Shown: piece by piece, positions 1 through 43,792 of the stretch
Numbering within the stretch: position 1 is the first letter of the stretch
Layout of the letters: every line of letters begins with the position of its first letter
NCBI GenBank assembly: GCA_964441035.1
Contig: CAYYKF010000001.1
Span: 1 to 43,792, forward strand
Source: an uncultured Candidatus Poseidoniales archaeon
GTDB taxonomy: Archaea > Thermoplasmatota > Poseidoniia > Poseidoniales > Thalassarchaeaceae
Length of the DNA: 43,792 nt
Direction of reading: 5' to 3'
Made by a program: the position numbers and the translations under genes
The notes under the pieces: model-generated
The model's database searches: none
Told to the model about the DNA's origin: nothing
The model's input: the letters and a program-made list of their open reading frames with translations, nothing else

Positions 1-2984
1 GTGAAAGCATTCGATGAATAGGCCTCGGTCAGATTAACTTGCTCAATGCCACCTTCATTGAAAAGATGGAAATCAGTGATACTGATATCATTCTCAACTG
101 CATTTCCAACCAATGGTTCTAGCAGTGCACCTGCAGGCAATCCATTGACACCTGTATTGGATAGAGCGGATGCGTATACACGGACGCTTCGTGTATCATC
201 CCATTCAGGGTTCACTCGGAATCTCCATTTCAATTCCTTACCTGAAGACATGTCCAATGAAAGAGATTGTGCGGCCCTGAACTCAAGACGATCGTCGGGG
301 TCACTTTCTTCCCAAAATGTGTCATTGGATTCAGCCCAACGCAACTCAAGATTTCCAGTGGGGGTTTCAAACAACAAACTTGCCCCACCTAGAGTCTGTC
401 CAGTACTTGCTGAAACGTCGTGTGTTGAGACCATTTCAACAATGGATCCATTCGGATACAAACCTTCCAAACCTAGAGAATCAAGTGTGGACGAATAGCC
501 ACTTGTCGTCGAAATTGAAAGAGATGAAAGAGAAATTGCTCCACCCGAGTTACCAGAAACTAACATTGGAACAATGACATTGCTTCCCGGGGCTGCACCT
601 CCTTCACTAGCAAGAGCTACACCTTGGTTCAACTCTCTCGCTACATTGTTATCATCATTTATCGCTCGACTCCAGTCATATAGAATTTCCAAATTACGGA
701 AATTTACACTGTCCCCTGATATGGCGGTACCCGAATCAGCCTCAATCTTCAGCCTGAAAAGATACCATTCGTTCCCATAATTGTCAATCGCTGCCGTGGG
801 GACGGATGGATTGTCTAGGAGAGATTGAAGAGAGTTCTGTATTGAGATTAGTGGAGATCCAGGAGAAGGGGCCAAGATGGTGGTATCGGGCATCTCTCCG
901 AGGGGTACTTCTTCGCTACCACTGATGAGTGTCAGGTCGAACGCACCGACTGTGTTCTGATCAAAACTCATCTCGGCATAATTCACTGTTGCGCCCTTGG
1001 GTAGAAGGAAAGGAGCACCCTCACCTTCCAAAAGGATGTTCAGGGTAATTTCCCTCTCATCTGAACCTAGATTAACACCATCGAGAAGGCCACTGCGGAA
1101 CATATCTTGACGTCCAAAGTGGCCAAAGGCTGGATCATTCATCGCCCATTCAATATCTCCATCACCTGCGACATCAAGAGTGATACCTTCTGCATGATGA
1201 GCAAATCGAACGTCTGCATGGACTGAAAATACATCACACATTGTCGTATAATTGGCCATTAGTGCAAACCCAAATGTTGGGACTGAAAAATCTGACCAAA
1301 GATGATTTGTGGCCGAGATAGGAATCTGAGCATTGTTCAAACTCAATATTGTGATTTCAGATGGACCTCCACATGAATCTTCCACAACGGGTTTGATTGC
1401 AACTATCGGCATGGAAAAGGTGTTACGAATAAATCCGGGGGCAAACGATTCATCCTGAATCATGGAGGCAACCATCACATTGGACTCTTCTGACATGCTA
1501 GAAATCCATTTTCCGTTGCCCATAGATCCACCATAAACAGCAGCGGAATCCGTATTATTGAACGTGGTTCCAATTCTGCTACCTAGAGTAAATCCATGCA
1601 TTGTTGGAGAAGCAAGTCGTGCCGAACCCGAACCAAAATTTAACCTCAAATCAATCAATGGATATGTGTCAGCATTGATGTCCCACAGCTCAATTAAACT
1701 CCCTTGTAAATTTGACATCGGGTTGCCGTTGCGATCAATTACAACACTACCGTCACCGGCATCGAGTACGTCAACTCCAAAACTGGTTGATTGTGGCTTT
1801 TCCAAATCCATCTGCAACAATCCATATCCATCTGGGAATCCTGGTTGACCACTTGATTGAGGCGCGAAGGATGAGAGCAAAACTTCACCCTGAGCAGGAA
1901 GAGGGTCACCAACACGAACACTATCGACATACCACCCTGCGTTCATCATGTCCGCAGGAGGATTTCCATTGCGAGAGTTAACCTCCAAGATGAACATCAC
2001 TTGGACATACTGACCTGCGTGACGGTTTAGGCTAACCTCGATATGCGACCATCCTCCCGTAGCGGCATTTGCTACAGTAGAGCCATTTCCGGCAAGAACG
2101 TAATCGCCTGTACTTGGTCCATTTGCACCCAAATAGTTGCATTGCGAAGTAGGCACTTGATTAACAGTGGTCCCAAGTTGGTATAATCCGCCTTGTTGAG
2201 CAGAAATACCGGAGGTCCCACTAAGGTCAAAGGGTGCGTAAACAAGGGTATTCCAATCTTGATTATTCGATGAGTTTCGAACTGCTACATACGCACAATC
2301 ATCATAGTAATATGAAGTACCAGAACCGCGATAAAACATGGAATGGAATGAACCAAAGGAAAGCTCAGACTTTCCAGGAGTGACATAGAAGGATTCGCTA
2401 GTTAAGACATACTCATGGTGTGTTGTATCTGGAATCCACATTGTGTAATCTGCACCCATAAAATCAGTACCCCAGCACCAATTTCCTGTCGCACAACCTT
2501 GTGAAAGAGCAGGAGCATCGGTTTCGATGCCGTGTTCCCAGTTGGTCATGAATCCATTATCTGTACCAACAGTCCAACTCCTTGTATTTTCAAATCCTTC
2601 AAAATCAGCGTTGTAACCTAGGCTCGTGAGTTTGATGTAATCCTCACCATAAGTGAAATCATTTTGTGTAGAATATTGCGTTAATCCCGTGTTGTAAGTT
2701 GGATCCCAAATGTAATCCATCAGTGAAGAATCAACACGATCAAATGAATCGTGCTCTGCATAATCAGTACCTACGATTAGACCTGCTGAATTCACCGTTT
2801 CACCTGCTGGTAATGCAATACCTGCACTGAGATCATCGGCCCACACACCCTGATTCCGTAGTTCTACTGTGACATCACTATCGCCACTGGCAAACGTATT
2901 GACGGTTGCTGCATGAACCAGTGTGGTCGAGAATAGCATCATACCAATCATTGCTGCAGTCAAGATTCGCTTTCTTAGAGTCAT
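1..2984 (-). CDS. Large secreted surface protein, N-terminal 994 codons (3' end lies beyond the window start)
   Basis: Hand translation of the minus strand from ATG at 2984-2982 gives MTLRKRILTAAMIGMMLFSTTLVHAATVNTFASGDSDV... It stays open to position 3. The ORF track omits it because there is no stop in the window. It would have listed a stop-bounded ORF in this frame, and none is listed. The N-terminus is Sec-like (basic n-region, hydrophobic core, VHA|A). Composition is Thr/Ser/Asn/Gly-rich, typical of beta-rich proteins. The motif GWYVDSVRVG ends a ~360-aa N-terminal module. Confidence 0.75.
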   Translation of the reverse strand, partial: MTLRKRILTAAMIGMMLFSTTLVHAATVNTFASGDSDVTVELRNQGVWADDLSAGIALPAGETVNSAGLIVGTDYAEHDSFDRVDSSLMDYIWDPTYNTGLTQYSTQNDFTYGEDYIKLTSLGYNADFEGFENTRSWTVGTDNGFMTNWEHGIETDAPALSQGCATGNWCWGTDFMGADYTMWIPDTTHHEYVLTSESFYVTPGKSELSFGSFHSMFYRGSGTSYYYDDCAYVAVRNSSNNQDWNTLVYAPFDLSGTSGISAQQGGLYQLGTTVNQVPTSQCNYLGANGPSTGDYVLAGNGSTVANAATGGWSHIEVSLNRHAGQYVQVMFILEVNSRNGNPPADMMNAGWYVDSVRVGDPLPAQGEVLLSSFAPQSSGQPGFPDGYGLLQMDLEKPQSTSFGVDVLDAGDGSVVIDRNGNPMSNLQGSLIELWDINADTYPLIDLRLNFGSGSARLASPTMHGFTLGSRIGTTFNNTDSAAVYGGSMGNGKWISSMSEESNVMVASMIQDESFAPGFIRNTFSMPIVAIKPVVEDSCGGPSEITILSLNNAQIPISATNHLWSDFSVPTFGFALMANYTTMCDVFSVHADVRFAHHAEGITLDVAGDGDIEWAMNDPAFGHFGRQDMFRSGLLDGVNLGSDEREITLNILLEGEGAPFLLPKGATVNYAEMSFDQNTVGAFDLTLISGSEEVPLGEMPDTTILAPSPGSPLISIQNSLQSLLDNPSVPTAAIDNYGNEWYLFRLKIEADSGTAISGDSVNFRNLEILYDWSRAINDDNNVARELNQGVALASEGGAAPGSNVIVPMLVSGNSGGAISLSSLSISTTSGYSSTLDSLGLEGLYPNGSIVEMVSTHDVSASTGQTLGGASLLFETPTGNLELRWAESNDTFWEESDPDDRLEFRAAQSLSLDMSSGKELKWRFRVNPEWDDTRSVRVYASALSNTGVNGLPAGALLEPLVGNAVENDISITDFHLFNEGGIEQVNLTEAYSSNAF

Positions 2985-3065
2985 ATTACATCACTTCCAG
3001 ATGAACCACGTAGTGGTTCCGAGCCTGCGAACCTAGAGCCGCATATAACTTCGATGATTATGTGG

Positions 3066-3082
3066 GCGGCCCTACGGGCCGC
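3066..3082 (-). terminator. GC-rich 7-bp stem / GTA triloop hairpin 10 nt after the ThiI-like stop codon
   Basis: Minus strand reads TAG GGTGATGGAT GCGGCCC GTA GGGCCGC. The 7-bp stem is perfect and no oligo-T follows. It belongs to the same class as the hairpins at 24808-24824 and 36747-36761. Confidence 0.35.
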
Positions 3083-3092
3083 ATCCATCACC

Positions 3093-3761
3093 CTATTTAC
3101 CGTCCAATTTACGGGTTCTAAGATTGAATAAACACTGTTCGGCAAGGACCGAAATTCCACCATGTTTCATCTCATTATTACGAAGCCTGGTTAGGTCTGC
3201 CACTGTTGTTGGATGATCTGGTCCTAAAGCATCACATACTTCTGGTCCTGCAGAAATATCAAACGTACCCAAAGCCCGAGCATGGTCGATAATTGTCTGT
3301 TTGTCAAGCCCAAGTAATGGACGAAGAATTCGGATGGTACTTGCCTCTTCCACTGCTCCAATATTGCCGAGGGTTTGACTACTAACTTGACCAAGATTTT
3401 CTCCAGTCAATATTGCGCTGGCATTCACTTCAGATGCCACCTGACTTGCAATCGAATTGAAGAGGCGCTTCATGTGCACAAAATAATCGCGATGAGATTC
3501 TGGATTTGTGAAAAGTGCGAGTGTATTGCCAACCGTTACAACCCTCAAATCAGAATCTATGGATTCACTTGCATCTTCCAATGTGGAAATAAGGTGTGAT
3601 AAACTTGCAACTGTTTTGTCTTCTGCCTCGGTTCCTGTAATTGGTTCTTGAGAACAATGCAATGGGATGATTCGCCAACCAGCTCTAACCATTTTTGCAA
3701 CTGCGACTGGCGAATCAATACCGCCAGAGACCAGCGCGATACAGATGGGGCTGTCAGCCAT
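3093..3761 (-). CDS. thiI: ThiI-family PP-loop ATP pyrophosphatase (tRNA sulfurtransferase catalytic domain only; no THUMP or N-terminal domains)
   Basis: SGGIDSPVA PP-loop motif at the N-terminus. TGENLGQVSSQTLGN and RPLLGLDKQTII blocks are typical of the ThiI adenylation domain. At 222 aa there is no room for a THUMP domain. Confidence 0.8.
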   Translation of the reverse strand: MADSPICIALVSGGIDSPVAVAKMVRAGWRIIPLHCSQEPITGTEAEDKTVASLSHLISTLEDASESIDSDLRVVTVGNTLALFTNPESHRDYFVHMKRLFNSIASQVASEVNASAILTGENLGQVSSQTLGNIGAVEEASTIRILRPLLGLDKQTIIDHARALGTFDISAGPEVCDALGPDHPTTVADLTRLRNNEMKHGGISVLAEQCLFNLRTRKLDGK

Positions 3762-3860
3762 GACCGTGGCTAGGGATTGACCGTCATAATGGGATGGGTG
3801 GGTTCAGTACAACTGACAGCCTCAAGAAGGAGGAATGTGTAGAACCCATTGGAGAGCAAC

Positions 3861-4319
3861 ATGTCAACCCCCTATTCAACTGAATCAGTGACCAAGATGG
3901 ATGAGGTTTTTCCACAACACACAAATGCCTACAATACCCTATTTGGTGGTAGACTGATGAGTGTCATGGATACTGCTGCTGGTATGGCAGCAAGCAAATT
4001 CGCACATCGTGAATTCGTTACAGTTTCAGTCGATGCACTAAAATTCAAACGGCCAGCCTATCAAGGTGACATCATTGAAACAACCGCTACAGTAGTACAT
4101 ACAAGTACACATACCGCAGGAATACATGTTGTCGCAAAGAGACTAAATCGAAGTGAATGGGAGAGAGAAGAAATCTGCTCAGGGTTCTTCTTCATGGTGG
4201 CAATAGATTCTCAAATGCGCCCTATTCCAATTCCACAATTTGAGCCACAAACTGATGATGAAAAAGAAATGTGGCGTAGAGCTCAACAGGCACGTGATGC
4301 CATGCAGTCACAGAATTGA
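3861..4319 (+). CDS. Acyl-CoA thioesterase, hotdog fold (YciA/ACOT type)
   Basis: The segment PQHTNAYNTLFGGRLMSVMDTAAGMAASKF...VTVSVDALKFKRPAYQGDII is the classic acyl-CoA hydrolase signature. The track start at 3849 is TTG, so the ATG at 3861 is preferred. Confidence 0.8.
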   Translation: MSTPYSTESVTKMDEVFPQHTNAYNTLFGGRLMSVMDTAAGMAASKFAHREFVTVSVDALKFKRPAYQGDIIETTATVVHTSTHTAGIHVVAKRLNRSEWEREEICSGFFFMVAIDSQMRPIPIPQFEPQTDDEKEMWRRAQQARDAMQSQN

Positions 4320-4358
4320 TTGCGTTGCATTCAACAAGGGTGTGCAAGTCGACGTGCC

Positions 4359-5360
4359 ATGCCGGTTCTCAACATTGCATTGGTTGGTTCGGAAGATTTT
4401 GCCAAATCGCTGGGCAAGAAAGGTGATGTTCGCGATGTTGAATCATATGTTCACAAAGACGTAGTAGATGGCGAGGCTCGAATTCTGTCATTCATCAGGC
4501 CATTACGTCACCCTGAGAGGCTGAGGCCTTTGCTTAGTGTTCTAAATGTCGCCAAAGTTGGAATTGTAGAGATTTCATCAATCGATGCTGCCCTTGGAGA
4601 AATTCTAGTTGCATTCAGTACTGCTCAAATTAATCATGGACATGCTATCATTTCACCAATAGATGGAGGATGGGTAGATTCTGAACAAGTTAAACTAATT
4701 TTGTCACAAGCAGGACTCAAAGATTGGACTGTACACGAAGAATTACCCGATGAGCATGAGTTGCGGACTTCACTCTTCTCGTTGATGTCGTCATTAAAAG
4801 ATGAAAGAGATGCGGCAGAAATAGCACCACTAGTCATACCAATCGACCAACACTTCAATGTCAAAGGTGTTGGACTTGTCGCAATAGGCTATGTACAATC
4901 AGGTACCATTTCAAAACATGATGAAATCATTGCACTACCAGCCGGAGACAAAGGAATTACTCGCAGTCTGCAGGTCATGGATGATGACGTTGAGATGAGT
5001 CGAACTGGTGACAGAGTTGGAGTTGCGATTCGCAACCTTAGAGAAGAAGCACTGCACAGAGGTTGTGTACTTACTCATACTGATTCAGGAGCACTGTCGA
5101 AACACCAAACTTCAGAATTCTCACTATCAATAGCACCATTCCAGAAGAGAGTGTTATCTGTAGGTGACGTCATTCATGGAGCAATTGATTTACAATTCAT
5201 CGTTGGACGTATCATTTCTATTGATTCAGGAAGATTGGTTGTAGAGTGGGAGCAGCCACTATGGATTAGAACTAACAATTCAGATCCTCTAATAATCGTC
5301 CAACTCGATGCTGGAAACATGCGCATTATGGGTGTTGCCGAAAATTTGAGAATTGTGTGA
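4359..5360 (+). CDS. EF-Tu/SelB-like three-domain protein with a degenerate GTP-binding domain
   Basis: Domain II/III-like beta-barrel segment: VIPIDQHFNVKGVGLVAIGYVQSGTISKHDEIIALPAG...TGDRVGVAIRNL...RGCVLT. The P-loop position reads NIALVGSEDFAKSLGKKG instead of GHVDHGKS/T, and I see no DxxG or NKxD. The track start at 4320 is a TTG directly after the upstream stop, so the ATG at 4359 (MPVLNIALVG) is preferred. Confidence 0.65.
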   Translation: MPVLNIALVGSEDFAKSLGKKGDVRDVESYVHKDVVDGEARILSFIRPLRHPERLRPLLSVLNVAKVGIVEISSIDAALGEILVAFSTAQINHGHAIISPIDGGWVDSEQVKLILSQAGLKDWTVHEELPDEHELRTSLFSLMSSLKDERDAAEIAPLVIPIDQHFNVKGVGLVAIGYVQSGTISKHDEIIALPAGDKGITRSLQVMDDDVEMSRTGDRVGVAIRNLREEALHRGCVLTHTDSGALSKHQTSEFSLSIAPFQKRVLSVGDVIHGAIDLQFIVGRIISIDSGRLVVEWEQPLWIRTNNSDPLIIVQLDAGNMRIMGVAENLRIV

Positions 5361-5453
5361 TTCCGCACTTCCACTGACCTCACAAATTTGGGGTACGATG
5401 GTGATTGGCGCCGATAAACTGTATAAGCAGCAAGTGTCGCTGCTGCATTTGGG

Positions 5454-7322
5454 ATGACTCGACAGGATGGACCCTTTGGGGTCCAGCCCGAGCAGCGTGG
5501 ACATGAAATCCTCGCACCGCTCAGGCTGGCCGGTATGGAGGGACGAATCAAAGGCGTTCTTGATGAGAGGATGATCCTTTTTGAGCGAAGAGATGGAAAG
5601 GGACTTCGAATCGAACTCAATTCAATCCAGCGAGTTCGACATCACCATGTTCCAATTACACCCCCAGGAATCACTTGGTTGGGAGTCATTACAATTATTC
5701 TAGCAGCGCGTGTCCTCTCTGGTACGATTCAACTCTATGCTCTAGCTGTTGGGGCAATTACAATTTTCACATGGCTGATTGGTCGAAAGCCAGCATTGTG
5801 CATTGATACCAAGGCTGGAGACCGCCATATCTTACATGGTCGAGATAGCCTACTATTGCGTACACAGATGATGGTCAATCGTTTGTGTGATGGAAAGTCA
5901 ATTGAAGAAGCAAGGGAAGGCCTAGAGGAGTTACATCGACATTCAAATTATCCCATGATTCAACCACTTGAAGTTGTGCAGATGGGAACAACAACGATTG
6001 GAGGTCAAATCATCGAGGAAGCGGAACTTGTTCCTGAACCAGATGTATTCGATGAAGCCGATCTTGAACGTGCACTTGCAAACATGTACAACGGTCGAGA
6101 AGACAAGATACCTGAGCCACAACCTGCGAACGTTGTTACTGCAAGTCAAGCCACCGAATCTTTTGGATCAGATAGTCCGGCTGATCATGCTGGTCGAGGC
6201 CTATTAGACCGCGCGCGAGAATCACTCAATGAAACCAGAGAGAGTAATGAATGGTTCACTCCTTCACAAGAACCTACTCCAACACCACAAACAAATCCTT
6301 GGGAAAGGCCATGGGAACAAAAGAATGAGGTTGCAAGTAGTAATGCTGCAGAATCAGCATATCTTCGCGCATGGGGTAGGAATGAACCAGATTGGTATGA
6401 AGAAAGAGACACAGGTACCCGTATTCAATCTGCATTGAGTGAAGCAAAGGATGTAGGAGGATTATTCTCAGGTTCAATGTTTGATGAAACGGCTCCTTCT
6501 CAAACGACTGAAACTGGCATCTTTGGGAATTTGTTCGATGATGCTCCAATTTCAGAACCACAAACATACTCGCCCCTGCCAGAACCTGCACCCTTGCAGG
6601 AACCCGTTCCAACATGGTCGGGACAAGCCATTCATGATGCAAATGCAAGCACCTCTCTGGCAACAACTCTTCCGGAACCAACTGTTCATGCTCTACGTGA
6701 AGAATGCACACCTGGTCTGGTTGCTGCAGCACGAATGAGTCAATATGGAAGCGAAGAGAATGAAACACAATCTGCACCTCGTCGAGTGGAACAACAGATA
6801 TTGGCAGCATTTCCCGCATTGAGTGCGATGCTGAAATCAACACCTCCCGCGCGTCTTCAAAGCAACGCTGTTCAAAAGGAAGGGCGACTGGCTAGATTGG
6901 CCAAGCGTAGTATGGGAATGCTGAAATCAATGGAAGCAAAGAGGAATGCAGCAAACGCTAGACGTCCTGTTCAAATCAAAGGGGATGATTATGCCTCCAC
7001 ATATGGAGATAGTGACGGGTTTGCAGATGGAGAATATCGAGAAGTACCCTTGCGAAGTGGACAGATTCTACGCCTGAGAGCAGATCAAGACCATCAGGCT
7101 GAAATTGCAGATCGCATCATTTCGCTGTCTCAATCAACCGGTGGTGAATTTGCCGAAGATGAGGCAGGTGAACTTATTCAAAGATTGTCGGCGAGTGGAG
7201 ACCTTGAACCAATTGCAAATCTTCTCAAAGCGGCAGATAATAATCTGTCATTTTCCAATCTAGCTAGCACATCCCCTCCAAAGGAAGTACCTGGGCACCA
7301 TGGAATCTCGAGATTAGGCTGA
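5454..7322 (+). CDS. Hypothetical membrane-anchored protein with a long acidic/Pro-rich low-complexity region
   Basis: 622-aa ORF. It has two adjacent hydrophobic helices (ITWLGVITIILAARVLSG, LYALAVGAITIFTWLIG) flanked by short beta-like segments. About 350 aa of E/D/P/S/T-rich sequence follows, then a more ordered C-terminus. I recognised no family signature. Confidence 0.55.
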   Translation: MTRQDGPFGVQPEQRGHEILAPLRLAGMEGRIKGVLDERMILFERRDGKGLRIELNSIQRVRHHHVPITPPGITWLGVITIILAARVLSGTIQLYALAVGAITIFTWLIGRKPALCIDTKAGDRHILHGRDSLLLRTQMMVNRLCDGKSIEEAREGLEELHRHSNYPMIQPLEVVQMGTTTIGGQIIEEAELVPEPDVFDEADLERALANMYNGREDKIPEPQPANVVTASQATESFGSDSPADHAGRGLLDRARESLNETRESNEWFTPSQEPTPTPQTNPWERPWEQKNEVASSNAAESAYLRAWGRNEPDWYEERDTGTRIQSALSEAKDVGGLFSGSMFDETAPSQTTETGIFGNLFDDAPISEPQTYSPLPEPAPLQEPVPTWSGQAIHDANASTSLATTLPEPTVHALREECTPGLVAAARMSQYGSEENETQSAPRRVEQQILAAFPALSAMLKSTPPARLQSNAVQKEGRLARLAKRSMGMLKSMEAKRNAANARRPVQIKGDDYASTYGDSDGFADGEYREVPLRSGQILRLRADQDHQAEIADRIISLSQSTGGEFAEDEAGELIQRLSASGDLEPIANLLKAADNNLSFSNLASTSPPKEVPGHHGISRLG

Positions 7323-8297
7323 TTATAGTAAACCTATCATTCGCCTGAAACTATCCAATCGAGCATGGTAGTCTCCACGTTCCAATCCTGTCAAACCATC
7401 GGTTCCAAAGGAGGACAGAGTGAATGAAGCTGTGACCGTCGCGTGTAGTAGTGCAGAATGAAGTTCCTCTTGTGTGGGCTTAACCGATTCAGATTCGGAT
7501 AAATGTGTCAATAGTGCTCCTGCAAATGTGTCACCACATCCTGTTGGATCGACAACATCAGAAGTAGGAAAAGCTGGCAATACAATTAATCCATTATCAA
7601 ATAGAGTGACACTTCCATGTTCTCCTTTCTTGACGACAAGAATGCCAGGCCCTTTTCCTGCATCTTCCCCTCCTTCAAGACACGCACCCGAACGAATTGC
7701 TTGGGCTGCACGCACGAGATTGTCGTCCTTTGCAATCATGCGAACTTCCATGTCATTTAGAATGGCTAAGTCAACCCTTCTCAGTACATCTGAAAGTGCA
7801 TCAAATGCGATGTTAATCCACAAATTCATGGAATCCAGTGCGGTGAATTTTGCACCTTCGCACTGATCAAGAACCTGTGCCTGAATAGAAGGATGATTAT
7901 TCGCAAGGAAAAGCATACGTGGCGACCACCATGCTGCTGGAACCTTCGGATTGTAATCCTCCAACACATTTTGTTGTGTCTCGATCGTAATGGCCTGTGA
8001 CATATCGCCCTCATACCGGCCCTTCCAACGGAACGTTCGTCCACCGTCAATATGCTCAATCCCTCCAAGGTTAAGGCCTGCGCTCTTCAACAATTCGAGG
8101 TCGTCGGGATTGAAGTCATCACCAACCGCACAAACCAACCCAACTGGCAATATCCCACCTGGATCTGACCTGCGACTTGCATGGAACGCAGCAGAAAGTC
8201 CTGCGAAGGTACCCGACCCTCCTAAAGAATCCTCAACTGAGCCTGAATCAGTTTCTAAGTCATCATATGCCAAAGTGCCAACAATAACCACCTCCAT
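7323..8297 (-). CDS. PfkB-family sugar/nucleoside kinase
   Basis: GGSGTFAGLSA N-terminal motif and DPTGCGDTFAGALL anion-hole/catalytic motif of the ribokinase (PfkB) family. SD GAGGTGAT lies 3 nt upstream of the ATG. Confidence 0.85.
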   Translation of the reverse strand: MEVVIVGTLAYDDLETDSGSVEDSLGGSGTFAGLSAAFHASRRSDPGGILPVGLVCAVGDDFNPDDLELLKSAGLNLGGIEHIDGGRTFRWKGRYEGDMSQAITIETQQNVLEDYNPKVPAAWWSPRMLFLANNHPSIQAQVLDQCEGAKFTALDSMNLWINIAFDALSDVLRRVDLAILNDMEVRMIAKDDNLVRAAQAIRSGACLEGGEDAGKGPGILVVKKGEHGSVTLFDNGLIVLPAFPTSDVVDPTGCGDTFAGALLTHLSESESVKPTQEELHSALLHATVTASFTLSSFGTDGLTGLERGDYHARLDSFRRMIGLL

Positions 8298-8301
8298 GAT
8301 A

Positions 8302-9639
8302 TCACCTCAATAAATTCTGATGCTCATCTAGATACTGAATTGTCACATCACGGGCGATAAAATCGGGTTCTTCCATGATGGCCTGATGTAACGGTATAAC
8401 AGTCTCAACCCCAATCAGTGTTGTCTCCTTCAATACTCCCTTCATTTTTGCGATGGCGGCATCACGATTGTGTGCCCAAACAATGAGTTTGGCAAGTAAT
8501 GAATCAAAACAACCTGGCATTTCGTATCCGATATGCGCATGGGTGTCAACTCGAACCCCATTTCCTCCTGGAAAATGACAATCCCACAGTTTACCTGGCG
8601 AGGGAGTGAATGTAATCGGATTTTCTGCATTCAATCTACATTGAATAGCGTGCCCAGAAAAAGAAATTTCAGACTGCTCTAATGGTAACTTGTCGCCTGC
8701 TGCAATTCGGATACCAAGCTGTACGAGGTCTATTCCAGTAATCATCTCAGTAATTGTGTGCTCGACCTGTACTCTTGGATTGACTTCTAAGAAATAGAAT
8801 TCGCCTTGCTTATCACGTAGGAATTCAAATGTCGCAAGACCTCTGTAGCCTACGGAACGTGCACCCTCACAAACACGAGTGCCAATACTTTCACGCACCT
8901 CATCTGTAAGCCACGGACCTTCTTCTACGAGTTTCTGATGTCGTCGCTGGATTGAACAAAAACGCTCTCCAAAATGAATGGCATCTGTTCCATCTGCTAA
9001 TACCTGAAATTCTACATGTTGAGCGCCTTCAATATATTTCTCTACAAAAACTCGATCGTCACCGAAAGCAGATTTTGCCCTAGATTGGCACAAATTTAGA
9101 GCGGATTCAAATTCTGATGCGTCATACACGGTCTGCATCCCGATACCTCCGCCTCCAGCTGCAGCCTTGATGATGACAGGATATCCAATTTCTTCAGCCA
9201 AACTTTCTGCTAATCGAGCATCTGAAATTGCAGTTTCACTGCCTTTTGCAACCGGTAAACCTGCTGCCTCCATGGCCTTACGGGCCTCAATTTTATCACC
9301 AAGTAGACGGATTACCTCAGCACTCGGACCGATGAAAACGATTCCTTCCTCTTCACATCTTTTGACAAATGCTGCATTCTCTGCAAGAAAACCATAACCT
9401 GGATGAATGGCATCGGCGCCGATATCCTTGGCTGCTTGTATGATTGCTTCAAAATCGAGATAGGATTCAAGCGGGTTGGTTCTGTAAATTGGAATCGCAA
9501 AATCACTGAATCTTACCGGTAATGAAAGACGGTCTTCACGACCATGGACAATGCACACCTCTACTCCAAGTTCACGCAAAGCGCGACTAATTCGGAGCGC
9601 AATCTCACCTCTATTCGCAATGAGAACGCGCTTGAACAT
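8302..9639 (-). CDS. accC: Biotin carboxylase subunit of an acyl-CoA carboxylase
   Basis: The N-terminus reads MFKRVLIANRGEIALRISRA. ATP-grasp blocks are present (GYPVIIKAAAGGGGIGM, EVNPRVQVEHTITE). The length of 445 aa is typical of AccC. Confidence 0.95.
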   Translation of the reverse strand: MFKRVLIANRGEIALRISRALRELGVEVCIVHGREDRLSLPVRFSDFAIPIYRTNPLESYLDFEAIIQAAKDIGADAIHPGYGFLAENAAFVKRCEEEGIVFIGPSAEVIRLLGDKIEARKAMEAAGLPVAKGSETAISDARLAESLAEEIGYPVIIKAAAGGGGIGMQTVYDASEFESALNLCQSRAKSAFGDDRVFVEKYIEGAQHVEFQVLADGTDAIHFGERFCSIQRRHQKLVEEGPWLTDEVRESIGTRVCEGARSVGYRGLATFEFLRDKQGEFYFLEVNPRVQVEHTITEMITGIDLVQLGIRIAAGDKLPLEQSEISFSGHAIQCRLNAENPITFTPSPGKLWDCHFPGGNGVRVDTHAHIGYEMPGCFDSLLAKLIVWAHNRDAAIAKMKGVLKETTLIGVETVIPLHQAIMEEPDFIARDVTIQYLDEHQNLLR

Positions 9640-9689
9640 GATATTCCCATCCGCGTCCGGTTCAAAGGAATGCCGACTCCGTACTATGG

Positions 9690-9699
9690 AAGAAAAAAC
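9690..9699 (-). terminator. Oligo-T tract immediately after the reductase gene stop
   Basis: Minus strand reads TGA GTTTTTTCTTCC. The T6 run starts 1 nt after the stop, the usual archaeal termination signal. Confidence 0.4.
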
Positions 9700-10974
9700 T
9701 CAGTAAACATCGCGGAGATATCGTTTCTCATCCCTCATCAATGTACGTTCTATGAATTCCTTGGCATCGTCATCCGATAAGTTTCCATGTTCAACACAGA
9801 TGTTGATTAGAGTGGTATGAACGTCTTTTGCCATCCTATTTTTATCCCCACAGATGTAAAAATATCCACCTTTGTCAATCCATTCCCAAATCTCAGCACC
9901 GTGTTGAGACATGAGATGTTGGACGTATACTTTCTCTGGCCCCTCGCGAGACCAGGCTAAATCCAACTTGTCAATGGTGCCATCTTCAACATAGGCACTC
10001 ATCTCATCGCGATAGAGAAATTCACCAGCTTCAGTCCAATCTCCAAAGAAAAGCCAATTTCGACCCGATGCCTCGTCTGCTTTACGCTGTTGTAAGAATG
10101 CTCTGAACGGAGCTATTCCTGTACCTGGCCCCACCATGATGATGTCTGTATCTCCGTCTTCGGGCAGAACAAATGAACGAGTTGGTGACATGAAAACTCC
10201 AACCTTATCACCCTCTTCTATTCGATCTGCCAAGTACCCTGTCGTTAGACCTGTTTTTTCACGGCCTTGGCCTTCGTACCTTACGATGCCAACTGTCAGA
10301 TGAACGGTTCCTGGTTCAAAATCAGGGGAGGACGCTATTGAATACAAACGTGGTTTAAGACGATCTAAGCCATCAACGAAATCTTGGGCTGAAATATCAA
10401 GATGTCCGAAATCACTCAAGACATCAATGTAGTCACGGCCCCAAAGATAGTTTTCCATTGCTTCATCATCATCGATTAGTTGGCCCCACAATTCATGTGC
10501 TGGGTCTAGAGAACTGCCAGTGGGAGAATATCCATCAGGATAATCATCAGAATCACCGGACCATGCCCATTGTTGAGTACTCATTCCGGTTGATACAGAA
10601 CTTCGTGTACGACCAATCAATCGAATCTCAATTGAATCGTTGGATTGAAATTTTGAACCGAGATTGATGATGAACTTCTTCTTGGCCTGATGAATTTCAA
10701 AGTGATGAGATAATGCATCGCGGAGAGTGATTTCTCCAACATGTGTTTCCACCATTTCTTCAGGGTTTACCCCAAGCGTCGAGAGAACCTCATCTACTAA
10801 TTCTGACGAAGTCACAGGGATGACTCCAAGAGCATCGCCTGCTTTGTATTCCAATCCTGAATCAGCCAAATCGAAAACGATGTGGCGGGTCTCCTTCTTC
10901 GAGCCTTTTCCGTTCAGAACATGATTATCAGTGATGACTGAAGAATAGGGATTTTTTGAACTCCAATCTGTCAT
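9700..10974 (-). CDS. CysJ/CPR-like FAD/NADPH-binding reductase module (no FMN/flavodoxin domain)
   Basis: RLYSIASSP FAD-binding motif, GPGTGIAPFRAF NADPH motif, YVQH, and a C-terminal RYLRDVY. These are the sulfite reductase flavoprotein / diflavin reductase signatures. The track start at 10983 is GTG. The ATG at 10974 is preceded by GGGTGG. Confidence 0.85.
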   Translation of the reverse strand: MTDWSSKNPYSSVITDNHVLNGKGSKKETRHIVFDLADSGLEYKAGDALGVIPVTSSELVDEVLSTLGVNPEEMVETHVGEITLRDALSHHFEIHQAKKKFIINLGSKFQSNDSIEIRLIGRTRSSVSTGMSTQQWAWSGDSDDYPDGYSPTGSSLDPAHELWGQLIDDDEAMENYLWGRDYIDVLSDFGHLDISAQDFVDGLDRLKPRLYSIASSPDFEPGTVHLTVGIVRYEGQGREKTGLTTGYLADRIEEGDKVGVFMSPTRSFVLPEDGDTDIIMVGPGTGIAPFRAFLQQRKADEASGRNWLFFGDWTEAGEFLYRDEMSAYVEDGTIDKLDLAWSREGPEKVYVQHLMSQHGAEIWEWIDKGGYFYICGDKNRMAKDVHTTLINICVEHGNLSDDDAKEFIERTLMRDEKRYLRDVY

Positions 10975-11081
10975 TGCAACCACCCAGAGTCAAGGTCCCC
11001 GCAGGGTGTGCGGACCGCTGAGCCTAATATATTTCAATGAAGGGGATTACCATTCCGCTACTTCATGATTGTTAGTGACAC

Positions 11082-11468
11082 TTACGAATCAATCTCATGG
11101 ACGGTGACATGGAGGCCCTTATCTTGAGCCAATGCAATCGTGCGTTGGGTCCACTTTGATTCAGTACCTACGAAGGCAATGATATGCGTCGCAGCCTGAA
11201 CTATTTTCTGTGTCAAAGTATAACTCGCTTCGGTTCTACCACTGTCAATCAGACCTGGTCGAGATGAGGTCCACTCTTCATGAAAAATGAGGACCGGGAG
11301 GGCATTATTATCTGCCCACCTCTCTGCAAGGTAGTCGGTTCCACTCGCGCCACCGCAAATGATTAGATTGATTTGTCCGTTCTCTTCAATCCATTCTTCC
11401 ATGTGCTGATCTAGTTCGCCGTAATCATAGAAATTACGGTGACCGACGACTGCGAGATTCGTGACCAT
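11082..11468 (-). CDS. SLOG-superfamily protein, DUF2493/YspA-like
   Basis: The layout VVGHRNF...LIICGGASGTDYLAERWA...AFVG...WTQRTIALAQDKGLHVTV matches the GGAxGxDxxAxxWA Rossmann-like SLOG pattern. The ATG at 11468 lies 5 nt after AGGTGA. The track start at 11477 is GTG. Confidence 0.6.
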   Translation of the reverse strand: MVTNLAVVGHRNFYDYGELDQHMEEWIEENGQINLIICGGASGTDYLAERWADNNALPVLIFHEEWTSSRPGLIDSGRTEASYTLTQKIVQAATHIIAFVGTESKWTQRTIALAQDKGLHVTVHEIDS

Positions 11469-11557
11469 ACCTATCACCTACACATGGTGCGAGACGCACA
11501 GGGCGCAAGGACAAAATAAACTTGACCTTAATTTGATGTCAACGGAGCGGTGATATA

Positions 11558-12313
11558 TTGGTTGAAATTCAATTTCTCGGTACAGGTAATGCATTTTGTC
11601 CATCTAACCGCTTGCATTCTCTTGTTTTATTGGATGGCCACATTCTTGTAGACACGCCTCCAACCGTCGTGCCTCAATTGCGACGAGCTGGCGTTTCTCC
11701 TGGAAAAATCTCGAATATACTAGTAACTCATTGGCACGGTGACCACACTTTTGGGCTGCCATTTTTATTGCTAGAAAGAAAATACATTTCAGATCGAGAA
11801 GGAAAATCAAAATTAACTGTTCATTGTCATACTGGAGGAACATCTAGACTTCAAACACTGTGCCATCATGCCTACCCTGGTAGCCTTGAGGACCTACACT
11901 GGATTGATTTTGATGAAAACCCAAATGGAGAAATTGGAAATTGGAAATATTCAAGATTTGAAGTGTGTCATGACCCTGCAACAGAGCCGCACGGTTACAG
12001 ATTGGAAAATGAAGATGGATTCGTGCTAATTCACTGTGGAGATTCTGGACCCTGCGAGAATATTGAAACATTGGCGCATGAAGCCGATGTCATAATCATC
12101 GAATTGGGCATTCCTGATCATGTTAACAGTCCATATCATTATTCTCCTTCACGATTAACAAAACTTGCTAAATTACATCCAAATACAATTTTCTTGGCAA
12201 CTCATAACTTTGCAAATAGTTCGGACCAAAAACCAAAATCGGGTGAATTCACCCAACCAACACTTCCAGAAAATGTCATTCAGGCTGAAGATGGAGATTG
12301 TTTCACTTACTGA
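11558..12313 (+). CDS. Metallo-beta-lactamase-fold hydrolase (RNase Z / phosphodiesterase-like)
   Basis: FLGTGNAF N-terminus and HWHGDHTFG (HxHxDH) metal motif. The TTG start is preceded by GGTGAT with a 4-nt spacer. Confidence 0.8.
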   Translation: MVEIQFLGTGNAFCPSNRLHSLVLLDGHILVDTPPTVVPQLRRAGVSPGKISNILVTHWHGDHTFGLPFLLLERKYISDREGKSKLTVHCHTGGTSRLQTLCHHAYPGSLEDLHWIDFDENPNGEIGNWKYSRFEVCHDPATEPHGYRLENEDGFVLIHCGDSGPCENIETLAHEADVIIIELGIPDHVNSPYHYSPSRLTKLAKLHPNTIFLATHNFANSSDQKPKSGEFTQPTLPENVIQAEDGDCFTY

Positions 12314-12389
12314 AATGATATAATTTTGTTGATTATTTTAACTCCATTTTGAGATAAAATAGATTCAGAATCTCACAATATCTCATTCC

Positions 12390-12405
12390 TTCAATTGGAA
12401 ATTGG
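12390..12405 (+). promoter_or_regulatory. ORB-like element TTCAATTGGAAATTGG
   Basis: It resembles the archaeal mini-ORB core (TTCCAnTGGAAA-like dyad). The 12-mer ATTGGAAATTGG recurs at 11933-11944 inside the MBL gene. Confidence 0.4.
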
Positions 12406-12703
12406 TGATAATTGCAAAATATTGAATATCTGGTTTTGAGGATCTTGAATACTGAGAAAATCACATAATCGTGATTTCTGTTTTTGTTAACCCTCAAGAA
12501 AAATTGAAACATATTTCAAATAACAAATTTGTACTCAAACCGGGGCGCTGGAAGTAATTCATGTGGATTTTCGACGTTTGACTATAAACCAATTTGTAAC
12601 TTCAATAACGATTGAATCGACATTCTTTACAGGACGACATGGACATCCTTATCTATTCGACTTGAACTGGCTCGGAATCCCTATGCTCGTTTGATACCCC
12701 TGA

Positions 12704-12718
12704 GATTTCAATTGACGG
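12704..12718 (-). promoter_or_regulatory. ORB-like element, inverted copy (reverse complement CCGTCAATTGAAATC)
   Basis: The reverse complement TCAATTG-AAAT matches TCAATTGGAAAT of the 12390 element apart from one missing G. The two copies face each other across ~300 bp of AT-rich DNA. Confidence 0.35.
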
Positions 12719-12744
12719 TGTTGAGTTGGGATATGTCGCGGATG

Positions 12745-12752
12745 TTATAAAA
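12745..12752 (+). promoter_or_regulatory. TATA-box-like TTATAAAA, candidate orc1/cdc6 promoter
   Basis: TTATAAAA is centred ~28 nt upstream of the second in-frame ATG (12776). This suggests a leaderless transcript starting there rather than at 12752. Confidence 0.4.
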
Positions 12753-13993
12753 TGGAAGGAAATCTTTTCGAAGATATGTTGCATGTCCGTAGTTTGTTTC
12801 GCGATAGGCGGGCACTTAGTCATGCGTTCACACCACTAAGTTTGCCGCACCGTGATAATGAAATTAAGACACTTGTTCACAACTTTGTTGAAGCTCTGCA
12901 TGGTCATGCCCCCTCAAATATGAATCTCTACGGTGTACCTGGTTCAGGGAAGACCGCAGTAACTCGTCTAGTCTGTCAGCAACTGAAAGAGAAAGGTGGA
13001 GAGATTGGGCGGGCGATTCATACGACTGAAATTAACTGCCGAAATGTGGACACAAAATATCGGGTTCTTGCAGAGATTGGGAATGCAATCCGTGGGGATG
13101 ATGATGAATTAATCCCATTCACAGGTTGGCCTGCTGACAAAGTCTTCGATCGCGTGCGCGCGCGCATGGACGCGCGCGCAGGCGTACACCTGATTGTACT
13201 CGATGAGATTGATCATTTGGTGCGTAAGGTTGGGGACGATCTGCTCTACAGTTTGACAAGTCTAAACATTGGCTTGTTAGAGAACTCATTCTGCTGCATT
13301 GTTGGAATCAGTAACGATTTGGCATTCACCGAGATACTTGATCCTAGAGTTGAATCGAGATTGGCACCAATTGACGTGACATTTGCACCCTACAATGCGT
13401 CTCAATTAGAAGATATATTGCTAAATCGGGCAAAAACTGGCATCAAAGAAAATGGTCTGGATGAAGGGGTAATTTCACTCTGCGCGGCTCTTGCAGCCAA
13501 GGAGCACGGTGACGCAAGACGTGCACTTGATTTCCTACGTATCTCGGTGCTTAAGGCGGAACAAGATGGGTGCGACAGGGTTACAGTTAATCATGTCAGG
13601 CAAGCTCAGAATCAACTGGAGTTTGATCAAATCACTCCTGCTGTGGCCAATCTCCCACTGCAACAGAAGATTGTACTATTCTCTATTCTAATCAATGAAC
13701 GAAATGGATTACGGAATATTACGACAGGGGAGTTGTACAATACATATGAGTTGGCTTGTAATAATGCTGCAGAGAAAACACTGACATCAAGGCGTGTTTC
13801 ATCACTTATTTCTGATTTAGACATGATGGGATTAATTTCAGCGAAAACAATCAGTCGAGGGCGGCAGGGGCGTTCAAAACGAATCAATAGTCGTCTTCCC
13901 CCTAATTTTGATGCAATCCAGGTGATGCAAGATTCTGATGCCGTGATGAGCGATGTAATCGATGCCAGATACCGCCTTCAAAAGAGGTTGTAA
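12752..13993 (+). CDS. cdc6: Orc1/Cdc6 replication initiator (AAA+ plus C-terminal winged helix)
   Basis: LPHRDNEI N-terminal motif, Walker A GVPGSGKTA, Walker B LIVLDEIDHL, and sensor region GDARRALDFLR. The length of 405-413 aa fits. The start may be the ATG at 12776. Confidence 0.95.
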   Translation: MEGNLFEDMLHVRSLFRDRRALSHAFTPLSLPHRDNEIKTLVHNFVEALHGHAPSNMNLYGVPGSGKTAVTRLVCQQLKEKGGEIGRAIHTTEINCRNVDTKYRVLAEIGNAIRGDDDELIPFTGWPADKVFDRVRARMDARAGVHLIVLDEIDHLVRKVGDDLLYSLTSLNIGLLENSFCCIVGISNDLAFTEILDPRVESRLAPIDVTFAPYNASQLEDILLNRAKTGIKENGLDEGVISLCAALAAKEHGDARRALDFLRISVLKAEQDGCDRVTVNHVRQAQNQLEFDQITPAVANLPLQQKIVLFSILINERNGLRNITTGELYNTYELACNNAAEKTLTSRRVSSLISDLDMMGLISAKTISRGRQGRSKRINSRLPPNFDAIQVMQDSDAVMSDVIDARYRLQKRL

Positions 13994-14024
13994 ACATCGT
14001 TTATCGGGTTGAGGGACGCGCACA

Positions 14025-14597
14025 ATGGTTATGACGAGGGCGCCGGTCGCCGGGCCGATGGCAGACAATGGTGGCGGCAACGGTTCTCGCGCGATTGCCA
14101 CGCTGGCACTGGTTCTTGGGCTATGGGCAACTTGTTTGGGTCTAATCAATATCATCTTTGGAGCTCATGGAACTTCAGAAAACAAACTCAAGGTCGTTTG
14201 GGCTGCTTATCTTAGTATGGGTTCACTTTACCCTGACCTTTACACCTCTGATATGGTCTACAGGCCTTTCAGCGACTCTGTTTTCATGCTACTTTCACTG
14301 GGCCTCACTGCTTGGGGTGCAAAAACACTCCATGACTCAACCGATGGTGGTCTATTGCAATGGCTGAAAAATACTGTAACCTGTGATTCTTGGTTGAGTT
14401 TAATGTCAATGAAAGAAGCCGGTGGGCGGATGACTGCAGCAATGTGGTGCTTGGTCATAGGGGTAGTATTCTACATTTACCAAGGTATTCAACATTGGAA
14501 TTGGGTCGATGTAGGTGTCTATTCAGTAACTGCCTCACTACTTGGATTCGGGTGCGCGTTGATGTTTGCAGCGAAAGCAGAAGAATCTGATGAATAA
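14025..14597 (+). CDS. Hypothetical integral membrane protein (about 4 TM helices)
   Basis: Four hydrophobic stretches: IATLALVLGLWATCLGLINIIF, VFMLLSLGLTAWGA, AAMWCLVIGVVFYIY, VYSVTASLLGFGCALMFAA. No family signature recognised. Confidence 0.55.
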   Translation: MVMTRAPVAGPMADNGGGNGSRAIATLALVLGLWATCLGLINIIFGAHGTSENKLKVVWAAYLSMGSLYPDLYTSDMVYRPFSDSVFMLLSLGLTAWGAKTLHDSTDGGLLQWLKNTVTCDSWLSLMSMKEAGGRMTAAMWCLVIGVVFYIYQGIQHWNWVDVGVYSVTASLLGFGCALMFAAKAEESDE

Positions 14598-15623
14598 TTA
14601 TCGTCGTCTTCTGAAAAGAGGCGGGTGACCATTGCGTCCGAGTATTGCATCGAAAAGACCCTCAATAACACCAATCCAAAGTGTTGCACTCCAGAGAAGT
14701 TGGCGCCAGCGTGATACTACAATGGGCATCCACACAACCCCTGTCACCAATGCCAAATACCAAACTGGAGTAAACATCGGCACCAACAATAGAAACAGTG
14801 CAGATAGGCCAAATCCTATCATTGCGGACGGCAAGAGTGGTACAATATTTCTAGCATCACTAGTGAAATCATGTCGATGTAAACTTCCATCTGGTTTGTG
14901 CACTCCTTTCCGGCCATACACTCTGGCTATTCGTACATGCGCGCGAGCATCTCGTCTACGTTTGCGCAAGAATTGCCGTAATGATGATTCTGCGACGTGG
15001 TGTACTACTGCAGCTGGTGTGTGGATGATGATGCCTCCTGATGCAATGAGACGAAGGCTTACCTCCATGTCTTCCGCATGGTACCAAGAGGGATTGAAAC
15101 CACCGACTTCAAGTAAACTCTCTCTATTGAACATCGAGCAAGGTCCGTTGGCCAGACTAGCAATTCTTGGCCGACTGGCGTACTTTGTGGCAATAGCATG
15201 TGCACGCATTCGACTTGTGGGGGTATCTCCACTATCGAAAATTGTCCGTCCTGTGACTGCAAGAACATATTCACCTCCAATTCCTTCACTCACTCTGATT
15301 AATTCTTCAATCCAATATGGATCTGGGCGGCAATCAATATCTGTAATTGCAACCCATTCTCCTTTCGCTTCATTTAACGCAAGGTTACGACCCGCCGACA
15401 AACCCGTAGGAGTTTGGGTCAAAACAGTTACAGGGATATCCTCATGCATTCCCGACCAAGATTCTAGTTTCTCCCTCCCACCATCGGTTGAACCATCATC
15501 TACAGCAATTATTTCCAATGGCCTATAGGTTTGAGATATCAGTGCATTCAAGCAATCATCAATCCACATTATTCCATCTCTGACACATACTGTCACGCTG
15601 ACTAGTATATTGGAAGATGTCAC
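14598..15623 (-). CDS. Family 2 glycosyltransferase with C-terminal membrane helices
   Basis: VSVTVCVRDG...LISQTYRPLEIIAVDDGSTDGG and ITDIDCRP are GT-A DxD-type motifs. The C-terminus is hydrophobic. I favour the GTG at 15623, which lies 4 nt after AGGTGA. The longest ORF (to 15791) would overlap the upstream gene by 164 nt. The ATG at 15677 is an alternative. Confidence 0.8.
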   Translation of the reverse strand: MTSSNILVSVTVCVRDGIMWIDDCLNALISQTYRPLEIIAVDDGSTDGGREKLESWSGMHEDIPVTVLTQTPTGLSAGRNLALNEAKGEWVAITDIDCRPDPYWIEELIRVSEGIGGEYVLAVTGRTIFDSGDTPTSRMRAHAIATKYASRPRIASLANGPCSMFNRESLLEVGGFNPSWYHAEDMEVSLRLIASGGIIIHTPAAVVHHVAESSLRQFLRKRRRDARAHVRIARVYGRKGVHKPDGSLHRHDFTSDARNIVPLLPSAMIGFGLSALFLLLVPMFTPVWYLALVTGVVWMPIVVSRWRQLLWSATLWIGVIEGLFDAILGRNGHPPLFRRRR

Positions 15624-15627
15624 AATA

Positions 15628-16638
15628 TCACCTAATCTCAAATTGATCGAGTAAATGTCGGCAATGTGCTTTGACATCCTCATCAGTAATTCGAAGGACA
15701 ACACCTTCGCCAGGTTGTCCATACAATATGGCCGACCCCAAAGGTGCAAGAAGATGGAGTAAGATTGGAGCAAGGTCTTCTTCACCATCAATCTCTAGCA
15801 ACACTGGCCCTCCTTCTGGTGAAAATGCAAATTCTAGAGCAAGATCTGAACATTCTAGTAACTCAGGCGTTAGTTGTCCTGGTGGATTGGAGCATGATAA
15901 ATGGCCTCGGAATGATTCTCGATCTAAATTCTCGGCATCAACCCAAATTTCTCGCTTTGTCATTCCATCAACTAGAGCAACATCTGGTGCCCATCCAGAA
16001 TCTAGTAATGCATGTACGGTTACATCGCCAACTGCAATAAGACATGGGCTAAATGTTGGAATGGCTTCTAATGCGGCAGAGACGGCAACCTCAGGTGTAT
16101 CTTCGGGGCCTTGGAATAACTGTCCTTGTGGTTTCTTTAATTCAGAGTCTAACAATTTCACCATATGAACTGGCTTTTCTAGATCCGTTTGGCGTATCCA
16201 CAAATTTCCTTCTCTGTCAATACTACCTTCGCGAATTCTAGAACTTGAGATAGGTAAGCCATCATTTGCCAGAATGTGTTCTACTTCCACTATTTCCAAT
16301 TCATCTAACTCATTTTCTAACCTCATCTCATTGATACGAATACAATTTGCCTTTGTTTCAGTTGTACAAACAATATGGGTTGCATCGGACCGCTGAGGGG
16401 CAGGGCCCCACGGATCTTCCAACAAATGCACAGATAAATTACAATTAGATGCCCAATTCAAAATTGATTCAGTACGATCATCGTGTGATTCAATGCGAGG
16501 ATCCTTTTCTCTTGCGATGGCATCAGCGGATAGCCAAACTTCAACCTGATCGCATTTGCATGCGGCTTCAAGAAGGGCATGATGTCCCAAATGAAGGCGG
16601 TCGAACGTTCCGCCGACCAAACAAAGCGTTCCCGCCAT
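15628..16638 (-). CDS. Fusion protein: archaeal phosphopantetheine adenylyltransferase (N-terminal) plus DUF359 GTP-dependent dephospho-CoA kinase (C-terminal)
   Basis: N-terminal half: LVGGTFDRLHLGHHALL, ...ISSSRIREGSIDREG (cytidylyltransferase-type archaeal PPAT). C-terminal half: LIAVGDVTVHALL, VALVDGMTKR, SNPPGQLTPEL, IDGEEDLAPILLHLLAPLGSAILYGQPGEGVVL (DUF359/COG1909 signature blocks). Confidence 0.8.
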   Translation of the reverse strand: MAGTLCLVGGTFDRLHLGHHALLEAACKCDQVEVWLSADAIAREKDPRIESHDDRTESILNWASNCNLSVHLLEDPWGPAPQRSDATHIVCTTETKANCIRINEMRLENELDELEIVEVEHILANDGLPISSSRIREGSIDREGNLWIRQTDLEKPVHMVKLLDSELKKPQGQLFQGPEDTPEVAVSAALEAIPTFSPCLIAVGDVTVHALLDSGWAPDVALVDGMTKREIWVDAENLDRESFRGHLSCSNPPGQLTPELLECSDLALEFAFSPEGGPVLLEIDGEEDLAPILLHLLAPLGSAILYGQPGEGVVLRITDEDVKAHCRHLLDQFEIR

Positions 16639-16649
16639 GACCTTGCCTC

Positions 16650-16985
16650 GTATCTACCGGGCACGGCGCAGTCCTTCAATCCGGCGGGAGGAAATCGATG
16701 TGTCCCGGGGCGTAACGGACCGTCTCATTGCCTTGGCTCGTGATCCTGACCCAGCCCCGGGACATCTGTCGGACCGGGGGGTTGTCCCATCAATCATCCC
16801 TTAGTCATGTGGGGACCCATACCCAGTTCGTTACCCCACCTCTTGCACCAGCGCTCATTCCCCGAGGGGTCCCGCCGGTCTTCGATAGGTGGGCTGCCCG
16901 GCATTGGTGCCGCATGCTCATCGCCCAACCCGGCGAGGGAGGGCTCACAGCGGTGTTGCAGCCGGGTGTAATGAACGGCGAGATA
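16650..16985. ncRNA. GC-rich intergenic element, candidate structured RNA (~300-335 nt; family and strand unresolved; SRP RNA and RNase P RNA are the size-appropriate candidates)
   Basis: I counted 193 G+C in 16681-16980 (64%), against about 45-50% in the flanking genes. Complementary segments: TGTCCCGGGGC (16701-11) with GCCCCGGGACA (16754-64); CCGGCGGG (16681-88) with CCCGCCGG (16871-78); CGGCA ttgg TGCCG (16899-16912); GTGGGG (16809-14) with CCCCAC (16834-39); GGCTGC (16892-97) with GCAGCC (16958-63). The only ORF here (16728-17018) has a non-protein-like sequence. Confidence 0.4.
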
Positions 16986-17014
16986 CTATGTTTTGAATGC
17001 TACGAATTGAATTA

Positions 17015-19684
17015 TTAGACATCAAGTGGATTTCGTGACAGTTCTACGTGCCACCCAGATGCCTTCTTTGCGAGGCGCGAAGAAATACGTGAATCGCCGT
17101 CTGTAATGCATGTTGAGTCCTCTGGCGGCCATAAATGAGATGGAACTGCAAGCCACCCAACTCGAGAGTGTGTACGACCAGGTGATGGTTTAGACAATGT
17201 ACGTACTGTTTGCAAGGCATCTCTCAAATCCGCAATCATCTTTGCCCCATCTCCAACGTTTTCACTTTCAAACCAATTGCTCCTTTCTAACAGTCGTTCC
17301 AAACGTGATAACAACGTTCTTCGAACACCTCCATGTTGAGAAATTGTACCACCTGGCAATCTATGATTCTCTTCAATAGGGCGGAGAATTAGTGCAGGCC
17401 AAGCAACGTCCACACTTTCCAAGAAAGCATGAGATTCAATATCATCTGAAAGTACTGTTAGAAGTGTTTCAGCAACAGGGGCCCACCATTCTTCAGGTAG
17501 ACGTTCAACAATCAGGCGCATGATTGTGGAATTAGGTCGTGTATCCAAATTTAACCAATCATCGAGTTGTGCCCACAGATGCAAGTCATGATTGAGTGGT
17601 AAAGAGAATGCTATGCTTCTAGCACGAACTCTCCAATCATCCGGTTCAGATTGTAGATTCTCAGGGACATGTTGTGCAAGCCAATCAATACCAGTTATTG
17701 CTGTTTGGCATCTGTTTGGAGGATGATCGAAAAATCGATCAATGCCCCATTTAGAAATATCATCTTGTTGGGATGCTGTTAACCACGCAGACTCTGCAAA
17801 CAATATACTCGCAATCCATGATGCTTCAGCGCTAGAGGCGGTTTCTCCGGATTGCCGAAGATGATGAGCAACGTTTGAATCCAGTCGAATTCTATTCCTT
17901 ATTGACTCTGAAACCTTATCACTCCATTCCTGTGGAAACTCAATTGCTGCTGTTGCAATTGCAGATATGGGGATGTCAGTTGGTTTCATCAAATCAATCC
18001 ATTCAACCCCTAATTGCACTCCGATTCGTTGCCAACGGCTCCAACGACTATCCGGTGAAGAAGCAATCCACGCTACCAGTGGATGTTGGGCCTCCATGCG
18101 ATTTGCCCAATCCTCATTTCCTGTTGGATAACATAGTACTGCAAATCGTATCAATCTCTCAGTGGATTGATCCGTTGATAATTCTAGATTCGGTAATACT
18201 TCTGAATTACCAAGCATTTGTTTTGATTTTTCAACTTCAAGGGCTGTCGTTGGAATTTCCCAAATGATGTCCTCTGAAAATGTGGTAAAAGCGAGCGAAG
18301 AACCAAGATTTACTGGTATTTTCGCTTCATCGAGTAGAATCATTTGGGACCACATTGAGGGCAATACTGGGTGTGGTGTAAGACGAATATTTGATGGAAA
18401 TTCATCACAACTGGAAACAAGGAGTAGTCGAAAATTCGAAGGTATATTCTTAATCAATTTGTCTGTATTTGTCTTTGCTGATAAAGCCAAATTGAAAATG
18501 TGGTTCGGTTCAGAATTAGCAGCCCATGCAATAATTGTGGATTCTGCAAGGGCTGACAAAGAAGTTGTATCAATCATTTGTCCAGCACTGACACGATCTT
18601 TAGTCCATCTTTTGTCACCCCAATGCTGTCGAAAACGGCGCCATGTAGAATCATCGACCTTTCTTCGTAATTGAATATCATTTGGAGAAATCAAAGCATT
18701 TCGTAGTGACGTCAATCTTTGCATTCTATCAATTGGACGAAGTCGAGGGTGTGAAATTTCAATCCAATACTCAAGCAATTCCAGCGGTAACGGTCTAGAA
18801 CGTGCTGGAAGCAAAGATTGCGGGGCAATTGATATTGCTCCAGCTGCTGCTGCCGATAATAGCGATTCTTTGGATAAGCGGTCAAGGCCGATTCCAAGTA
18901 CCGTAGATGTAGGTCGAATCTCTGGCCCTGCTTGTGAAATTGAGCCTAAACGCCAATTTCCATCCAAGGGAACACCTACAGGTGGAAGTAGTTTTGAATC
19001 TTGGCTAGGCTGCCCAAACCAGGCACCGATTCCCAATTTTAATGGATGAGAATCAATCACTCTATATCGTTGCAAACCCCACACTGGAACTTTGGCCCCC
19101 CAAGCGCTAATGTGACTTGGATTCAAATCTTCAATGGGTGAAGATACTGATTGATACGTCTCTGCATCCAACCATCTTGGCCTTCGCTCACGAGGTTCTG
19201 CCCAAATCCAATCGTATGACTGAATTTCTTCGACAACACCGATCAAATCAGACTCAAGTGGACGATTAGGTAGTGCAATTGGACCATCTTCTGGACGTCG
19301 TATAAATGCAACAAGAATGTTCAGTCCTATGACTGAGACTATACGGCCGAGTGCATTTTCTGGAGGTTGGGAACTATCGAGTGATTTTAATCGAGCAATT
19401 TCGTCCCCTCGGAGTGTATCCCAACCCTTTGCAGTCAAGGCAAGTTGAGCACCACGTGATCCAGTCTCCCCATCTGAATTGACCAACTCTTGAGTTCGTA
19501 ATCTCTTCAATTCTGCCGAGGCGTGAGGCATTCTAAGACCGACTTCTTTCGCAATTTCAGTTACAGTAGCTCTACTCTCACTCAATCTATCCAAAATACG
19601 CCGCCGTACACCGCTTCTAATTCGCCTAACAGAAGGTTTCTGTGTTATATTTAGCTCGATTTTTGAATCAATTTCGTCAGTCAT
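17015..19684 (-). CDS. Large (889 aa) uncharacterised protein with an N-terminal winged helix-turn-helix
   Basis: Residues ~25-95 read RRRILDRLSESRATVTEIAKEVGLRMPHASAELKRLRTQELVNSDGETGSRGAQLALTAKG, an ArsR/MarR-type wHTH pattern. The remaining ~790 aa are Trp/Leu/Ser-rich with no Walker, nuclease or TM motif that I can see. Confidence 0.6.
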   Translation of the reverse strand: MTDEIDSKIELNITQKPSVRRIRSGVRRRILDRLSESRATVTEIAKEVGLRMPHASAELKRLRTQELVNSDGETGSRGAQLALTAKGWDTLRGDEIARLKSLDSSQPPENALGRIVSVIGLNILVAFIRRPEDGPIALPNRPLESDLIGVVEEIQSYDWIWAEPRERRPRWLDAETYQSVSSPIEDLNPSHISAWGAKVPVWGLQRYRVIDSHPLKLGIGAWFGQPSQDSKLLPPVGVPLDGNWRLGSISQAGPEIRPTSTVLGIGLDRLSKESLLSAAAAGAISIAPQSLLPARSRPLPLELLEYWIEISHPRLRPIDRMQRLTSLRNALISPNDIQLRRKVDDSTWRRFRQHWGDKRWTKDRVSAGQMIDTTSLSALAESTIIAWAANSEPNHIFNLALSAKTNTDKLIKNIPSNFRLLLVSSCDEFPSNIRLTPHPVLPSMWSQMILLDEAKIPVNLGSSLAFTTFSEDIIWEIPTTALEVEKSKQMLGNSEVLPNLELSTDQSTERLIRFAVLCYPTGNEDWANRMEAQHPLVAWIASSPDSRWSRWQRIGVQLGVEWIDLMKPTDIPISAIATAAIEFPQEWSDKVSESIRNRIRLDSNVAHHLRQSGETASSAEASWIASILFAESAWLTASQQDDISKWGIDRFFDHPPNRCQTAITGIDWLAQHVPENLQSEPDDWRVRARSIAFSLPLNHDLHLWAQLDDWLNLDTRPNSTIMRLIVERLPEEWWAPVAETLLTVLSDDIESHAFLESVDVAWPALILRPIEENHRLPGGTISQHGGVRRTLLSRLERLLERSNWFESENVGDGAKMIADLRDALQTVRTLSKPSPGRTHSRVGWLAVPSHLWPPEDSTCITDGDSRISSRLAKKASGWHVELSRNPLDV

Positions 19685-19709
19685 ATTGGCCCCATCTAAG
19701 AACGTTCAT
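19677..19709 (-). CDS. 10-codon upstream ORF (MNVLRWGQYD) overlapping the start of the 889-aa gene
   Basis: Minus strand reads GGAGGTGA (19726-19719), a 9-nt spacer, then ATG AAC GTT CTT AGA TGG GGC CAA TAT GAC TGA. The TGA ends 5 nt inside the main ORF, whose own ATG (19684) has no SD. Confidence 0.3.
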   Translation of the reverse strand: MNVLRWGQYD

Positions 19710-19714
19710 GAACG
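19703..19714. promoter_or_regulatory. Perfect 12-bp palindrome CGTTCATGAACG centred on the uORF start codon
   Basis: Read directly from the sequence. It lies in the divergent control region between two wHTH genes, so it is a candidate operator. Confidence 0.35.
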
Positions 19715-19987
19715 GTCCTCACCTCCCCCCATGCATCTTTTGTACTTCAATTATTCTAATTGTTACGTGAAGTTATGTATTTCCACTGGAATTAAGGCCG
19801 GTGTGGAAAAGAAAGTCAGAATTTACCGACATAGAGTTGATTTTCTCGTATCACTACGTAACGAATTAGATTTGGTCGCCCCAACGGTTATATCAACGAC
19901 AGCAATCGCTCGGGTCAGACGGCATGGAAGCGCCCGCGGGAGATATGGTGTCGTCGATGGAAACTGGACAAAATAGGAGGAAAAAAT

Positions 19988-20284
19988 ATGAAAACCGTAA
20001 GAATTCGAGAGAAGATCAAGTCATTCTTGGCAGAGCGCCCGCGCAATACTGCTGAGATTCTAGAACACATTAACAGCACTATGCGACATGGGACAACCAG
20101 CCAGCAGTTGGGTAATGTCCTAAGTAAAGACAAAGATATTGTCAAGGTCGGTTACATCAAGCGTAGTGGCATCCTATCTGGTGGATATGACATCTGCGAA
20201 TGGGCAACCCGCATTTGGGTCGCTGACAATTATCCTGAATGGGATGGACAAGGTCCAATTCTCATGGACAAAAATAAGCGCTAA
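19988..20284 (+). CDS. Small (98 aa) winged-helix-like DNA-binding protein
   Basis: Strong SD (AGGAGG, then a 7-nt spacer, then ATG). RIREKIKSFLAERPRNTAEILEHINSTMRHGTTSQQLGNVLSKDKDIVKVG has an H1-H2-H3-wing pattern. An intrinsic-type terminator follows. Confidence 0.6.
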   Translation: MKTVRIREKIKSFLAERPRNTAEILEHINSTMRHGTTSQQLGNVLSKDKDIVKVGYIKRSGILSGGYDICEWATRIWVADNYPEWDGQGPILMDKNKR

Positions 20285-20300
20285 ACACGCCAGAACAATC

Positions 20301-20344
20301 CGCCGAGTCTTTGACCGTGAAGGTCTAGGGCTCGGCGTTTTTTT
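20301..20344 (+). terminator. Hairpin plus T7 tract terminator
   Basis: CGCCGAG (20301-07), a 23-nt loop, CTCGGCG (20331-37), then TTTTTTT (20338-44). It lies between convergent genes. Confidence 0.6.
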
Positions 20345-20347
20345 GTT

Positions 20348-20557
20348 TCACCAAACGAATGGACTTAACACAAGAAATGCCCCCATCAATGTTCCACCAA
20401 TGATGTTCATCAGGAATATCTTGGGATATTCCTCTCTTGACCCCCAAGAAAATATCTTGCGGATCCAAACTTTCTGATTAAGCATACAATATGCAGCATA
20501 CATCAGTACTAACGCGCCAACTGCAATGCGGATGGAATCAAGTGTTGTGACATCCAT
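20348..20557 (-). CDS. Small (69 aa) two-helix membrane protein
   Basis: It starts 3 nt after the aldolase stop on the same strand. Two hydrophobic helices are present (IRIAVGALVLMYAAYCML and IFLMNIIGGTLMGAFLVLSPFVW). Confidence 0.45.
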   Translation of the reverse strand: MDVTTLDSIRIAVGALVLMYAAYCMLNQKVWIRKIFSWGSREEYPKIFLMNIIGGTLMGAFLVLSPFVW

Positions 20558-20560
20558 CTC

Positions 20561-21577
20561 TCAACCTTCCATCGAAAGGTTCCAATCGCCACTGCGAGCA
20601 AGGGAGTTCATCTTAGCCCGATGTGCGAATGCATTTTGACTATCTTCAGGTGTACCACTAGCCCATGCTTGTAAAGCACTTGCTTGCAAGGCGCGACCAT
20701 AGGAATACGATAATTGCCAAGGGTGTTCAACATCCATTGCATTCATGAGATTCAGGTGTGCAGTTGCATCTTCATCTGACTGACCGCCTGAAAGGAATAC
20801 GATGCCAGCAACATCACCAGGCACATGAGCGGTTAAGCAATTCACCGTCATCTTTGCAACTTCTTCCCTTGAAATTTGGACCACACTACCTTTTCCTGAA
20901 ATAATCATGTTGGGCTTGAGCAAGGCACCAGGAAGATGTACACCTTGGACCTGGCAAGCCTCCCAAGTTGCATCTAGGATTTGTCCTGTGACTGAATAAC
21001 AGGTTTCTGCAGAGTGACCTCCATCCATCAATACCTCTGGTTCAATGATTGGAACAAGACCCTGTTCCTGACAAATAGCTGCATATCTTGCAAGTGCATG
21101 TGCATTTGTTGAGATACATGCTGCACTGGGCATACCCTCGCCGATTTGGATAACTGCGCGCCATTTAGCGAAACGTGCCCCCATGGTAAAATACTCAGAA
21201 CAACGCTCACGAAGGCCATCTAGACCTTCTGTAATCTTCTCACCACTATGACCTGCGAGATCTTTGGCACCAGTATCGACCTTGATACCTGGAATCATGC
21301 CATTTGAAGAAAGGAAGTCAGGGATGCTTGTCCCATCATTCGCACTCTGGCGAATTGTTTCATCGAATAAGATGACGCCACTAACCGCACCCTCACAACC
21401 AACAGTTGCGAATAAATTCGCCCGATAGGCTCGGCGTGCTTCGGCACTAGATTCCAAACCAACGCCTTCGAGCCTTTTTGTCATTGTGCCATTACTTTCG
21501 TCAGCGGCAAGAATCCCTTTGCCAGGTGCCACCAATGCTGCTGCTGTTGCTTCCAGTAGCGCTTTGTCCATGAACAT
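20561..21577 (-). CDS. fba: Class I fructose-1,6-bisphosphate aldolase (Schiff-base, eukaryotic/bacterial 'muscle' type)
   Basis: GKGILAADESNGTMTKRL N-terminal signature, the LLKPNMI Schiff-base lysine block, and FLSGGQSDEDAT. The track start at 21601 is TTG. The ATGs at 21577 and 21571 give the canonical N-terminal length. Confidence 0.9.
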   Translation of the reverse strand: MFMDKALLEATAAALVAPGKGILAADESNGTMTKRLEGVGLESSAEARRAYRANLFATVGCEGAVSGVILFDETIRQSANDGTSIPDFLSSNGMIPGIKVDTGAKDLAGHSGEKITEGLDGLRERCSEYFTMGARFAKWRAVIQIGEGMPSAACISTNAHALARYAAICQEQGLVPIIEPEVLMDGGHSAETCYSVTGQILDATWEACQVQGVHLPGALLKPNMIISGKGSVVQISREEVAKMTVNCLTAHVPGDVAGIVFLSGGQSDEDATAHLNLMNAMDVEHPWQLSYSYGRALQASALQAWASGTPEDSQNAFAHRAKMNSLARSGDWNLSMEG

Positions 21578-21634
21578 ACGAAGTCGTGTCCCATCCTTCA
21601 ATTAATCGTCAGGCAAGTGTCTAATTTCTAGCCG

Positions 21635-22879
21635 TCACTGATCGGTTTCAGTGAATGAAGTCATTGCACCGCTCTTGCGATATTCATTCCACTCTTCTCC
21701 AATTTTTATGGCACGGCCACTAGGCGCCCAAACATCACGCTTCAAAGCCGGACGGAAGGGCATATGTAAGACTCGACGTCCATCTTTCAATTTCTTTCTG
21801 CGTAGCATTCCTAAGCGAACAAATGGCCACAGACAGCGTCGAAATAATCCTGGTGTGTATAACCTCTTCATGAAGAGCAAACCGTCACCTTTCTTGGCTT
21901 GATCCTTCATCCAATAATTGGCAACCATTTTGAAACCACGATTGCCGACTCGATTCATCAACCAACGATTGATTGCACTGGCCTTGACCAGCGGCAAGAG
22001 ATGTTTGCGAACACGCTTTTCATACGGCTCTCCGCCTAGAATATCCTGTGCTGCGTAAACACCTGAAGTGATAGCATAACGCATCCCAAAACCCCACATG
22101 AAATCCTGTAAACCACCTGCCTCGCCGATGTACCAACGGCCATCGTGTACATATTTATCTGGCAATGAAAAATCACCCTTTCCACCGACCCTCTTTATCG
22201 GTTTCCGATTCAATTCATAGTGCTCCTCATACCATGCGATCGTTTCATTGAGATATCTTCCTGTTTTCTTCTGCTTTCTCCAGAGACATGTACAAATTAG
22301 ACCTATGCCATCAATGACAATGAGATATGAATACGCACCTGGTGCCAACTTGTCGTTCAATTGAAAGACTGTGATATTCTCATGAGTGGTTTCAAACACC
22401 TCACCAAACGCTACTGCACTGCTGTCTTTTGGCCCCGCAGCAATGATTTGACATTCTTCTGGAGGTTTTTTCACCCCATAGTGAATATGAACTCCGGCTT
22501 CAACCGCCATTCGCTTGAAACCTTGGTCAATACAATGCTCATCTGTGCCTCGTTCAACAATGCGGAATGCACCATGCGGCCCTGTGAGTGGTTTGGTCAC
22601 AACATCATCTGGATGAATCAAATCAACTTCACTGAAAAGTGTCGATTTGAATGCCTCTGGATTAAGTCCCCACTCTCGCATTTCATCGAATAGACTTGTG
22701 GAACTCGTCCAATTCTCAATGCCTTGGAAATCACCATCGAATCGGGCCCCACTATCCTTTCGAATCTCGTGAACATGTACCTCGCGTCCAGCCTTAGCGA
22801 GGATGGTGGCTGCAGATAATCCTGACAGCCCAGCACCAAGGATATGGATGGGTTCATCAGGCCTCAGATGGGATTGCAT
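21635..22879 (-). CDS. FAD-dependent oxidoreductase, geranylgeranyl-reductase-like
   Basis: IHILGAGLSGLSAATILAKAGREVHVHE dinucleotide fold and the GEAGGLQDFMWGFGMRYAITSG motif. The C-terminal ~90 aa are basic. The start is uncertain (22909 or 22879). Confidence 0.7.
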   Translation of the reverse strand: MQSHLRPDEPIHILGAGLSGLSAATILAKAGREVHVHEIRKDSGARFDGDFQGIENWTSSTSLFDEMREWGLNPEAFKSTLFSEVDLIHPDDVVTKPLTGPHGAFRIVERGTDEHCIDQGFKRMAVEAGVHIHYGVKKPPEECQIIAAGPKDSSAVAFGEVFETTHENITVFQLNDKLAPGAYSYLIVIDGIGLICTCLWRKQKKTGRYLNETIAWYEEHYELNRKPIKRVGGKGDFSLPDKYVHDGRWYIGEAGGLQDFMWGFGMRYAITSGVYAAQDILGGEPYEKRVRKHLLPLVKASAINRWLMNRVGNRGFKMVANYWMKDQAKKGDGLLFMKRLYTPGLFRRCLWPFVRLGMLRRKKLKDGRRVLHMPFRPALKRDVWAPSGRAIKIGEEWNEYRKSGAMTSFTETDQ

Positions 22880-22956
22880 CGGATTTGCGAAGAACCCCTT
22901 TCGCTTCAAGGATTCGACGCCGCTGGATTGAAGGGGAGAAGGTGCTAGAACATGAT

Positions 22957-23373
22957 ATGATACTCATTGAAGCAGCCCCCGATGAGTTGGATGCAGATAG
23001 GCTGCGCTCCAAGTTAAACATAGAGGGATGTGGCAGTATTGTGTCATTTCTCGGCATCGTACGAGGAGAGGAAAATGGAGTCAAAGTACATCAATTGGAA
23101 TTTGAGGCATGGCAAGAAAAACTTCCTGACGTATTATACGAGTTAGGACGGCAAGCAATCGATAAGTTCGGCATAAATGGGGTTGCCATGAGCCACCGAA
23201 CCGGGATTGTCCTACCAGGTGAAGATATTGTATGCATACACGTTTCCAGCCCACACCGAAAAGAAGGGTTTACTGCCTGTGCATGGCTCATCGACGAACT
23301 GAAAAAACAAGCCCCCTTGTGGAAGAAGGAAGTGCGGGCTGACGGCGTACAATGGAAGGAGGGATTGGGTTGA
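22957..23373 (+). CDS. moaE: Molybdopterin synthase catalytic subunit MoaE
   Basis: GSIVSFLGIVRGE, HRTGIVLPGEDIVCIHVSSPHRKEGFTACAWLIDELKKQAPLWKKE. The long track ORF (22885) overlaps the divergent neighbour, so the ATG at 22957 is preferred. Confidence 0.85.
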   Translation: MILIEAAPDELDADRLRSKLNIEGCGSIVSFLGIVRGEENGVKVHQLEFEAWQEKLPDVLYELGRQAIDKFGINGVAMSHRTGIVLPGEDIVCIHVSSPHRKEGFTACAWLIDELKKQAPLWKKEVRADGVQWKEGLG

Positions 23374-23825
23374 GTGATATTGACGGAATCATCCCGGTAG
23401 GACATAAACCAATCATTGAACGAATCGCCGTGGCAACCGGTATTCTCAACTTATCTCCAGATTCAGCAGATGCCATACAAAATGGACTTGTTGCCAAAGG
23501 CGATGTCCTTGAAGCATCTACTGTGGCCGCGATTCAAGCCGTCAAAGATACACCACGAACAATCCCCCACTGTCATGTGATTCCAATCGAAAGTTGCAAT
23601 GTATCGTGGGTTTGGGAAGAGAATAATCTAAGATGTACGGTCACCGTTTCTGCACATTGGAAAACTGGCGTTGAGATGGAAGCCCTATGTGGAGTAAACA
23701 CAGGGTTGCTTTGCGCTTGGGACATGGTGAAATCATTGGAAAAGGATACAGAGGGGCAATATCCAGATACAAGAATCCAAGAAATTCGCGTCATCGAAAA
23801 GCGAAAGGGCCAGCCACAGGATTGA
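23352..23825 (+). CDS. moaC: Cyclic pyranopterin monophosphate synthase MoaC
   Basis: KGDVLEASTVAAIQAVKDTPRTIPHCHVIPI and TGVEMEALCGVNTGLLCAWDMVK blocks. It overlaps the moaE 3' end. The TTG at 23370, after GGAGGG, is an alternative start. Confidence 0.85.
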   Translation: MEGGIGLSDIDGIIPVGHKPIIERIAVATGILNLSPDSADAIQNGLVAKGDVLEASTVAAIQAVKDTPRTIPHCHVIPIESCNVSWVWEENNLRCTVTVSAHWKTGVEMEALCGVNTGLLCAWDMVKSLEKDTEGQYPDTRIQEIRVIEKRKGQPQD

Positions 23826-23850
23826 GAACCCCCACCTTTTCGGAGGAGGC

Positions 23851-24807
23851 ATGACGACCACGTCGGACCTTGCGGACCATTTTCTGCGAGCTTGTGAAGA
23901 TGCTGCAATAGCGGCTGCAAAATGGCGTGGACGCGGAGAGCGGAAAAAGGCAGATGGTGCGGCTGTTGAAGCAATGCGGAAAGTGTTTGACACTGTTCCA
24001 TTTGATGGACGTGTTGCCATCGGAGAAGGTGAACGAGATGATGCACCAATGCTGTACATCGGTGAGCCTCTGGGCTCGATGCAGGGTGTTGAAGGTGCAC
24101 CTCAAATTGATATTGCAGTAGATCCGCTTGAATGCACCAACCACTGTGCCCTTGACTTACCAAACGCGATTGCTGTCCTCGCCGCTGCACCTAGAGGTAC
24201 TCTCCTGCATGCTCCAGATTGTTACATGGACAAAATTGCGGGGGGAGCCGAACTCTGTGGGCATCTCAGTCTAGAAGCAGATGTAGATTGGAACATTGAG
24301 CAAGCTTGTTCAATTCTAGAAAAGAAACCCCATGATCTCAAAGTGGTAGTGATGGACCGACCACGGCATGAGGAATTAATCAAGACTCTACGGGATCTCG
24401 ATGTTGCCGTCCCATTGATTGGAGACGGAGATGTTTCTGCAGCACTCAATGCCGCTGACCCAAATTCAGATATTGACATGCTAATGGGAATTGGTGCTGC
24501 ACCTGAAGGAGTCATTACTGCCGCTGCACTACGTGGGCTAGGTGGACATTTTGAAGGGAAATTGGTAACAACCAACGATGACCACCTGCGCCGAGCCAAA
24601 GAGATGGTTGGCAGTGATCTTGACCGGATATGGAATCGTGATGATTTGTGTCAATCTGATGATGCCATTTTTGTTGCCTCAGGGGTTTGCTCAGGTTATC
24701 TTCCTGGCGTCGAATTTCTTAGTGATGGACGTGTAGCAGTTCATTCTGAAATCTTGCATGTTTCTGATGGAACACGCCAATTTGTTTCATCCGAGAAACA
24801 ATTCTAA
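23851..24807 (+). CDS. glpX: Class II fructose-1,6-bisphosphatase (GlpX type)
   Basis: FLRACEDAAIAAAKWRGRGERKKADGAAVEAMRKVF...GRVAIGEGERDDAPMLYIGE and GIGAAPEGVITAAALRGLGG are GlpX signature blocks. Length is 318 aa. Confidence 0.9.
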   Translation: MTTTSDLADHFLRACEDAAIAAAKWRGRGERKKADGAAVEAMRKVFDTVPFDGRVAIGEGERDDAPMLYIGEPLGSMQGVEGAPQIDIAVDPLECTNHCALDLPNAIAVLAAAPRGTLLHAPDCYMDKIAGGAELCGHLSLEADVDWNIEQACSILEKKPHDLKVVVMDRPRHEELIKTLRDLDVAVPLIGDGDVSAALNAADPNSDIDMLMGIGAAPEGVITAAALRGLGGHFEGKLVTTNDDHLRRAKEMVGSDLDRIWNRDDLCQSDDAIFVASGVCSGYLPGVEFLSDGRVAVHSEILHVSDGTRQFVSSEKQF

Positions 24808-24824
24808 CGGCCCCGAAGGGGCCG
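24808..24824 (+). terminator. GC-rich 7-bp stem / GAA triloop hairpin directly after the glpX stop
   Basis: TAA CGGCCCC GAA GGGGCCG. No oligo-T follows. Confidence 0.35.
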
Positions 24825-24872
24825 GATTCTCACTGCGGCGGTTTCATATGCCGGTTCTGAATCCCCCTGAAT

Positions 24873-25730
24873 ATGACGAACTGGCCCACAATGGAAGCCA
24901 TGACAAACAACCTAGTGAACTATGGTGTAACTGACAATGGAATTGCGATTATCGAACTTTCATCTGATTCAGCAGGTGAGCCATGGGTAGAGGGGAAGAC
25001 CTCAGTAAACACGTACACCCATGCAATGATGCGAGACATCGATGAAGCAGTGTTGAAAGCTCGATTCGATGATGATGTGACTGTCATCATCTTGACTGGA
25101 CACGGAGAGAAGTTCTTCTCAGCAGGAGCTAGTATTTCGATGCTAGATTCTGTCACACCCGGATTCAAGTACTTCTTTTGCCTACATGCAAATGAAACAC
25201 TGAGTCGCCTAGAACAAACACCAAAATTGGTTATCGCAGCCCTGAATGGCCATGCTGTTGGTGGTGGCCTTGAGATTGCCATGGCAGCAGATATCAGAAT
25301 TGGGCGCAAGGATGCTGGACAAGTCGGCCTACCTGAAGTATCACTAGGAGTCTTGGCCGGAACTGGTGGTACCGCACGACTTTCACGGCTCGTTGGCAAA
25401 GCCAAGTCCATGGAAATCATGGTGACTGGTCGAAAATTCTCCTATGAGGAAGCGATGGAAATGGACCTTGTTCACGATGTGTGGGATGGAAGTAATGACC
25501 AATTCCGACAAGACATTTTAGATTATGCAAGCCAATTCACTTTGCCATTCGCTGCGAGTAAAGCGATTGGAAATATCAAACGCAGTGTGCAAAGCGGGAT
25601 GGAAATACCTCTTGAATACCACCTTGCACTTGAACGCGAATTGCAATCCGACCTTTTCCAAAGTAGCGATGCTAAGACGGGTATTGCTGCGTATGTAGAA
25701 AAGAAGACGCCTCGCTTTGAGGGTGCATAA
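24873..25730 (+). CDS. Enoyl-CoA hydratase/isomerase (crotonase family)
   Basis: FFSAGASI, ALNGHAVGGGLEIAMAADIRIG, and the oxyanion-hole and catalytic Glu region of crotonases. The start could be the ATG at 24900. Confidence 0.85.
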   Translation: MTNWPTMEAMTNNLVNYGVTDNGIAIIELSSDSAGEPWVEGKTSVNTYTHAMMRDIDEAVLKARFDDDVTVIILTGHGEKFFSAGASISMLDSVTPGFKYFFCLHANETLSRLEQTPKLVIAALNGHAVGGGLEIAMAADIRIGRKDAGQVGLPEVSLGVLAGTGGTARLSRLVGKAKSMEIMVTGRKFSYEEAMEMDLVHDVWDGSNDQFRQDILDYASQFTLPFAASKAIGNIKRSVQSGMEIPLEYHLALERELQSDLFQSSDAKTGIAAYVEKKTPRFEGA

Positions 25731-25744
25731 ACGGAGGTTTGCAC

Positions 25745-26905
25745 ATGAGTACTACTGATGTTGTTGAGCAATACCAACCCAATTTTGAGGCTTGGATTGA
25801 TCAATTCAACGAATGGCAAACACGCATTGGTTTTGATCCAGCATGGCTAGGTGATTATCGATTTGAAATAAAATTCGATTGGGATACAGCAGGCGATACC
25901 ATTGAGTTCGGCGACTTTGAAGGAATGCCAAAGTGGGAACGTAGGATGCAAGTTCCTCAACAGACAGTGCGTGATGCAATAATCAGCATGGTAAGTGTGC
26001 AAGGCGACACCGAATTCGCAAGCGTGGAACAGCAATGGCATCTATTGGATACTGCACCCACAGAGTATGACAAAAAATCTGCAATGCGAATCATGTGTGA
26101 AGAACAACGTCATGGATGGCAAATGGCCTATGTCCTTTGCAACTATTTCGGAGATCAAGGTGTTCGTGAGGCTCAGAAATTACTTGAGCGGAACTCATCG
26201 GCCAATCCCATTCGAGGAGAAGAAGATCGTCCAAGGTTGCTCGGTTCCTTCAATGAGCCAATTGACCACTGGTTGGACTTCTTCATGTTCACCCACTTCA
26301 TTGATCGAGATGGAAAATTTCAACTCAAGATGCTCAGCACATCATCGTTCAAACCTCTTGCTGCAAGCATGGGGCCGATGCTAAAAGAAGAGTCATTCCA
26401 CCTAGGAACCGGTGCCAACGGGATTCGTAGAATTGTGAATCAGGGTGTAATCCCATGTGCTCTCATCCAGAAGTATGTCAACAAGTGGGTAAGCACTGGA
26501 TTGGACCTCTTTGGTGTCGATGAATCTACATCAGCACAGTGGGCATACGTGTATGGAATCAAAGGTCGATACGATGAACGCGAAAATAAAGCGGATGCGG
26601 ATCGCGAGCACCTCAATGAGGAAAGTCGTGCGCTTTATTTCAATGAACTAAATTTAGAGATGGAACGCATCAACGCTCGACGAAAAGATGGAGAAAATGC
26701 ACTATTCATTCCTTCTGACAAGTTTAACCGAAGTGTTGGAATGTACCAAGGTAAACGATTCAATCTACACGGTGATCCATTTGAAGGAGGGGATGAAGAA
26801 TGGAATCAATATCTCCATTCTGTCCTACCAAATGATGATGATGAAGCACAACTTCAAGAATATTTCAAAGAAGAGTGGATTCAATATCGCGAATGGAAGG
26901 AGTGA
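25745..26905 (+). CDS. Diiron-carboxylate oxygenase of the BoxB/PaaA (aryl-/acyl-CoA epoxidase) family
   Basis: Two E...ExxH-type half-sites: TEFASVE...x24...CEEQRHG and FIDRDG...x25...LKEESFHLGTG. The carboxylate and His spacings are those of ferritin-like diiron oxygenases, and the second site starts with Asp as in BoxB. GGAGG lies 8 nt upstream of the ATG at 25745. Confidence 0.6.
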   Translation: MSTTDVVEQYQPNFEAWIDQFNEWQTRIGFDPAWLGDYRFEIKFDWDTAGDTIEFGDFEGMPKWERRMQVPQQTVRDAIISMVSVQGDTEFASVEQQWHLLDTAPTEYDKKSAMRIMCEEQRHGWQMAYVLCNYFGDQGVREAQKLLERNSSANPIRGEEDRPRLLGSFNEPIDHWLDFFMFTHFIDRDGKFQLKMLSTSSFKPLAASMGPMLKEESFHLGTGANGIRRIVNQGVIPCALIQKYVNKWVSTGLDLFGVDESTSAQWAYVYGIKGRYDERENKADADREHLNEESRALYFNELNLEMERINARRKDGENALFIPSDKFNRSVGMYQGKRFNLHGDPFEGGDEEWNQYLHSVLPNDDDEAQLQEYFKEEWIQYREWKE

Positions 26906-26922
26906 ATTCCCCGGGTGATATC

Positions 26923-27483
26923 ATGCAGGCCCACGCCCTGCTCAGTGTTGATCGTGAACGGTTACGGCCGTTCTTTGAACGAGTACCAGAATTGTTTGAT
27001 GCTCATCACAATCACGAAAGTCAGAATCCAAAGGGATACGAGGAACTGCTCTATCGTGTCTATCGGCCTTACACGAGTAGTATGCTCGATATGATTGATG
27101 AATGGATGGGACATGAGAAACGGAGTTGGCACAGCGATATAGAGAGAGAAGTGATGCTAATGCTATACGCTATTCGTTATCCTGATACGCTGCTACTTGA
27201 GAGCCTATCAGATGAAGCAGAATTAGATGTTCGACGAATATCTGGTTACCTTCACTTCATGAAGCACACTTACACAATTTGGGACGAAGATACACGTAAA
27301 GGATTGGAGAAACTTGGCATATTGATTCCCACAACAGATCAAGCGGACCCATTCATCTATGGTGCATATATTTCAGCGATTGAACTTCTCAAGGACCTGG
27401 CGCCGTTTTACTCATTCTTGGAGCATGATGTACCACGTCAACGACTCTTCCAATCGGCCTTAGCAGCGTACGGAAGGGAGTGA
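26923..27483 (+). CDS. Hypothetical helical protein (186 aa) between the oxygenase and the dehydrogenase
   Basis: GGTGAT lies 5 nt upstream of the ATG at 26923. Composition is all-helical. No motif recognised. It is tightly packed between neighbours (18 nt and 4 nt gaps). Confidence 0.5.
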
Positions 27484-27487
27484 TGAA

Positions 27488-28378
27488 ATGGAGATTCAAA
27501 CCGTTGCCGTCATCGGTGCAGGTACCATGGGCGCCGGAATCGCTCAGATGTGCGCTCAGGCTGGATGGACGACTAATCTCTACGACGCATTTCCTGAAGG
27601 CCTTGCGAAGGGCATGGAAACCATCGATGCATTCTGGGACAAGGGAATTGCTCGAGGAAAAACCACACCGGAGCAGAAAGCAGAATGGAAACAGAATTTG
27701 TACGCAGTCTCTGACATGAGAGAAGCAGTAGCAGACGCTGACCTCGTCATTGAAGCAGTGCCGGAGATTGTTTCACTAAAACATGAGATTTTTACAAAAC
27801 TCGGGAAGATGACTCCTAAACACTGCGTGCTGGCAACGAATACATCGGGCCTATCGATTACCGATATTGCTGAAGCAAGTGGGCGAGGCGACAAAGTCAT
27901 CGGCATGCATTTCTTCAATCCAGTTCCATTGATGAAACTGTTAGAACTCATCCGCGCGGATTCGACAAGCGATGAAACCGCTGCTCTGGCAGAATCTGTA
28001 GGTGCTACGATGGGAAAGACGACCATCATGGTGAATGATATCGCAGGCTTCGCGACCTCACGCTTGGGAGTTGTTCTCGGAAACGAAGCCATCAGGATGC
28101 TCGCCGAAGGTGTGGCGAGCGCGTCTGACATCGATACTGCCATGGTTCTCGGTTATCGTCATCCAATGGGGCCATTGGAACTGACCGATCTTGTCGGTCT
28201 TGATGTCCGCCACCATATTTTGAACAACCTTGCTGATGCGCACGGTGATGAGCGATATCGTCCTCATCCCTTGCTAGCTACTCTAGTTGAAGCTGGAGAC
28301 CTCGGAAAAAAGACTGGAAGGGGGCTCTACGATTGGTCAGACGGTGAGAAAAGAAATCGAGAGGATTTACCTCTCTAA
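27488..28378 (+). CDS. 3-hydroxyacyl-CoA dehydrogenase (Hbd/PaaH type)
   Basis: [15 protein letters not shown] Rossmann motif, [26 protein letters not shown], and the C-terminal dimerisation domain. Confidence 0.9.
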
Positions 28379-31300
28379 TCAAATCAGATCATCTAGAAAG
28401 GATGTATCGACATCATTCCCTTCTGCCATGGAAGGAAGATCATCAGCAGTACTTGCAGCAGGATTCATTGAAGGAACTTCGGTTAACGGTGGATTGTGCA
28501 TTGGCAATGGATCATCTTCAGTTGATTTCCAAAGGTCATTGGTCCGATCCATGTCGCCAGATACAAGGCTTGATTGATCCAGATTGAAATCATCTTTACT
28601 GCGAGCTCTACGCAAAACAAAGAATGTAGTGATTGCTGCGAGAACAATCAATACTCCAACAAGAGCAAGAACAAGACTCATCACTGAGAATAAGTCATCA
28701 GAAGATTCTGTGCCAACACCAAATGGTGGCACCTCCAAAGGAGAGACTTGGATAATTTCGCCTGCTGCATGGTCATTGGTGACTGCAATCCACCAATACT
28801 TAGACGAGTCAATCGGTTCTCCATTGATTGTCGTGATTATGAATGTGTCATCTCGTATATTCACAGCAATTTGAACAGACTCCCCAGTGACTGTAAATCG
28901 TGAATCTGATATGTAAATCGAAAGTCCAGCCCTTGCAGATTCTGTGCGATCCCAGGTAATCTCCAATGCAGTTCCATTGTATATCCATTCCGCGGTTAAA
29001 TCAGAAACTGGTGACTCAACTTCCACTGGTTCAGCATCTGCAATCGGTGTCATCGAAGCGGGTAGGATGTCTGCACAATTGACATTGGCAGAGGCATCCA
29101 CTGCGACAATTGCAACTGTCACCTGCTCAGTAGGCTCGAGGAAACGGCCACTGGAATAGCGATCCAGTAACAAGGGTTGCTCCGCGTCCACAGGGAGGAG
29201 CATCGCTGGTTGTAATTCACATGTCTCCTCGTAGTAGTAAGATTCCACATAAATCGCATACCAAGCGACATCATCCGCACCTGAAGGGGTGAATTCCATC
29301 CATAGAGCGTTGCCGTAATCATTCACCACATCGGACAGCGTTGGACGGTCCATTCGAGGTGGTGCCTCTGTATCTCTTAGATCATCAATCGGCATCACTG
29401 AAGTGGTTACGAGCGAATCTAGGAAGACGTTCCCATCTCCATCATGAGCAGAGACGGAAACAAACAATTCGACGTCTGGCTGGATTTGGAGACGGATACC
29501 CATATTCAGAGAATCCCCATACAATGCTTTGTCAATCACCATTGTATCGGATATTCCGGCAACCATGACCATCTCTGCGCATGTATCGAGATAGAAGGAA
29601 CAGCGTGACCACATGCTGGAGACATCAGACACATCATGTTCCGATACCCAAACCGTGTAGTGGACTACATCTGAATCAATTGAAGGTGTCCAACTGACTT
29701 CAATCGCGTGTCCAGAATCACTCGGGATATCACTTGCACTAACGCTCTCTACGCGCGCGGGCGCATCTGTCTCTCGTAAATCTGCCAAAGGCATGCCTTC
29801 ATCCCAGGGGCTATTCTCTGGGTCTGCATTCAGATTGGTATCATAAGCTACGACTGTCACCCAATATGCTTGGCCGTCATCAAGACCTCCGATCATTGTG
29901 TCGGTATTCTCACAACCCTCAATCCATTCAACGACTGGGGCCTCATCTGCACTTACCGGAGGCCATGCTCCGCTTACTGGTGTCAGATGTACTGCGTACA
30001 ATGCGCAGTCATCAGCCTCAGACTCTGCCCAAGATATGTCAAGCACACCACCTGAATCATCAGGATGGTCTTCTGCGAGAACCCAGTCAAGAGGTTCAGG
30101 GGCATCTGTATCATTCTCAAGTGAGGTCGAGATTGGACCAATTATGAGTGGATTCGGTAAGTCGATTTGCCAAGCAGTATCGACACAGTAAATTCGAGCC
30201 CAAACAGGGGTGCCAAGCAAGGGGATGCTGGTGGAATTATCTCCTGAAGCAGGGTTTACGTCCTCACCCTGCCATCCAGAACTGAACGAATCAAGGGGTT
30301 CAAGCGGGCTTATGGAGTAATCGAACTGGCTAAATTGATAATCTAGAGCACTGCAATACTCCCATTCAACTAGGACCTCGGTATCACTGAGTTCGGTGTT
30401 CGCCCATGAGGGTGCGAGCGGGATGTCATCGAAAGGTGATACTGGTCCAATTGTATTGCTTGAGTTAGAGTGGTTGCCATTGCTGTAAACAACCTCGACC
30501 CAAGCAGTGTATCCTTCCGCGTCATCCAGTCCGGTTATTACCGTCTGGACGTCGAATCGTGAGGGAATTGTAATCGAGTTTGGAGTTTGTTCGTTTGCGC
30601 CAATATAATACAATTCATAGGCAGAAAAACCGGTCTCAAGCGTTGGTGTCCACATCGCAACAAGTGCATCCCCGCCATCATTCGGTCGGTCTTCAAGAAG
30701 CAACATCTGAACAGGGCTGTCGGAAGGAATCGCAGTGTAGGTCAGACGGACTTTAATCGAACCATTGGACGGTGAATCGAAGCGGAGATGTAAATCATGA
30801 CCTGTGCTGTTTGTATCACCAAAGGCGACCGCTTCTAGGAGAGCACGCATGGCTGATTCTGAATTTGCTATATTCCACGTACCAGAATAATCGACTTGAG
30901 TCGTGCGTGCCCAAACAGCAGCACCTTCGATATCACTGCTGAAAATGAGTGGAACCTCTGCAAGTGAAAGTGCATCATTCTCTTCACCCACGAGCACACC
31001 CGTACCCAAATCAAGTGTGATGGAATTATCCGGTCGAGCGGCGGTCGTGATGTCGGTCATCTCAACACCGATTGTCGCGCGAAGAGGTGTTGCGCGCTTG
31101 TCGACAACCTGCGGCATCATTTCGTAACCTGGAGAAGGTCCAAAGGGCCGTACACCATCCTCACCTGCAGCAACCCAAGTTCCGTATTGACCCTGGAAAG
31201 TCGCAATGATTCCAGGTGCACCCGTTGAATTGATTACAGGATGGCCAACACCTTGCACTGAAATTCGATGCATCAATCCGGTCGTACCTGCAAGTAGTGT

Positions 31301-34300
31301 CTGGCCATTGCTGGATAGGCTGGTGATTGGCCAACCATTGGTATCAGAAGCCACAGCCCCGTTCTCCATCTGATTGGTTATCGCATTCCAATGTGACAAA
31401 GGCTCCTCCTCTGTCGCGATGTGAACACCCCATCCATCTGCAGCAATAGCAGTAACATCGTTACTTGGCAATGAGTCTGCATGATACTGTAAGAGTGCGT
31501 TTCGGTCAACTCCACGAACCTGTGTAGCGCCCGGTCTTGTTGGACCGAAGCCATCATGGCTAGCATAGAGTAAGCCTCCTGCACTCGCGATGTCCGCTGT
31601 AGAAGTCCCTGTCAATCCTTGATTTCTAGTTAGGCATTGTTGCACATTTGGCATTGATGTTACAGGTGAGGATGGATTAACCGCACAGAGTCCACCAAAG
31701 GTGGCTACCCAAAGTTCTCCCCCAGCTATTTCCAACCCGCGTACATCTGAAGAAGGAAGACCCGCAGCCACACTGACAGTAGGCCCCCAACTGTTTGCTG
31801 CGATATCCCACGAACCAACACCGCCCGGAGTAGCAAACCACACGCTGCCATCATACTCCACCACATCTTCTACAATCGGAGATGGTAAACCTGGAATTAA
31901 CGCGCCATCAATGAACTGTTCATTGTTCAAATCAAACACAGCCACGCCAGCAGCCATTTCTACAGCACTAAGGCCAATGACAAGATCACCATCATGCAGT
32001 GTCATGAAAGAGAGACTTTCGTGAGAGGCTGGTGGCATTGCACCGATGTCTCCAGTAGACAAATCAATGCGATGAAGCCCAGAATTTCGAGTCGTAACCC
32101 AAAGCAATCCATCTTGTAGGAATAAGCGTTCAATCGAAGCATAATCCAACTCCCACGAACGGGCCCAATCGACATCTCCGTTTGCCAATATTGTGCCTTC
32201 CAAAATCGTTGATGCCCCATCAGTTCGGGCTGAACCTGACGACAAGAATGCCGCATAAACATGGGAACTGTTGCCTGCAAAATGTCTCACACGACCATCA
32301 GTCATACCGGTCCAAGCACCCATGGTACCGAAATCATCGCCCAAGGAGTTGAACATCTTCGCGCGCCCGGGACCATTCGCACCAGGTTGAGCAACCAACC
32401 AATCAACTGAATTTCCTGGTAATTGGGGATAAGGAACAATCGAAGTCGTACTGATTCCATGATCGACACTTCGTCCATTACCGGTCCAATCACCTAGGAC
32501 TGGAATAGTAGAAAATGACCCCTCTGAATTGAAGTCGCCACCTTGCACATGACCAAACGCGAGGATGCTGTTTGCCCAATACATGGCATCGTGTGCAACA
32601 CCAGACCAACCCATGTCAAAATCATCAGGATAAATTGGATCCATCCATTCCTCTTCGCCGTAATCATATCTTTGAATTCCAAATTCTCCTTCTTCCGTGC
32701 CAACATAGAGGATATCTTCAGTATCACAAGCAAGCGCTGTAACTGAGGCCCAATACAAGCCATCTTGCTCCTGTCGACCGCCATTGTCGAAATCGAATTC
32801 AAATTCAGATTCAAAGGGCTCTAGCCATTCGTTCTGAATTGGGTCATAACGAGCAATTCCTCCTTCACCATCCCAAACTTCACCATAAAATCCGAAATGG
32901 ATGATATCAGCACACATCTCAATCGTGATTCCTGTTCCATCTGGAATCTCATCCGTGCTTGAACCTGACCAAGTCATCCATTGATTGGTCGAACCATTCA
33001 ATCTGTGTATTTGAGATGATGAACTCGACGAAGAAGACTTGGTAATCATCCACAAATCATCACCGATAACCTCGAGAGAACGGACATTGTTTGAGGCGGA
33101 GGGTGGTAACCCATCACCGGCCTCCCATGGGTCAACAAAATTCCAATTTGAGGTGGAGACGCGAAGGACACCATCTGGTGATGCCAACAATCCATATCCA
33201 TCCCATGTCACCGCAGCCCTAATCGGACCCTCAAGAGAAGGTTCGCTTTCTACCGTGCCATCAAGCCACATCATGCGATGATAATCATCTCCGAAGGAAG
33301 ACAATATGATGCAAGACTCTGAATCTGCTAGAATACTCGTAGAATCACAATCGCCTAGGAAAGCAACCAAACCTTCGTCTTCTACCGAACTCTCTGGCTC
33401 AATATCATCGAGCCATTGTTCTGCATTTGCGTCCCAACGTGCAATACCTGCTGGGTCATTACTCCAGTGGTATGAGTTGGGCTTGCCAATACCAATCCAA
33501 AGTTCATCTCCGCGTACATTCTCCATACCGATGATTGAAAGTTGATTTTGGTTTGGAGACAGGAAGGAAGGTCGTAAGTCACTCAACTTTTCTTCGGAAT
33601 CCACATCATAACGAAATACACGTGTTGCAGGTTGTCCAAAGCCTTGGTTACCGCCTCCACCGCCTCCTGGTCTTTGACGGCCTTCAGTTCCATCTTCACC
33701 GTCTTCCGACTGGAGGATGAAATCAAAATCATCACCATCGAATATATCGGTAAACGTGTCCAAATTTCTACGCTCAGGAGGCGTTTCAAGATAATGTAGT
33801 ACTTCATCGATTCGAACCAATTGTTGTGGGGCACGTGGTGAAACCCTTGGATCACTATCATCATCCCAATTGTTCAGTTGATTGCCATTTCGCATATCTA
33901 ACTCGACCAAACCAAAATCACCACCGACCCAAAGGTGCTCGGATGAGATATCATCGCTCAGAGCTGTCACACCATTATTCGGCAATTGGCCTGATGCAGC
34001 ATTCCATGGTGACAACCACTGCTGTGTATCAAGGTCATATCGAGCAACCCCTATTCCATCGACTGCTAGATGCGCAACATCATTCCAGACAACGACTGGT
34101 GTGTTCCATGTCGAACCACCAGTGGACCAAGATTGTAGGATGGTCTCATTCAATGTATCAATGAGATACGCGCCATGGTCTGTTGAAACGTAAATTCGAT
34201 TGGGAGAAGGAATTGTTAGAGAATTACCGTCAGTGGTATCGATTTCAATGTTAGACCGGGGATTTGAGTTCCAACAGGTAATGAGGGAAAGGTCATCGCG

Positions 34301-36688
34301 CTCATAGACGCACAGGCCTTGAAATTCCTGTAAAGCATACAACTTACTTCCTTCACTGGCAAAGGCTGTCGTTCGTCCACCGAACCAAATGTCTCCAGCA
34401 TCTGGATTCTCAAAACCATCAGCACTGCGTCGTACAAATCCCATCTCATGACCGACATAAACTTCTCCATCGACATCTACGTGCAGTGAGAGAACCCAAG
34501 GGTTTGGCAAACTCGCAAATTCTCCTTCTTCCATATCGTCAAGCCACCACCACCAATCTTCTTCAGATTCGGCCCAAGTCTCAACGATTTCGCCGGTATC
34601 GCGATCAAACACAAAGACGCCTGCATCGTATAATCCGAGATAAACGCGGTCACCACCAACTGCAATCGGTGCATGTTCAACATCATCGACATCGCTTGAG
34701 CGCCATGAACCAAGTATTTCCTCTGTGATGAGATTCACCCGAGCAACACCCTCACCTTCAATTGCAACGAATGCGATTCCGTTTCTGGCAACAACATCGA
34801 AGGCATATCCGCGCTGGAATTCATCATTCTCATTCCACACATCTATGCTACCTGTAGACATCTCGATTCGGCCTAGGCCATCATCACCCATTGCGATAAG
34901 AAGCGAGCCTGTGAGAGCATCCCATGCTAGGGCGGTTGGGTCCGCAGACATACCCATGGTGATGGTATCAGCATGAGTTCCATTCGATGCCCATACATCA
35001 ATCGATAATTCATCTCCTACACTGAACAAACGATTACCATCTGTTGTAATTGAGTTGACTCCATGCTCAGGGAACAATGGGCTAAGCCACGCGCGCGCGC
35101 GAACATCGAACCTGTCAATCGCAAGGTCACCCGCTGCATACAAAATCCCATCGATTTCGAGTACATCATGCACATGTTCATTGGTCGGAGTTGTTGCTAA
35201 CAATAGGTCCCCAAGTGCCTGTGGGGCTGCTAATGCATCCAATACTGCAAGTCTTCCGCTACCATCGCTCACCATCAAAGCTGATTGCGTAGGTGCTCGT
35301 AGGCCACCAGTTGGCCAAGATACCAAATCCATTCCTTCATGATTGAGACCCATAGCAGGAAGCATCGATTCACCAGTAAATGATGCAGTTACAGTGTTGT
35401 AAACATGTAGACCCACATCGGTAAGAATAGAAGTAGAGTTACCATTGGCAGAAAGGTCGACGATATGATTCGATGAAAGCCAGTTTCCATCATGCCAAAC
35501 TGCCAACCAATTTCCACTCGCCAAATCCTTTCGAGCCAACCCCTCATCAGTGGTACCAACAAACAAAGTTCCATCATTATGAGACAAAATTGAGATGTGG
35601 TCACTTGGAAGATGATTTGCTGTAGACCATCCACTCAACCTGGTATCTGCAACACGATTCCATCGTGCTATTCCACCTCCGTCTGTCGAAACGAGAATTT
35701 CATCTCCAAGGAATAGAATATCAGTTGTAGGTTCATCAGGCCATTGTGAGTCGGAATCTGAGGAAATGGCCTCTTGCCATCCATTACCATCATTGACATG
35801 CAGATGACCTGCACCTGCAACCCAGATGTGACCTGATGAGTCTAGAGCCATCTGGGATGATGAAGATGGAGCATTGCTTAGAGGGGTGCATTGCGCACCA
35901 CCAATAAGTTGCCAGCAAAGGATATTTCCACCCTTCTCTAATCCAAGAATTCGATCATTTCCCACATCAACAGCCAAGGAAATGAGGTCAACTCCTTCGA
36001 TTCTATCGATAATCGATGGCGATGCGCTCGCATCTAGTATCAGCAACGAATCTCCACTGACAGCAAGGTACAGGCGACCATCATCGGGATGAACTGCATG
36101 TGCTTGAATGTCAAGCATATATGGAGTCAAAGAAACCAGTGGGTCCACCGGACGAAGTGCCTCAATAATGACATCAGTAACGGTTGCATTGTTAGGAATC
36201 TGCCATGTTGCAGTGGTATCTGATTGTGGTGCCATTCGACCGTTGTGTGGATCACCGTCTGAGAAATCGAGAAGACGACCTAAACCTGGACCTGACGACC
36301 AATCAAGCACCATCGAATCTGACGCAGGAGACCAGATTCGTGGGTTTTCAAGGAACAAGTCATTAGCACCATCAACCTGTATCTGAAGAGATATATCCGA
36401 CATTTGTACCCCATAGGGAACTAAATGATGGAAATCTGCTGTAGAGAGGTTATCTCCATCCGGGTCTGTCAAATCAAGTTGGACCCAACCTGTATCTACT
36501 GGAATCCCAGATTCTTCTGTACCACCTTCAGCAGATGTAGAGGTCAATAAAGGCGAGAGTGACATCAGTAGCATCAATCCGCAGAGCAAGAGTGCTTGTC
36601 TGGGCTGTGACATCACTTGGAATGGCCGCAATCGGGCCGTTATGGTAGTTCTGGTTCGCTGTATTTGGCACATCATTGGTGTAACCAA
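28379..36688 (-). CDS. Giant (about 2745-2769 aa) type I membrane-anchored surface protein: signal peptide, multiple Reg_prop-like beta-propeller regions, tandem FN3/Ig-like modules, C-terminal TM helix and 77-aa acidic cytoplasmic tail
   Basis: Single uninterrupted ORF. The probable start is the ATG at 36613 (MSQPRQALLLCGLMLLMSLSPLLTSTSA|EG). At least 11 blade signatures occur, such as ILVSTDGGGIARWN, LFVGTTDEGLARKD, LYVGTEEGEFGIQRYD, LWVTTRNSGLHRID and VWFATPGGVGSWD. The TM helix LFSVMSLVLALVGVLIVLAAITTFFVL is encoded at 28613-28693. Confidence 0.85.
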   Translation of the reverse strand: MVTPMMCQIQRTRTTITARLRPFQVMSQPRQALLLCGLMLLMSLSPLLTSTSAEGGTEESGIPVDTGWVQLDLTDPDGDNLSTADFHHLVPYGVQMSDISLQIQVDGANDLFLENPRIWSPASDSMVLDWSSGPGLGRLLDFSDGDPHNGRMAPQSDTTATWQIPNNATVTDVIIEALRPVDPLVSLTPYMLDIQAHAVHPDDGRLYLAVSGDSLLILDASASPSIIDRIEGVDLISLAVDVGNDRILGLEKGGNILCWQLIGGAQCTPLSNAPSSSSQMALDSSGHIWVAGAGHLHVNDGNGWQEAISSDSDSQWPDEPTTDILFLGDEILVSTDGGGIARWNRVADTRLSGWSTANHLPSDHISILSHNDGTLFVGTTDEGLARKDLASGNWLAVWHDGNWLSSNHIVDLSANGNSTSILTDVGLHVYNTVTASFTGESMLPAMGLNHEGMDLVSWPTGGLRAPTQSALMVSDGSGRLAVLDALAAPQALGDLLLATTPTNEHVHDVLEIDGILYAAGDLAIDRFDVRARAWLSPLFPEHGVNSITTDGNRLFSVGDELSIDVWASNGTHADTITMGMSADPTALAWDALTGSLLIAMGDDGLGRIEMSTGSIDVWNENDEFQRGYAFDVVARNGIAFVAIEGEGVARVNLITEEILGSWRSSDVDDVEHAPIAVGGDRVYLGLYDAGVFVFDRDTGEIVETWAESEEDWWWWLDDMEEGEFASLPNPWVLSLHVDVDGEVYVGHEMGFVRRSADGFENPDAGDIWFGGRTTAFASEGSKLYALQEFQGLCVYERDDLSLITCWNSNPRSNIEIDTTDGNSLTIPSPNRIYVSTDHGAYLIDTLNETILQSWSTGGSTWNTPVVVWNDVAHLAVDGIGVARYDLDTQQWLSPWNAASGQLPNNGVTALSDDISSEHLWVGGDFGLVELDMRNGNQLNNWDDDSDPRVSPRAPQQLVRIDEVLHYLETPPERRNLDTFTDIFDGDDFDFILQSEDGEDGTEGRQRPGGGGGGNQGFGQPATRVFRYDVDSEEKLSDLRPSFLSPNQNQLSIIGMENVRGDELWIGIGKPNSYHWSNDPAGIARWDANAEQWLDDIEPESSVEDEGLVAFLGDCDSTSILADSESCIILSSFGDDYHRMMWLDGTVESEPSLEGPIRAAVTWDGYGLLASPDGVLRVSTSNWNFVDPWEAGDGLPPSASNNVRSLEVIGDDLWMITKSSSSSSSSQIHRLNGSTNQWMTWSGSSTDEIPDGTGITIEMCADIIHFGFYGEVWDGEGGIARYDPIQNEWLEPFESEFEFDFDNGGRQEQDGLYWASVTALACDTEDILYVGTEEGEFGIQRYDYGEEEWMDPIYPDDFDMGWSGVAHDAMYWANSILAFGHVQGGDFNSEGSFSTIPVLGDWTGNGRSVDHGISTTSIVPYPQLPGNSVDWLVAQPGANGPGRAKMFNSLGDDFGTMGAWTGMTDGRVRHFAGNSSHVYAAFLSSGSARTDGASTILEGTILANGDVDWARSWELDYASIERLFLQDGLLWVTTRNSGLHRIDLSTGDIGAMPPASHESLSFMTLHDGDLVIGLSAVEMAAGVAVFDLNNEQFIDGALIPGLPSPIVEDVVEYDGSVWFATPGGVGSWDIAANSWGPTVSVAAGLPSSDVRGLEIAGGELWVATFGGLCAVNPSSPVTSMPNVQQCLTRNQGLTGTSTADIASAGGLLYASHDGFGPTRPGATQVRGVDRNALLQYHADSLPSNDVTAIAADGWGVHIATEEEPLSHWNAITNQMENGAVASDTNGWPITSLSSNGQTLLAGTTGLMHRISVQGVGHPVINSTGAPGIIATFQGQYGTWVAAGEDGVRPFGPSPGYEMMPQVVDKRATPLRATIGVEMTDITTAARPDNSITLDLGTGVLVGEENDALSLAEVPLIFSSDIEGAAVWARTTQVDYSGTWNIANSESAMRALLEAVAFGDTNSTGHDLHLRFDSPSNGSIKVRLTYTAIPSDSPVQMLLLEDRPNDGGDALVAMWTPTLETGFSAYELYYIGANEQTPNSITIPSRFDVQTVITGLDDAEGYTAWVEVVYSNGNHSNSSNTIGPVSPFDDIPLAPSWANTELSDTEVLVEWEYCSALDYQFSQFDYSISPLEPLDSFSSGWQGEDVNPASGDNSTSIPLLGTPVWARIYCVDTAWQIDLPNPLIIGPISTSLENDTDAPEPLDWVLAEDHPDDSGGVLDISWAESEADDCALYAVHLTPVSGAWPPVSADEAPVVEWIEGCENTDTMIGGLDDGQAYWVTVVAYDTNLNADPENSPWDEGMPLADLRETDAPARVESVSASDIPSDSGHAIEVSWTPSIDSDVVHYTVWVSEHDVSDVSSMWSRCSFYLDTCAEMVMVAGISDTMVIDKALYGDSLNMGIRLQIQPDVELFVSVSAHDGDGNVFLDSLVTTSVMPIDDLRDTEAPPRMDRPTLSDVVNDYGNALWMEFTPSGADDVAWYAIYVESYYYEETCELQPAMLLPVDAEQPLLLDRYSSGRFLEPTEQVTVAIVAVDASANVNCADILPASMTPIADAEPVEVESPVSDLTAEWIYNGTALEITWDRTESARAGLSIYISDSRFTVTGESVQIAVNIRDDTFIITTINGEPIDSSKYWWIAVTNDHAAGEIIQVSPLEVPPFGVGTESSDDLFSVMSLVLALVGVLIVLAAITTFFVLRRARSKDDFNLDQSSLVSGDMDRTNDLWKSTEDDPLPMHNPPLTEVPSMNPAASTADDLPSMAEGNDVDTSFLDDLI
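28694..30697 (-). repeat. Tandem FN3/Ig-like module region of the giant protein (protein-level repeats, aa ~1998-2665)
   Basis: Recurrent module openings: LEDRPNDGGDALVAMWTP, DTDAPEPLDWVLAEDHPDDSGGVLDISWAES..YAVHL, ETDAPARVESVSASDIPSDSGHAIEVSWTPS..HYTVWV, DTEAPPRMDRPTLSDVVNDYGNALWMEFTPS..WYAIYV. Confidence 0.6.
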
Positions 36689-36746
36689 TGAATTTCAGTT
36701 ATGAAGCAACGTGTTTAGAGATACAACATATCGACTTGGTATACCA

Positions 36747-36761
36747 CGCTCCTACGGAGCG
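36747..36761 (-). terminator. 6-bp GC stem / GTA triloop hairpin 2 nt after the crotonase stop, upstream of the giant gene
   Basis: Minus strand reads TAA TT CGCTCC GTA GGAGCG. No oligo-T follows. Confidence 0.35.
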
Positions 36762-36763
36762 AA

Positions 36764-37546
36764 TTAATCAAAATTCGGGTCTCTCTTCTCAATGAAAGAT
36801 GTGACGCCTTCTGCAAAATCTGGAGTCATAGAAGCTGCTGTAATCAGTGCTCTCTCAAATTCCAATTGTGTTTCAAAAAAGGTCGAGCTTTGAGCATCGA
36901 GTAGTTGTTTCGTGCTACGACGACTCATTTCAGCCCAACGCCCCCAATCTTTTGCTATCGCAATGGCCCGTTCAGTTAATTCATCTACAGGAACCAATTC
37001 ATCAACCGCTCCTTTGCTAAGAGCTTGTTCTCCATTCCATGTTTCATCGTTGAAGAAGAAGCGTTTCGTTTCCTGAGTTCCAACCAAACGCGGGAGTAAC
37101 CAAGTGGTTCCGCCATCTGGTGATAAACCAAGTTTGAAAAATGCTGCAGATAGCCTTGCATCGGGGGACGCGATGCGTGCGTCACATGCCAGTGCAAGGC
37201 CCAATCCTCCACCTGCAGCAGCCCCATTCATTGCAGCGATGATAGCGGTTGAATCACCTCTCATCCTGACTAGAAGCGGGTGAAGAATACCTGTTAACTG
37301 CTCCACCAAATCTCCAATTTTCCCATCTTCAATAGCACCTTGAAATTCATTGATGTCTGCACCCGCACAGAAAAATCGACCCGTGCCTGTTATCACGATG
37401 CTACGAATCCTAGAATCATCCATCAATTCGTTCAGTGTATCAGAAATTGTTTGGATTGAATCAATATCAAACGCATTACGGGATGATTCGGCAGAAAGAG
37501 TCGCTAATGCGACCCCTCCGTCCAACCTCTCCACCTCTAGGGCCAT
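36764..37546 (-). CDS. Enoyl-CoA hydratase/isomerase (crotonase family), second copy
   Basis: FFCAGADINEF and AAMNGAAAGGGLGLALACDARIAS crotonase motifs. Length is 260 aa. Confidence 0.9.
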   Translation of the reverse strand: MALEVERLDGGVALATLSAESSRNAFDIDSIQTISDTLNELMDDSRIRSIVITGTGRFFCAGADINEFQGAIEDGKIGDLVEQLTGILHPLLVRMRGDSTAIIAAMNGAAAGGGLGLALACDARIASPDARLSAAFFKLGLSPDGGTTWLLPRLVGTQETKRFFFNDETWNGEQALSKGAVDELVPVDELTERAIAIAKDWGRWAEMSRRSTKQLLDAQSSTFFETQLEFERALITAASMTPDFAEGVTSFIEKRDPNFD

Positions 37547-37612
37547 GTATACCGGCTGACGTTCTCATTCTTCAATTGCATGAATGTCTTAAGTTGCCTC
37601 GGGATGGGCCCT

Positions 37613-39031
37613 ATGATGCAGAGGAGTTCGTTGTACATCGGAGGCCAATGGGTTGAGGCTGATGGAGATGGAATCATTGAGGTAATCAACCCAAGTACAG
37701 AAGAAATCATTGGTTCGGTACCTGCCGGTTCTGCCAAAGATGTGGAGGATGCAATTGCAGCAGCCAAAGCCGCCTACCCTACTTGGTCAAAGAGTTCTGT
37801 TGAACAAAGAATAGAAATTTTGAATGCCCTATCTGCGGCTTTCAAAGAAAAGACCGAAGAACTTGCACAAATGATTACGGCAGAGGTCGGAACGCCAATT
37901 GATTATAGCAGAATGGCAATGGTTGGTACGCCCCGGGTTGTTTCACGTTCATATGCAAAAATGCTAGAGAATTTTGAGTGGGAGGAAGAAGTACGTAATT
38001 CACTTCTTGTCAAAGAACCTGTAGGAGTATGTGCTTTCATCACTCCTTGGAATTTTCCCTTACACCAAATTATCGGTAAGGTGGCACCTGCACTTGCAGC
38101 GGGTTGCACAATGGTGCTAAAACCAAGTAAAGAAGCGCCCCTGAATGCATTCCTACTGGCTGATATAATCGATGAAATCGGTTTACCTGCGGGAGTGTTT
38201 AACCTTGTCAGCGGACATGGTTCAGAGGTTGGTGAAATTCTCTCAGCGCACCCTGATGTCGACATGGTTTCTTTCACGGGCTCAACAAATGCAGGAGTAA
38301 GGGTGAGTCAAGTTGCTGCACCAACAGTGAAACGGGTGACCTTGGAACTTGGAGGAAAGAGTGCAAATGTTGCATTAGAGGATGCTGACCCAGCATTGGT
38401 CGCAAAAAAGGCAATTGGTGCTTGTTTTCAGAATTCAGGTCAAACCTGTTCAGCACTAACACGATTGATCATACCTTCAAGCATGCGTGACGAAGTTTGC
38501 GACATAATCTCTTCAAGAGTGTCCACCTACACTACTGGAAATCCGCTAGAAGACGGAATTCGATGTGGCCCTATGGTTTCAGCACGACAACAAGCGAGTG
38601 TTTCAGACTATATCTCCAAGGGGATTGCGGAAGGTGCTACACTAATTGCGGGCGGAGAAGGAATGCCTGATGGTCTCGATACTGGATATTTTGTGAGGCC
38701 TACCGCCTTCGCGGATGTAACTCCAGAGATGGCAATTTGGAAAGAAGAGATATTCGGACCTGTGTTGGTCATTACAACATACGAGAATGAAGACGAAGCA
38801 TTGGCGCTCGCCAACGATTCAATCTACGGCCTTTCGGGTGGAGTCTGGTCTGCAGATGAAAATAGAGCGCTAGAGTTTGCTCGAGGCATGAGAACTGGTC
38901 AAGTTAGTATCAACGGGGGTGCTTTCAACATCAGTGCACCATTTGGAGGTTACAAAATGTCTGGTAATGGTCGTGAACTCGGAATTCATGGATTAGAGGA
39001 ATTCTTGGAGATTAAGGCAATTCAACGATAA
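37613..39031 (+). CDS. NAD(P)+-dependent aldehyde dehydrogenase
   Basis: LYIGGQWVEA N-terminus, FTGSTNAG, the ELGGKSA catalytic Glu block, the FQNSGQTCSA catalytic Cys block, and EEIFGPV. The track start at 37580 adds 11 atypical residues. Confidence 0.9.
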   Translation: MMQRSSLYIGGQWVEADGDGIIEVINPSTEEIIGSVPAGSAKDVEDAIAAAKAAYPTWSKSSVEQRIEILNALSAAFKEKTEELAQMITAEVGTPIDYSRMAMVGTPRVVSRSYAKMLENFEWEEEVRNSLLVKEPVGVCAFITPWNFPLHQIIGKVAPALAAGCTMVLKPSKEAPLNAFLLADIIDEIGLPAGVFNLVSGHGSEVGEILSAHPDVDMVSFTGSTNAGVRVSQVAAPTVKRVTLELGGKSANVALEDADPALVAKKAIGACFQNSGQTCSALTRLIIPSSMRDEVCDIISSRVSTYTTGNPLEDGIRCGPMVSARQQASVSDYISKGIAEGATLIAGGEGMPDGLDTGYFVRPTAFADVTPEMAIWKEEIFGPVLVITTYENEDEALALANDSIYGLSGGVWSADENRALEFARGMRTGQVSINGGAFNISAPFGGYKMSGNGRELGIHGLEEFLEIKAIQR

Positions 39032-39067
39032 CCAACATTACAATGTTCATATGAATCGGGGAATTCA

Positions 39068-39688
39068 ATGGCAGCCAACAGTATACCACGCCTCATACTT
39101 ATTTCAGGTGCTACTGGAGTTGGAAAAACGACTTTGGCTAAAGCCGTGGCACATGAACTCGGCATCTCTAGAATTGCCTCAACTGATACTATTCGGGAAG
39201 TCATGCGGGCAATGACAAGTGATACTGATTCTGCGTTATTCCGTTCATCGTATGGCAAGGGTGAGATTGGAGATCCCGCAACTGATTGGGATGATGCTGC
39301 ACGTGCTGTTCAACCAGGAATTGAAGCGGTTGTGGATAGAGCTCGTCAGCAAGGTGTGGACCTCATTGTTGAAGGAGTACATATCCAACCATCAAGCAAA
39401 TTGTTGAACGCTTGGGAAGATGCCGGGGGTGCAACCGTTGGCGTTCTCATCAAAATTGAGGATGAAGCAACACACAAAGAGAGAATCGAGATGCGTGAAG
39501 CAAATACATGGCGAGGACCTGACCGATATCGAATTGCTTTCGACCGTATTAGAAAGATACAGCGCGCAATTGAGGAACGCGGATCTGGTGCCGAATGGAA
39601 AGTGATTGATTCGCGTTTGCATCAAGAGGGTGTTGGAATGATTAGACAGTGGCTTGACGAAGCATGGTATGCAGCAAGTCGAAGATAA
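39068..39688 (+). CDS. 2-phosphoglycerate kinase-like P-loop kinase (COG2074 family)
   Basis: ILISGATGVGKTTLAKAVAHELGISRIASTDTIREVMR matches the 2PGK-family Walker A plus STDxIREVMR block. IVEGVHI is the second conserved block. Confidence 0.65.
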   Translation: MAANSIPRLILISGATGVGKTTLAKAVAHELGISRIASTDTIREVMRAMTSDTDSALFRSSYGKGEIGDPATDWDDAARAVQPGIEAVVDRARQQGVDLIVEGVHIQPSSKLLNAWEDAGGATVGVLIKIEDEATHKERIEMREANTWRGPDRYRIAFDRIRKIQRAIEERGSGAEWKVIDSRLHQEGVGMIRQWLDEAWYAASRR

Positions 39689-40906
39689 CTATTCTAATTC
39701 TTGAACTGCTGTAACTTCACCTTGTGATAGTTTAGCATCTCCACCTAGCGAGTAATTTCTACCTCGCCATTTGACCTCGCGCCCGAGGAAAATACTGAGG
39801 TAAATGATTGGTGCGCTCAAGAATAATAGTGGGATTATTGGCCAATGCCAAAATTTCAAACTATTACCTCGTACAATACTGTCAAATCTGAGAATACTGG
39901 CATTGAGAGACAAGTTGGCTGTAGCGAAAATTATCATGGCAATGAAAGAGGGTGAGACGATTGCACCAATCAAACTGGCCCAAAACAGTATACCCTGAAT
40001 CCAAGTGATAAATTTCAAATCATTATTTGACAAACCACTTCGAGAAAATGTAACCCAGCGTTTGAAAATAGACCAGAATTGAGAGAATGTTAAGCCTGAT
40101 TGAATGATTGAAACTGGTCGATTTGAAACGACATTCTCGTATCCTGCTGCAGAAACACGGGCTCCAAGAAACATGTCGTCCACCAACTGCCCTTGAGCAG
40201 ATTTGATGCCACCAATTGTATCCAGTGACTCACGGCGAAAAATCATGTACTGACCCATCACAAAGGAGAGTTTGTTTTCGGACTTCTTCACAACTCTCGC
40301 AAGTGCTGGACTGTATAATCCGTTGAGTAAAACGCTGTAACCAGCATCACCAAAAGTTTGGGGAGGTAAACTCACAGCCACTGGAGCAAAGGCCGCACCA
40401 GATTTGTCATTTGAAATGAGTGATTCGACCAAACTACGAAGTGTATCCCGATCACTGCGAATATCGGAGTCAGCGAAAGCGATGAGGTCCCCTACCGATT
40501 CATCAAATGCGACTAGCATCGCATTCAACTTCCCAGTCCATCCCATTTTGGGTTCACCACAGAAAATAATCCGTGCATCTACATCTGGAAATTCTTGCAA
40601 AGCATTTTTCACAATTGATACGCCAGGTTCATCTTCATCATCAAACACAAAAATAATCTCAATATTACCAGGATAGCCATGATTTAGAGCAGCTCTAACG
40701 TTCTCTTCAATCTGATAGTCCAATCCTTTAATCGGCCGAATCAGAGATACACTCGGGAATTGCTGAAGAATCGGATTCTGTGAGATATTGTCGTTTGAAG
40801 TCAAAGCACGAGACATGATAATGTGAGAACGGATTACTTCAAGAAGAAAAAATGAAGCAATGATGATTCCTACAATTTCAATATAATTAATTTCCACTAC
40901 TATCAC
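39689..40906 (-). CDS. Integral-membrane GT2/GT21-type glycosyltransferase (ceramide-glucosyltransferase/processive-synthase-like)
   Basis: It has an N-terminal TM helix. Motifs are VSLIRPIKGLD...YPGNIEIIFVFDDEDEPG, ADSDIRSD (DxD) and a FKRW (QxxRW-like) motif. Four or five C-terminal TM helices follow. It starts 1-10 nt after the pilin-like gene stop (GTG 40906 or GTG 40897 after AGGGTGA). Confidence 0.75.
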   Translation of the reverse strand: MIVVEINYIEIVGIIIASFFLLEVIRSHIIMSRALTSNDNISQNPILQQFPSVSLIRPIKGLDYQIEENVRAALNHGYPGNIEIIFVFDDEDEPGVSIVKNALQEFPDVDARIIFCGEPKMGWTGKLNAMLVAFDESVGDLIAFADSDIRSDRDTLRSLVESLISNDKSGAAFAPVAVSLPPQTFGDAGYSVLLNGLYSPALARVVKKSENKLSFVMGQYMIFRRESLDTIGGIKSAQGQLVDDMFLGARVSAAGYENVVSNRPVSIIQSGLTFSQFWSIFKRWVTFSRSGLSNNDLKFITWIQGILFWASLIGAIVSPSFIAMIIFATANLSLNASILRFDSIVRGNSLKFWHWPIIPLLFLSAPIIYLSIFLGREVKWRGRNYSLGGDAKLSQGEVTAVQELE

Positions 40907-40907
40907 C

Positions 40908-41345
40908 CTAAGTGAAATTTACCGTAGCACTCAATTGTAATTGAAGTCTTGAATGGCTATCGGCAATTCCAGCACTGGCTGAAATCATCCTAGTTGAACC
41001 ATTTCCGGTTACTGTGATATCTGTGAGAATAATTTCTACACCAGGTCGAAGTTCTCCATGACGCATCAAATCCTCAGAAACCGATTCTGCTGCTGCTACA
41101 GATGCGGATGTTTCATTATATCCTGCATTGAAAAATACGGGTGTACGATTCTGCAAAAGTGGTTGCCATGCTTCAACCACTTCCACACTCGTATCTAGAA
41201 CTGCATCCTCATTTCCATCATACGGCTCACCAAGGCTGGCCGTCTTGACAGTGGTTAATGACATCGTTAGTAAAGAAAACATCAGAACCAAACCAGTCAT
41301 CAGTAACATTTGTCCTCCCTCATCATCAATTGATTCACGGCGCAT
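40908..41345 (-). CDS. Pilin-like protein with a class III (type IV prepilin-like) signal
   Basis: MRRESIDDEGGQMLLMTGLVLMFSLLTMSL has a charged leader, G-Q, then a hydrophobic helix, followed by a ~110-aa Ser/Thr/Val-rich domain. Its ATG shares its A with the upstream stop (TGATG at 41347-41343). The longer track ORF (to 41390) is not needed. Confidence 0.5.
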   Translation of the reverse strand: MRRESIDDEGGQMLLMTGLVLMFSLLTMSLTTVKTASLGEPYDGNEDAVLDTSVEVVEAWQPLLQNRTPVFFNAGYNETSASVAAAESVSEDLMRHGELRPGVEIILTDITVTGNGSTRMISASAGIADSHSRLQLQLSATVNFT

Positions 41346-41806
41346 CAATTTCCACCTCCTGCATGCCAAACTTGAATTCCAATTGTCCAAACTCTACCCT
41401 CATCATGAACCAAATGATGAACAGACAATGTATCACCTTCTGTCTGCGATATGACACCATGCAATGTCTTCGGACCGGCATCCACAGCTATCCAGCAATT
41501 TCCTCTAATTGAGGAACTTAATGAATCTAACATCGTGTTACAAGCTTCATCGAGATTATCTGAAGAAAGCATTTCACCTAGTCTCGATGTGTGATTCTGA
41601 TTATCGATGGCTTCTTCTCCTGCAAGACTATCATAGGCATCCTCTGCTGCCAAATCCAGTATTCCATCCCTAGCAGGAGACACAGGATCTGGAACTTTCA
41701 ATTGCAAGATGAACGTAGCGGTCATGAAGAATAACCAAAACAGTGTAATCATTTCAATGATGTGAACTTGCGCATTCTGTTCACGAAACTTACCGCATGG
41801 ACGCAT
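41345..41806 (-). CDS. Pilin-like / pseudopilin-like protein with an N-terminal hydrophobic helix
   Basis: MRPCGKFREQNAQVHIIEMITLFWLFFMTATFILQL has a basic leader, A-Q, then a helix with Glu at +6. GGGTGA lies 4 nt upstream of the ATG. The gene follows the platform gene by 9 nt. Confidence 0.45.
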   Translation of the reverse strand: MRPCGKFREQNAQVHIIEMITLFWLFFMTATFILQLKVPDPVSPARDGILDLAAEDAYDSLAGEEAIDNQNHTSRLGEMLSSDNLDEACNTMLDSLSSSIRGNCWIAVDAGPKTLHGVISQTEGDTLSVHHLVHDEGRVWTIGIQVWHAGGGN

Positions 41807-41815
41807 AATTTCACC

Positions 41816-43660
41816 CTACGGACCTAGTGTACCATGCATCGGAATTGTACCAATATTGGGGCTCAAACCCACGGGTTGAGGCACACCAATCAAATCTGGG
41901 CTGAAAGCGGCGATGTTGAACAATAGCAAACAAAGTATGAGCATCATTCCTGCATGCTTCATTCCTGTTGCTAACCGACCTGTCGCCATTAGACCGGCCA
42001 TTGCACCATTACCCATGGCCTGCGCGCAAACCCCATAGAAGAAAACGACCAAGAAGAAAATGGGGTTTACTGCATTAATTTGCATGTTTCCAATTTGTGC
42101 ATCTTCTCCACCTGAATTACTCGAAGCAATCGCTGGAATGAATACCTTTGAAAGAATCACAATAACCACTAAGAAAACAATGAATGAGACCCAAATCACT
42201 GCAATGTAAGAACCAATTGCACGTTGTCGTTCGCCCTTCAAGAATTGAATTTCACGACTGTCGTTTGCCGCAGTTACAAGAATATCTGAAATTTTTCCTC
42301 CAGCTTTGTTGGCCTCTGAAACCAGACTAACGGCTCGCTTTACTAGCGGAGTTCCTACTCTTTCTGCAAACATATCAAGAACATCTGAAAAAGCGATACC
42401 CCAAGATAATTGATCTGACATTTTCTTAACTTCTTCATTCAGTGCCCCATATTCTGAGTTGGCAAGTGTCTTGACAGACAAGGTCATTGAAAGGCCACCC
42501 TTCCAGTACTCTGCTAGATCTCGAAGGAAATCTGGGAACTTGTCTTCGATTGCGTTAATCTTCCTCATTTGACGGTCAGAGTAAAGAGCTGCTGGATAGA
42601 CCATAACCAGCAAACCAATCCCAAAGAAATTGACGAAAAGAGTAGGGTGCATGTTCAATGGTCCCAATTTCAACTCTGGGCCAACCCACAAAGAACCATT
42701 ACTCATATATGCTGGAATTCCATCATAAGACTCAACTTCAATTGAGAAAGATACTTCATTCAGCAAATGTCCTTGTGGATCAAATCTGAATAACTGCAGG
42801 GGATTTGAAGAGGATGCTGAGAACGATACCTCTTCGGTAAATGTGATAGTATTGTCTGAGCAAGATTCAACAATACCGAGGATTTTGTTGTTTGAATCAT
42901 AAACAGTGTCACCTGATGAGAAATTGCCGATGAAATTTCCTGCATTTGGTCCACTGACTTCCTTTCTGACACAGGCCTCATTACCTTGAACTTGGATTAG
43001 TGTCCCTGTTTGTGATTCAGATACAACAGTCTGAGTATTCTTTATTGGTATGAAAACAACCCAAATTTGGTATTCACCAATTGGTTCGGCGTGAGGAATC
43101 GTATCCGAGCATTGTCCATCATTCGCGAAACATGTCATCGAAAGAAGTTTGTCAGTTCCATTACTATAGCCTTGGATGTCCTCTATGTGATGAATCTGAA
43201 CAAAATATCGATAATTATTACTCGCATCAGCAGATGACGTGACTGTCATCTCCTGTTGTGGGTGTGGGTGCCTCATATCATTTGAATCCATCAATTGAAG
43301 ACTACTCATACCTGGAACATGGAATGATTTGGCTGTCCCTGGAGCCTGAACCCTCAGCCAATTCTCTGACCATGATTCGATATGCGGTTTTTCATTGGTT
43401 AAGAAACATGATTCATTATCAAAATATGAGGGGCCGTTCACATCTGCAGGGTCAAATGAATCGGGACAAGCCAAATTGACAAACATAGGATTACCATTCG
43501 CCGGCTTAAACACGAGGTCAGAATTAGTAATCCAAAATCCAAAGCAAAACAATCCAAGCATTACTCCAACCATCAGAATCGCAAGGAAGGTGGTTTGGGT
43601 ATTGTCATCTTTAGGCAAATTTAGATCGACACGAATCTTTTCATTCTTTTTACGCGCCAT
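41816..43660 (-). CDS. T2SSF-family (FlaJ/TadC/UpsF-like) pilus platform membrane protein with an N-terminal ~290-aa extracellular domain
   Basis: The C-terminal 250 aa read FPDFLRDLAEYWKGGLSMTLSVKTLANSEYGALNEEVKKMS...VGTPLVKRAVSLVSEANKAGGKISDILVTAANDSREIQFLKGERQRAIGSYIAVIWVSFIVF. That is one T2SSF repeat plus flanking TM helices. The N-terminus has TM1 (aa 24-45), then a Cys-containing non-membrane segment (aa 46-338). SD GGGGGGTGAT lies 5 nt upstream. Confidence 0.75.
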   Translation of the reverse strand: MARKKNEKIRVDLNLPKDDNTQTTFLAILMVGVMLGLFCFGFWITNSDLVFKPANGNPMFVNLACPDSFDPADVNGPSYFDNESCFLTNEKPHIESWSENWLRVQAPGTAKSFHVPGMSSLQLMDSNDMRHPHPQQEMTVTSSADASNNYRYFVQIHHIEDIQGYSNGTDKLLSMTCFANDGQCSDTIPHAEPIGEYQIWVVFIPIKNTQTVVSESQTGTLIQVQGNEACVRKEVSGPNAGNFIGNFSSGDTVYDSNNKILGIVESCSDNTITFTEEVSFSASSSNPLQLFRFDPQGHLLNEVSFSIEVESYDGIPAYMSNGSLWVGPELKLGPLNMHPTLFVNFFGIGLLVMVYPAALYSDRQMRKINAIEDKFPDFLRDLAEYWKGGLSMTLSVKTLANSEYGALNEEVKKMSDQLSWGIAFSDVLDMFAERVGTPLVKRAVSLVSEANKAGGKISDILVTAANDSREIQFLKGERQRAIGSYIAVIWVSFIVFLVVIVILSKVFIPAIASSNSGGEDAQIGNMQINAVNPIFFLVVFFYGVCAQAMGNGAMAGLMATGRLATGMKHAGMMLILCLLLFNIAAFSPDLIGVPQPVGLSPNIGTIPMHGTLGP

Positions 43661-43675
43661 CAGTAATCACCCCCC

Positions 43676-43792
43676 TCAGATTTTATTTTCTTCGCTCATC
43701 AGCCACACAAGACCGGAATATGCAATGTGAATCATTGGTAGCATACCCAAAACAATGCCATACACCATACCCTCACTAATCTGTGATCCTGC
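43676..43792 (-). CDS. C-terminal 38 codons of a membrane protein (5' part beyond the window end), possibly the second (TadB-like) platform subunit
   Basis: Hand translation gives ...AGSQISEGMVYGIVLGMLPMIHIAYSGLVWLMSEENKI* ending at TGA 43678-43676. It is hydrophobic and lies 15 nt upstream of the T2SSF gene. It is not in the ORF track because it is truncated. Confidence 0.5.
   Translation of the reverse strand, partial: AGSQISEGMVYGIVLGMLPMIHIAYSGLVWLMSEENKI

Follow-up and report, generated by a model that had tools for sequence, protein, structure and literature searches.

The window analysed here, a stretch of 43,792 nt from an uncultured Candidatus Poseidoniales archaeon, carries on its minus strand at 17015..19684 the coding sequence of a protein of 889 aa, with the stop codon at 17015-17017, exactly where the first-pass annotation had placed it. 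The two neighbours described along with it are real as well: divergent from it lies a gene of 98 aa that belongs to DUF3860, and on the downstream side, within the GC-rich spacer at 16639-17014, there is an RNA whose structure is backed by strong covariation. The G+C content of the 889-aa gene is like that of its surroundings, the neighbouring genes in the window are housekeeping genes, and no effector gene such as SIR2 or a nuclease is adjacent. Existing annotation of the protein family ends at "winged helix-turn-helix domain-containing protein".

The translation contains all four Trp-rich strings that had been pointed out from the sequence (WIWAEP, WRRFRQHWGDKRW, RWSRWQR and EEWWAP). On the whole, 35 of the 889 residues are Trp (3.9%), against about 2.2% in the long ORFs of the window, which serve as a crude background. 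Among 34 homologues, Trp occupies 24 of the 80 invariant columns of the family, and the invariant residues of the large body are mostly W, P, G and R, with no conserved catalytic pattern. The body of about 790 aa (aa ~100-889) has no match in Pfam, NCBIfam, PHROGs or PADLOC, searched both by sequence and with the 34-member alignment, and none among PDB sequences, whether single sequences or a profile served as the query. The Walker A pattern GxxxxGK[ST] is not found in the protein, and its most hydrophobic 19-mer, at aa 110, is a beta hairpin in the AF2 model and not a TM helix. The earlier statement that Walker, TM and catalytic signatures are lacking stands.

The same annotation called the protein an orphan, which is wrong: homologues of the 889-aa protein form 70 clusters, with identities of 30-78%, and a search of 1.84 billion proteins finds 211 representatives of the family. 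Overall, it is single-copy and full-length in all 63 sampled genomes of the order (families f1 and f3), with a single copy in the window's own genome, and it is found in 38 of 41 relatives, including 17 of 17 high-quality genomes. None of the 8 genomes of the sister family gives a match, and in the rest of the phylum the matches are of wHTH length only. Judged by the sampled genomes, the gene belongs to the core of one archaeal order, the Poseidoniales (Marine Group II), where it is universal and occurs once per genome. Actually, not only the gene but also its surroundings are preserved. The order orc1/cdc6 - TM protein (TM190) - GT2 - PPAT/DPCK - structured RNA - 889-aa gene, with DUF3860 divergent from the last, recurs in both of the order's families, as scored with orc1/cdc6 included in 10 loci from both, and the pairing of the gene with the 98-aa wHTH gene and the RNA element, which had been proposed as a check, proves strictly conserved in the order. 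The gene is inherited vertically, in fixed synteny. Between families the body of the protein is 24-27% identical, while the wHTH and DUF3860 are nearly fixed.

The N-terminal domain is a winged helix-turn-helix (wHTH) of the ArsR/MarR type at aa ~20-101 (19382..19627, minus strand), with invariant columns from I22 to E95; here the earlier claim is borne out by Pfam HTH_5, by the Foldseek matches to MarR/ArsR and by the AF2 secondary structure, which all agree. HTH_5 matches aa 26-70 with 26.5 bits against a cut-off of 22, and is matched in all 34 family members. The metalloregulator subfamily NF033788 (NCBIfam HTH_metalloreg) scores 33.7 bits, under its cut-off of 55. With the full-length model, Foldseek finds MarR/ArsR structures at probability 1.0. 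In this model the domain consists of helices at 25-34, 41-48 and 52-64, a beta wing at 68-83 and a helix at 85-101, and the recognition helix PHASAELKRLR is nearly invariant in the family.

For the body, AF2 models of the full-length protein and of aa 105-889 (pLDDT 85.0 and 86.4) were used, the latter because the wHTH matches swamped the full-length Foldseek list. The models predict a beta-rich, barrel-like domain of seven strands at aa ~105-260 (18905..19372), an alpha/beta domain with a four-helix insert at aa ~261-470 (18275..18904), an all-alpha solenoid at aa ~471-770 (17375..18274), and a small C-terminal alpha/beta domain at aa ~771-889 (17018..17374) with invariant D819, H839, W844 and W852-P853, all on the minus strand. 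The model of aa ~261-470, two beta-alpha-beta units with the helical insert between them, is reminiscent of a RecA-like core, with P-loop and Walker B absent. The solenoid has a net charge of -22, 17 Trp and the highest model confidence.

Without the wHTH, the Foldseek list is headed by HerA: the six best confident matches are all HerA structures, from several different complexes (E 2.7e-4 to 1e-2, probability 0.9-1.0). The top match is HerA of the T. kodakarensis HerA-NurA complex (9x1m_A, E 2.7e-4, probability 1.00), and other HerA matches come from SIR2-HerA (8wiv_L), trimeric HerA (8yhx_A) and D. radiodurans (7f6d_A). HerA as the top match bears on the alpha/beta domain, and the barrel-like domain is part of the HerA-aligned stretch; the N-terminus of HerA is a beta-barrel. 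FliI and F1-beta rank after HerA at low probability, followed by TPR/HEAT solenoids, and the lower-ranked matches of TPR/HEAT/ARM type include AlgK, PP2A-A, importin-beta and APC subunits. Among viral structures, Foldseek finds nothing significant. The superposition on HerA is weak, with TM-scores of 0.2-0.33 and an rmsd above 11 A (~12 A), and the likeness may reflect a generic arrangement of barrel, alpha/beta and helical parts in the models. Walker A and Walker B are absent in the aligned regions of 34 diverse family members, while a genuine HerA of the same phylum carries A/G-x-T/S-G-A/S-G-K-S/T; PF01935 (DUF87) is unmatched in all 34, and a profile-profile comparison (hhalign) of the family with 18 HerA sequences from Thermoplasmatota returns a probability of 0.1%. 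The string 'GLDRLSKE' after strand 262-265 was considered as a relic P-loop and rejected, as it is P-loop-like in the window's sequence and not conserved in distant members. The 889-aa protein is not a member of the HerA family. Judged by the models, its closest known architecture, at a weak likeness, would be that of a HerA/FtsK-type ring ATPase after loss of the catalytic apparatus. Since the predicted fold weakly resembles such ATPases, minus their motifs, the large region is not wholly unrecognisable at the level of the predicted fold. The outcome that the first-pass annotation had named as a refutation, a confident match to some well-known housekeeping family, did not arise: the likeness to HerA is weak and at the fold level only.

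The divergent partner, the 98-aa DUF3860 gene, lies at 19988..20284 on the plus strand and matches Pfam PF12976 (E 1.7e-33) and PDB 2OD5 (E 1.7e-51). Its protein is 82-98% identical across both families and present in 35 of 35 genomes of the order, and the gene adjoins the 889-aa gene at all loci examined. In IMG/VR, DUF3860 is found on three viral contigs and the 889-aa gene on none; as DUF3860 occurs alone there, the two proteins are not obligate partners. GenBank phage records contain no match for either protein. A common origin of the two wHTH domains was considered and rejected, for they have no sequence similarity.

The spacer common to the divergent pair (19685..19987, G+C content 44.6%) contains sequence blocks conserved across the order, as seen in an alignment of 18 spacers from both families. 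One of them is the palindromic box TTCCAGTGGAAAT at 19779..19791 on the minus strand, supported by conserved columns and matched exactly in the window, which is identical to the core of the archaeal origin recognition box (ORB; mini-ORB). It is a single box that fits the dyad core TCCA[CG]T[TG]GAAA[TC], conserved in both families, and it takes variant forms in some other genera. It has no G-string, and is followed by ACATAAC and conserved GTAAC repeats. For comparison, the ORB consensus is CTTCCAGTGGAAACGAAAGGGGT (PMC4153887, PMC4164010), and the ORB of Methanomassiliicoccales is GTTCCAGTGGAAATGG-AGGGGTA (PMC4153887). The pair's spacer contains no GGGGT G-string, no paired inverted boxes and no AT-rich unwinding element, and because it is not AT-rich it is not origin-like in the window. 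The box could instead serve one or the other wHTH protein as its operator. In addition, the invariant block GGTTATAT at approximately 19885..19893 on the plus strand, recognised by the invariant ATATAACC columns of the 18 spacers, is probably the TATA-type promoter element of the DUF3860 gene.

The orc1/cdc6 gene (12752..13993, plus strand; Pfam Cdc6_C, Cdc6_lid and AAA) belongs to the same order-wide block and lies about 5.8 kb from the pair's spacer. Upstream of it is an AT-rich spacer (12314..12751, G+C content 33.6%) with the ORB-like TTCAATTGGAAAT at 12390, which matches the ORB with two mismatches. Composition and motif make this spacer the more likely candidate for oriC in the window. 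In three f3 loci an intragenic ORB box lies ~370-400 nt into the 889-aa gene; the window's gene has no ORB box at that position and just a site with two mismatches at 17927-17939. Over the whole window, the count of ORB-like sites is 4 against 1.8 expected, which is not significant.

On the other side of the 889-aa gene, immediately downstream, alignment and RNAalifold identify a conserved structured RNA of four hairpins (16699..16970, minus strand; the strand follows from the G-U pairs). In every hairpin a conserved internal loop separates the lower from the upper stem, and the upper stem ends in a K-turn-like GA/AUGA cap. RNAalifold finds compensatory pairs at 41 of 60; 93.5% of cells are paired, a value reached by 0 of 500 shuffles, and slid controls collapse. 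The RNA has the H/ACA hairpin architecture, with pocket and K-turn/K-loop; of the ACA, which in such guides is expected ~14-16 nt from the pocket, a copy follows hairpins 3 and 4 at 15 nt from the pocket, and none is clear after hairpins 1 and 2. Invariant bases of the pocket could pair with LSU rRNA in helix 69 (GUAAC-UA-UGACCC), in the A-loop (GGUUGU-UC-GCCCAU) and at UUGC-UA-CUUCGAU, with shuffled guides equalling the pair number in 13-32 of 60 trials. Rfam gives no relevant match at the gathering score or at E <= 1, and a TTCAA(A/T)A box is conserved ~28 nt upstream of the RNA. The candidates RNase P RNA and SRP RNA were rejected, as both genes lie elsewhere in the genomes of the order; the window's own genome, an 83% complete assembly, has the RNase P RNA and gives no SRP RNA match. 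A role as leader or riboswitch of PPAT/DPCK seems unlikely, for a promoter-like box of its own precedes the RNA, and another conserved box, TTGAAAGA, stands between the RNA and the PPAT/DPCK start.

Considering these results together, we propose, with a probability of roughly 0.4, that the 889-aa protein is a lineage-specific, non-enzymatic, DNA-anchored scaffold or regulator that acts with DUF3860, possibly under the control of Orc1/Cdc6. The wHTH would anchor the protein to DNA and give it site recognition, and the acidic, Trp-rich solenoid would provide a docking surface for other proteins; a scaffold had been among the roles first suggested, and it stays a candidate. We infer that the protein acts together with the divergent, almost invariant DUF3860 protein, and that it may bind DNA at TTCCAGTGGAAAT, the conserved mini-ORB carried by the shared control region of the pair. 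The AT-rich origin-like spacer and the orc1/cdc6 gene, ~6-7 kb off in the same conserved block, would fit a link to replication, and because of the mini-ORB in the shared control region the expression or the DNA target of the pair is probably linked to Orc1/Cdc6. A bolder version, which we consider improbable, sees in the protein an origin-associated factor specific to the Poseidoniales: a pseudo-HerA that would form rings, attach to ORB-like boxes through its wHTH and, together with DUF3860, modulate Orc1/Cdc6-dependent replication initiation or the organisation of the origin region.

One rival is an ordinary one-component transcription factor, whose wHTH dimer would bind the palindrome of its own promoter while the body of ~790 aa senses a ligand or signal, the ORB likeness being coincidental and the proximity to the origin a matter of conserved gene order. 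The wHTH is indeed of the ArsR/MarR repressor type, a palindromic box lies ~100 nt upstream of the 889-aa start throughout the order, and divergent genes that share one spacer are the textbook arrangement for autoregulation. However, no known sensor fold (PAS, GAF, CBS, periplasmic-binding etc.) is recognised in the body by sequence or by Foldseek, and the body is several times larger than the usual effector domains and evolves fast beside a nearly fixed wHTH and DUF3860. In addition, a box of 13 nt identical to the ORB core would be rare for a chance operator, and on balance we regard this explanation as rather unlikely. The fold resemblance to HerA raises another question, namely whether an active but highly divergent HerA-type translocase replaces the canonical HerA. 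The latter (PF01935) is present in 53 of 61 genomes of the phylum and in 0 of 4 of the window's family, the window's own genome included. Against such a replacement, conserved motifs of the Walker A, Walker B or arginine-finger-like kind are absent from every member, the hhalign probability is that given above, and f3, the sister family within the order, has the large protein plus other DUF87-type genes, so that an active enzyme is extremely unlikely.

A further rival is that the protein serves as an effector or sensor in defence or conflict, in the manner of the SIR2-HerA and DUF4297-HerA anti-phage complexes; an effector of a conflict system had been among the options of the first-pass annotation. 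Several of the HerA structures matched by Foldseek are anti-phage subunits (8wiv, 8wld, 8suw and 9c1n), and PADLOC gives weak matches to Csa3/CasR, but the latter span only the generic wHTH (aa 3-87). Vertical inheritance with a constant gene order, and PADLOC matches confined to the wHTH, leave a conflict role unsupported; a gene found throughout the order, in one copy and in the same neighbourhood, with the G+C content of its surroundings, with no adjacent effector (SIR2 or nuclease), with no ATPase motifs and with no homologue on viral contigs hardly looks like a defence gene, and we give this role almost no weight. Finally, the protein might be the partner of the downstream four-hairpin RNA in a lineage-specific ribonucleoprotein. 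The RNA structure is real, in 16 of 16 aligned loci from both families the RNA follows the stop codon immediately and shares the strand of the gene, and the protein has many invariant Arg. Yet the RNA is built like an archaeal H/ACA guide, and such guides have other known partners (Cbf5, Nop10, Gar1 and L7Ae). The TTCAA(A/T)A box points to a separate promoter for the RNA, the protein's largest domain is strongly acidic, and the adjacency may reflect the frozen gene order of the block, all of which makes a ribonucleoprotein very unlikely.

Marine Group II archaea rank with the most abundant archaea of the plankton, and to our knowledge they have no cultured member. For the 889-aa gene, a basic, lineage-defining role in chromosome biology or global regulation is likely, because it is present in every sampled genome of the order, absent from the sampled sister lineage, and locked beside DUF3860 and a mini-ORB near orc1/cdc6. 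The 889-aa protein would exemplify a ring-ATPase fold reused without ATPase, and if it were a pseudo-HerA at ORB boxes, it would represent a new lineage-specific layer of archaeal replication control derived from a dead translocase. The domain map, together with the mini-ORB spacer as a candidate DNA target, offers a culture-free starting point for experiments.

Compared with known systems, the N-terminal ~80 aa are like the ArsR/SmtB and MarR repressors by score and superposition (HTH_5 / HTH_20; CzrA 1r1u, NolR 4omz, ZitR 5yhx), and the 889-aa gene shares with these repressors a palindrome in its own promoter region. Such regulators are homodimers of 100-150 aa, whereas the present protein has ~790 extra residues; the earlier remark that its size is unusual for a transcription factor is upheld; unlike the metalloregulators, its wHTH stays below the NCBIfam cut-off, and a metal-site motif is not evident. 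With HerA (the FtsK-HerA ring ATPase; 9x1m/9x1l, 7f6d, 8wiv/8wld) it would share, by the models, the domain order of barrel, alpha/beta core with helical insert, and helices. However, HerA has Walker motifs and DUF87, which the 889-aa protein lacks, and is itself without the N-terminal wHTH and the acidic solenoid of ~300 aa, and the HerA-NurA system includes a NurA partner, whereas the 889-aa locus has no NurA-like one. The 98-aa protein is a near-identical member of PF12976 / 2OD5, a structural-genomics structure of an ocean-metagenome protein with no described function. As for the archaeal oriC and ORB-Orc1/Cdc6 systems, a full ORB has a G-string, whereas the pair's spacer, which is not AT-rich, has a lone box as a putative Orc1/Cdc6 site; that box, TTCCAGTGGAAAT, nevertheless equals the ORB dyad core, and orc1/cdc6 and an AT-rich, ORB-like spacer belong to the conserved block of the 889-aa locus.

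The 889-aa protein encoded at 17015-19684 on the minus strand, which the first-pass annotation had called an orphan, in fact has relatives: a word-indexed protein search returns 70 clusters, with identities of 30-78% and lengths of about 870-920 aa except for one fragment of 579 aa. Few of these clusters are named, with the label 'winged helix-turn-helix domain-containing protein, Thermoplasmatota archaeon', and an exhaustive search of 1.84 billion representatives yields only 211 homologues, many of them fragments. The gene has a single copy in the window's own assembly and is detected in 38 of 41 relatives, including all 17 of the high-quality genomes among them. In a phylum-wide sample of 301 genomes, full-length matches are found in 63 of 63 genomes from both families of the order Poseidoniales; no match is found in eight genomes of the sister family, which belongs to the same class, and in the rest of the phylum the matches are restricted to the winged helix-turn-helix (wHTH), at profile positions of about 20-110. 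Therefore, among the sampled genomes, the large protein is a universal signature gene of the Marine Group II order.

The reading frame and all four Trp-rich strings reported from it are recovered in the translation. Trp accounts for 3.9% of the protein's residues (a crude window background is about 2.2%) and for 24 of the 80 invariant columns in an alignment of 34 homologues. The proposed N-terminal wHTH is borne out by an ArsR-type HTH_5 match in Pfam at aa 26-70 (26.5 bits, cut-off 22), and Foldseek with the full-length model matches MarR/ArsR repressors at probability 1.0. Outside the wHTH, no match is found in Pfam, NCBIfam, PHROGs, PADLOC or PDB sequences, with the single sequence, the 34 members one by one or a profile as query; and, as had been noticed, the protein lacks a Walker A motif and has no convincing transmembrane (TM) segment. 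The AlphaFold2 model from the 34-sequence alignment (pLDDT 85.0 at full length, 86.4 for aa 105-889) predicts the wHTH (aa 20-101), a beta domain of seven strands (about aa 105-260), an alpha/beta domain split by an insert of four helices (about aa 261-470), an all-alpha solenoid (about aa 471-770) and, after it, a small C-terminal domain. Among them the solenoid has the highest confidence, with a net charge of -22 and 17 Trp.

Comparing the window's neighbours with 22 loci by tblastn, we find the same gene order in both families: a TM protein, a GT2 glycosyltransferase, a fused PPAT/DPCK, a non-coding gap of 370-420 nt, the large gene and a divergent small gene. The conserved block reaches orc1/cdc6 (12752-13993, plus strand) and a metallo-beta-lactamase-fold gene, and from the spacer at 12314-12751 to the small gene it is syntenic in both families. 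The small gene (19988-20284, plus strand) belongs to Pfam DUF3860, is essentially identical to PDB 2OD5 and occurs in all 35 genomes sampled from the order; its identity between the families is 82-98%, while that of the large protein is only 24-59%. The best-scoring DUF3860 copy adjoins the large gene wherever coordinates of both are listed; some genera have tandem copies, and a more distant paralogue of about 81 aa lies elsewhere in the genome. Beyond the order DUF3860 is rare, with relatives at 59-63% identity on three IMG/VR viral contigs (loci L079, L080 and L081, the match being at about 6001-6260 in each). On one of these contigs the relative immediately follows a class II ribonucleotide reductase, and on another it is near an HNH endonuclease; the large protein is found on no IMG/VR viral contig. 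Between DUF3860 and a class I aldolase there is also a hydrophobic ORF of 69 aa (20348-20557, minus strand), matched by tblastn only in the window's own genome among the loci compared, which may encode a small membrane protein or not be a gene at all.

When 18 examples from the two families are aligned, the spacer shared by the divergent pair (19685-19987) shows blocks conserved throughout the order. They comprise three GTTAC/GTAAC motifs, an invariant ATATAACC and a palindrome TTCCAGTGGAAAT, the last located at 19779-19791 in the window and replaced in some genera by variants such as TTTGCACTGGAAAT and TTTCCATAGGAAAT. The palindrome matches, base for base, the dyad core of the origin recognition box (ORB) of Archaea, for which the published consensus reads CTTCCAGTGGAAACGAAAGGGGT in Archaea and GTTCCAGTGGAAATGG-AGGGGTA in Methanomassiliicoccales (PMC4153887; also PMC4164010). 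Unlike the full ORB it has no G-string, and we therefore class it as a mini-ORB. This spacer is not AT-rich (44.6% GC), and it looks like a promoter region with an initiator-type box inside; in another reading, the palindrome could serve as operator for one of the two wHTH proteins. The spacer upstream of orc1/cdc6 (12314-12751) is AT-rich, with 33.6% GC and an ORB-like box TTCAATTGGAAAT at 12390, and appears to be the better origin candidate within the window. Three loci of the other family have an intragenic ORB box in the large gene, with no counterpart at the corresponding place in the window. On contig C13 of genome G000 (19127-19196; locus L078, about 2128-2197), an intergenic spacer has two inverted ORB boxes at a distance of 58 bp. 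One of them, TTCCAGTGGAAATTGGGGT, is complete with G-string and nearer the archaeal consensus than the window's orc1/cdc6-side boxes; the pair may represent another Orc1-binding site or another origin. On the minus strand of the window, TTCAA(A/T)A / TTGAA(A/G) boxes are seen at approximately 16655-16690, 16985-17005 and 19730-19745. Such boxes lie about 25-35 nt upstream of the sRNA, PPAT/DPCK and the large gene in the window's family and may be a local form of the archaeal TATA/BRE element; in the other family, TTTATCAA precedes the large gene instead.

The non-coding gap that separates PPAT/DPCK from the large gene holds a structured RNA of about 270 nt (about 16699-16970), which is conserved in all 16 aligned loci and is assigned to the minus strand because of its G-U pairs. 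RNAalifold folds it into four hairpins; of the 60 pairs, 41 show compensatory changes, and 93.5% of cells are paired. The observed covariation is equalled by none of 500 shuffles, and slid controls collapse. In every hairpin a conserved internal loop separates the lower stem from the upper one, and a K-turn-like GA/AUGA forms the cap; hairpins 3 and 4 are followed by ACA, 15 nt from the loop. Archaeal H/ACA guides have this architecture. No Rfam family matches. RNase P RNA and SRP RNA are rejected as identities, both genes being elsewhere in the order's genomes; the window's own assembly (83% complete) has no SRP RNA match. By the H/ACA rule, the invariant loop bases can pair with three LSU sites: helix 69 (GUAAC-UA-UGACCC), the A-loop (GGUUGU-UC-GCCCAU) and UUGC-UA-CUUCGAU. 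Guides with shuffled sequence do equally well in 13-32 of 60 trials, and the helix 69 and A-loop targets are not significant against them; these rRNA targets are therefore only suggestive.

On the whole, we tentatively favour, at a probability of about 40%, a non-enzymatic DNA-anchored scaffold or regulator. Its nearly invariant wHTH would recognise the site, its motif-less HerA-like core may still oligomerise, and its acidic Trp-rich solenoid would give basic partners a surface on which to dock; the protein would act together with DUF3860 and be tied to Orc1/Cdc6 through the mini-ORB in the shared spacer. A rival reading, which we consider rather unlikely, makes the large protein a transcription factor of the conventional kind that regulates itself, with a sensor domain of unusual size. 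With the RNA lying downstream, the protein might also be its RNP partner, but nothing seen ties the two functionally, and we give this very little credence. A part in a defence system is highly improbable, because the gene is universal in the order, single-copy and in fixed synteny, its neighbours are housekeeping genes, and PADLOC gives no match past the wHTH.

For the body of the protein, the best PDB match with the wHTH removed is HerA of the T. kodakarensis HerA-NurA (Foldseek, E 2.7e-4, probability 1.00), together with SIR2-HerA, trimeric HerA and D. radiodurans HerA; FliI and F1-beta are next with low probability, then TPR/HEAT/ARM solenoids, and a viral structure library gives no match. 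Canonical HerA (PF01935) is itself present in 53 of 61 Thermoplasmatota genomes, compared with none of four searched genomes of the window's family, and in the other family DUF87 matches are only weak, in ORFs of about 830-900 aa. The similarity to HerA is weak, with low TM-scores of 0.26-0.33; hhalign of the family against 18 genuine HerA sequences of the same phylum gives a probability of 0.1%, and Walker A/B motifs are seen at the corresponding places in none of 34 diverse members. An active, divergent HerA, as the Foldseek matches might suggest, is scarcely to be expected. From the low TM-scores, the hhalign result and the missing Walker motifs, we therefore do not file the protein as a HerA family member. 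HerA, FliI and F1 have in common a layout of barrel, RecA-like and helical parts; the strand-helix order of aa 262-460 fits this layout, and the model weakly suggests a body 'HerA-like in architecture, motif-less'.

What the first reader, a model, noticed from the sequence alone, without database searches (positions are those of the whole stretch)
24873..28378. BoxB/PaaA-like diiron CoA-ester oxygenase embedded in a beta-oxidation-like cluster in an archaeal context
**Seen.** The order is crotonase, then a 387-aa ferritin-like protein with two carboxylate/ExxH half-sites (E-x29-EEQRH and D-x28-EESFH), then a 186-aa unknown helical protein, then 3-hydroxyacyl-CoA dehydrogenase. All are co-directional and tightly spaced. 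On the far side of the giant surface gene lie a second crotonase (36764-37546) and an aldehyde dehydrogenase (37613-39031).

**Established.** This enzyme set (diiron epoxidase, crotonase-family ring-opening or isomerase enzymes, aldehyde dehydrogenase, hydroxyacyl-CoA dehydrogenase) is the logic of the bacterial aerobic benzoyl-CoA (box) and phenylacetyl-CoA (paa) pathways. The Asp-initiated second site is the BoxB pattern.

**Inference.** This may be an aerobic hybrid pathway for an aromatic or otherwise unusual acyl-CoA in a marine archaeon. The oxygenase is shorter than BoxB, and no cognate reductase, CoA ligase or thiolase lies adjacent. The stand-alone CysJ-like reductase at 9700-10974 is a candidate electron donor. 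The substrate is unknown.
Basis: partly seen in the sequence, partly recalled or inferred. Interest (0 to 1): 0.65.

Follow-up and report, generated by a model that had tools for sequence, protein, structure and literature searches.

The report
Short BoxB-type oxygenase operon in marine archaea
A marine Group II archaeon carries a tight operon built around a shortened relative of the bacterial benzoyl-CoA ring-epoxidising iron enzyme, always paired with a small protein of unknown family, which probably lets these very abundant ocean archaea break down aromatic acids with oxygen.

Summary
Four co-directional genes at 24873-28378 form a tight operon: crotonase ECH1, a 386-aa diiron protein (BoxBL), a 186-aa unknown protein (P186) and a 3-hydroxyacyl-CoA dehydrogenase.

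BoxBL is a true BoxB homologue (PDB 3PER, E=1e-47). All six iron ligands are present at identical spacing, and six of seven substrate-pocket residues are conserved. It belongs to a distinct short clade of about 360-390 aa that:
- lacks four segments of canonical BoxB;
- has Ile/Val where BoxB has Thr210;
- scores 223 bits against a cutoff of 499 on the BoxB equivalog model;
- has no BoxA or BoxC nearby.

P186 follows BoxBL immediately in 80 of 85 related loci and matches no known family or structure.

The PaaG-like isomerase ECH2 and the aldehyde dehydrogenase are real neighbours. The 2769-aa surface gene between them and the operon is a lineage-specific insertion. Gemmatimonadota carry the same gene set in one operon, together with a thiolase that scores best as 3-oxoadipyl-CoA thiolase (just under the curated cutoff).

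Most likely this is an oxygen-dependent, CoA-dependent ring-opening pathway for benzoyl-CoA or a close analogue. Substrate, electron donor and the role of P186 remain unproven. Databases and one 2016 paper already call the gene boxB, so this is a new variant of a known kind.

The parts
24808..24824 (+). GC-rich hairpin (cggcccc-gaa-ggggccg) directly after the glpX stop codon; it probably marks the end of the upstream unit, so ECH1 starts a new transcription unit
   Evidence: read directly from the sequence
24873..25730 (+). ECH1: crotonase-family enzyme, 285 aa, with both hydratase catalytic Glu residues (GGGLE...PE) and a ~43-aa N-terminal extension. It is the neighbour best conserved with BoxBL across domains, and is the candidate for acting on the oxygenase product (ring hydrolysis) or for hydration
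   Evidence: PF00378 E=9e-47. Best PDB hits are 2PPY and 5ZAI; no equivalog cutoff is reached. It is 59-67% identical to the crotonase in the Gemmatimonadota BoxBL clusters and ~70% to the MGIIa one
25745..26905 (+). BoxBL: short-form BoxB-type diiron acyl-CoA oxygenase, 386 aa
   Evidence: PF05138 44.5 bits (cutoff 28.5); TIGR03225 222.8 bits (cutoff 499.1); 3PER E=1.2e-47. 5064 homologue clusters, named boxB or PaaA-like by their sources. Separate clade from canonical BoxB, 79/100 NJ bootstrap
26012..26401 (+). Stretch encoding the six diiron ligands E90, E120, H123, D187, E216, H219 (BoxB E120, E150, H153, D211, E240, H243), plus the pocket residues. I186 replaces BoxB T210
   Evidence: alignment to 3PER, ligand list from PMC5489048, column check across 35 sequences and 120 MGII homologues
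26923..27483 (+). P186: conserved, all-helical 186-aa protein of no known family; presumed second subunit or accessory factor of BoxBL
   Evidence: 173-382 homologue clusters, all 'hypothetical'. Lies immediately 3' of BoxBL in 80/85 loci. No Pfam, NCBIfam or PDB match; hhalign against BoxB negative. AF2 pLDDT 61, 11 helices; Foldseek found nothing
27488..28378 (+). 3-hydroxyacyl-CoA dehydrogenase (PaaH/Hbd-like), 296 aa; last gene of the operon
   Evidence: PF02737 + PF00725; NF006722 336 bits (cutoff 429), PaaH 244 bits. Follows P186 in nearly all loci
28379..36688 (-). 2769-aa surface-protein gene: a lineage-specific insertion that splits the conserved cluster; not part of the pathway
   Evidence: in L001-L006, L009, L014, L018, L019, L027, L028 and others, ECH2 lies 0.3-1 kb after the dehydrogenase with no such gene between them; no hit of the giant protein in any of the 85 loci
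36764..37546 (-). ECH2: PaaG-like crotonase-family isomerase, 260 aa. It has GGGLG and GLSPDGG motifs, so it lacks the hydratase Glu pair and carries an Asp as in PaaG
   Evidence: best NCBIfam hits are NF046063 'oxepin-CoA hydrolase, alternative type' 177 bits (cutoff 300) and PaaG 162 bits. Among the best PDB hits are E. coli PaaG 4FZW_C (5.5e-35) and 6SL9/6SLA/6SLB/3HRX (which I recognise as Thermus PaaG entries); 5YLO (2.3e-42) ranks first. Syntenic with BoxBL in most loci long enough to show it
37613..39031 (+). NAD(P)-dependent aldehyde dehydrogenase, 472 aa, divergent from ECH2; candidate semialdehyde dehydrogenase (BoxD/PaaZ-ALDH role)
   Evidence: PF00171 E=2.5e-161; no equivalog cutoff reached. 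An ALDH occupies this position in MGIIb (66-79% id), in MGIIa (a different ALDH, ~33% id, opposite strand) and in Gemmatimonadota (39-44%)
21635..22909 (-). 424-aa FAD-binding protein with weak similarity to the geranylgeranyl-reductase superfamily. It is adjacent to ECH1 in most other Poseidoniales; its role in the pathway is unknown
   Evidence: PF13450, TIGR02032 weak. Directly next to ECH1 in the MGIIa and MGIIb loci that contain both genes
9700..10983 (-). CysJ-C-terminal-type FAD/NADPH reductase with no flavodoxin or Fe-S domain; only a weak candidate electron donor
   Evidence: PF00667 + PF00175; TIGR01931 409 bits; BoxA model only 86 bits. Lies 2.7 kb upstream of BoxBL in 4 of 85 loci, always together with the biotin carboxylase gene

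Best explanation
The operon ECH1-BoxBL-P186-HCDH, together with the nearby PaaG-like isomerase ECH2 and an aldehyde dehydrogenase, most likely encodes an oxygen-dependent, CoA-thioester-based ring-opening pathway of the box/paa type.

Proposed steps:
1. BoxBL, a short-form BoxB-type diiron enzyme working with P186, uses O2 and two electrons from a non-dedicated donor to epoxidise the ring of benzoyl-CoA or a close aromatic analogue.
2. A crotonase-family enzyme opens the ring hydrolytically. ECH1 is the best candidate.
3. The ALDH oxidises the resulting CoA-semialdehyde.
4. ECH2 shifts the double bond.
5. Hydration, then oxidation by the 3-hydroxyacyl-CoA dehydrogenase, gives a 3-oxoadipyl-CoA-type product.
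6. A thiolase encoded elsewhere cleaves it.

Shown: homology, intact metal site, conserved pocket, operon structure and cross-domain co-conservation. Inferred: the substrate, the epoxidase chemistry, which crotonase does which step, the electron donor, and that P186 is a subunit.
For: **BoxB homology with an intact active site**
- 3PER E=1.2e-47; TIGR03225 E=8e-66.
- All six ligands sit at identical spacing. Pocket residues Q116, T119, S123, F193, F203 and F206 are conserved in the window protein (F203 and F206 vary in some other short-form members).

**Tight operon**
- Spacers of 14, 17 and 4 nt, each with an SD-like motif.

**Co-conservation**
- BoxBL-P186-HCDH with ECH1, ECH2 and an ALDH recurs across the Poseidoniales loci of both families wherever the contig is long enough.
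- The ALDH slot is kept even where a different ALDH fills it.

**Gemmatimonadota operon**
- Gene order: TetR, ECH1-orthologue, ALDH, thiolase, PaaG-like ECH, BoxBL, (GDPD), HCDH, ECH, amidohydrolase_2, DASS transporter.
- Its thiolase scores best as 3-oxoadipyl-CoA thiolase PcaF/PaaJ: 552-559 bits against cutoffs of 597-605, and more than 100 bits above generic thiolase models.

**Partner enzymes**
- ECH2 resembles PaaG in sequence and in catalytic motif.
- ECH1 is more conserved between archaea and Gemmatimonadota (59-67%) than BoxBL itself (52-55%).

**Expression**
- boxB was reported among the most highly expressed MG-II genes in the Red Sea (PMC5069720).
Against: - BoxBL fails the curated BoxB equivalog cutoff (223 against 499 bits). 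It lacks four canonical segments and has Ile/Val instead of Thr210, the residue held to set regio- and stereoselectivity in BoxB.
- No BoxA-type reductase, BoxC-type (~550 aa) dihydrolase, CoA ligase or thiolase lies in the window or within 10 kb in the archaeal loci.
- None of the crotonases, the ALDH or the dehydrogenase reaches an equivalog cutoff for a Paa or Box function.
- Conservation across both Poseidoniales families and high expression would also fit a housekeeping lipid or amino-acid role.
- The AlphaFold models were poor (pLDDT 61), so there is no structural check of the pocket.
Confidence: 0.6

Rival explanations
1. BoxBL oxidises a non-aromatic acyl-CoA, for example by hydroxylating, desaturating or epoxidising an aliphatic, alicyclic or methyl-branched (isoprenoid-derived) chain. 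This would let otherwise blocked lipid substrates enter the beta-oxidation steps encoded by ECH1 and HCDH, with the ALDH acting on a released aldehyde.
For: - Marine Group II archaea are regarded as lipid and protein degraders. [quoted passage not shown]
- The operon is conserved across both Poseidoniales families rather than patchy.
- There is no ligase, BoxA or BoxC, and the partner enzymes score best with generic beta-oxidation models.
- A geranylgeranyl-reductase-like flavoprotein is syntenic with ECH1.
- T210 is replaced by Ile/Val, which makes the pocket more hydrophobic.
Against: - The residues that hold the benzoyl ring and thioester in BoxB (Q116, T119, S123, F193, F203, F206) are retained in the window protein.
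- The bacterial clusters contain a PaaG-like isomerase and a thiolase closest to 3-oxoadipyl-CoA thiolase, the signature of ring-derived C6 dicarboxyl-CoA, plus an amidohydrolase_2 and a dicarboxylate-type transporter.
- No characterised BoxB/PaaA-family member is known to me to act on aliphatic CoA esters (my own knowledge).
Confidence: 0.2
2. The same pathway logic applies, but the substrate is an arylacetyl-CoA (phenylacetyl-, 4-hydroxyphenylacetyl- or indoleacetyl-CoA). Archaeal 2-oxoacid:ferredoxin oxidoreductases make these directly from aromatic amino acids, so no CoA ligase is needed and reduced ferredoxin is available as the electron donor.
For: - ECH2 is PaaG-like, and its best family hit is the crotonase-type oxepin-CoA hydrolase of paa pathways.
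- The divergent ECH2/ALDH pair mimics the two activities of PaaZ.
- The absence of a ligase in all archaeal loci is explained.
- Marine Group II archaea are peptide consumers (PMC9723583).
Against: - BoxBL is far closer to BoxB than to PaaA (E=1e-47 against 2e-3; 223 against 33.5 bits) and keeps the BoxB benzoyl-pocket residues.
- No PaaB, PaaC, PaaD or PaaE homologues are present.
- No indolepyruvate or 2-oxoacid oxidoreductase gene was seen in the window.
Confidence: 0.12
3. BoxBL is not functionally linked to its neighbours, or is a non-catalytic ferritin-like protein (a PaaC-like scaffold or an iron-handling protein), and the gene order only reflects conserved housekeeping synteny.
For: - The flanking genes glpX, moaC, moaE and the fructose-bisphosphate aldolase gene are equally syntenic housekeeping genes.
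- No dedicated reductase was found.
Against: - All six metal ligands and the pocket are conserved in every short-form member.
- The association with crotonases, ALDH and dehydrogenase is re-created in a different gene order in Gemmatimonadota, where none of the archaeal housekeeping neighbours is present.
- Spacers of 4-17 nt indicate co-translation.
Confidence: 0.03

Closest known systems
BoxB, benzoyl-CoA 2,3-epoxidase oxygenase component (Aromatoleum/Azoarcus evansii; PDB 3PER, 3PF7, 3PM5, 3Q1G; TIGR03225; KEGG K15512)
   Same: - Same ferritin-like fold family. About 40% identity overall to a canonical BoxB-type representative (P0265), with a highly similar four-helix core.
- Identical six ligands and spacing (E-x29-ExxH, D-x28-ExxH).
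- Conserved Q116, T119, S123, F193, F203 and F206.
- Embedded among ALDH and beta-oxidation-type genes, as in box clusters.
   Different: - 386 aa rather than about 473. Four segments are missing: an N-terminal ~30 aa, ~20 aa after helix GIxRI, ~25 aa in the middle, and the C-terminal tail.
- Thr210 is replaced by Ile/Val in the whole clade.
- 223 bits against the 499-bit equivalog cutoff.
- No BoxA, BoxC, BoxR or ligase nearby.
- An extra obligate neighbour, P186.
- Archaeal host.
PaaABCDE phenylacetyl-CoA 1,2-epoxidase and the paa lower pathway (PaaG, PaaZ, PaaF, PaaH, PaaJ)
   Same: - Pfam family PF05138.
- Multi-subunit logic: a catalytic diiron subunit plus small accessory subunits.
- ECH2 resembles PaaG; ECH1 and the third ECH resemble PaaF; HCDH resembles PaaH.
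- The Gemmatimonadota thiolase resembles PaaJ/PcaF.
   Different: - The PaaA model scores only 33.5 bits against 280; PDB PaaA E is about 2e-3.
- No PaaB, PaaC, PaaD, PaaE or PaaZ (MaoC) homologues.
- P186 is unrelated to any Paa subunit.
PDB 4MUD, 235-aa 'ring oxydation complex/phenylacetic acid degradation related protein' (function unpublished as far as I know)
   Same: A second example of a truncated BoxB/PaaA-like core: E=6.6e-16 over residues 62-239, including the ExxH motifs.
   Different: Much shorter (core only) and more distant; no functional data or context were examined here.

Membership tests
BoxB (TIGR03225 equivalog, benzoyl-CoA 2,3-epoxidase subunit B) | Whole-protein score at or above the curated cutoff (499.1 bits) | tested here: not met
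   222.8 bits in two stretches covering only profile positions ~63-255 of 471; the Gemmatimonadota short form scores 221.5 bits
BoxB (TIGR03225 equivalog, benzoyl-CoA 2,3-epoxidase subunit B) | Six diiron ligands E120, E150, H153, D211, E240, H243 at BoxB spacing | tested here: met
   E90, E120, H123, D187, E216, H219 at identical spacing; conserved in 119-120 of 120 MGII homologues
BoxB (TIGR03225 equivalog, benzoyl-CoA 2,3-epoxidase subunit B) | Benzoyl-CoA pocket residues Q116, T119, S123, F193, F203/F206, T210 | tested here: inconclusive
   Six of seven conserved in the window protein. T210 is Ile or Val in nearly all short forms (Q or G in two divergent representatives) and Thr in all but one long-form representative. 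The effect on substrate or regiochemistry is unknown
BoxB (TIGR03225 equivalog, benzoyl-CoA 2,3-epoxidase subunit B) | Full-length architecture of about 470 aa | tested here: not met
   386 aa with four segments deleted relative to the canonical representatives P0265, P0275 and P0287; separate clade, 79/100 bootstrap
BoxB (TIGR03225 equivalog, benzoyl-CoA 2,3-epoxidase subunit B) | Encoded with the BoxA reductase and the BoxC dihydrolase (boxABC cluster, PMC10803450) | tested here: not met
   No Fe-S/FNR fusion and no ~550-aa crotonase in the window or in the Pfam-annotated loci L001-L005. All crotonases are 250-290 aa
BoxB (TIGR03225 equivalog, benzoyl-CoA 2,3-epoxidase subunit B) | Catalyses NADPH- and O2-dependent 2,3-epoxidation of benzoyl-CoA | not testable with these tools
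   needs biochemistry
PaaA_PaaC superfamily (Pfam PF05138) | Score above the Pfam gathering threshold (28.5 bits) | tested here: met
   44.5 bits, E=1.5e-11, residues 73-269
PaaA (TIGR02156, phenylacetyl-CoA epoxidase subunit A) | Score above the cutoff (280 bits), with PaaB/C/D/E partners | tested here: not met
   33.5 bits; no PaaB/C/D/E Pfam or NCBIfam hits on the neighbours
PaaG-type crotonase isomerase (for ECH2) | Equivalog score (345 bits), and Asp in place of the hydratase Glu pair | tested here: inconclusive
   161.8 bits, below the cutoff. The motifs GGGLG and GLSPDGG are read from the sequence. E. coli PaaG (4FZW_C) and 6SL9/6SLA/6SLB/3HRX are among the best PDB hits

The most novel reading that the evidence does not exclude
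Short BoxB plus P186 is a new two-component diiron acyl-CoA oxygenase. In it, a subunit from a previously undescribed family replaces the missing BoxB segments and the BoxA docking or electron-delivery function. The operon would then be a core, constitutively and highly expressed route by which Marine Group II archaea, among the most abundant planktonic archaea, oxidise aromatic dissolved organic matter in the oxic surface ocean.
Probability: 0.25. Interest if true: 0.75.

Novelty: new variant of a known kind. Interest (0 to 1): 0.55.

Why it matters
Marine Group II archaea are uncultivated and very abundant in the surface ocean, and their carbon sources are inferred almost entirely from genomes. 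If this operon, conserved across both families and reported as highly expressed, is an aerobic CoA-dependent aromatic-ring pathway, two things follow. The box/paa 'hybrid' strategy, so far characterised in bacteria, would extend to planktonic archaea. A concrete class of dissolved organic matter would also be identified as one they consume.

For enzymology, the short BoxB clade raises two questions. It works without BoxA or BoxC, so how are electrons delivered, and how is the ring opened? It also carries a systematic change at the residue thought to set regioselectivity. P186 is a compact family with no known relatives that can now be tested directly by co-expression.

Tried and rejected
**P186: searches that found nothing**
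- phmmer and a profile search of P186 against PDB sequences found nothing below E=0.5.
- Pfam and NCBIfam at permissive thresholds gave no hit.
- hhalign of P186 against the BoxB alignment, testing whether P186 supplies the missing BoxB segments, gave probability 0.1%.
- My recalled resemblance of the P186 motif 'S-x-Y-L-H-F...Y-P-I-W-D...GLxKLG' to OGG-fold or HhH proteins was not supported by any search, so I dropped it.
- No BoxBL-P186 fusion exists among 270 BoxB-like proteins.

**Structure prediction**
- AlphaFold2 of P186 gave pLDDT 61, and Foldseek on it gave no match below E=2.
- A deeper P186 alignment could not be submitted. The third homologue search again listed only close MGIIb sequences, and sequences from fetched loci are not accepted for prediction.
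- AlphaFold2 of BoxBL was also poor (pLDDT 61, core segments below 50). No ligand superposition was possible, although Foldseek still ranked BoxB first.

**Context and literature**
- The BoxB structure papers (PMC3190730, PMC2898338) are not held, so CoA-contact and BoxA-docking residues could not be checked.
- Pfam scans of the high-GC loci L074 and L079 gave no useful extra context.
- No Rfam family or tRNA is present in the window.

Full report
**1.

The window has the gene content of a Marine Group II (Poseidoniales, family Thalassarchaeaceae) archaeon. The nearest homologues of the central protein are named Candidatus Thalassarchaeum or Thalassarchaeaceae, and the neighbours include Cdc6, class-I aldolase and glpX.

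Four co-directional ORFs lie at the coordinates given:
- a crotonase, ECH1 (24873-25730);
- a ferritin-like protein (25745-26905, 386 aa from the ATG that follows a GGAGG motif);
- a 186-aa ORF (26923-27483);
- a 3-hydroxyacyl-CoA dehydrogenase (27488-28378).

The spacers are 14, 17 and 4 nt, each with a Shine-Dalgarno-like motif. A GC-rich hairpin follows the upstream glpX stop codon. This is one operon. Pfam and NCBIfam confirm all family assignments, including the second crotonase (36764-37546, minus strand) and the aldehyde dehydrogenase (37613-39031) beyond the 2769-aa surface gene.

**2. The central protein is a BoxB homologue with an intact diiron site**

- It passes the PaaA_PaaC Pfam threshold (44.5 bits against 28.5).
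- It hits the BoxB equivalog model at E=8e-66. The score is 222.8 bits, below the 499-bit cutoff, and only the core is covered.
- Against solved structures the best match is BoxB of Azoarcus evansii (3PER, E=1.2e-47). A 235-aa uncharacterised core protein, 4MUD, follows at 6.6e-16, and PaaA at about 2e-3.

The published ligand set is E120, E150, H153, D211, E240, H243, with second-shell residues Q116, T119, S123, F193, F203/F206 and T210 (PMC5489048). The window protein has E90, E120, H123, D187, E216 and H219 at exactly the same spacing. It keeps every second-shell residue except T210, which is Ile.

In an alignment of 35 BoxB-like proteins, the ligands and most of the pocket are conserved in the short-form members. 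Position 210 is Ile or Val in nearly all short forms and Thr in all but one long-form representative. Of 120 close MGII homologues, 119 carry F-I-DRDGK.

My AlphaFold2 model was poor (pLDDT 61), so the ligand test rests on sequence alignment. Foldseek nevertheless ranked the BoxB structures first (E about 2e-7) and PaaA far behind.

**3. It belongs to a separate short clade**

Canonical BoxB-type representatives are 445-475 aa. The MGII protein and its relatives are 350-392 aa. They lack four segments: about 30 aa near the N-terminus, about 20 aa after the GIxRI helix, about 25 aa in the middle, and the C-terminal tail.

A neighbour-joining tree separates short from long forms with 79/100 bootstrap support. 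An exhaustive search of 1.84 billion cluster representatives found only 844 relatives at E<1e-3, so the whole BoxB-like family is compact. At 90% clustering the short MGII form alone has thousands of members (5064 hits), which reflects how abundant these archaea are.

**4. The 186-aa protein is real, family-less and tied to BoxBL**

- It has 173-382 homologue clusters, all labelled hypothetical.
- Alignments across MGIIb, MGIIa and other Thermoplasmatota share 28-40% identity and 16 invariant residues: D10, F17, Y39, P87, S107, H111, L128, G132, P136, Y149, E154, K157, P161, E167, R174 and L180. No Cys is conserved, so an Fe-S cluster is unlikely.
- An HMM of the family finds a member immediately downstream of BoxBL in 80 of 85 fetched loci, including divergent copies in L079 and L080 (hhalign probability 99%).
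- The exceptions are one truncated contig and four bacterial loci (three Gemmatimonadota and L084). In L062 the gene is frameshifted.
- No Pfam, NCBIfam, PDB-sequence or Foldseek match exists, and there is no similarity to BoxB itself.
- The model is all-helical but of low confidence.

I infer a second subunit or accessory factor. I could not test this.

**5. The neighbours are co-conserved, also across domains**

I ran tblastn with the window's proteins against 85 loci from a scan of 185,579 species genomes.

- BoxBL-P186-HCDH is constant in Poseidoniales.
- ECH2 and an ALDH lie just downstream wherever the contig is long enough.
- ECH1 and a 424-aa FAD protein lie upstream.

In many MGIIb genomes ECH2 starts 0.3-1 kb after the dehydrogenase.

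MGIIa genomes add an HTH_10 regulator in front of BoxBL and an EamA transporter after P186. They use a different ALDH (33% identity, opposite strand) in the same slot.

Three Gemmatimonadota genomes carry the set in one operon: TetR, ECH1-orthologue, ALDH, thiolase, PaaG-like ECH, BoxBL, GDPD, HCDH, ECH, amidohydrolase_2, DASS transporter. The thiolase scores best, by more than 100 bits, with the 3-oxoadipyl-CoA thiolase models (552-559 bits against cutoffs of 597-605).

ECH1 is 59-67% identical between the archaeon and Gemmatimonadota, more than BoxBL itself (52-55%). That marks it as a specific partner rather than a generic hydratase. It keeps both hydratase glutamates.

ECH2 lacks those glutamates and carries the GLSPDGG motif. 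Its best family hits are the crotonase-type oxepin-CoA hydrolase and PaaG. E. coli PaaG (4FZW_C) and entries I recognise as Thermus PaaG are among its best solved relatives, although an unnamed enoyl-CoA hydratase/isomerase (5YLO) ranks first.

**6. Most likely mechanism**

The parts fit the box/paa strategy:
1. O2-dependent epoxidation of an aromatic CoA thioester by the diiron enzyme.
2. Hydrolytic ring opening by a crotonase-family enzyme.
3. Oxidation of the semialdehyde by an ALDH.
4. Double-bond isomerisation, hydration and oxidation.
5. Thiolysis to succinyl-CoA and acetyl-CoA.

The retained BoxB pocket points to benzoyl-CoA or a close analogue. The Thr210-to-Ile/Val change may alter regiochemistry or substrate range.

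No BoxA, BoxC, ligase or (in archaea) thiolase is encoded nearby. The electron donor, the source of the CoA ester and the last step are therefore all inferred to be encoded elsewhere.

It lies near BoxBL in only four MGIIa loci, always together with a biotin carboxylase gene. It remains a weak candidate.

I put 0.6 on this explanation. The rivals are:
- 0.2 for a non-aromatic acyl-CoA substrate within lipid catabolism;
- 0.12 for an arylacetyl-CoA substrate derived from amino acids;
- 0.03 for no functional link.

**7. What is already known, and what is new**

Public annotation already names these proteins 'benzoyl-CoA 2,3-dioxygenase component B' or 'phenylacetic acid catabolic protein'. A Red Sea metatranscriptome paper listed boxB among the most highly expressed MG-II genes (PMC5069720). 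Another study found a 3-hydroxyacyl-CoA dehydrogenase among six non-ribosomal genes highly transcribed in all three MGII genomes examined (PMC9723583). Whether that is this gene was not checked.

I found no paper that describes any of the following:
- the short clade;
- its lack of BoxA and BoxC;
- the Thr210 substitution;
- the P186 partner;
- the cross-domain cluster.

The finding is therefore a new variant of a known kind. The family call is correct and not new. The architecture and the partner protein are new and experimentally tractable.

Noticed in passing
window 28379-36688 (-): The 2769-aa surface-protein gene sits exactly where other MGIIb genomes have 0.3-5 kb of variable sequence between the dehydrogenase and ECH2 (for example about 4.7 kb in L013 and about 5 kb in L032/L033). 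This intergenic spot looks like a recurrent insertion site for variable genes. The giant protein has no homologue in any of the 85 loci.
   Followed up: partly
window 21635-22909 (-); L001 7746-9029; L044 6137-7474: A 424-aa FAD-binding protein, only weakly similar to geranylgeranyl reductases, lies directly next to ECH1 in the MGIIa and MGIIb loci that contain both genes. In the window lineage an inversion of moaE-moaC-glpX separates the two. Its function, and any link to the oxygenase pathway, are unknown.
   Followed up: partly
L047, L050, L055, L056 (about 6100-9250); window 8302-10983: The CysJ-like reductase and a biotin carboxylase gene travel as a pair. In four MGIIa genomes they lie 0.8-2.7 kb upstream of BoxBL.
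   Followed up: partly
L044 3189-4250 (-); also L010, L011, L017, L021, L022, L026, L036, L039: A Rieske ring-hydroxylating oxygenase alpha-subunit gene lies within 10 kb of BoxBL in about 10 Poseidoniales genomes of both families. This is another hint of aromatic metabolism. It is not present in the window.
   Followed up: no
L049, L050, L076 (and possibly L073, L079): Contigs labelled Rhodobiaceae, Salinimicrobium and Deltaproteobacteria carry Poseidoniales-type synteny and 57-61% identical BoxBL, so they are probably mis-binned archaeal contigs. L073 ('bacterium') and L079 ('Proteobacteria') pair at 72-81% nucleotide identity with Thermoplasmatota loci L074 and L080.
   Followed up: partly
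L062 4030-4582: In this Poseidoniales genome the P186 gene is split by a frameshift, and the neighbouring dehydrogenase and ECH2 are unusually divergent (48% and 33%). The cluster may be decaying, or this may be an assembly error.
   Followed up: no
L082 9463-10131; L082 11760-12689: In Gemmatimonadota the slot after BoxBL is occupied by a glycerophosphodiester-phosphodiesterase-family protein instead of P186, and an amidohydrolase_2 protein closes the operon. Their roles are unexplained.
   Followed up: no
window 3849-4319 (+): A 4HBT-superfamily thioesterase (the fold family of PaaI and 4-hydroxybenzoyl-CoA thioesterase) lies about 21 kb from the operon. No link was tested.
   Followed up: no
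window 5454-7322 (+), 14025-14597 (+), 40908-41806 (-), 17015-19684 (-): Several sizeable ORFs have no Pfam family: 622 aa, 190 aa, 160 aa and 153 aa. An 889-aa protein has only an N-terminal ArsR-type HTH. None was examined further.
   Followed up: no

Follow-up and report, generated by a model that had tools for sequence, protein, structure and literature searches.

A Poseidoniales gene cluster with a split T2SSF platform, probably belonging to the type IV pilus-like loci of euryarchaeal clade 2

Described type IV filament systems closest to the locus

Among the type IV pilus loci of euryarchaeal clade 2, many of which are reported to have a platform divided over two genes, those of the Haloferax PilB4-C4 type carry their own pilin set (Makarova et al. 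2016, PMC4858521). For related pil operons of haloarchaea, a role in promoting adhesion has been reported (PMC6491452). Two haloarchaeal loci served for comparison in this study, one on a plasmid of Halobaculum halophilum (L023) and one on pHME505 of Haloferax mediterranei (L028). In the haloarchaeal loci the ATPase gene is followed by a gene for a single two-domain T2SSF platform of ~680 aa and by five co-directional small genes (DUF7287, 7288, 7261, 7266 and 7289) whose products have class III-like N-termini, with Pilin_N genes located nearby. The Thermoplasmatales CdiP machinery of Cuniculiplasma divulgatum, which belongs to the same phylum as the Poseidoniales, is likewise described as having a split platform, with co-linear N-terminal and C-terminal platform genes adjoining an ATPase gene; it has two ATPases, its pilins are encoded ~500 kb away, and its filament is adhesive and non-twitching (PMC12448462). 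Two neighbouring single-T2SSF genes beside the ATPase gene, and a role in adhesion, are also features of the bacterial Tad (type IVc) and archaeal Epd-like pili, TadB resembling the C-terminal and TadC the N-terminal half of the platform (PMC6668835). The Ups and Aap pili of the Sulfolobales are encoded in the order ATPase, platform, pilin A and pilin B, with the platform specified by a single gene.

Organisation of the locus and its conservation in the Poseidoniales

The window analysed here is a stretch of 43,792 nucleotides from an uncultured Candidatus Poseidoniales archaeon. ORF analysis of positions 39689–43792 bore out the initial annotation of five co-directional minus-strand genes with spacers of 1–15 nt or overlaps. 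The truncated gene at the window edge and the following 614-aa ORF are separated by 15 nt, 9 nt lie between the latter and the gene for the first small protein (small A), and the TGA stop codon of small A overlaps the ATG start codon of the second (small B) as TGATG. An SD-like GGTGA motif precedes each gene, and no spacer exceeds 15 nt. As many homologues of constant length are encoded for each product in Poseidoniales metagenome-assembled genomes, these ORFs can be considered real genes rather than chance ones.

The gene order ATPase, platform N-half, platform C-half, small A and small B, the conservation of which the initial annotation had proposed to check, was retained without exception among the 22 loci compared from the Poseidoniales (Marine Group II), with the T2SSE ATPase gene present in 22/22, in some clipped by the contig end. 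The window contains the distal genes of the operon; the first gene, encoding the ATPase, lies beyond it. We consider it likely that this operon, conserved in the Poseidoniales (Marine Group II; Thalassarchaeaceae-like in the case of the window), specifies a filament resembling a type IV pilus, of the kind encoded by euryarchaeal clade 2 loci. Such a system belongs, as an unexceptional member, to a known pilus family of archaea, in which the split platform has already been described.

The locus shares with the haloarchaeal clade 2 loci the succession of ATPase, T2SSF platform and small, equally oriented genes for proteins with class III-like N-termini, and with L023 and L028 also the order of a DUF7288-like followed by a DUF7261-like gene behind the ATPase and T2SSF genes. 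It differs from them in its split platform with an added outside domain, in having two small genes rather than five, with products only remotely similar to the haloarchaeal ones, and in its much smaller ATPase (506 aa, versus 989 aa in L023).

The split platform and its ATPase

The initial annotation read the platform as two single-T2SSF genes, which proved correct. The ORF cut by the window edge (43676–43792, minus strand) comprises the final 38 codons of the platform N-half, its translation agreeing residue for residue with the end of a 356-aa T2SSF protein on the overlapping JGI contig Ga0118722_1001373, while Pfam T2SSF matches the 614-aa C-half (41816–43660, minus strand) once, as anticipated in its C-terminal part (residues 378–503; E = 2.2e-15). 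The 356-aa protein aligns with residues 142–325 of the 679-aa two-domain haloarchaeal platform (E = 2e-16) and with positions 45–219 of the 555 positions of an ArlJ profile, and the 614-aa protein with residues 439–677 of the same platform (E = 7e-23) and with the C-terminal half of ArlJ profiles. Since the two halves map in order onto it, the platform represents a co-linear fission of the two-domain archaeal platform. This organisation had been regarded as atypical for archaea, a view contradicted by its earlier report in both euryarchaeal clade 2 (PMC4858521) and CdiP (PMC12448462).

The N-terminal part of the 614-aa protein consists of a TM helix (residues 26–44) and a predicted outside domain (~45–340) with a variable insert at residues 137–312, followed by a second TM helix (341–359), the T2SSF repeat and further TM helices. 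The C-half thereby appears to carry an extra, fast-evolving extracytoplasmic domain of ~300 aa, which distinguishes it from its putative CdiP counterpart. Platform identity among the 22 Poseidoniales loci falls to 44 %.

The overlapping metagenome contig carries the locus rightward, where a 506-aa T2SSE ATPase gene (7354–8874 in the coordinates of locus L001) precedes the gene for the platform N-half (8915–9985), so that the ATPase predicted to lie just right of the window is indeed encoded there. Its best PDB match is the secretion ATPase GspE of Archaeoglobus (2OAP; 401 bits), followed by Sulfolobus FlaI (267 bits) and CpaF (128 bits), and it shares ~42 % identity with pilus ATPases of haloarchaea. 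The search for a prepilin peptidase nearby, also suggested in the initial annotation, detected none (PibD/EppA/ArlK, Peptidase_A24), either within the 43.8-kb window or in the adjoining 10 kb on its right-hand side. Genes for prepilin peptidases are often unlinked from pilus loci.

The label "Tad/Ups-like" held in so far as this is a type IV filament module, but the affinity that it implies is imprecise, the ATPase being far nearer to 2OAP than to CpaF. A Tad pilus was rejected on the low CpaF score relative to 2OAP, a TadA-family (TIGR03819) score of 135 bits (cut-off 373), the half order, which is N then C here and reversed in Tad, and the lack of genes for a Flp-type short pilin, TadZ, a secretin or TadV at the locus. 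Given the opposite order of the halves, the low CpaF score and the missing Tad genes, the fission probably occurred independently of that in Tad. A Sulfolobales Ups pilus was similarly rejected: the UpsF scores (43.8 and 28 bits) are far below the cut-off of 400, and, in addition to the single-gene platform of Ups/Aap, the pilin families are unrelated.

The two small pilin-like proteins

In small A (153 aa; 41345–41806, minus strand), the N-terminus N-A-Q|V-H-I-I-E is class III-like and leads into a hydrophobic helix. Residues Q13, H15 and E18 of the protein are invariant, as are Cys89 and Cys104, and the distant homologues retrieved in a profile search carry the same [A/G]-Q-x-H-x-x-E motif. 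Small A of the window scores below the Pfam gathering threshold for DUF7288, but 11/14 aligned sequences match this family (best 34.6 bits, gathering score 27), and through such above-threshold distant homologues small A is tied, remotely, to DUF7288/DUF7262. Small B (145 aa; 40908–41345, minus strand) begins with D-E-G-G-Q|M-L-L-M-T-G-L, of which the stretch G-Q-M-L-L-M-T-G-L is invariant and which can be compared with E-R-A-Q-M-F-L-I-G-G-L in a haloarchaeal DUF7261 protein. It likewise falls below the Pfam gathering threshold, in this case for DUF7261, a family matched by 15/20 members of the small B family (best E = 4.2e-5). With the haloarchaeal proteins themselves, the similarity covers no more than ~27 N-terminal residues and has a low hhalign probability. 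Small B further contains two invariant N-glycosylation sequons, N66-R-S/T and N77-E-T/S, and these, together with the conserved Cys pair of small A, point to an outside location of the small proteins.

The initial annotation regarded both proteins as pilin-like, and this stands as concerns their class III-like N-termini and their remote link to haloarchaeal pilus-locus families. It does not extend to a pilin fold. The AF2 models of small A (pLDDT 83; a TM helix, three helices and a four-stranded sheet) and small B (pLDDT 75) have an alpha/beta head behind the N-terminal helix rather than the Ig-like sandwich of known archaeal pilins. Foldseek comparison of the two models against the PDB gave no match at E <= 1e-3 and retrieved no solved pilin from archaea or bacteria, and PDB profile searches with the two proteins were empty. 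A class III signal regex matched small B only. The usual K/R at position -2 is absent from the Marine Group II proteins but is found in the distant homologues (R/K-[A/G]-Q).

These folds, which resemble no solved pilin, would also suit uncleaved bitopic components of the machine, such as the ArlF/ArlG stators or the PilN/PilO alignment proteins, with the true pilins (PilA/Pilin_N type) encoded elsewhere. The high conservation of the small proteins (65–97 % identity among small B homologues) is consistent with this explanation, as is the lack of a major pilin family at the locus, no PilA/Pilin_N-type major pilin being detected in the 54 kb of the window and its rightward extension. Pilins encoded in trans are, furthermore, known from Haloferax PilB3C3 and Cuniculiplasma CdiP (PMC4858521; PMC12448462). 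However, the invariant [A/G]-Q and E occur exactly at the class III cut position, the canonical R/K-[A/G]-Q is present in distant homologues, the related haloarchaeal families have been classed as pilins (Makarova et al., PMC4858521), and neither small A nor small B matches the archaeal flagellin family of Pfam, ArlF/G or PilN/PilO. We thus regard uncleaved components as unlikely.

Proposed function of the system

For the preferred reading, a clade 2 pilus-like filament, the following mechanism can be proposed. The hexameric T2SSE ATPase encoded just beyond the window would drive a membrane platform of two polypeptides, corresponding to the N-half and C-half of the haloarchaeal two-domain T2SSF protein. 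Small A and small B would be made with class III-like signals, in which [D/E]-x-[A/G]|Q precedes a hydrophobic helix, be processed by a prepilin peptidase encoded elsewhere and be extracted from the membrane by the platform. Most likely, they would either serve as (pseudo)pilins of the minor or priming type or make up a short filament, and the system would probably function in adhesion to particles or cells.

A more unusual arrangement can be envisaged, in which a pared-down type IV machine, with one ATPase, a two-piece platform and two alpha/beta-headed pilin-like proteins, combines with a large, fast-diversifying platform ectodomain. This would build a short pseudopilus or a device for surface display or adhesion instead of a classical long pilus of Ig-like pilins, with a lipid glycosyltransferase recruited in some lineages to remodel the membrane surface around the machine. 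The platform ectodomain would then account for part of the specificity of the machine, or of its exposure to viruses. We consider this arrangement improbable.

The glycosyltransferase

The last gene of the locus (39689–40897, minus strand) encodes a polytopic GT21/GT2 glycosyltransferase of 402 aa when read from GTG 40897, the start also called by JGI, which leaves a 10-nt gap after small B and has GGTGA 5 nt upstream. An alternative start, GTG 40906, would give 405 aa and a 1-nt gap. The gene had been said to start right after the stop codon of small B, which applies to the alternative start, but GTG 40897 is the likelier one because GGTGA precedes it by 5 nt, as in other genes.

Its description as a polytopic GT2/GT21-like enzyme agrees with the Pfam Glyco_transf_21 match (E = 2.1e-25; 89.6 bits, cut-off 21.7). 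The NCBIfam HpnI model also matches (E = 8.8e-38), although at 130 bits the enzyme remains below the equivalog cut-off of 310, and the sole PDB relative is ceramide glucosyltransferase (E = 1.3e-22). Like GT21 ceramide glucosyltransferase and the hopanoid glycosyltransferases HpnI/HpnB, it has a polytopic membrane region C-terminal to a GT-A catalytic domain. The enzyme had been considered a processive-type sugar transferase, yet it is closest to these lipid-directed enzymes, and a processive GT2 synthase was rejected, the PgaC (31 bits, cut-off 422), NodC (27, cut-off 550) and CelA (20, cut-off 699) models matching with E-values of only 1e-7 to 1e-4; AglG matched at 9e-4. As judged from these homologies, the enzyme most likely glycosylates a membrane lipid, rather than pilins.

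The transferase gene is not a conserved member of the operon: among the 11 loci informative for this slot it occurs in two (window/L001 and L010), while unrelated genes occupy the slot, or it is empty, in the remaining nine. It is therefore probably an accessory, lineage-specific insertion in a variable slot and not part of the machine. Its short spacing and GGTGA motif suggest co-expression, and in the lineage of the window it is probably co-transcribed with the pilus genes.

The initial annotation suggested that filament assembly could be coupled with pilin glycosylation or exopolysaccharide production. In such a scheme the transferase of this lineage would act together with the filament, either on the pilin-like proteins or their lipid-linked glycan donor, or by making an exopolysaccharide for adhesion. 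The 10-nt spacer, the GGTGA motif shared with the other operon genes, the lack of space for a terminator, the two sequons of small B and the retention of the gene at the same place in a second lineage (L010) would all accord with such coupling. These must be set against its absence from nine of the 11 informative loci, the action of its best relatives on lipids, and the conservation of the sequons in genomes without a transferase at the pilus locus. Archaeal N-glycosylation, moreover, runs through AglB. On balance, coupling of the transferase to the filament appears very unlikely, and we retain the accessory, probably lipid-directed enzyme.

A degenerate or divergent archaellum, as implied by the JGI/IMG gene names FlaI and FlaJ, by the NCBIfam FlaI score of 400 bits for the ATPase and by ArlJ models as the top NCBIfam matches of both platform halves, is scarcely credible, given that the 22 loci are devoid of archaellin, ArlF/G, ArlH and ArlCDE/X genes, that the scores lie under the equivalog cut-offs (FlaI 400 versus 550 bits; ArlJ <=58 versus 400–570), and that the small proteins fall in pilus-locus families rather than the archaeal flagellin family.

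Organisation and conservation of the pilus operon

The locus at the right end of the window belongs to the euryarchaeal type IV pilus family and carries a pared-down pilin-like set. The initial annotation was right in reading it as a type IV filament module; its elaboration of this module as Tad/Ups-like, with an atypical platform and a coupled glycosyltransferase, is mostly unsupported. The five co-directional minus-strand ORFs were all found as originally described. The TGA of the truncated C-terminus lies at 43676-43678, with the ATG of the 614-aa gene 15 nt further on, while the gene for small A (a 153-aa pilin-like protein) starts 9 nt past the end of the 614-aa gene and its TGA overlaps the ATG of small B (a 145-aa pilin-like protein) as TGATG. 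Since GGTGA-tagta-GTG comes next after the TAG of small B, the glycosyltransferase most likely starts at GTG 40897 (402 aa), which is also the JGI call, with GTG 40906 being less probable. Before every start codon of the operon, at a distance of 4-8 nt, there is an SD-like GGTGA or GGAGGTGG motif (window 41345-41375 and the remaining gene junctions). The GGTGA type also occurs upstream of small A and the 614-aa gene, and similar G-rich motifs precede the ATPase gene and small B, where the motif sits within codons of small A, those for its conserved C-terminal G-G-G. Such motifs are consistent with a single polycistronic unit.

JGI contig Ga0118722_1001373 encodes an identical 614-aa protein and reaches further right than the window. 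On this overlapping contig the truncated ORF forms the C-terminal end of a 356-aa T2SSF protein, preceded by the gene for a 506-aa T2SSE ATPase with a weak PilB3_N signal. The central prediction made from the window, namely an ATPase immediately to its right, is thus correct. The 142-nt intergenic stretch upstream of the ATPase gene includes a T-run and an A/T-rich box, and we infer that this region is likely the operon start. Scanning the window for Rfam families and tRNAs gave no matches.

Twenty-two loci were compared, including four obtained via exact-protein look-ups, seventeen via a genome scan and the window's own locus, with the homologues annotated at source as Candidatus Thalassarchaeaceae, Poseidoniales or Marine Group II. 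Conservation of the gene order in related genomes had been put forward as a check, and the order ATPase, T2SSF protein of ~350 aa, T2SSF protein of 504-620 aa, small A and small B is kept in all Poseidoniales loci (22/22), as far as the contigs extend. Identity among the loci is very uneven, ranging from 85-98 % for the ATPase to 40-74 % for small A and 37-71 % for small B. Scanning genome contigs with small B recovered close Poseidoniales relatives only (63-71 % identity) and did not widen the taxonomic range, while look-ups of other window proteins led to short contigs with little context.

Two small pilin-like protein families

Both small proteins are conserved over their full length within the Poseidoniales. 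Small A contains an invariant A-Q-[V/I]-H-x-x-E motif, a hydrophobic helix, a V-P-D-P kink and two invariant cysteines, and small B an invariant G-Q-M-L-L-M-T-G-L motif, two invariant sequons (N66-R-S/T and N77-E-T/S) and an L-G-E-P-Y-D kink. The two small proteins encoded in the window fall under all Pfam thresholds, and NCBIfam has no family for either. Among their relatives, DUF7261 is matched by 15/20 small B proteins (best E = 4.2e-5), and five of the twenty small A proteins match DUF7262 (best E = 0.007) and one DUF7288. Only 65 matches at E <= 1e-3 were obtained when a small A profile was compared against 1.84 billion representative proteins, and the family is therefore narrow. Its distant full-length matches (144-190 aa) keep the motif [A/G]-Q-x-[H/Q/Y]-x-[I/L/M]-E, often after R or K, as well as a C-terminal tryptophan, and DUF7288 is matched by 11 of the 14 sequences aligned, the best at 34.6 bits (cut-off 27). 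The family links of both proteins are remote but consistent. Alignment of the small-protein alignments with single haloarchaeal proteins using hhalign covered only ~27 N-terminal residues at low probability, and profile searches of the PDB with the same alignments gave nothing meaningful. Small A and small B, aligned with each other at 31 % probability in hhalign, would be no more than possible paralogues. A literature search on DUF7261, DUF7262, DUF7288 and Thalassarchaeaceae pili found nothing specific.

AlphaFold2 gave usable models of both proteins (mean pLDDT 83 for small A and 75 for small B), each with an N-terminal membrane helix, two to three further helices and a three- or four-stranded antiparallel sheet. 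Foldseek comparison of the models against the PDB gave no match at E <= 1e-3 and no pilins; the top-ranked structures belonged to dynein light chains, ribosomal proteins and NTF2-like folds and reached TM-scores no higher than 0.35. The check for a pilin fold therefore failed. Solved archaeal pilins have Ig-like sandwich heads, whereas the modelled heads of small A and small B do not. As a pilin fold was not recovered, both may alternatively be components that associate with the machine or act in priming, rather than the main filament subunit. The window ORFs and the adjoining 10 kb on the right side were found to include no gene for a prepilin peptidase or major pilin; as prepilin peptidase and pilin genes are often unlinked (PMC4858521; PMC12448462), this local lack is uninformative for the whole genome.

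A pilin set is suggested by comparison with the plasmid pilus loci of Halobaculum halophilum and Haloferax mediterranei, where five small genes lie behind the platform gene in the order DUF7287, DUF7288, DUF7261, DUF7266 and DUF7289, with Pilin_N genes close by. An ATPase gene before the platform gene is annotated in Halobaculum and, in H. mediterranei, indicated by a tblastn match alone. The signatures of the haloarchaeal N-termini of DUF7288 (M-R-A-Q-A-H-T-L-E-G) and DUF7261 (E-R-A-Q-M-F-L-I-G-G-L) are those of small A and small B, respectively, and the gene order agrees as well. From these shared features it is concluded that the pilin set of this euryarchaeal pilus type is present, in reduced form, as the Marine Group II pair. 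The haloarchaeal proteins have been considered pilins of unclear role by Makarova et al. (PMC4858521). A further match on a Halorubrum plasmid is uninformative, the locus being disrupted by an IS element.

A split platform with a fast-evolving predicted ectodomain

The T2SSF assignment of the 614-aa protein was upheld by a single Pfam match (residues 378-503; E = 2.2e-15). On a 679-aa haloarchaeal platform with two domains, residues 142-325 are matched by the 356-aa protein (E = 2e-16) and residues 439-677 by the 614-aa protein (E = 7e-23), and the NCBIfam ArlJ models are matched by the same pattern of N-half and C-half. BLASTP detected no similarity between the 356-aa and 614-aa proteins. On these alignments, the platform is a co-linear gene fission. 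Denise et al. have described such fission in Epd-like and Tad systems, with TadC being N-like and TadB C-like (PMC6668835), although the Tad gene order is opposite to the N-then-C order of Marine Group II (PMC6668835). Similarly, many euryarchaeal clade 2 loci contain two tadC-like genes according to Makarova et al. (PMC4858521), and the CdiP machinery of the Thermoplasmatales includes CdiPFa (N) and CdiPFb (C) (PMC12448462). In view of these precedents the split platform, which had been called atypical, is not so in the Thermoplasmatota.

The unusual feature is the beginning of the C-half. Hydropathy and charge alone predict a transmembrane helix at residues 26-44, an outside segment at ~45-340 and a second transmembrane helix at 341-359. 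The outside segment contains six cysteines and four sequons and is moderately conserved at residues 47-136, while residues 137-312 (gene 41816-43660, minus strand) form a variable insert of 176 aa here and ~80 aa in most relatives. With 6-54 % identity in this insert, compared with 67-88 % in the T2SSF part and 85-98 % in the ATPase, the predicted platform ectodomain evolves fast. Such variability may point to diversifying selection acting where the machine is exposed at the surface.

Affiliation of the ATPase and upstream genes

Among solved structures, the ATPase is closest to the secretion ATPase 2OAP of Archaeoglobus fulgidus (401 bits), with 267 bits for Sulfolobus FlaI and 128 bits for Tad CpaF; against the NCBIfam FlaI model it scores 400 bits, under the cut-off of 550. 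The ATPase (L001 7354-8874, on the overlapping contig) and the platform protein (41816-43660) are named "flagellar protein FlaI" and "flagellar protein FlaJ" in JGI/IMG, and public pipelines call the operon "FlaI/FlaJ plus hypothetical proteins". An archaellum was considered and rejected as the loci are without archaellum-specific genes, with no archaellin, ArlF/G or ArlH gene in any of the 22.

Immediately to the right of the window (L001 4796-7211), the pilus ATPase gene is preceded by genes for an ABC ATPase of the DrrA type and for a polytopic membrane protein of 546 aa that matches no Pfam or NCBIfam family. This pair lies upstream of the ATPase gene in all Poseidoniales loci with enough sequence on that side, with additional genes in between in three loci (L002, L004 and L005). 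A bindosome-like role was rejected, given the DrrA/exporter type of the ABC ATPase, BasE and BasF scores far under the cut-off, and the inserted genes that separate the pair from the pilus ATPase in L004.

The glycosyltransferase slot

The transferase matches Pfam Glyco_transf_21 (E = 2.1e-25) and GT2 families. Among the eleven loci with sequence kept downstream of small B, it occurs only in the window's own locus and its closest relative, L010, the two proteins being 60 % identical. The same slot contains a YgaP-like gene in L002, a fatty-acid desaturase gene in L003 and large unknown proteins on the opposite strand in L006 and L007 (the unknown proteins of the slot are of 764, 579 and 557 aa), while a convergent kinase gene directly follows small B in L004, L005, L014 and L021, and a gap of < 400 nt with no transferase match is present in L008 and L020. 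The slot (window 39689-40907), extending from small B to the convergent AAA_33 kinase gene, is thus a hotspot of lineage-specific genes. The best family matches of the transferase are HpnI (E = 8.8e-38; 130 bits, under the cut-off of 310), HpnB and CruG, and its only PDB relative is a ceramide glucosyltransferase (E = 1.3e-22); matches to PgaC, NodC, CelA and AglG are far weaker. As HpnI and the ceramide glucosyltransferase are its best relatives, we infer a lipid acceptor, and the enzyme would be lipid-directed and non-processive, co-transcribed here but outside the conserved machine.

Implications for Marine Group II

Marine Group II are the most abundant planktonic archaea of surface oceans. 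To our knowledge no member has been cultured, and we know of their attachment to particles and phytoplankton only as argued from gene content. Counts of flaJ-like genes as "archaeal flagella" could include this pilus-type operon (PMC6461757), which, being separate and universally syntenic, would be a cleaner marker of adhesion potential. Furthermore, two conserved hypothetical families are now placed in the DUF7288 and DUF7261 pilin-like families, and a further case of platform fission is added in the Thermoplasmatota. The gain is in the annotation of an abundant uncultured group and not in a new mechanism or principle.

Additional features of the window

A giant acidic protein of 2769 aa (28379-36688, minus strand), showing Reg_prop and fn3 signals and carrying a TM anchor at its C-terminus, is likely a surface adhesin. 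Its gene lies between ECH and 3HCDH genes, where L002 and L005 have nothing and L003 has no more than a 109-aa ORF; at ~3 kb from the pilus operon, it thus represents another variable insertion. The left end of the window cuts through a second giant protein gene (1-2984, minus strand), whose product on contig Ga0118722_1004203 is 1964 aa or longer and has no Pfam match. The window further includes a second polytopic GT2 glycosyltransferase gene (14598-15791, minus strand), adjoined by a gene (14025-14597, plus strand) for a 190-aa protein with no Pfam match, the N-terminus of which (G-S-R-A|I-A-T-L-A-L-V-L-G-L) fits what we take to be a class III-like pattern. A Cdc6/Orc1 replication initiator is encoded at 12752-13993 (plus strand), and the 440-nt intergenic region upstream of it (12313-12752) could contain a replication origin.
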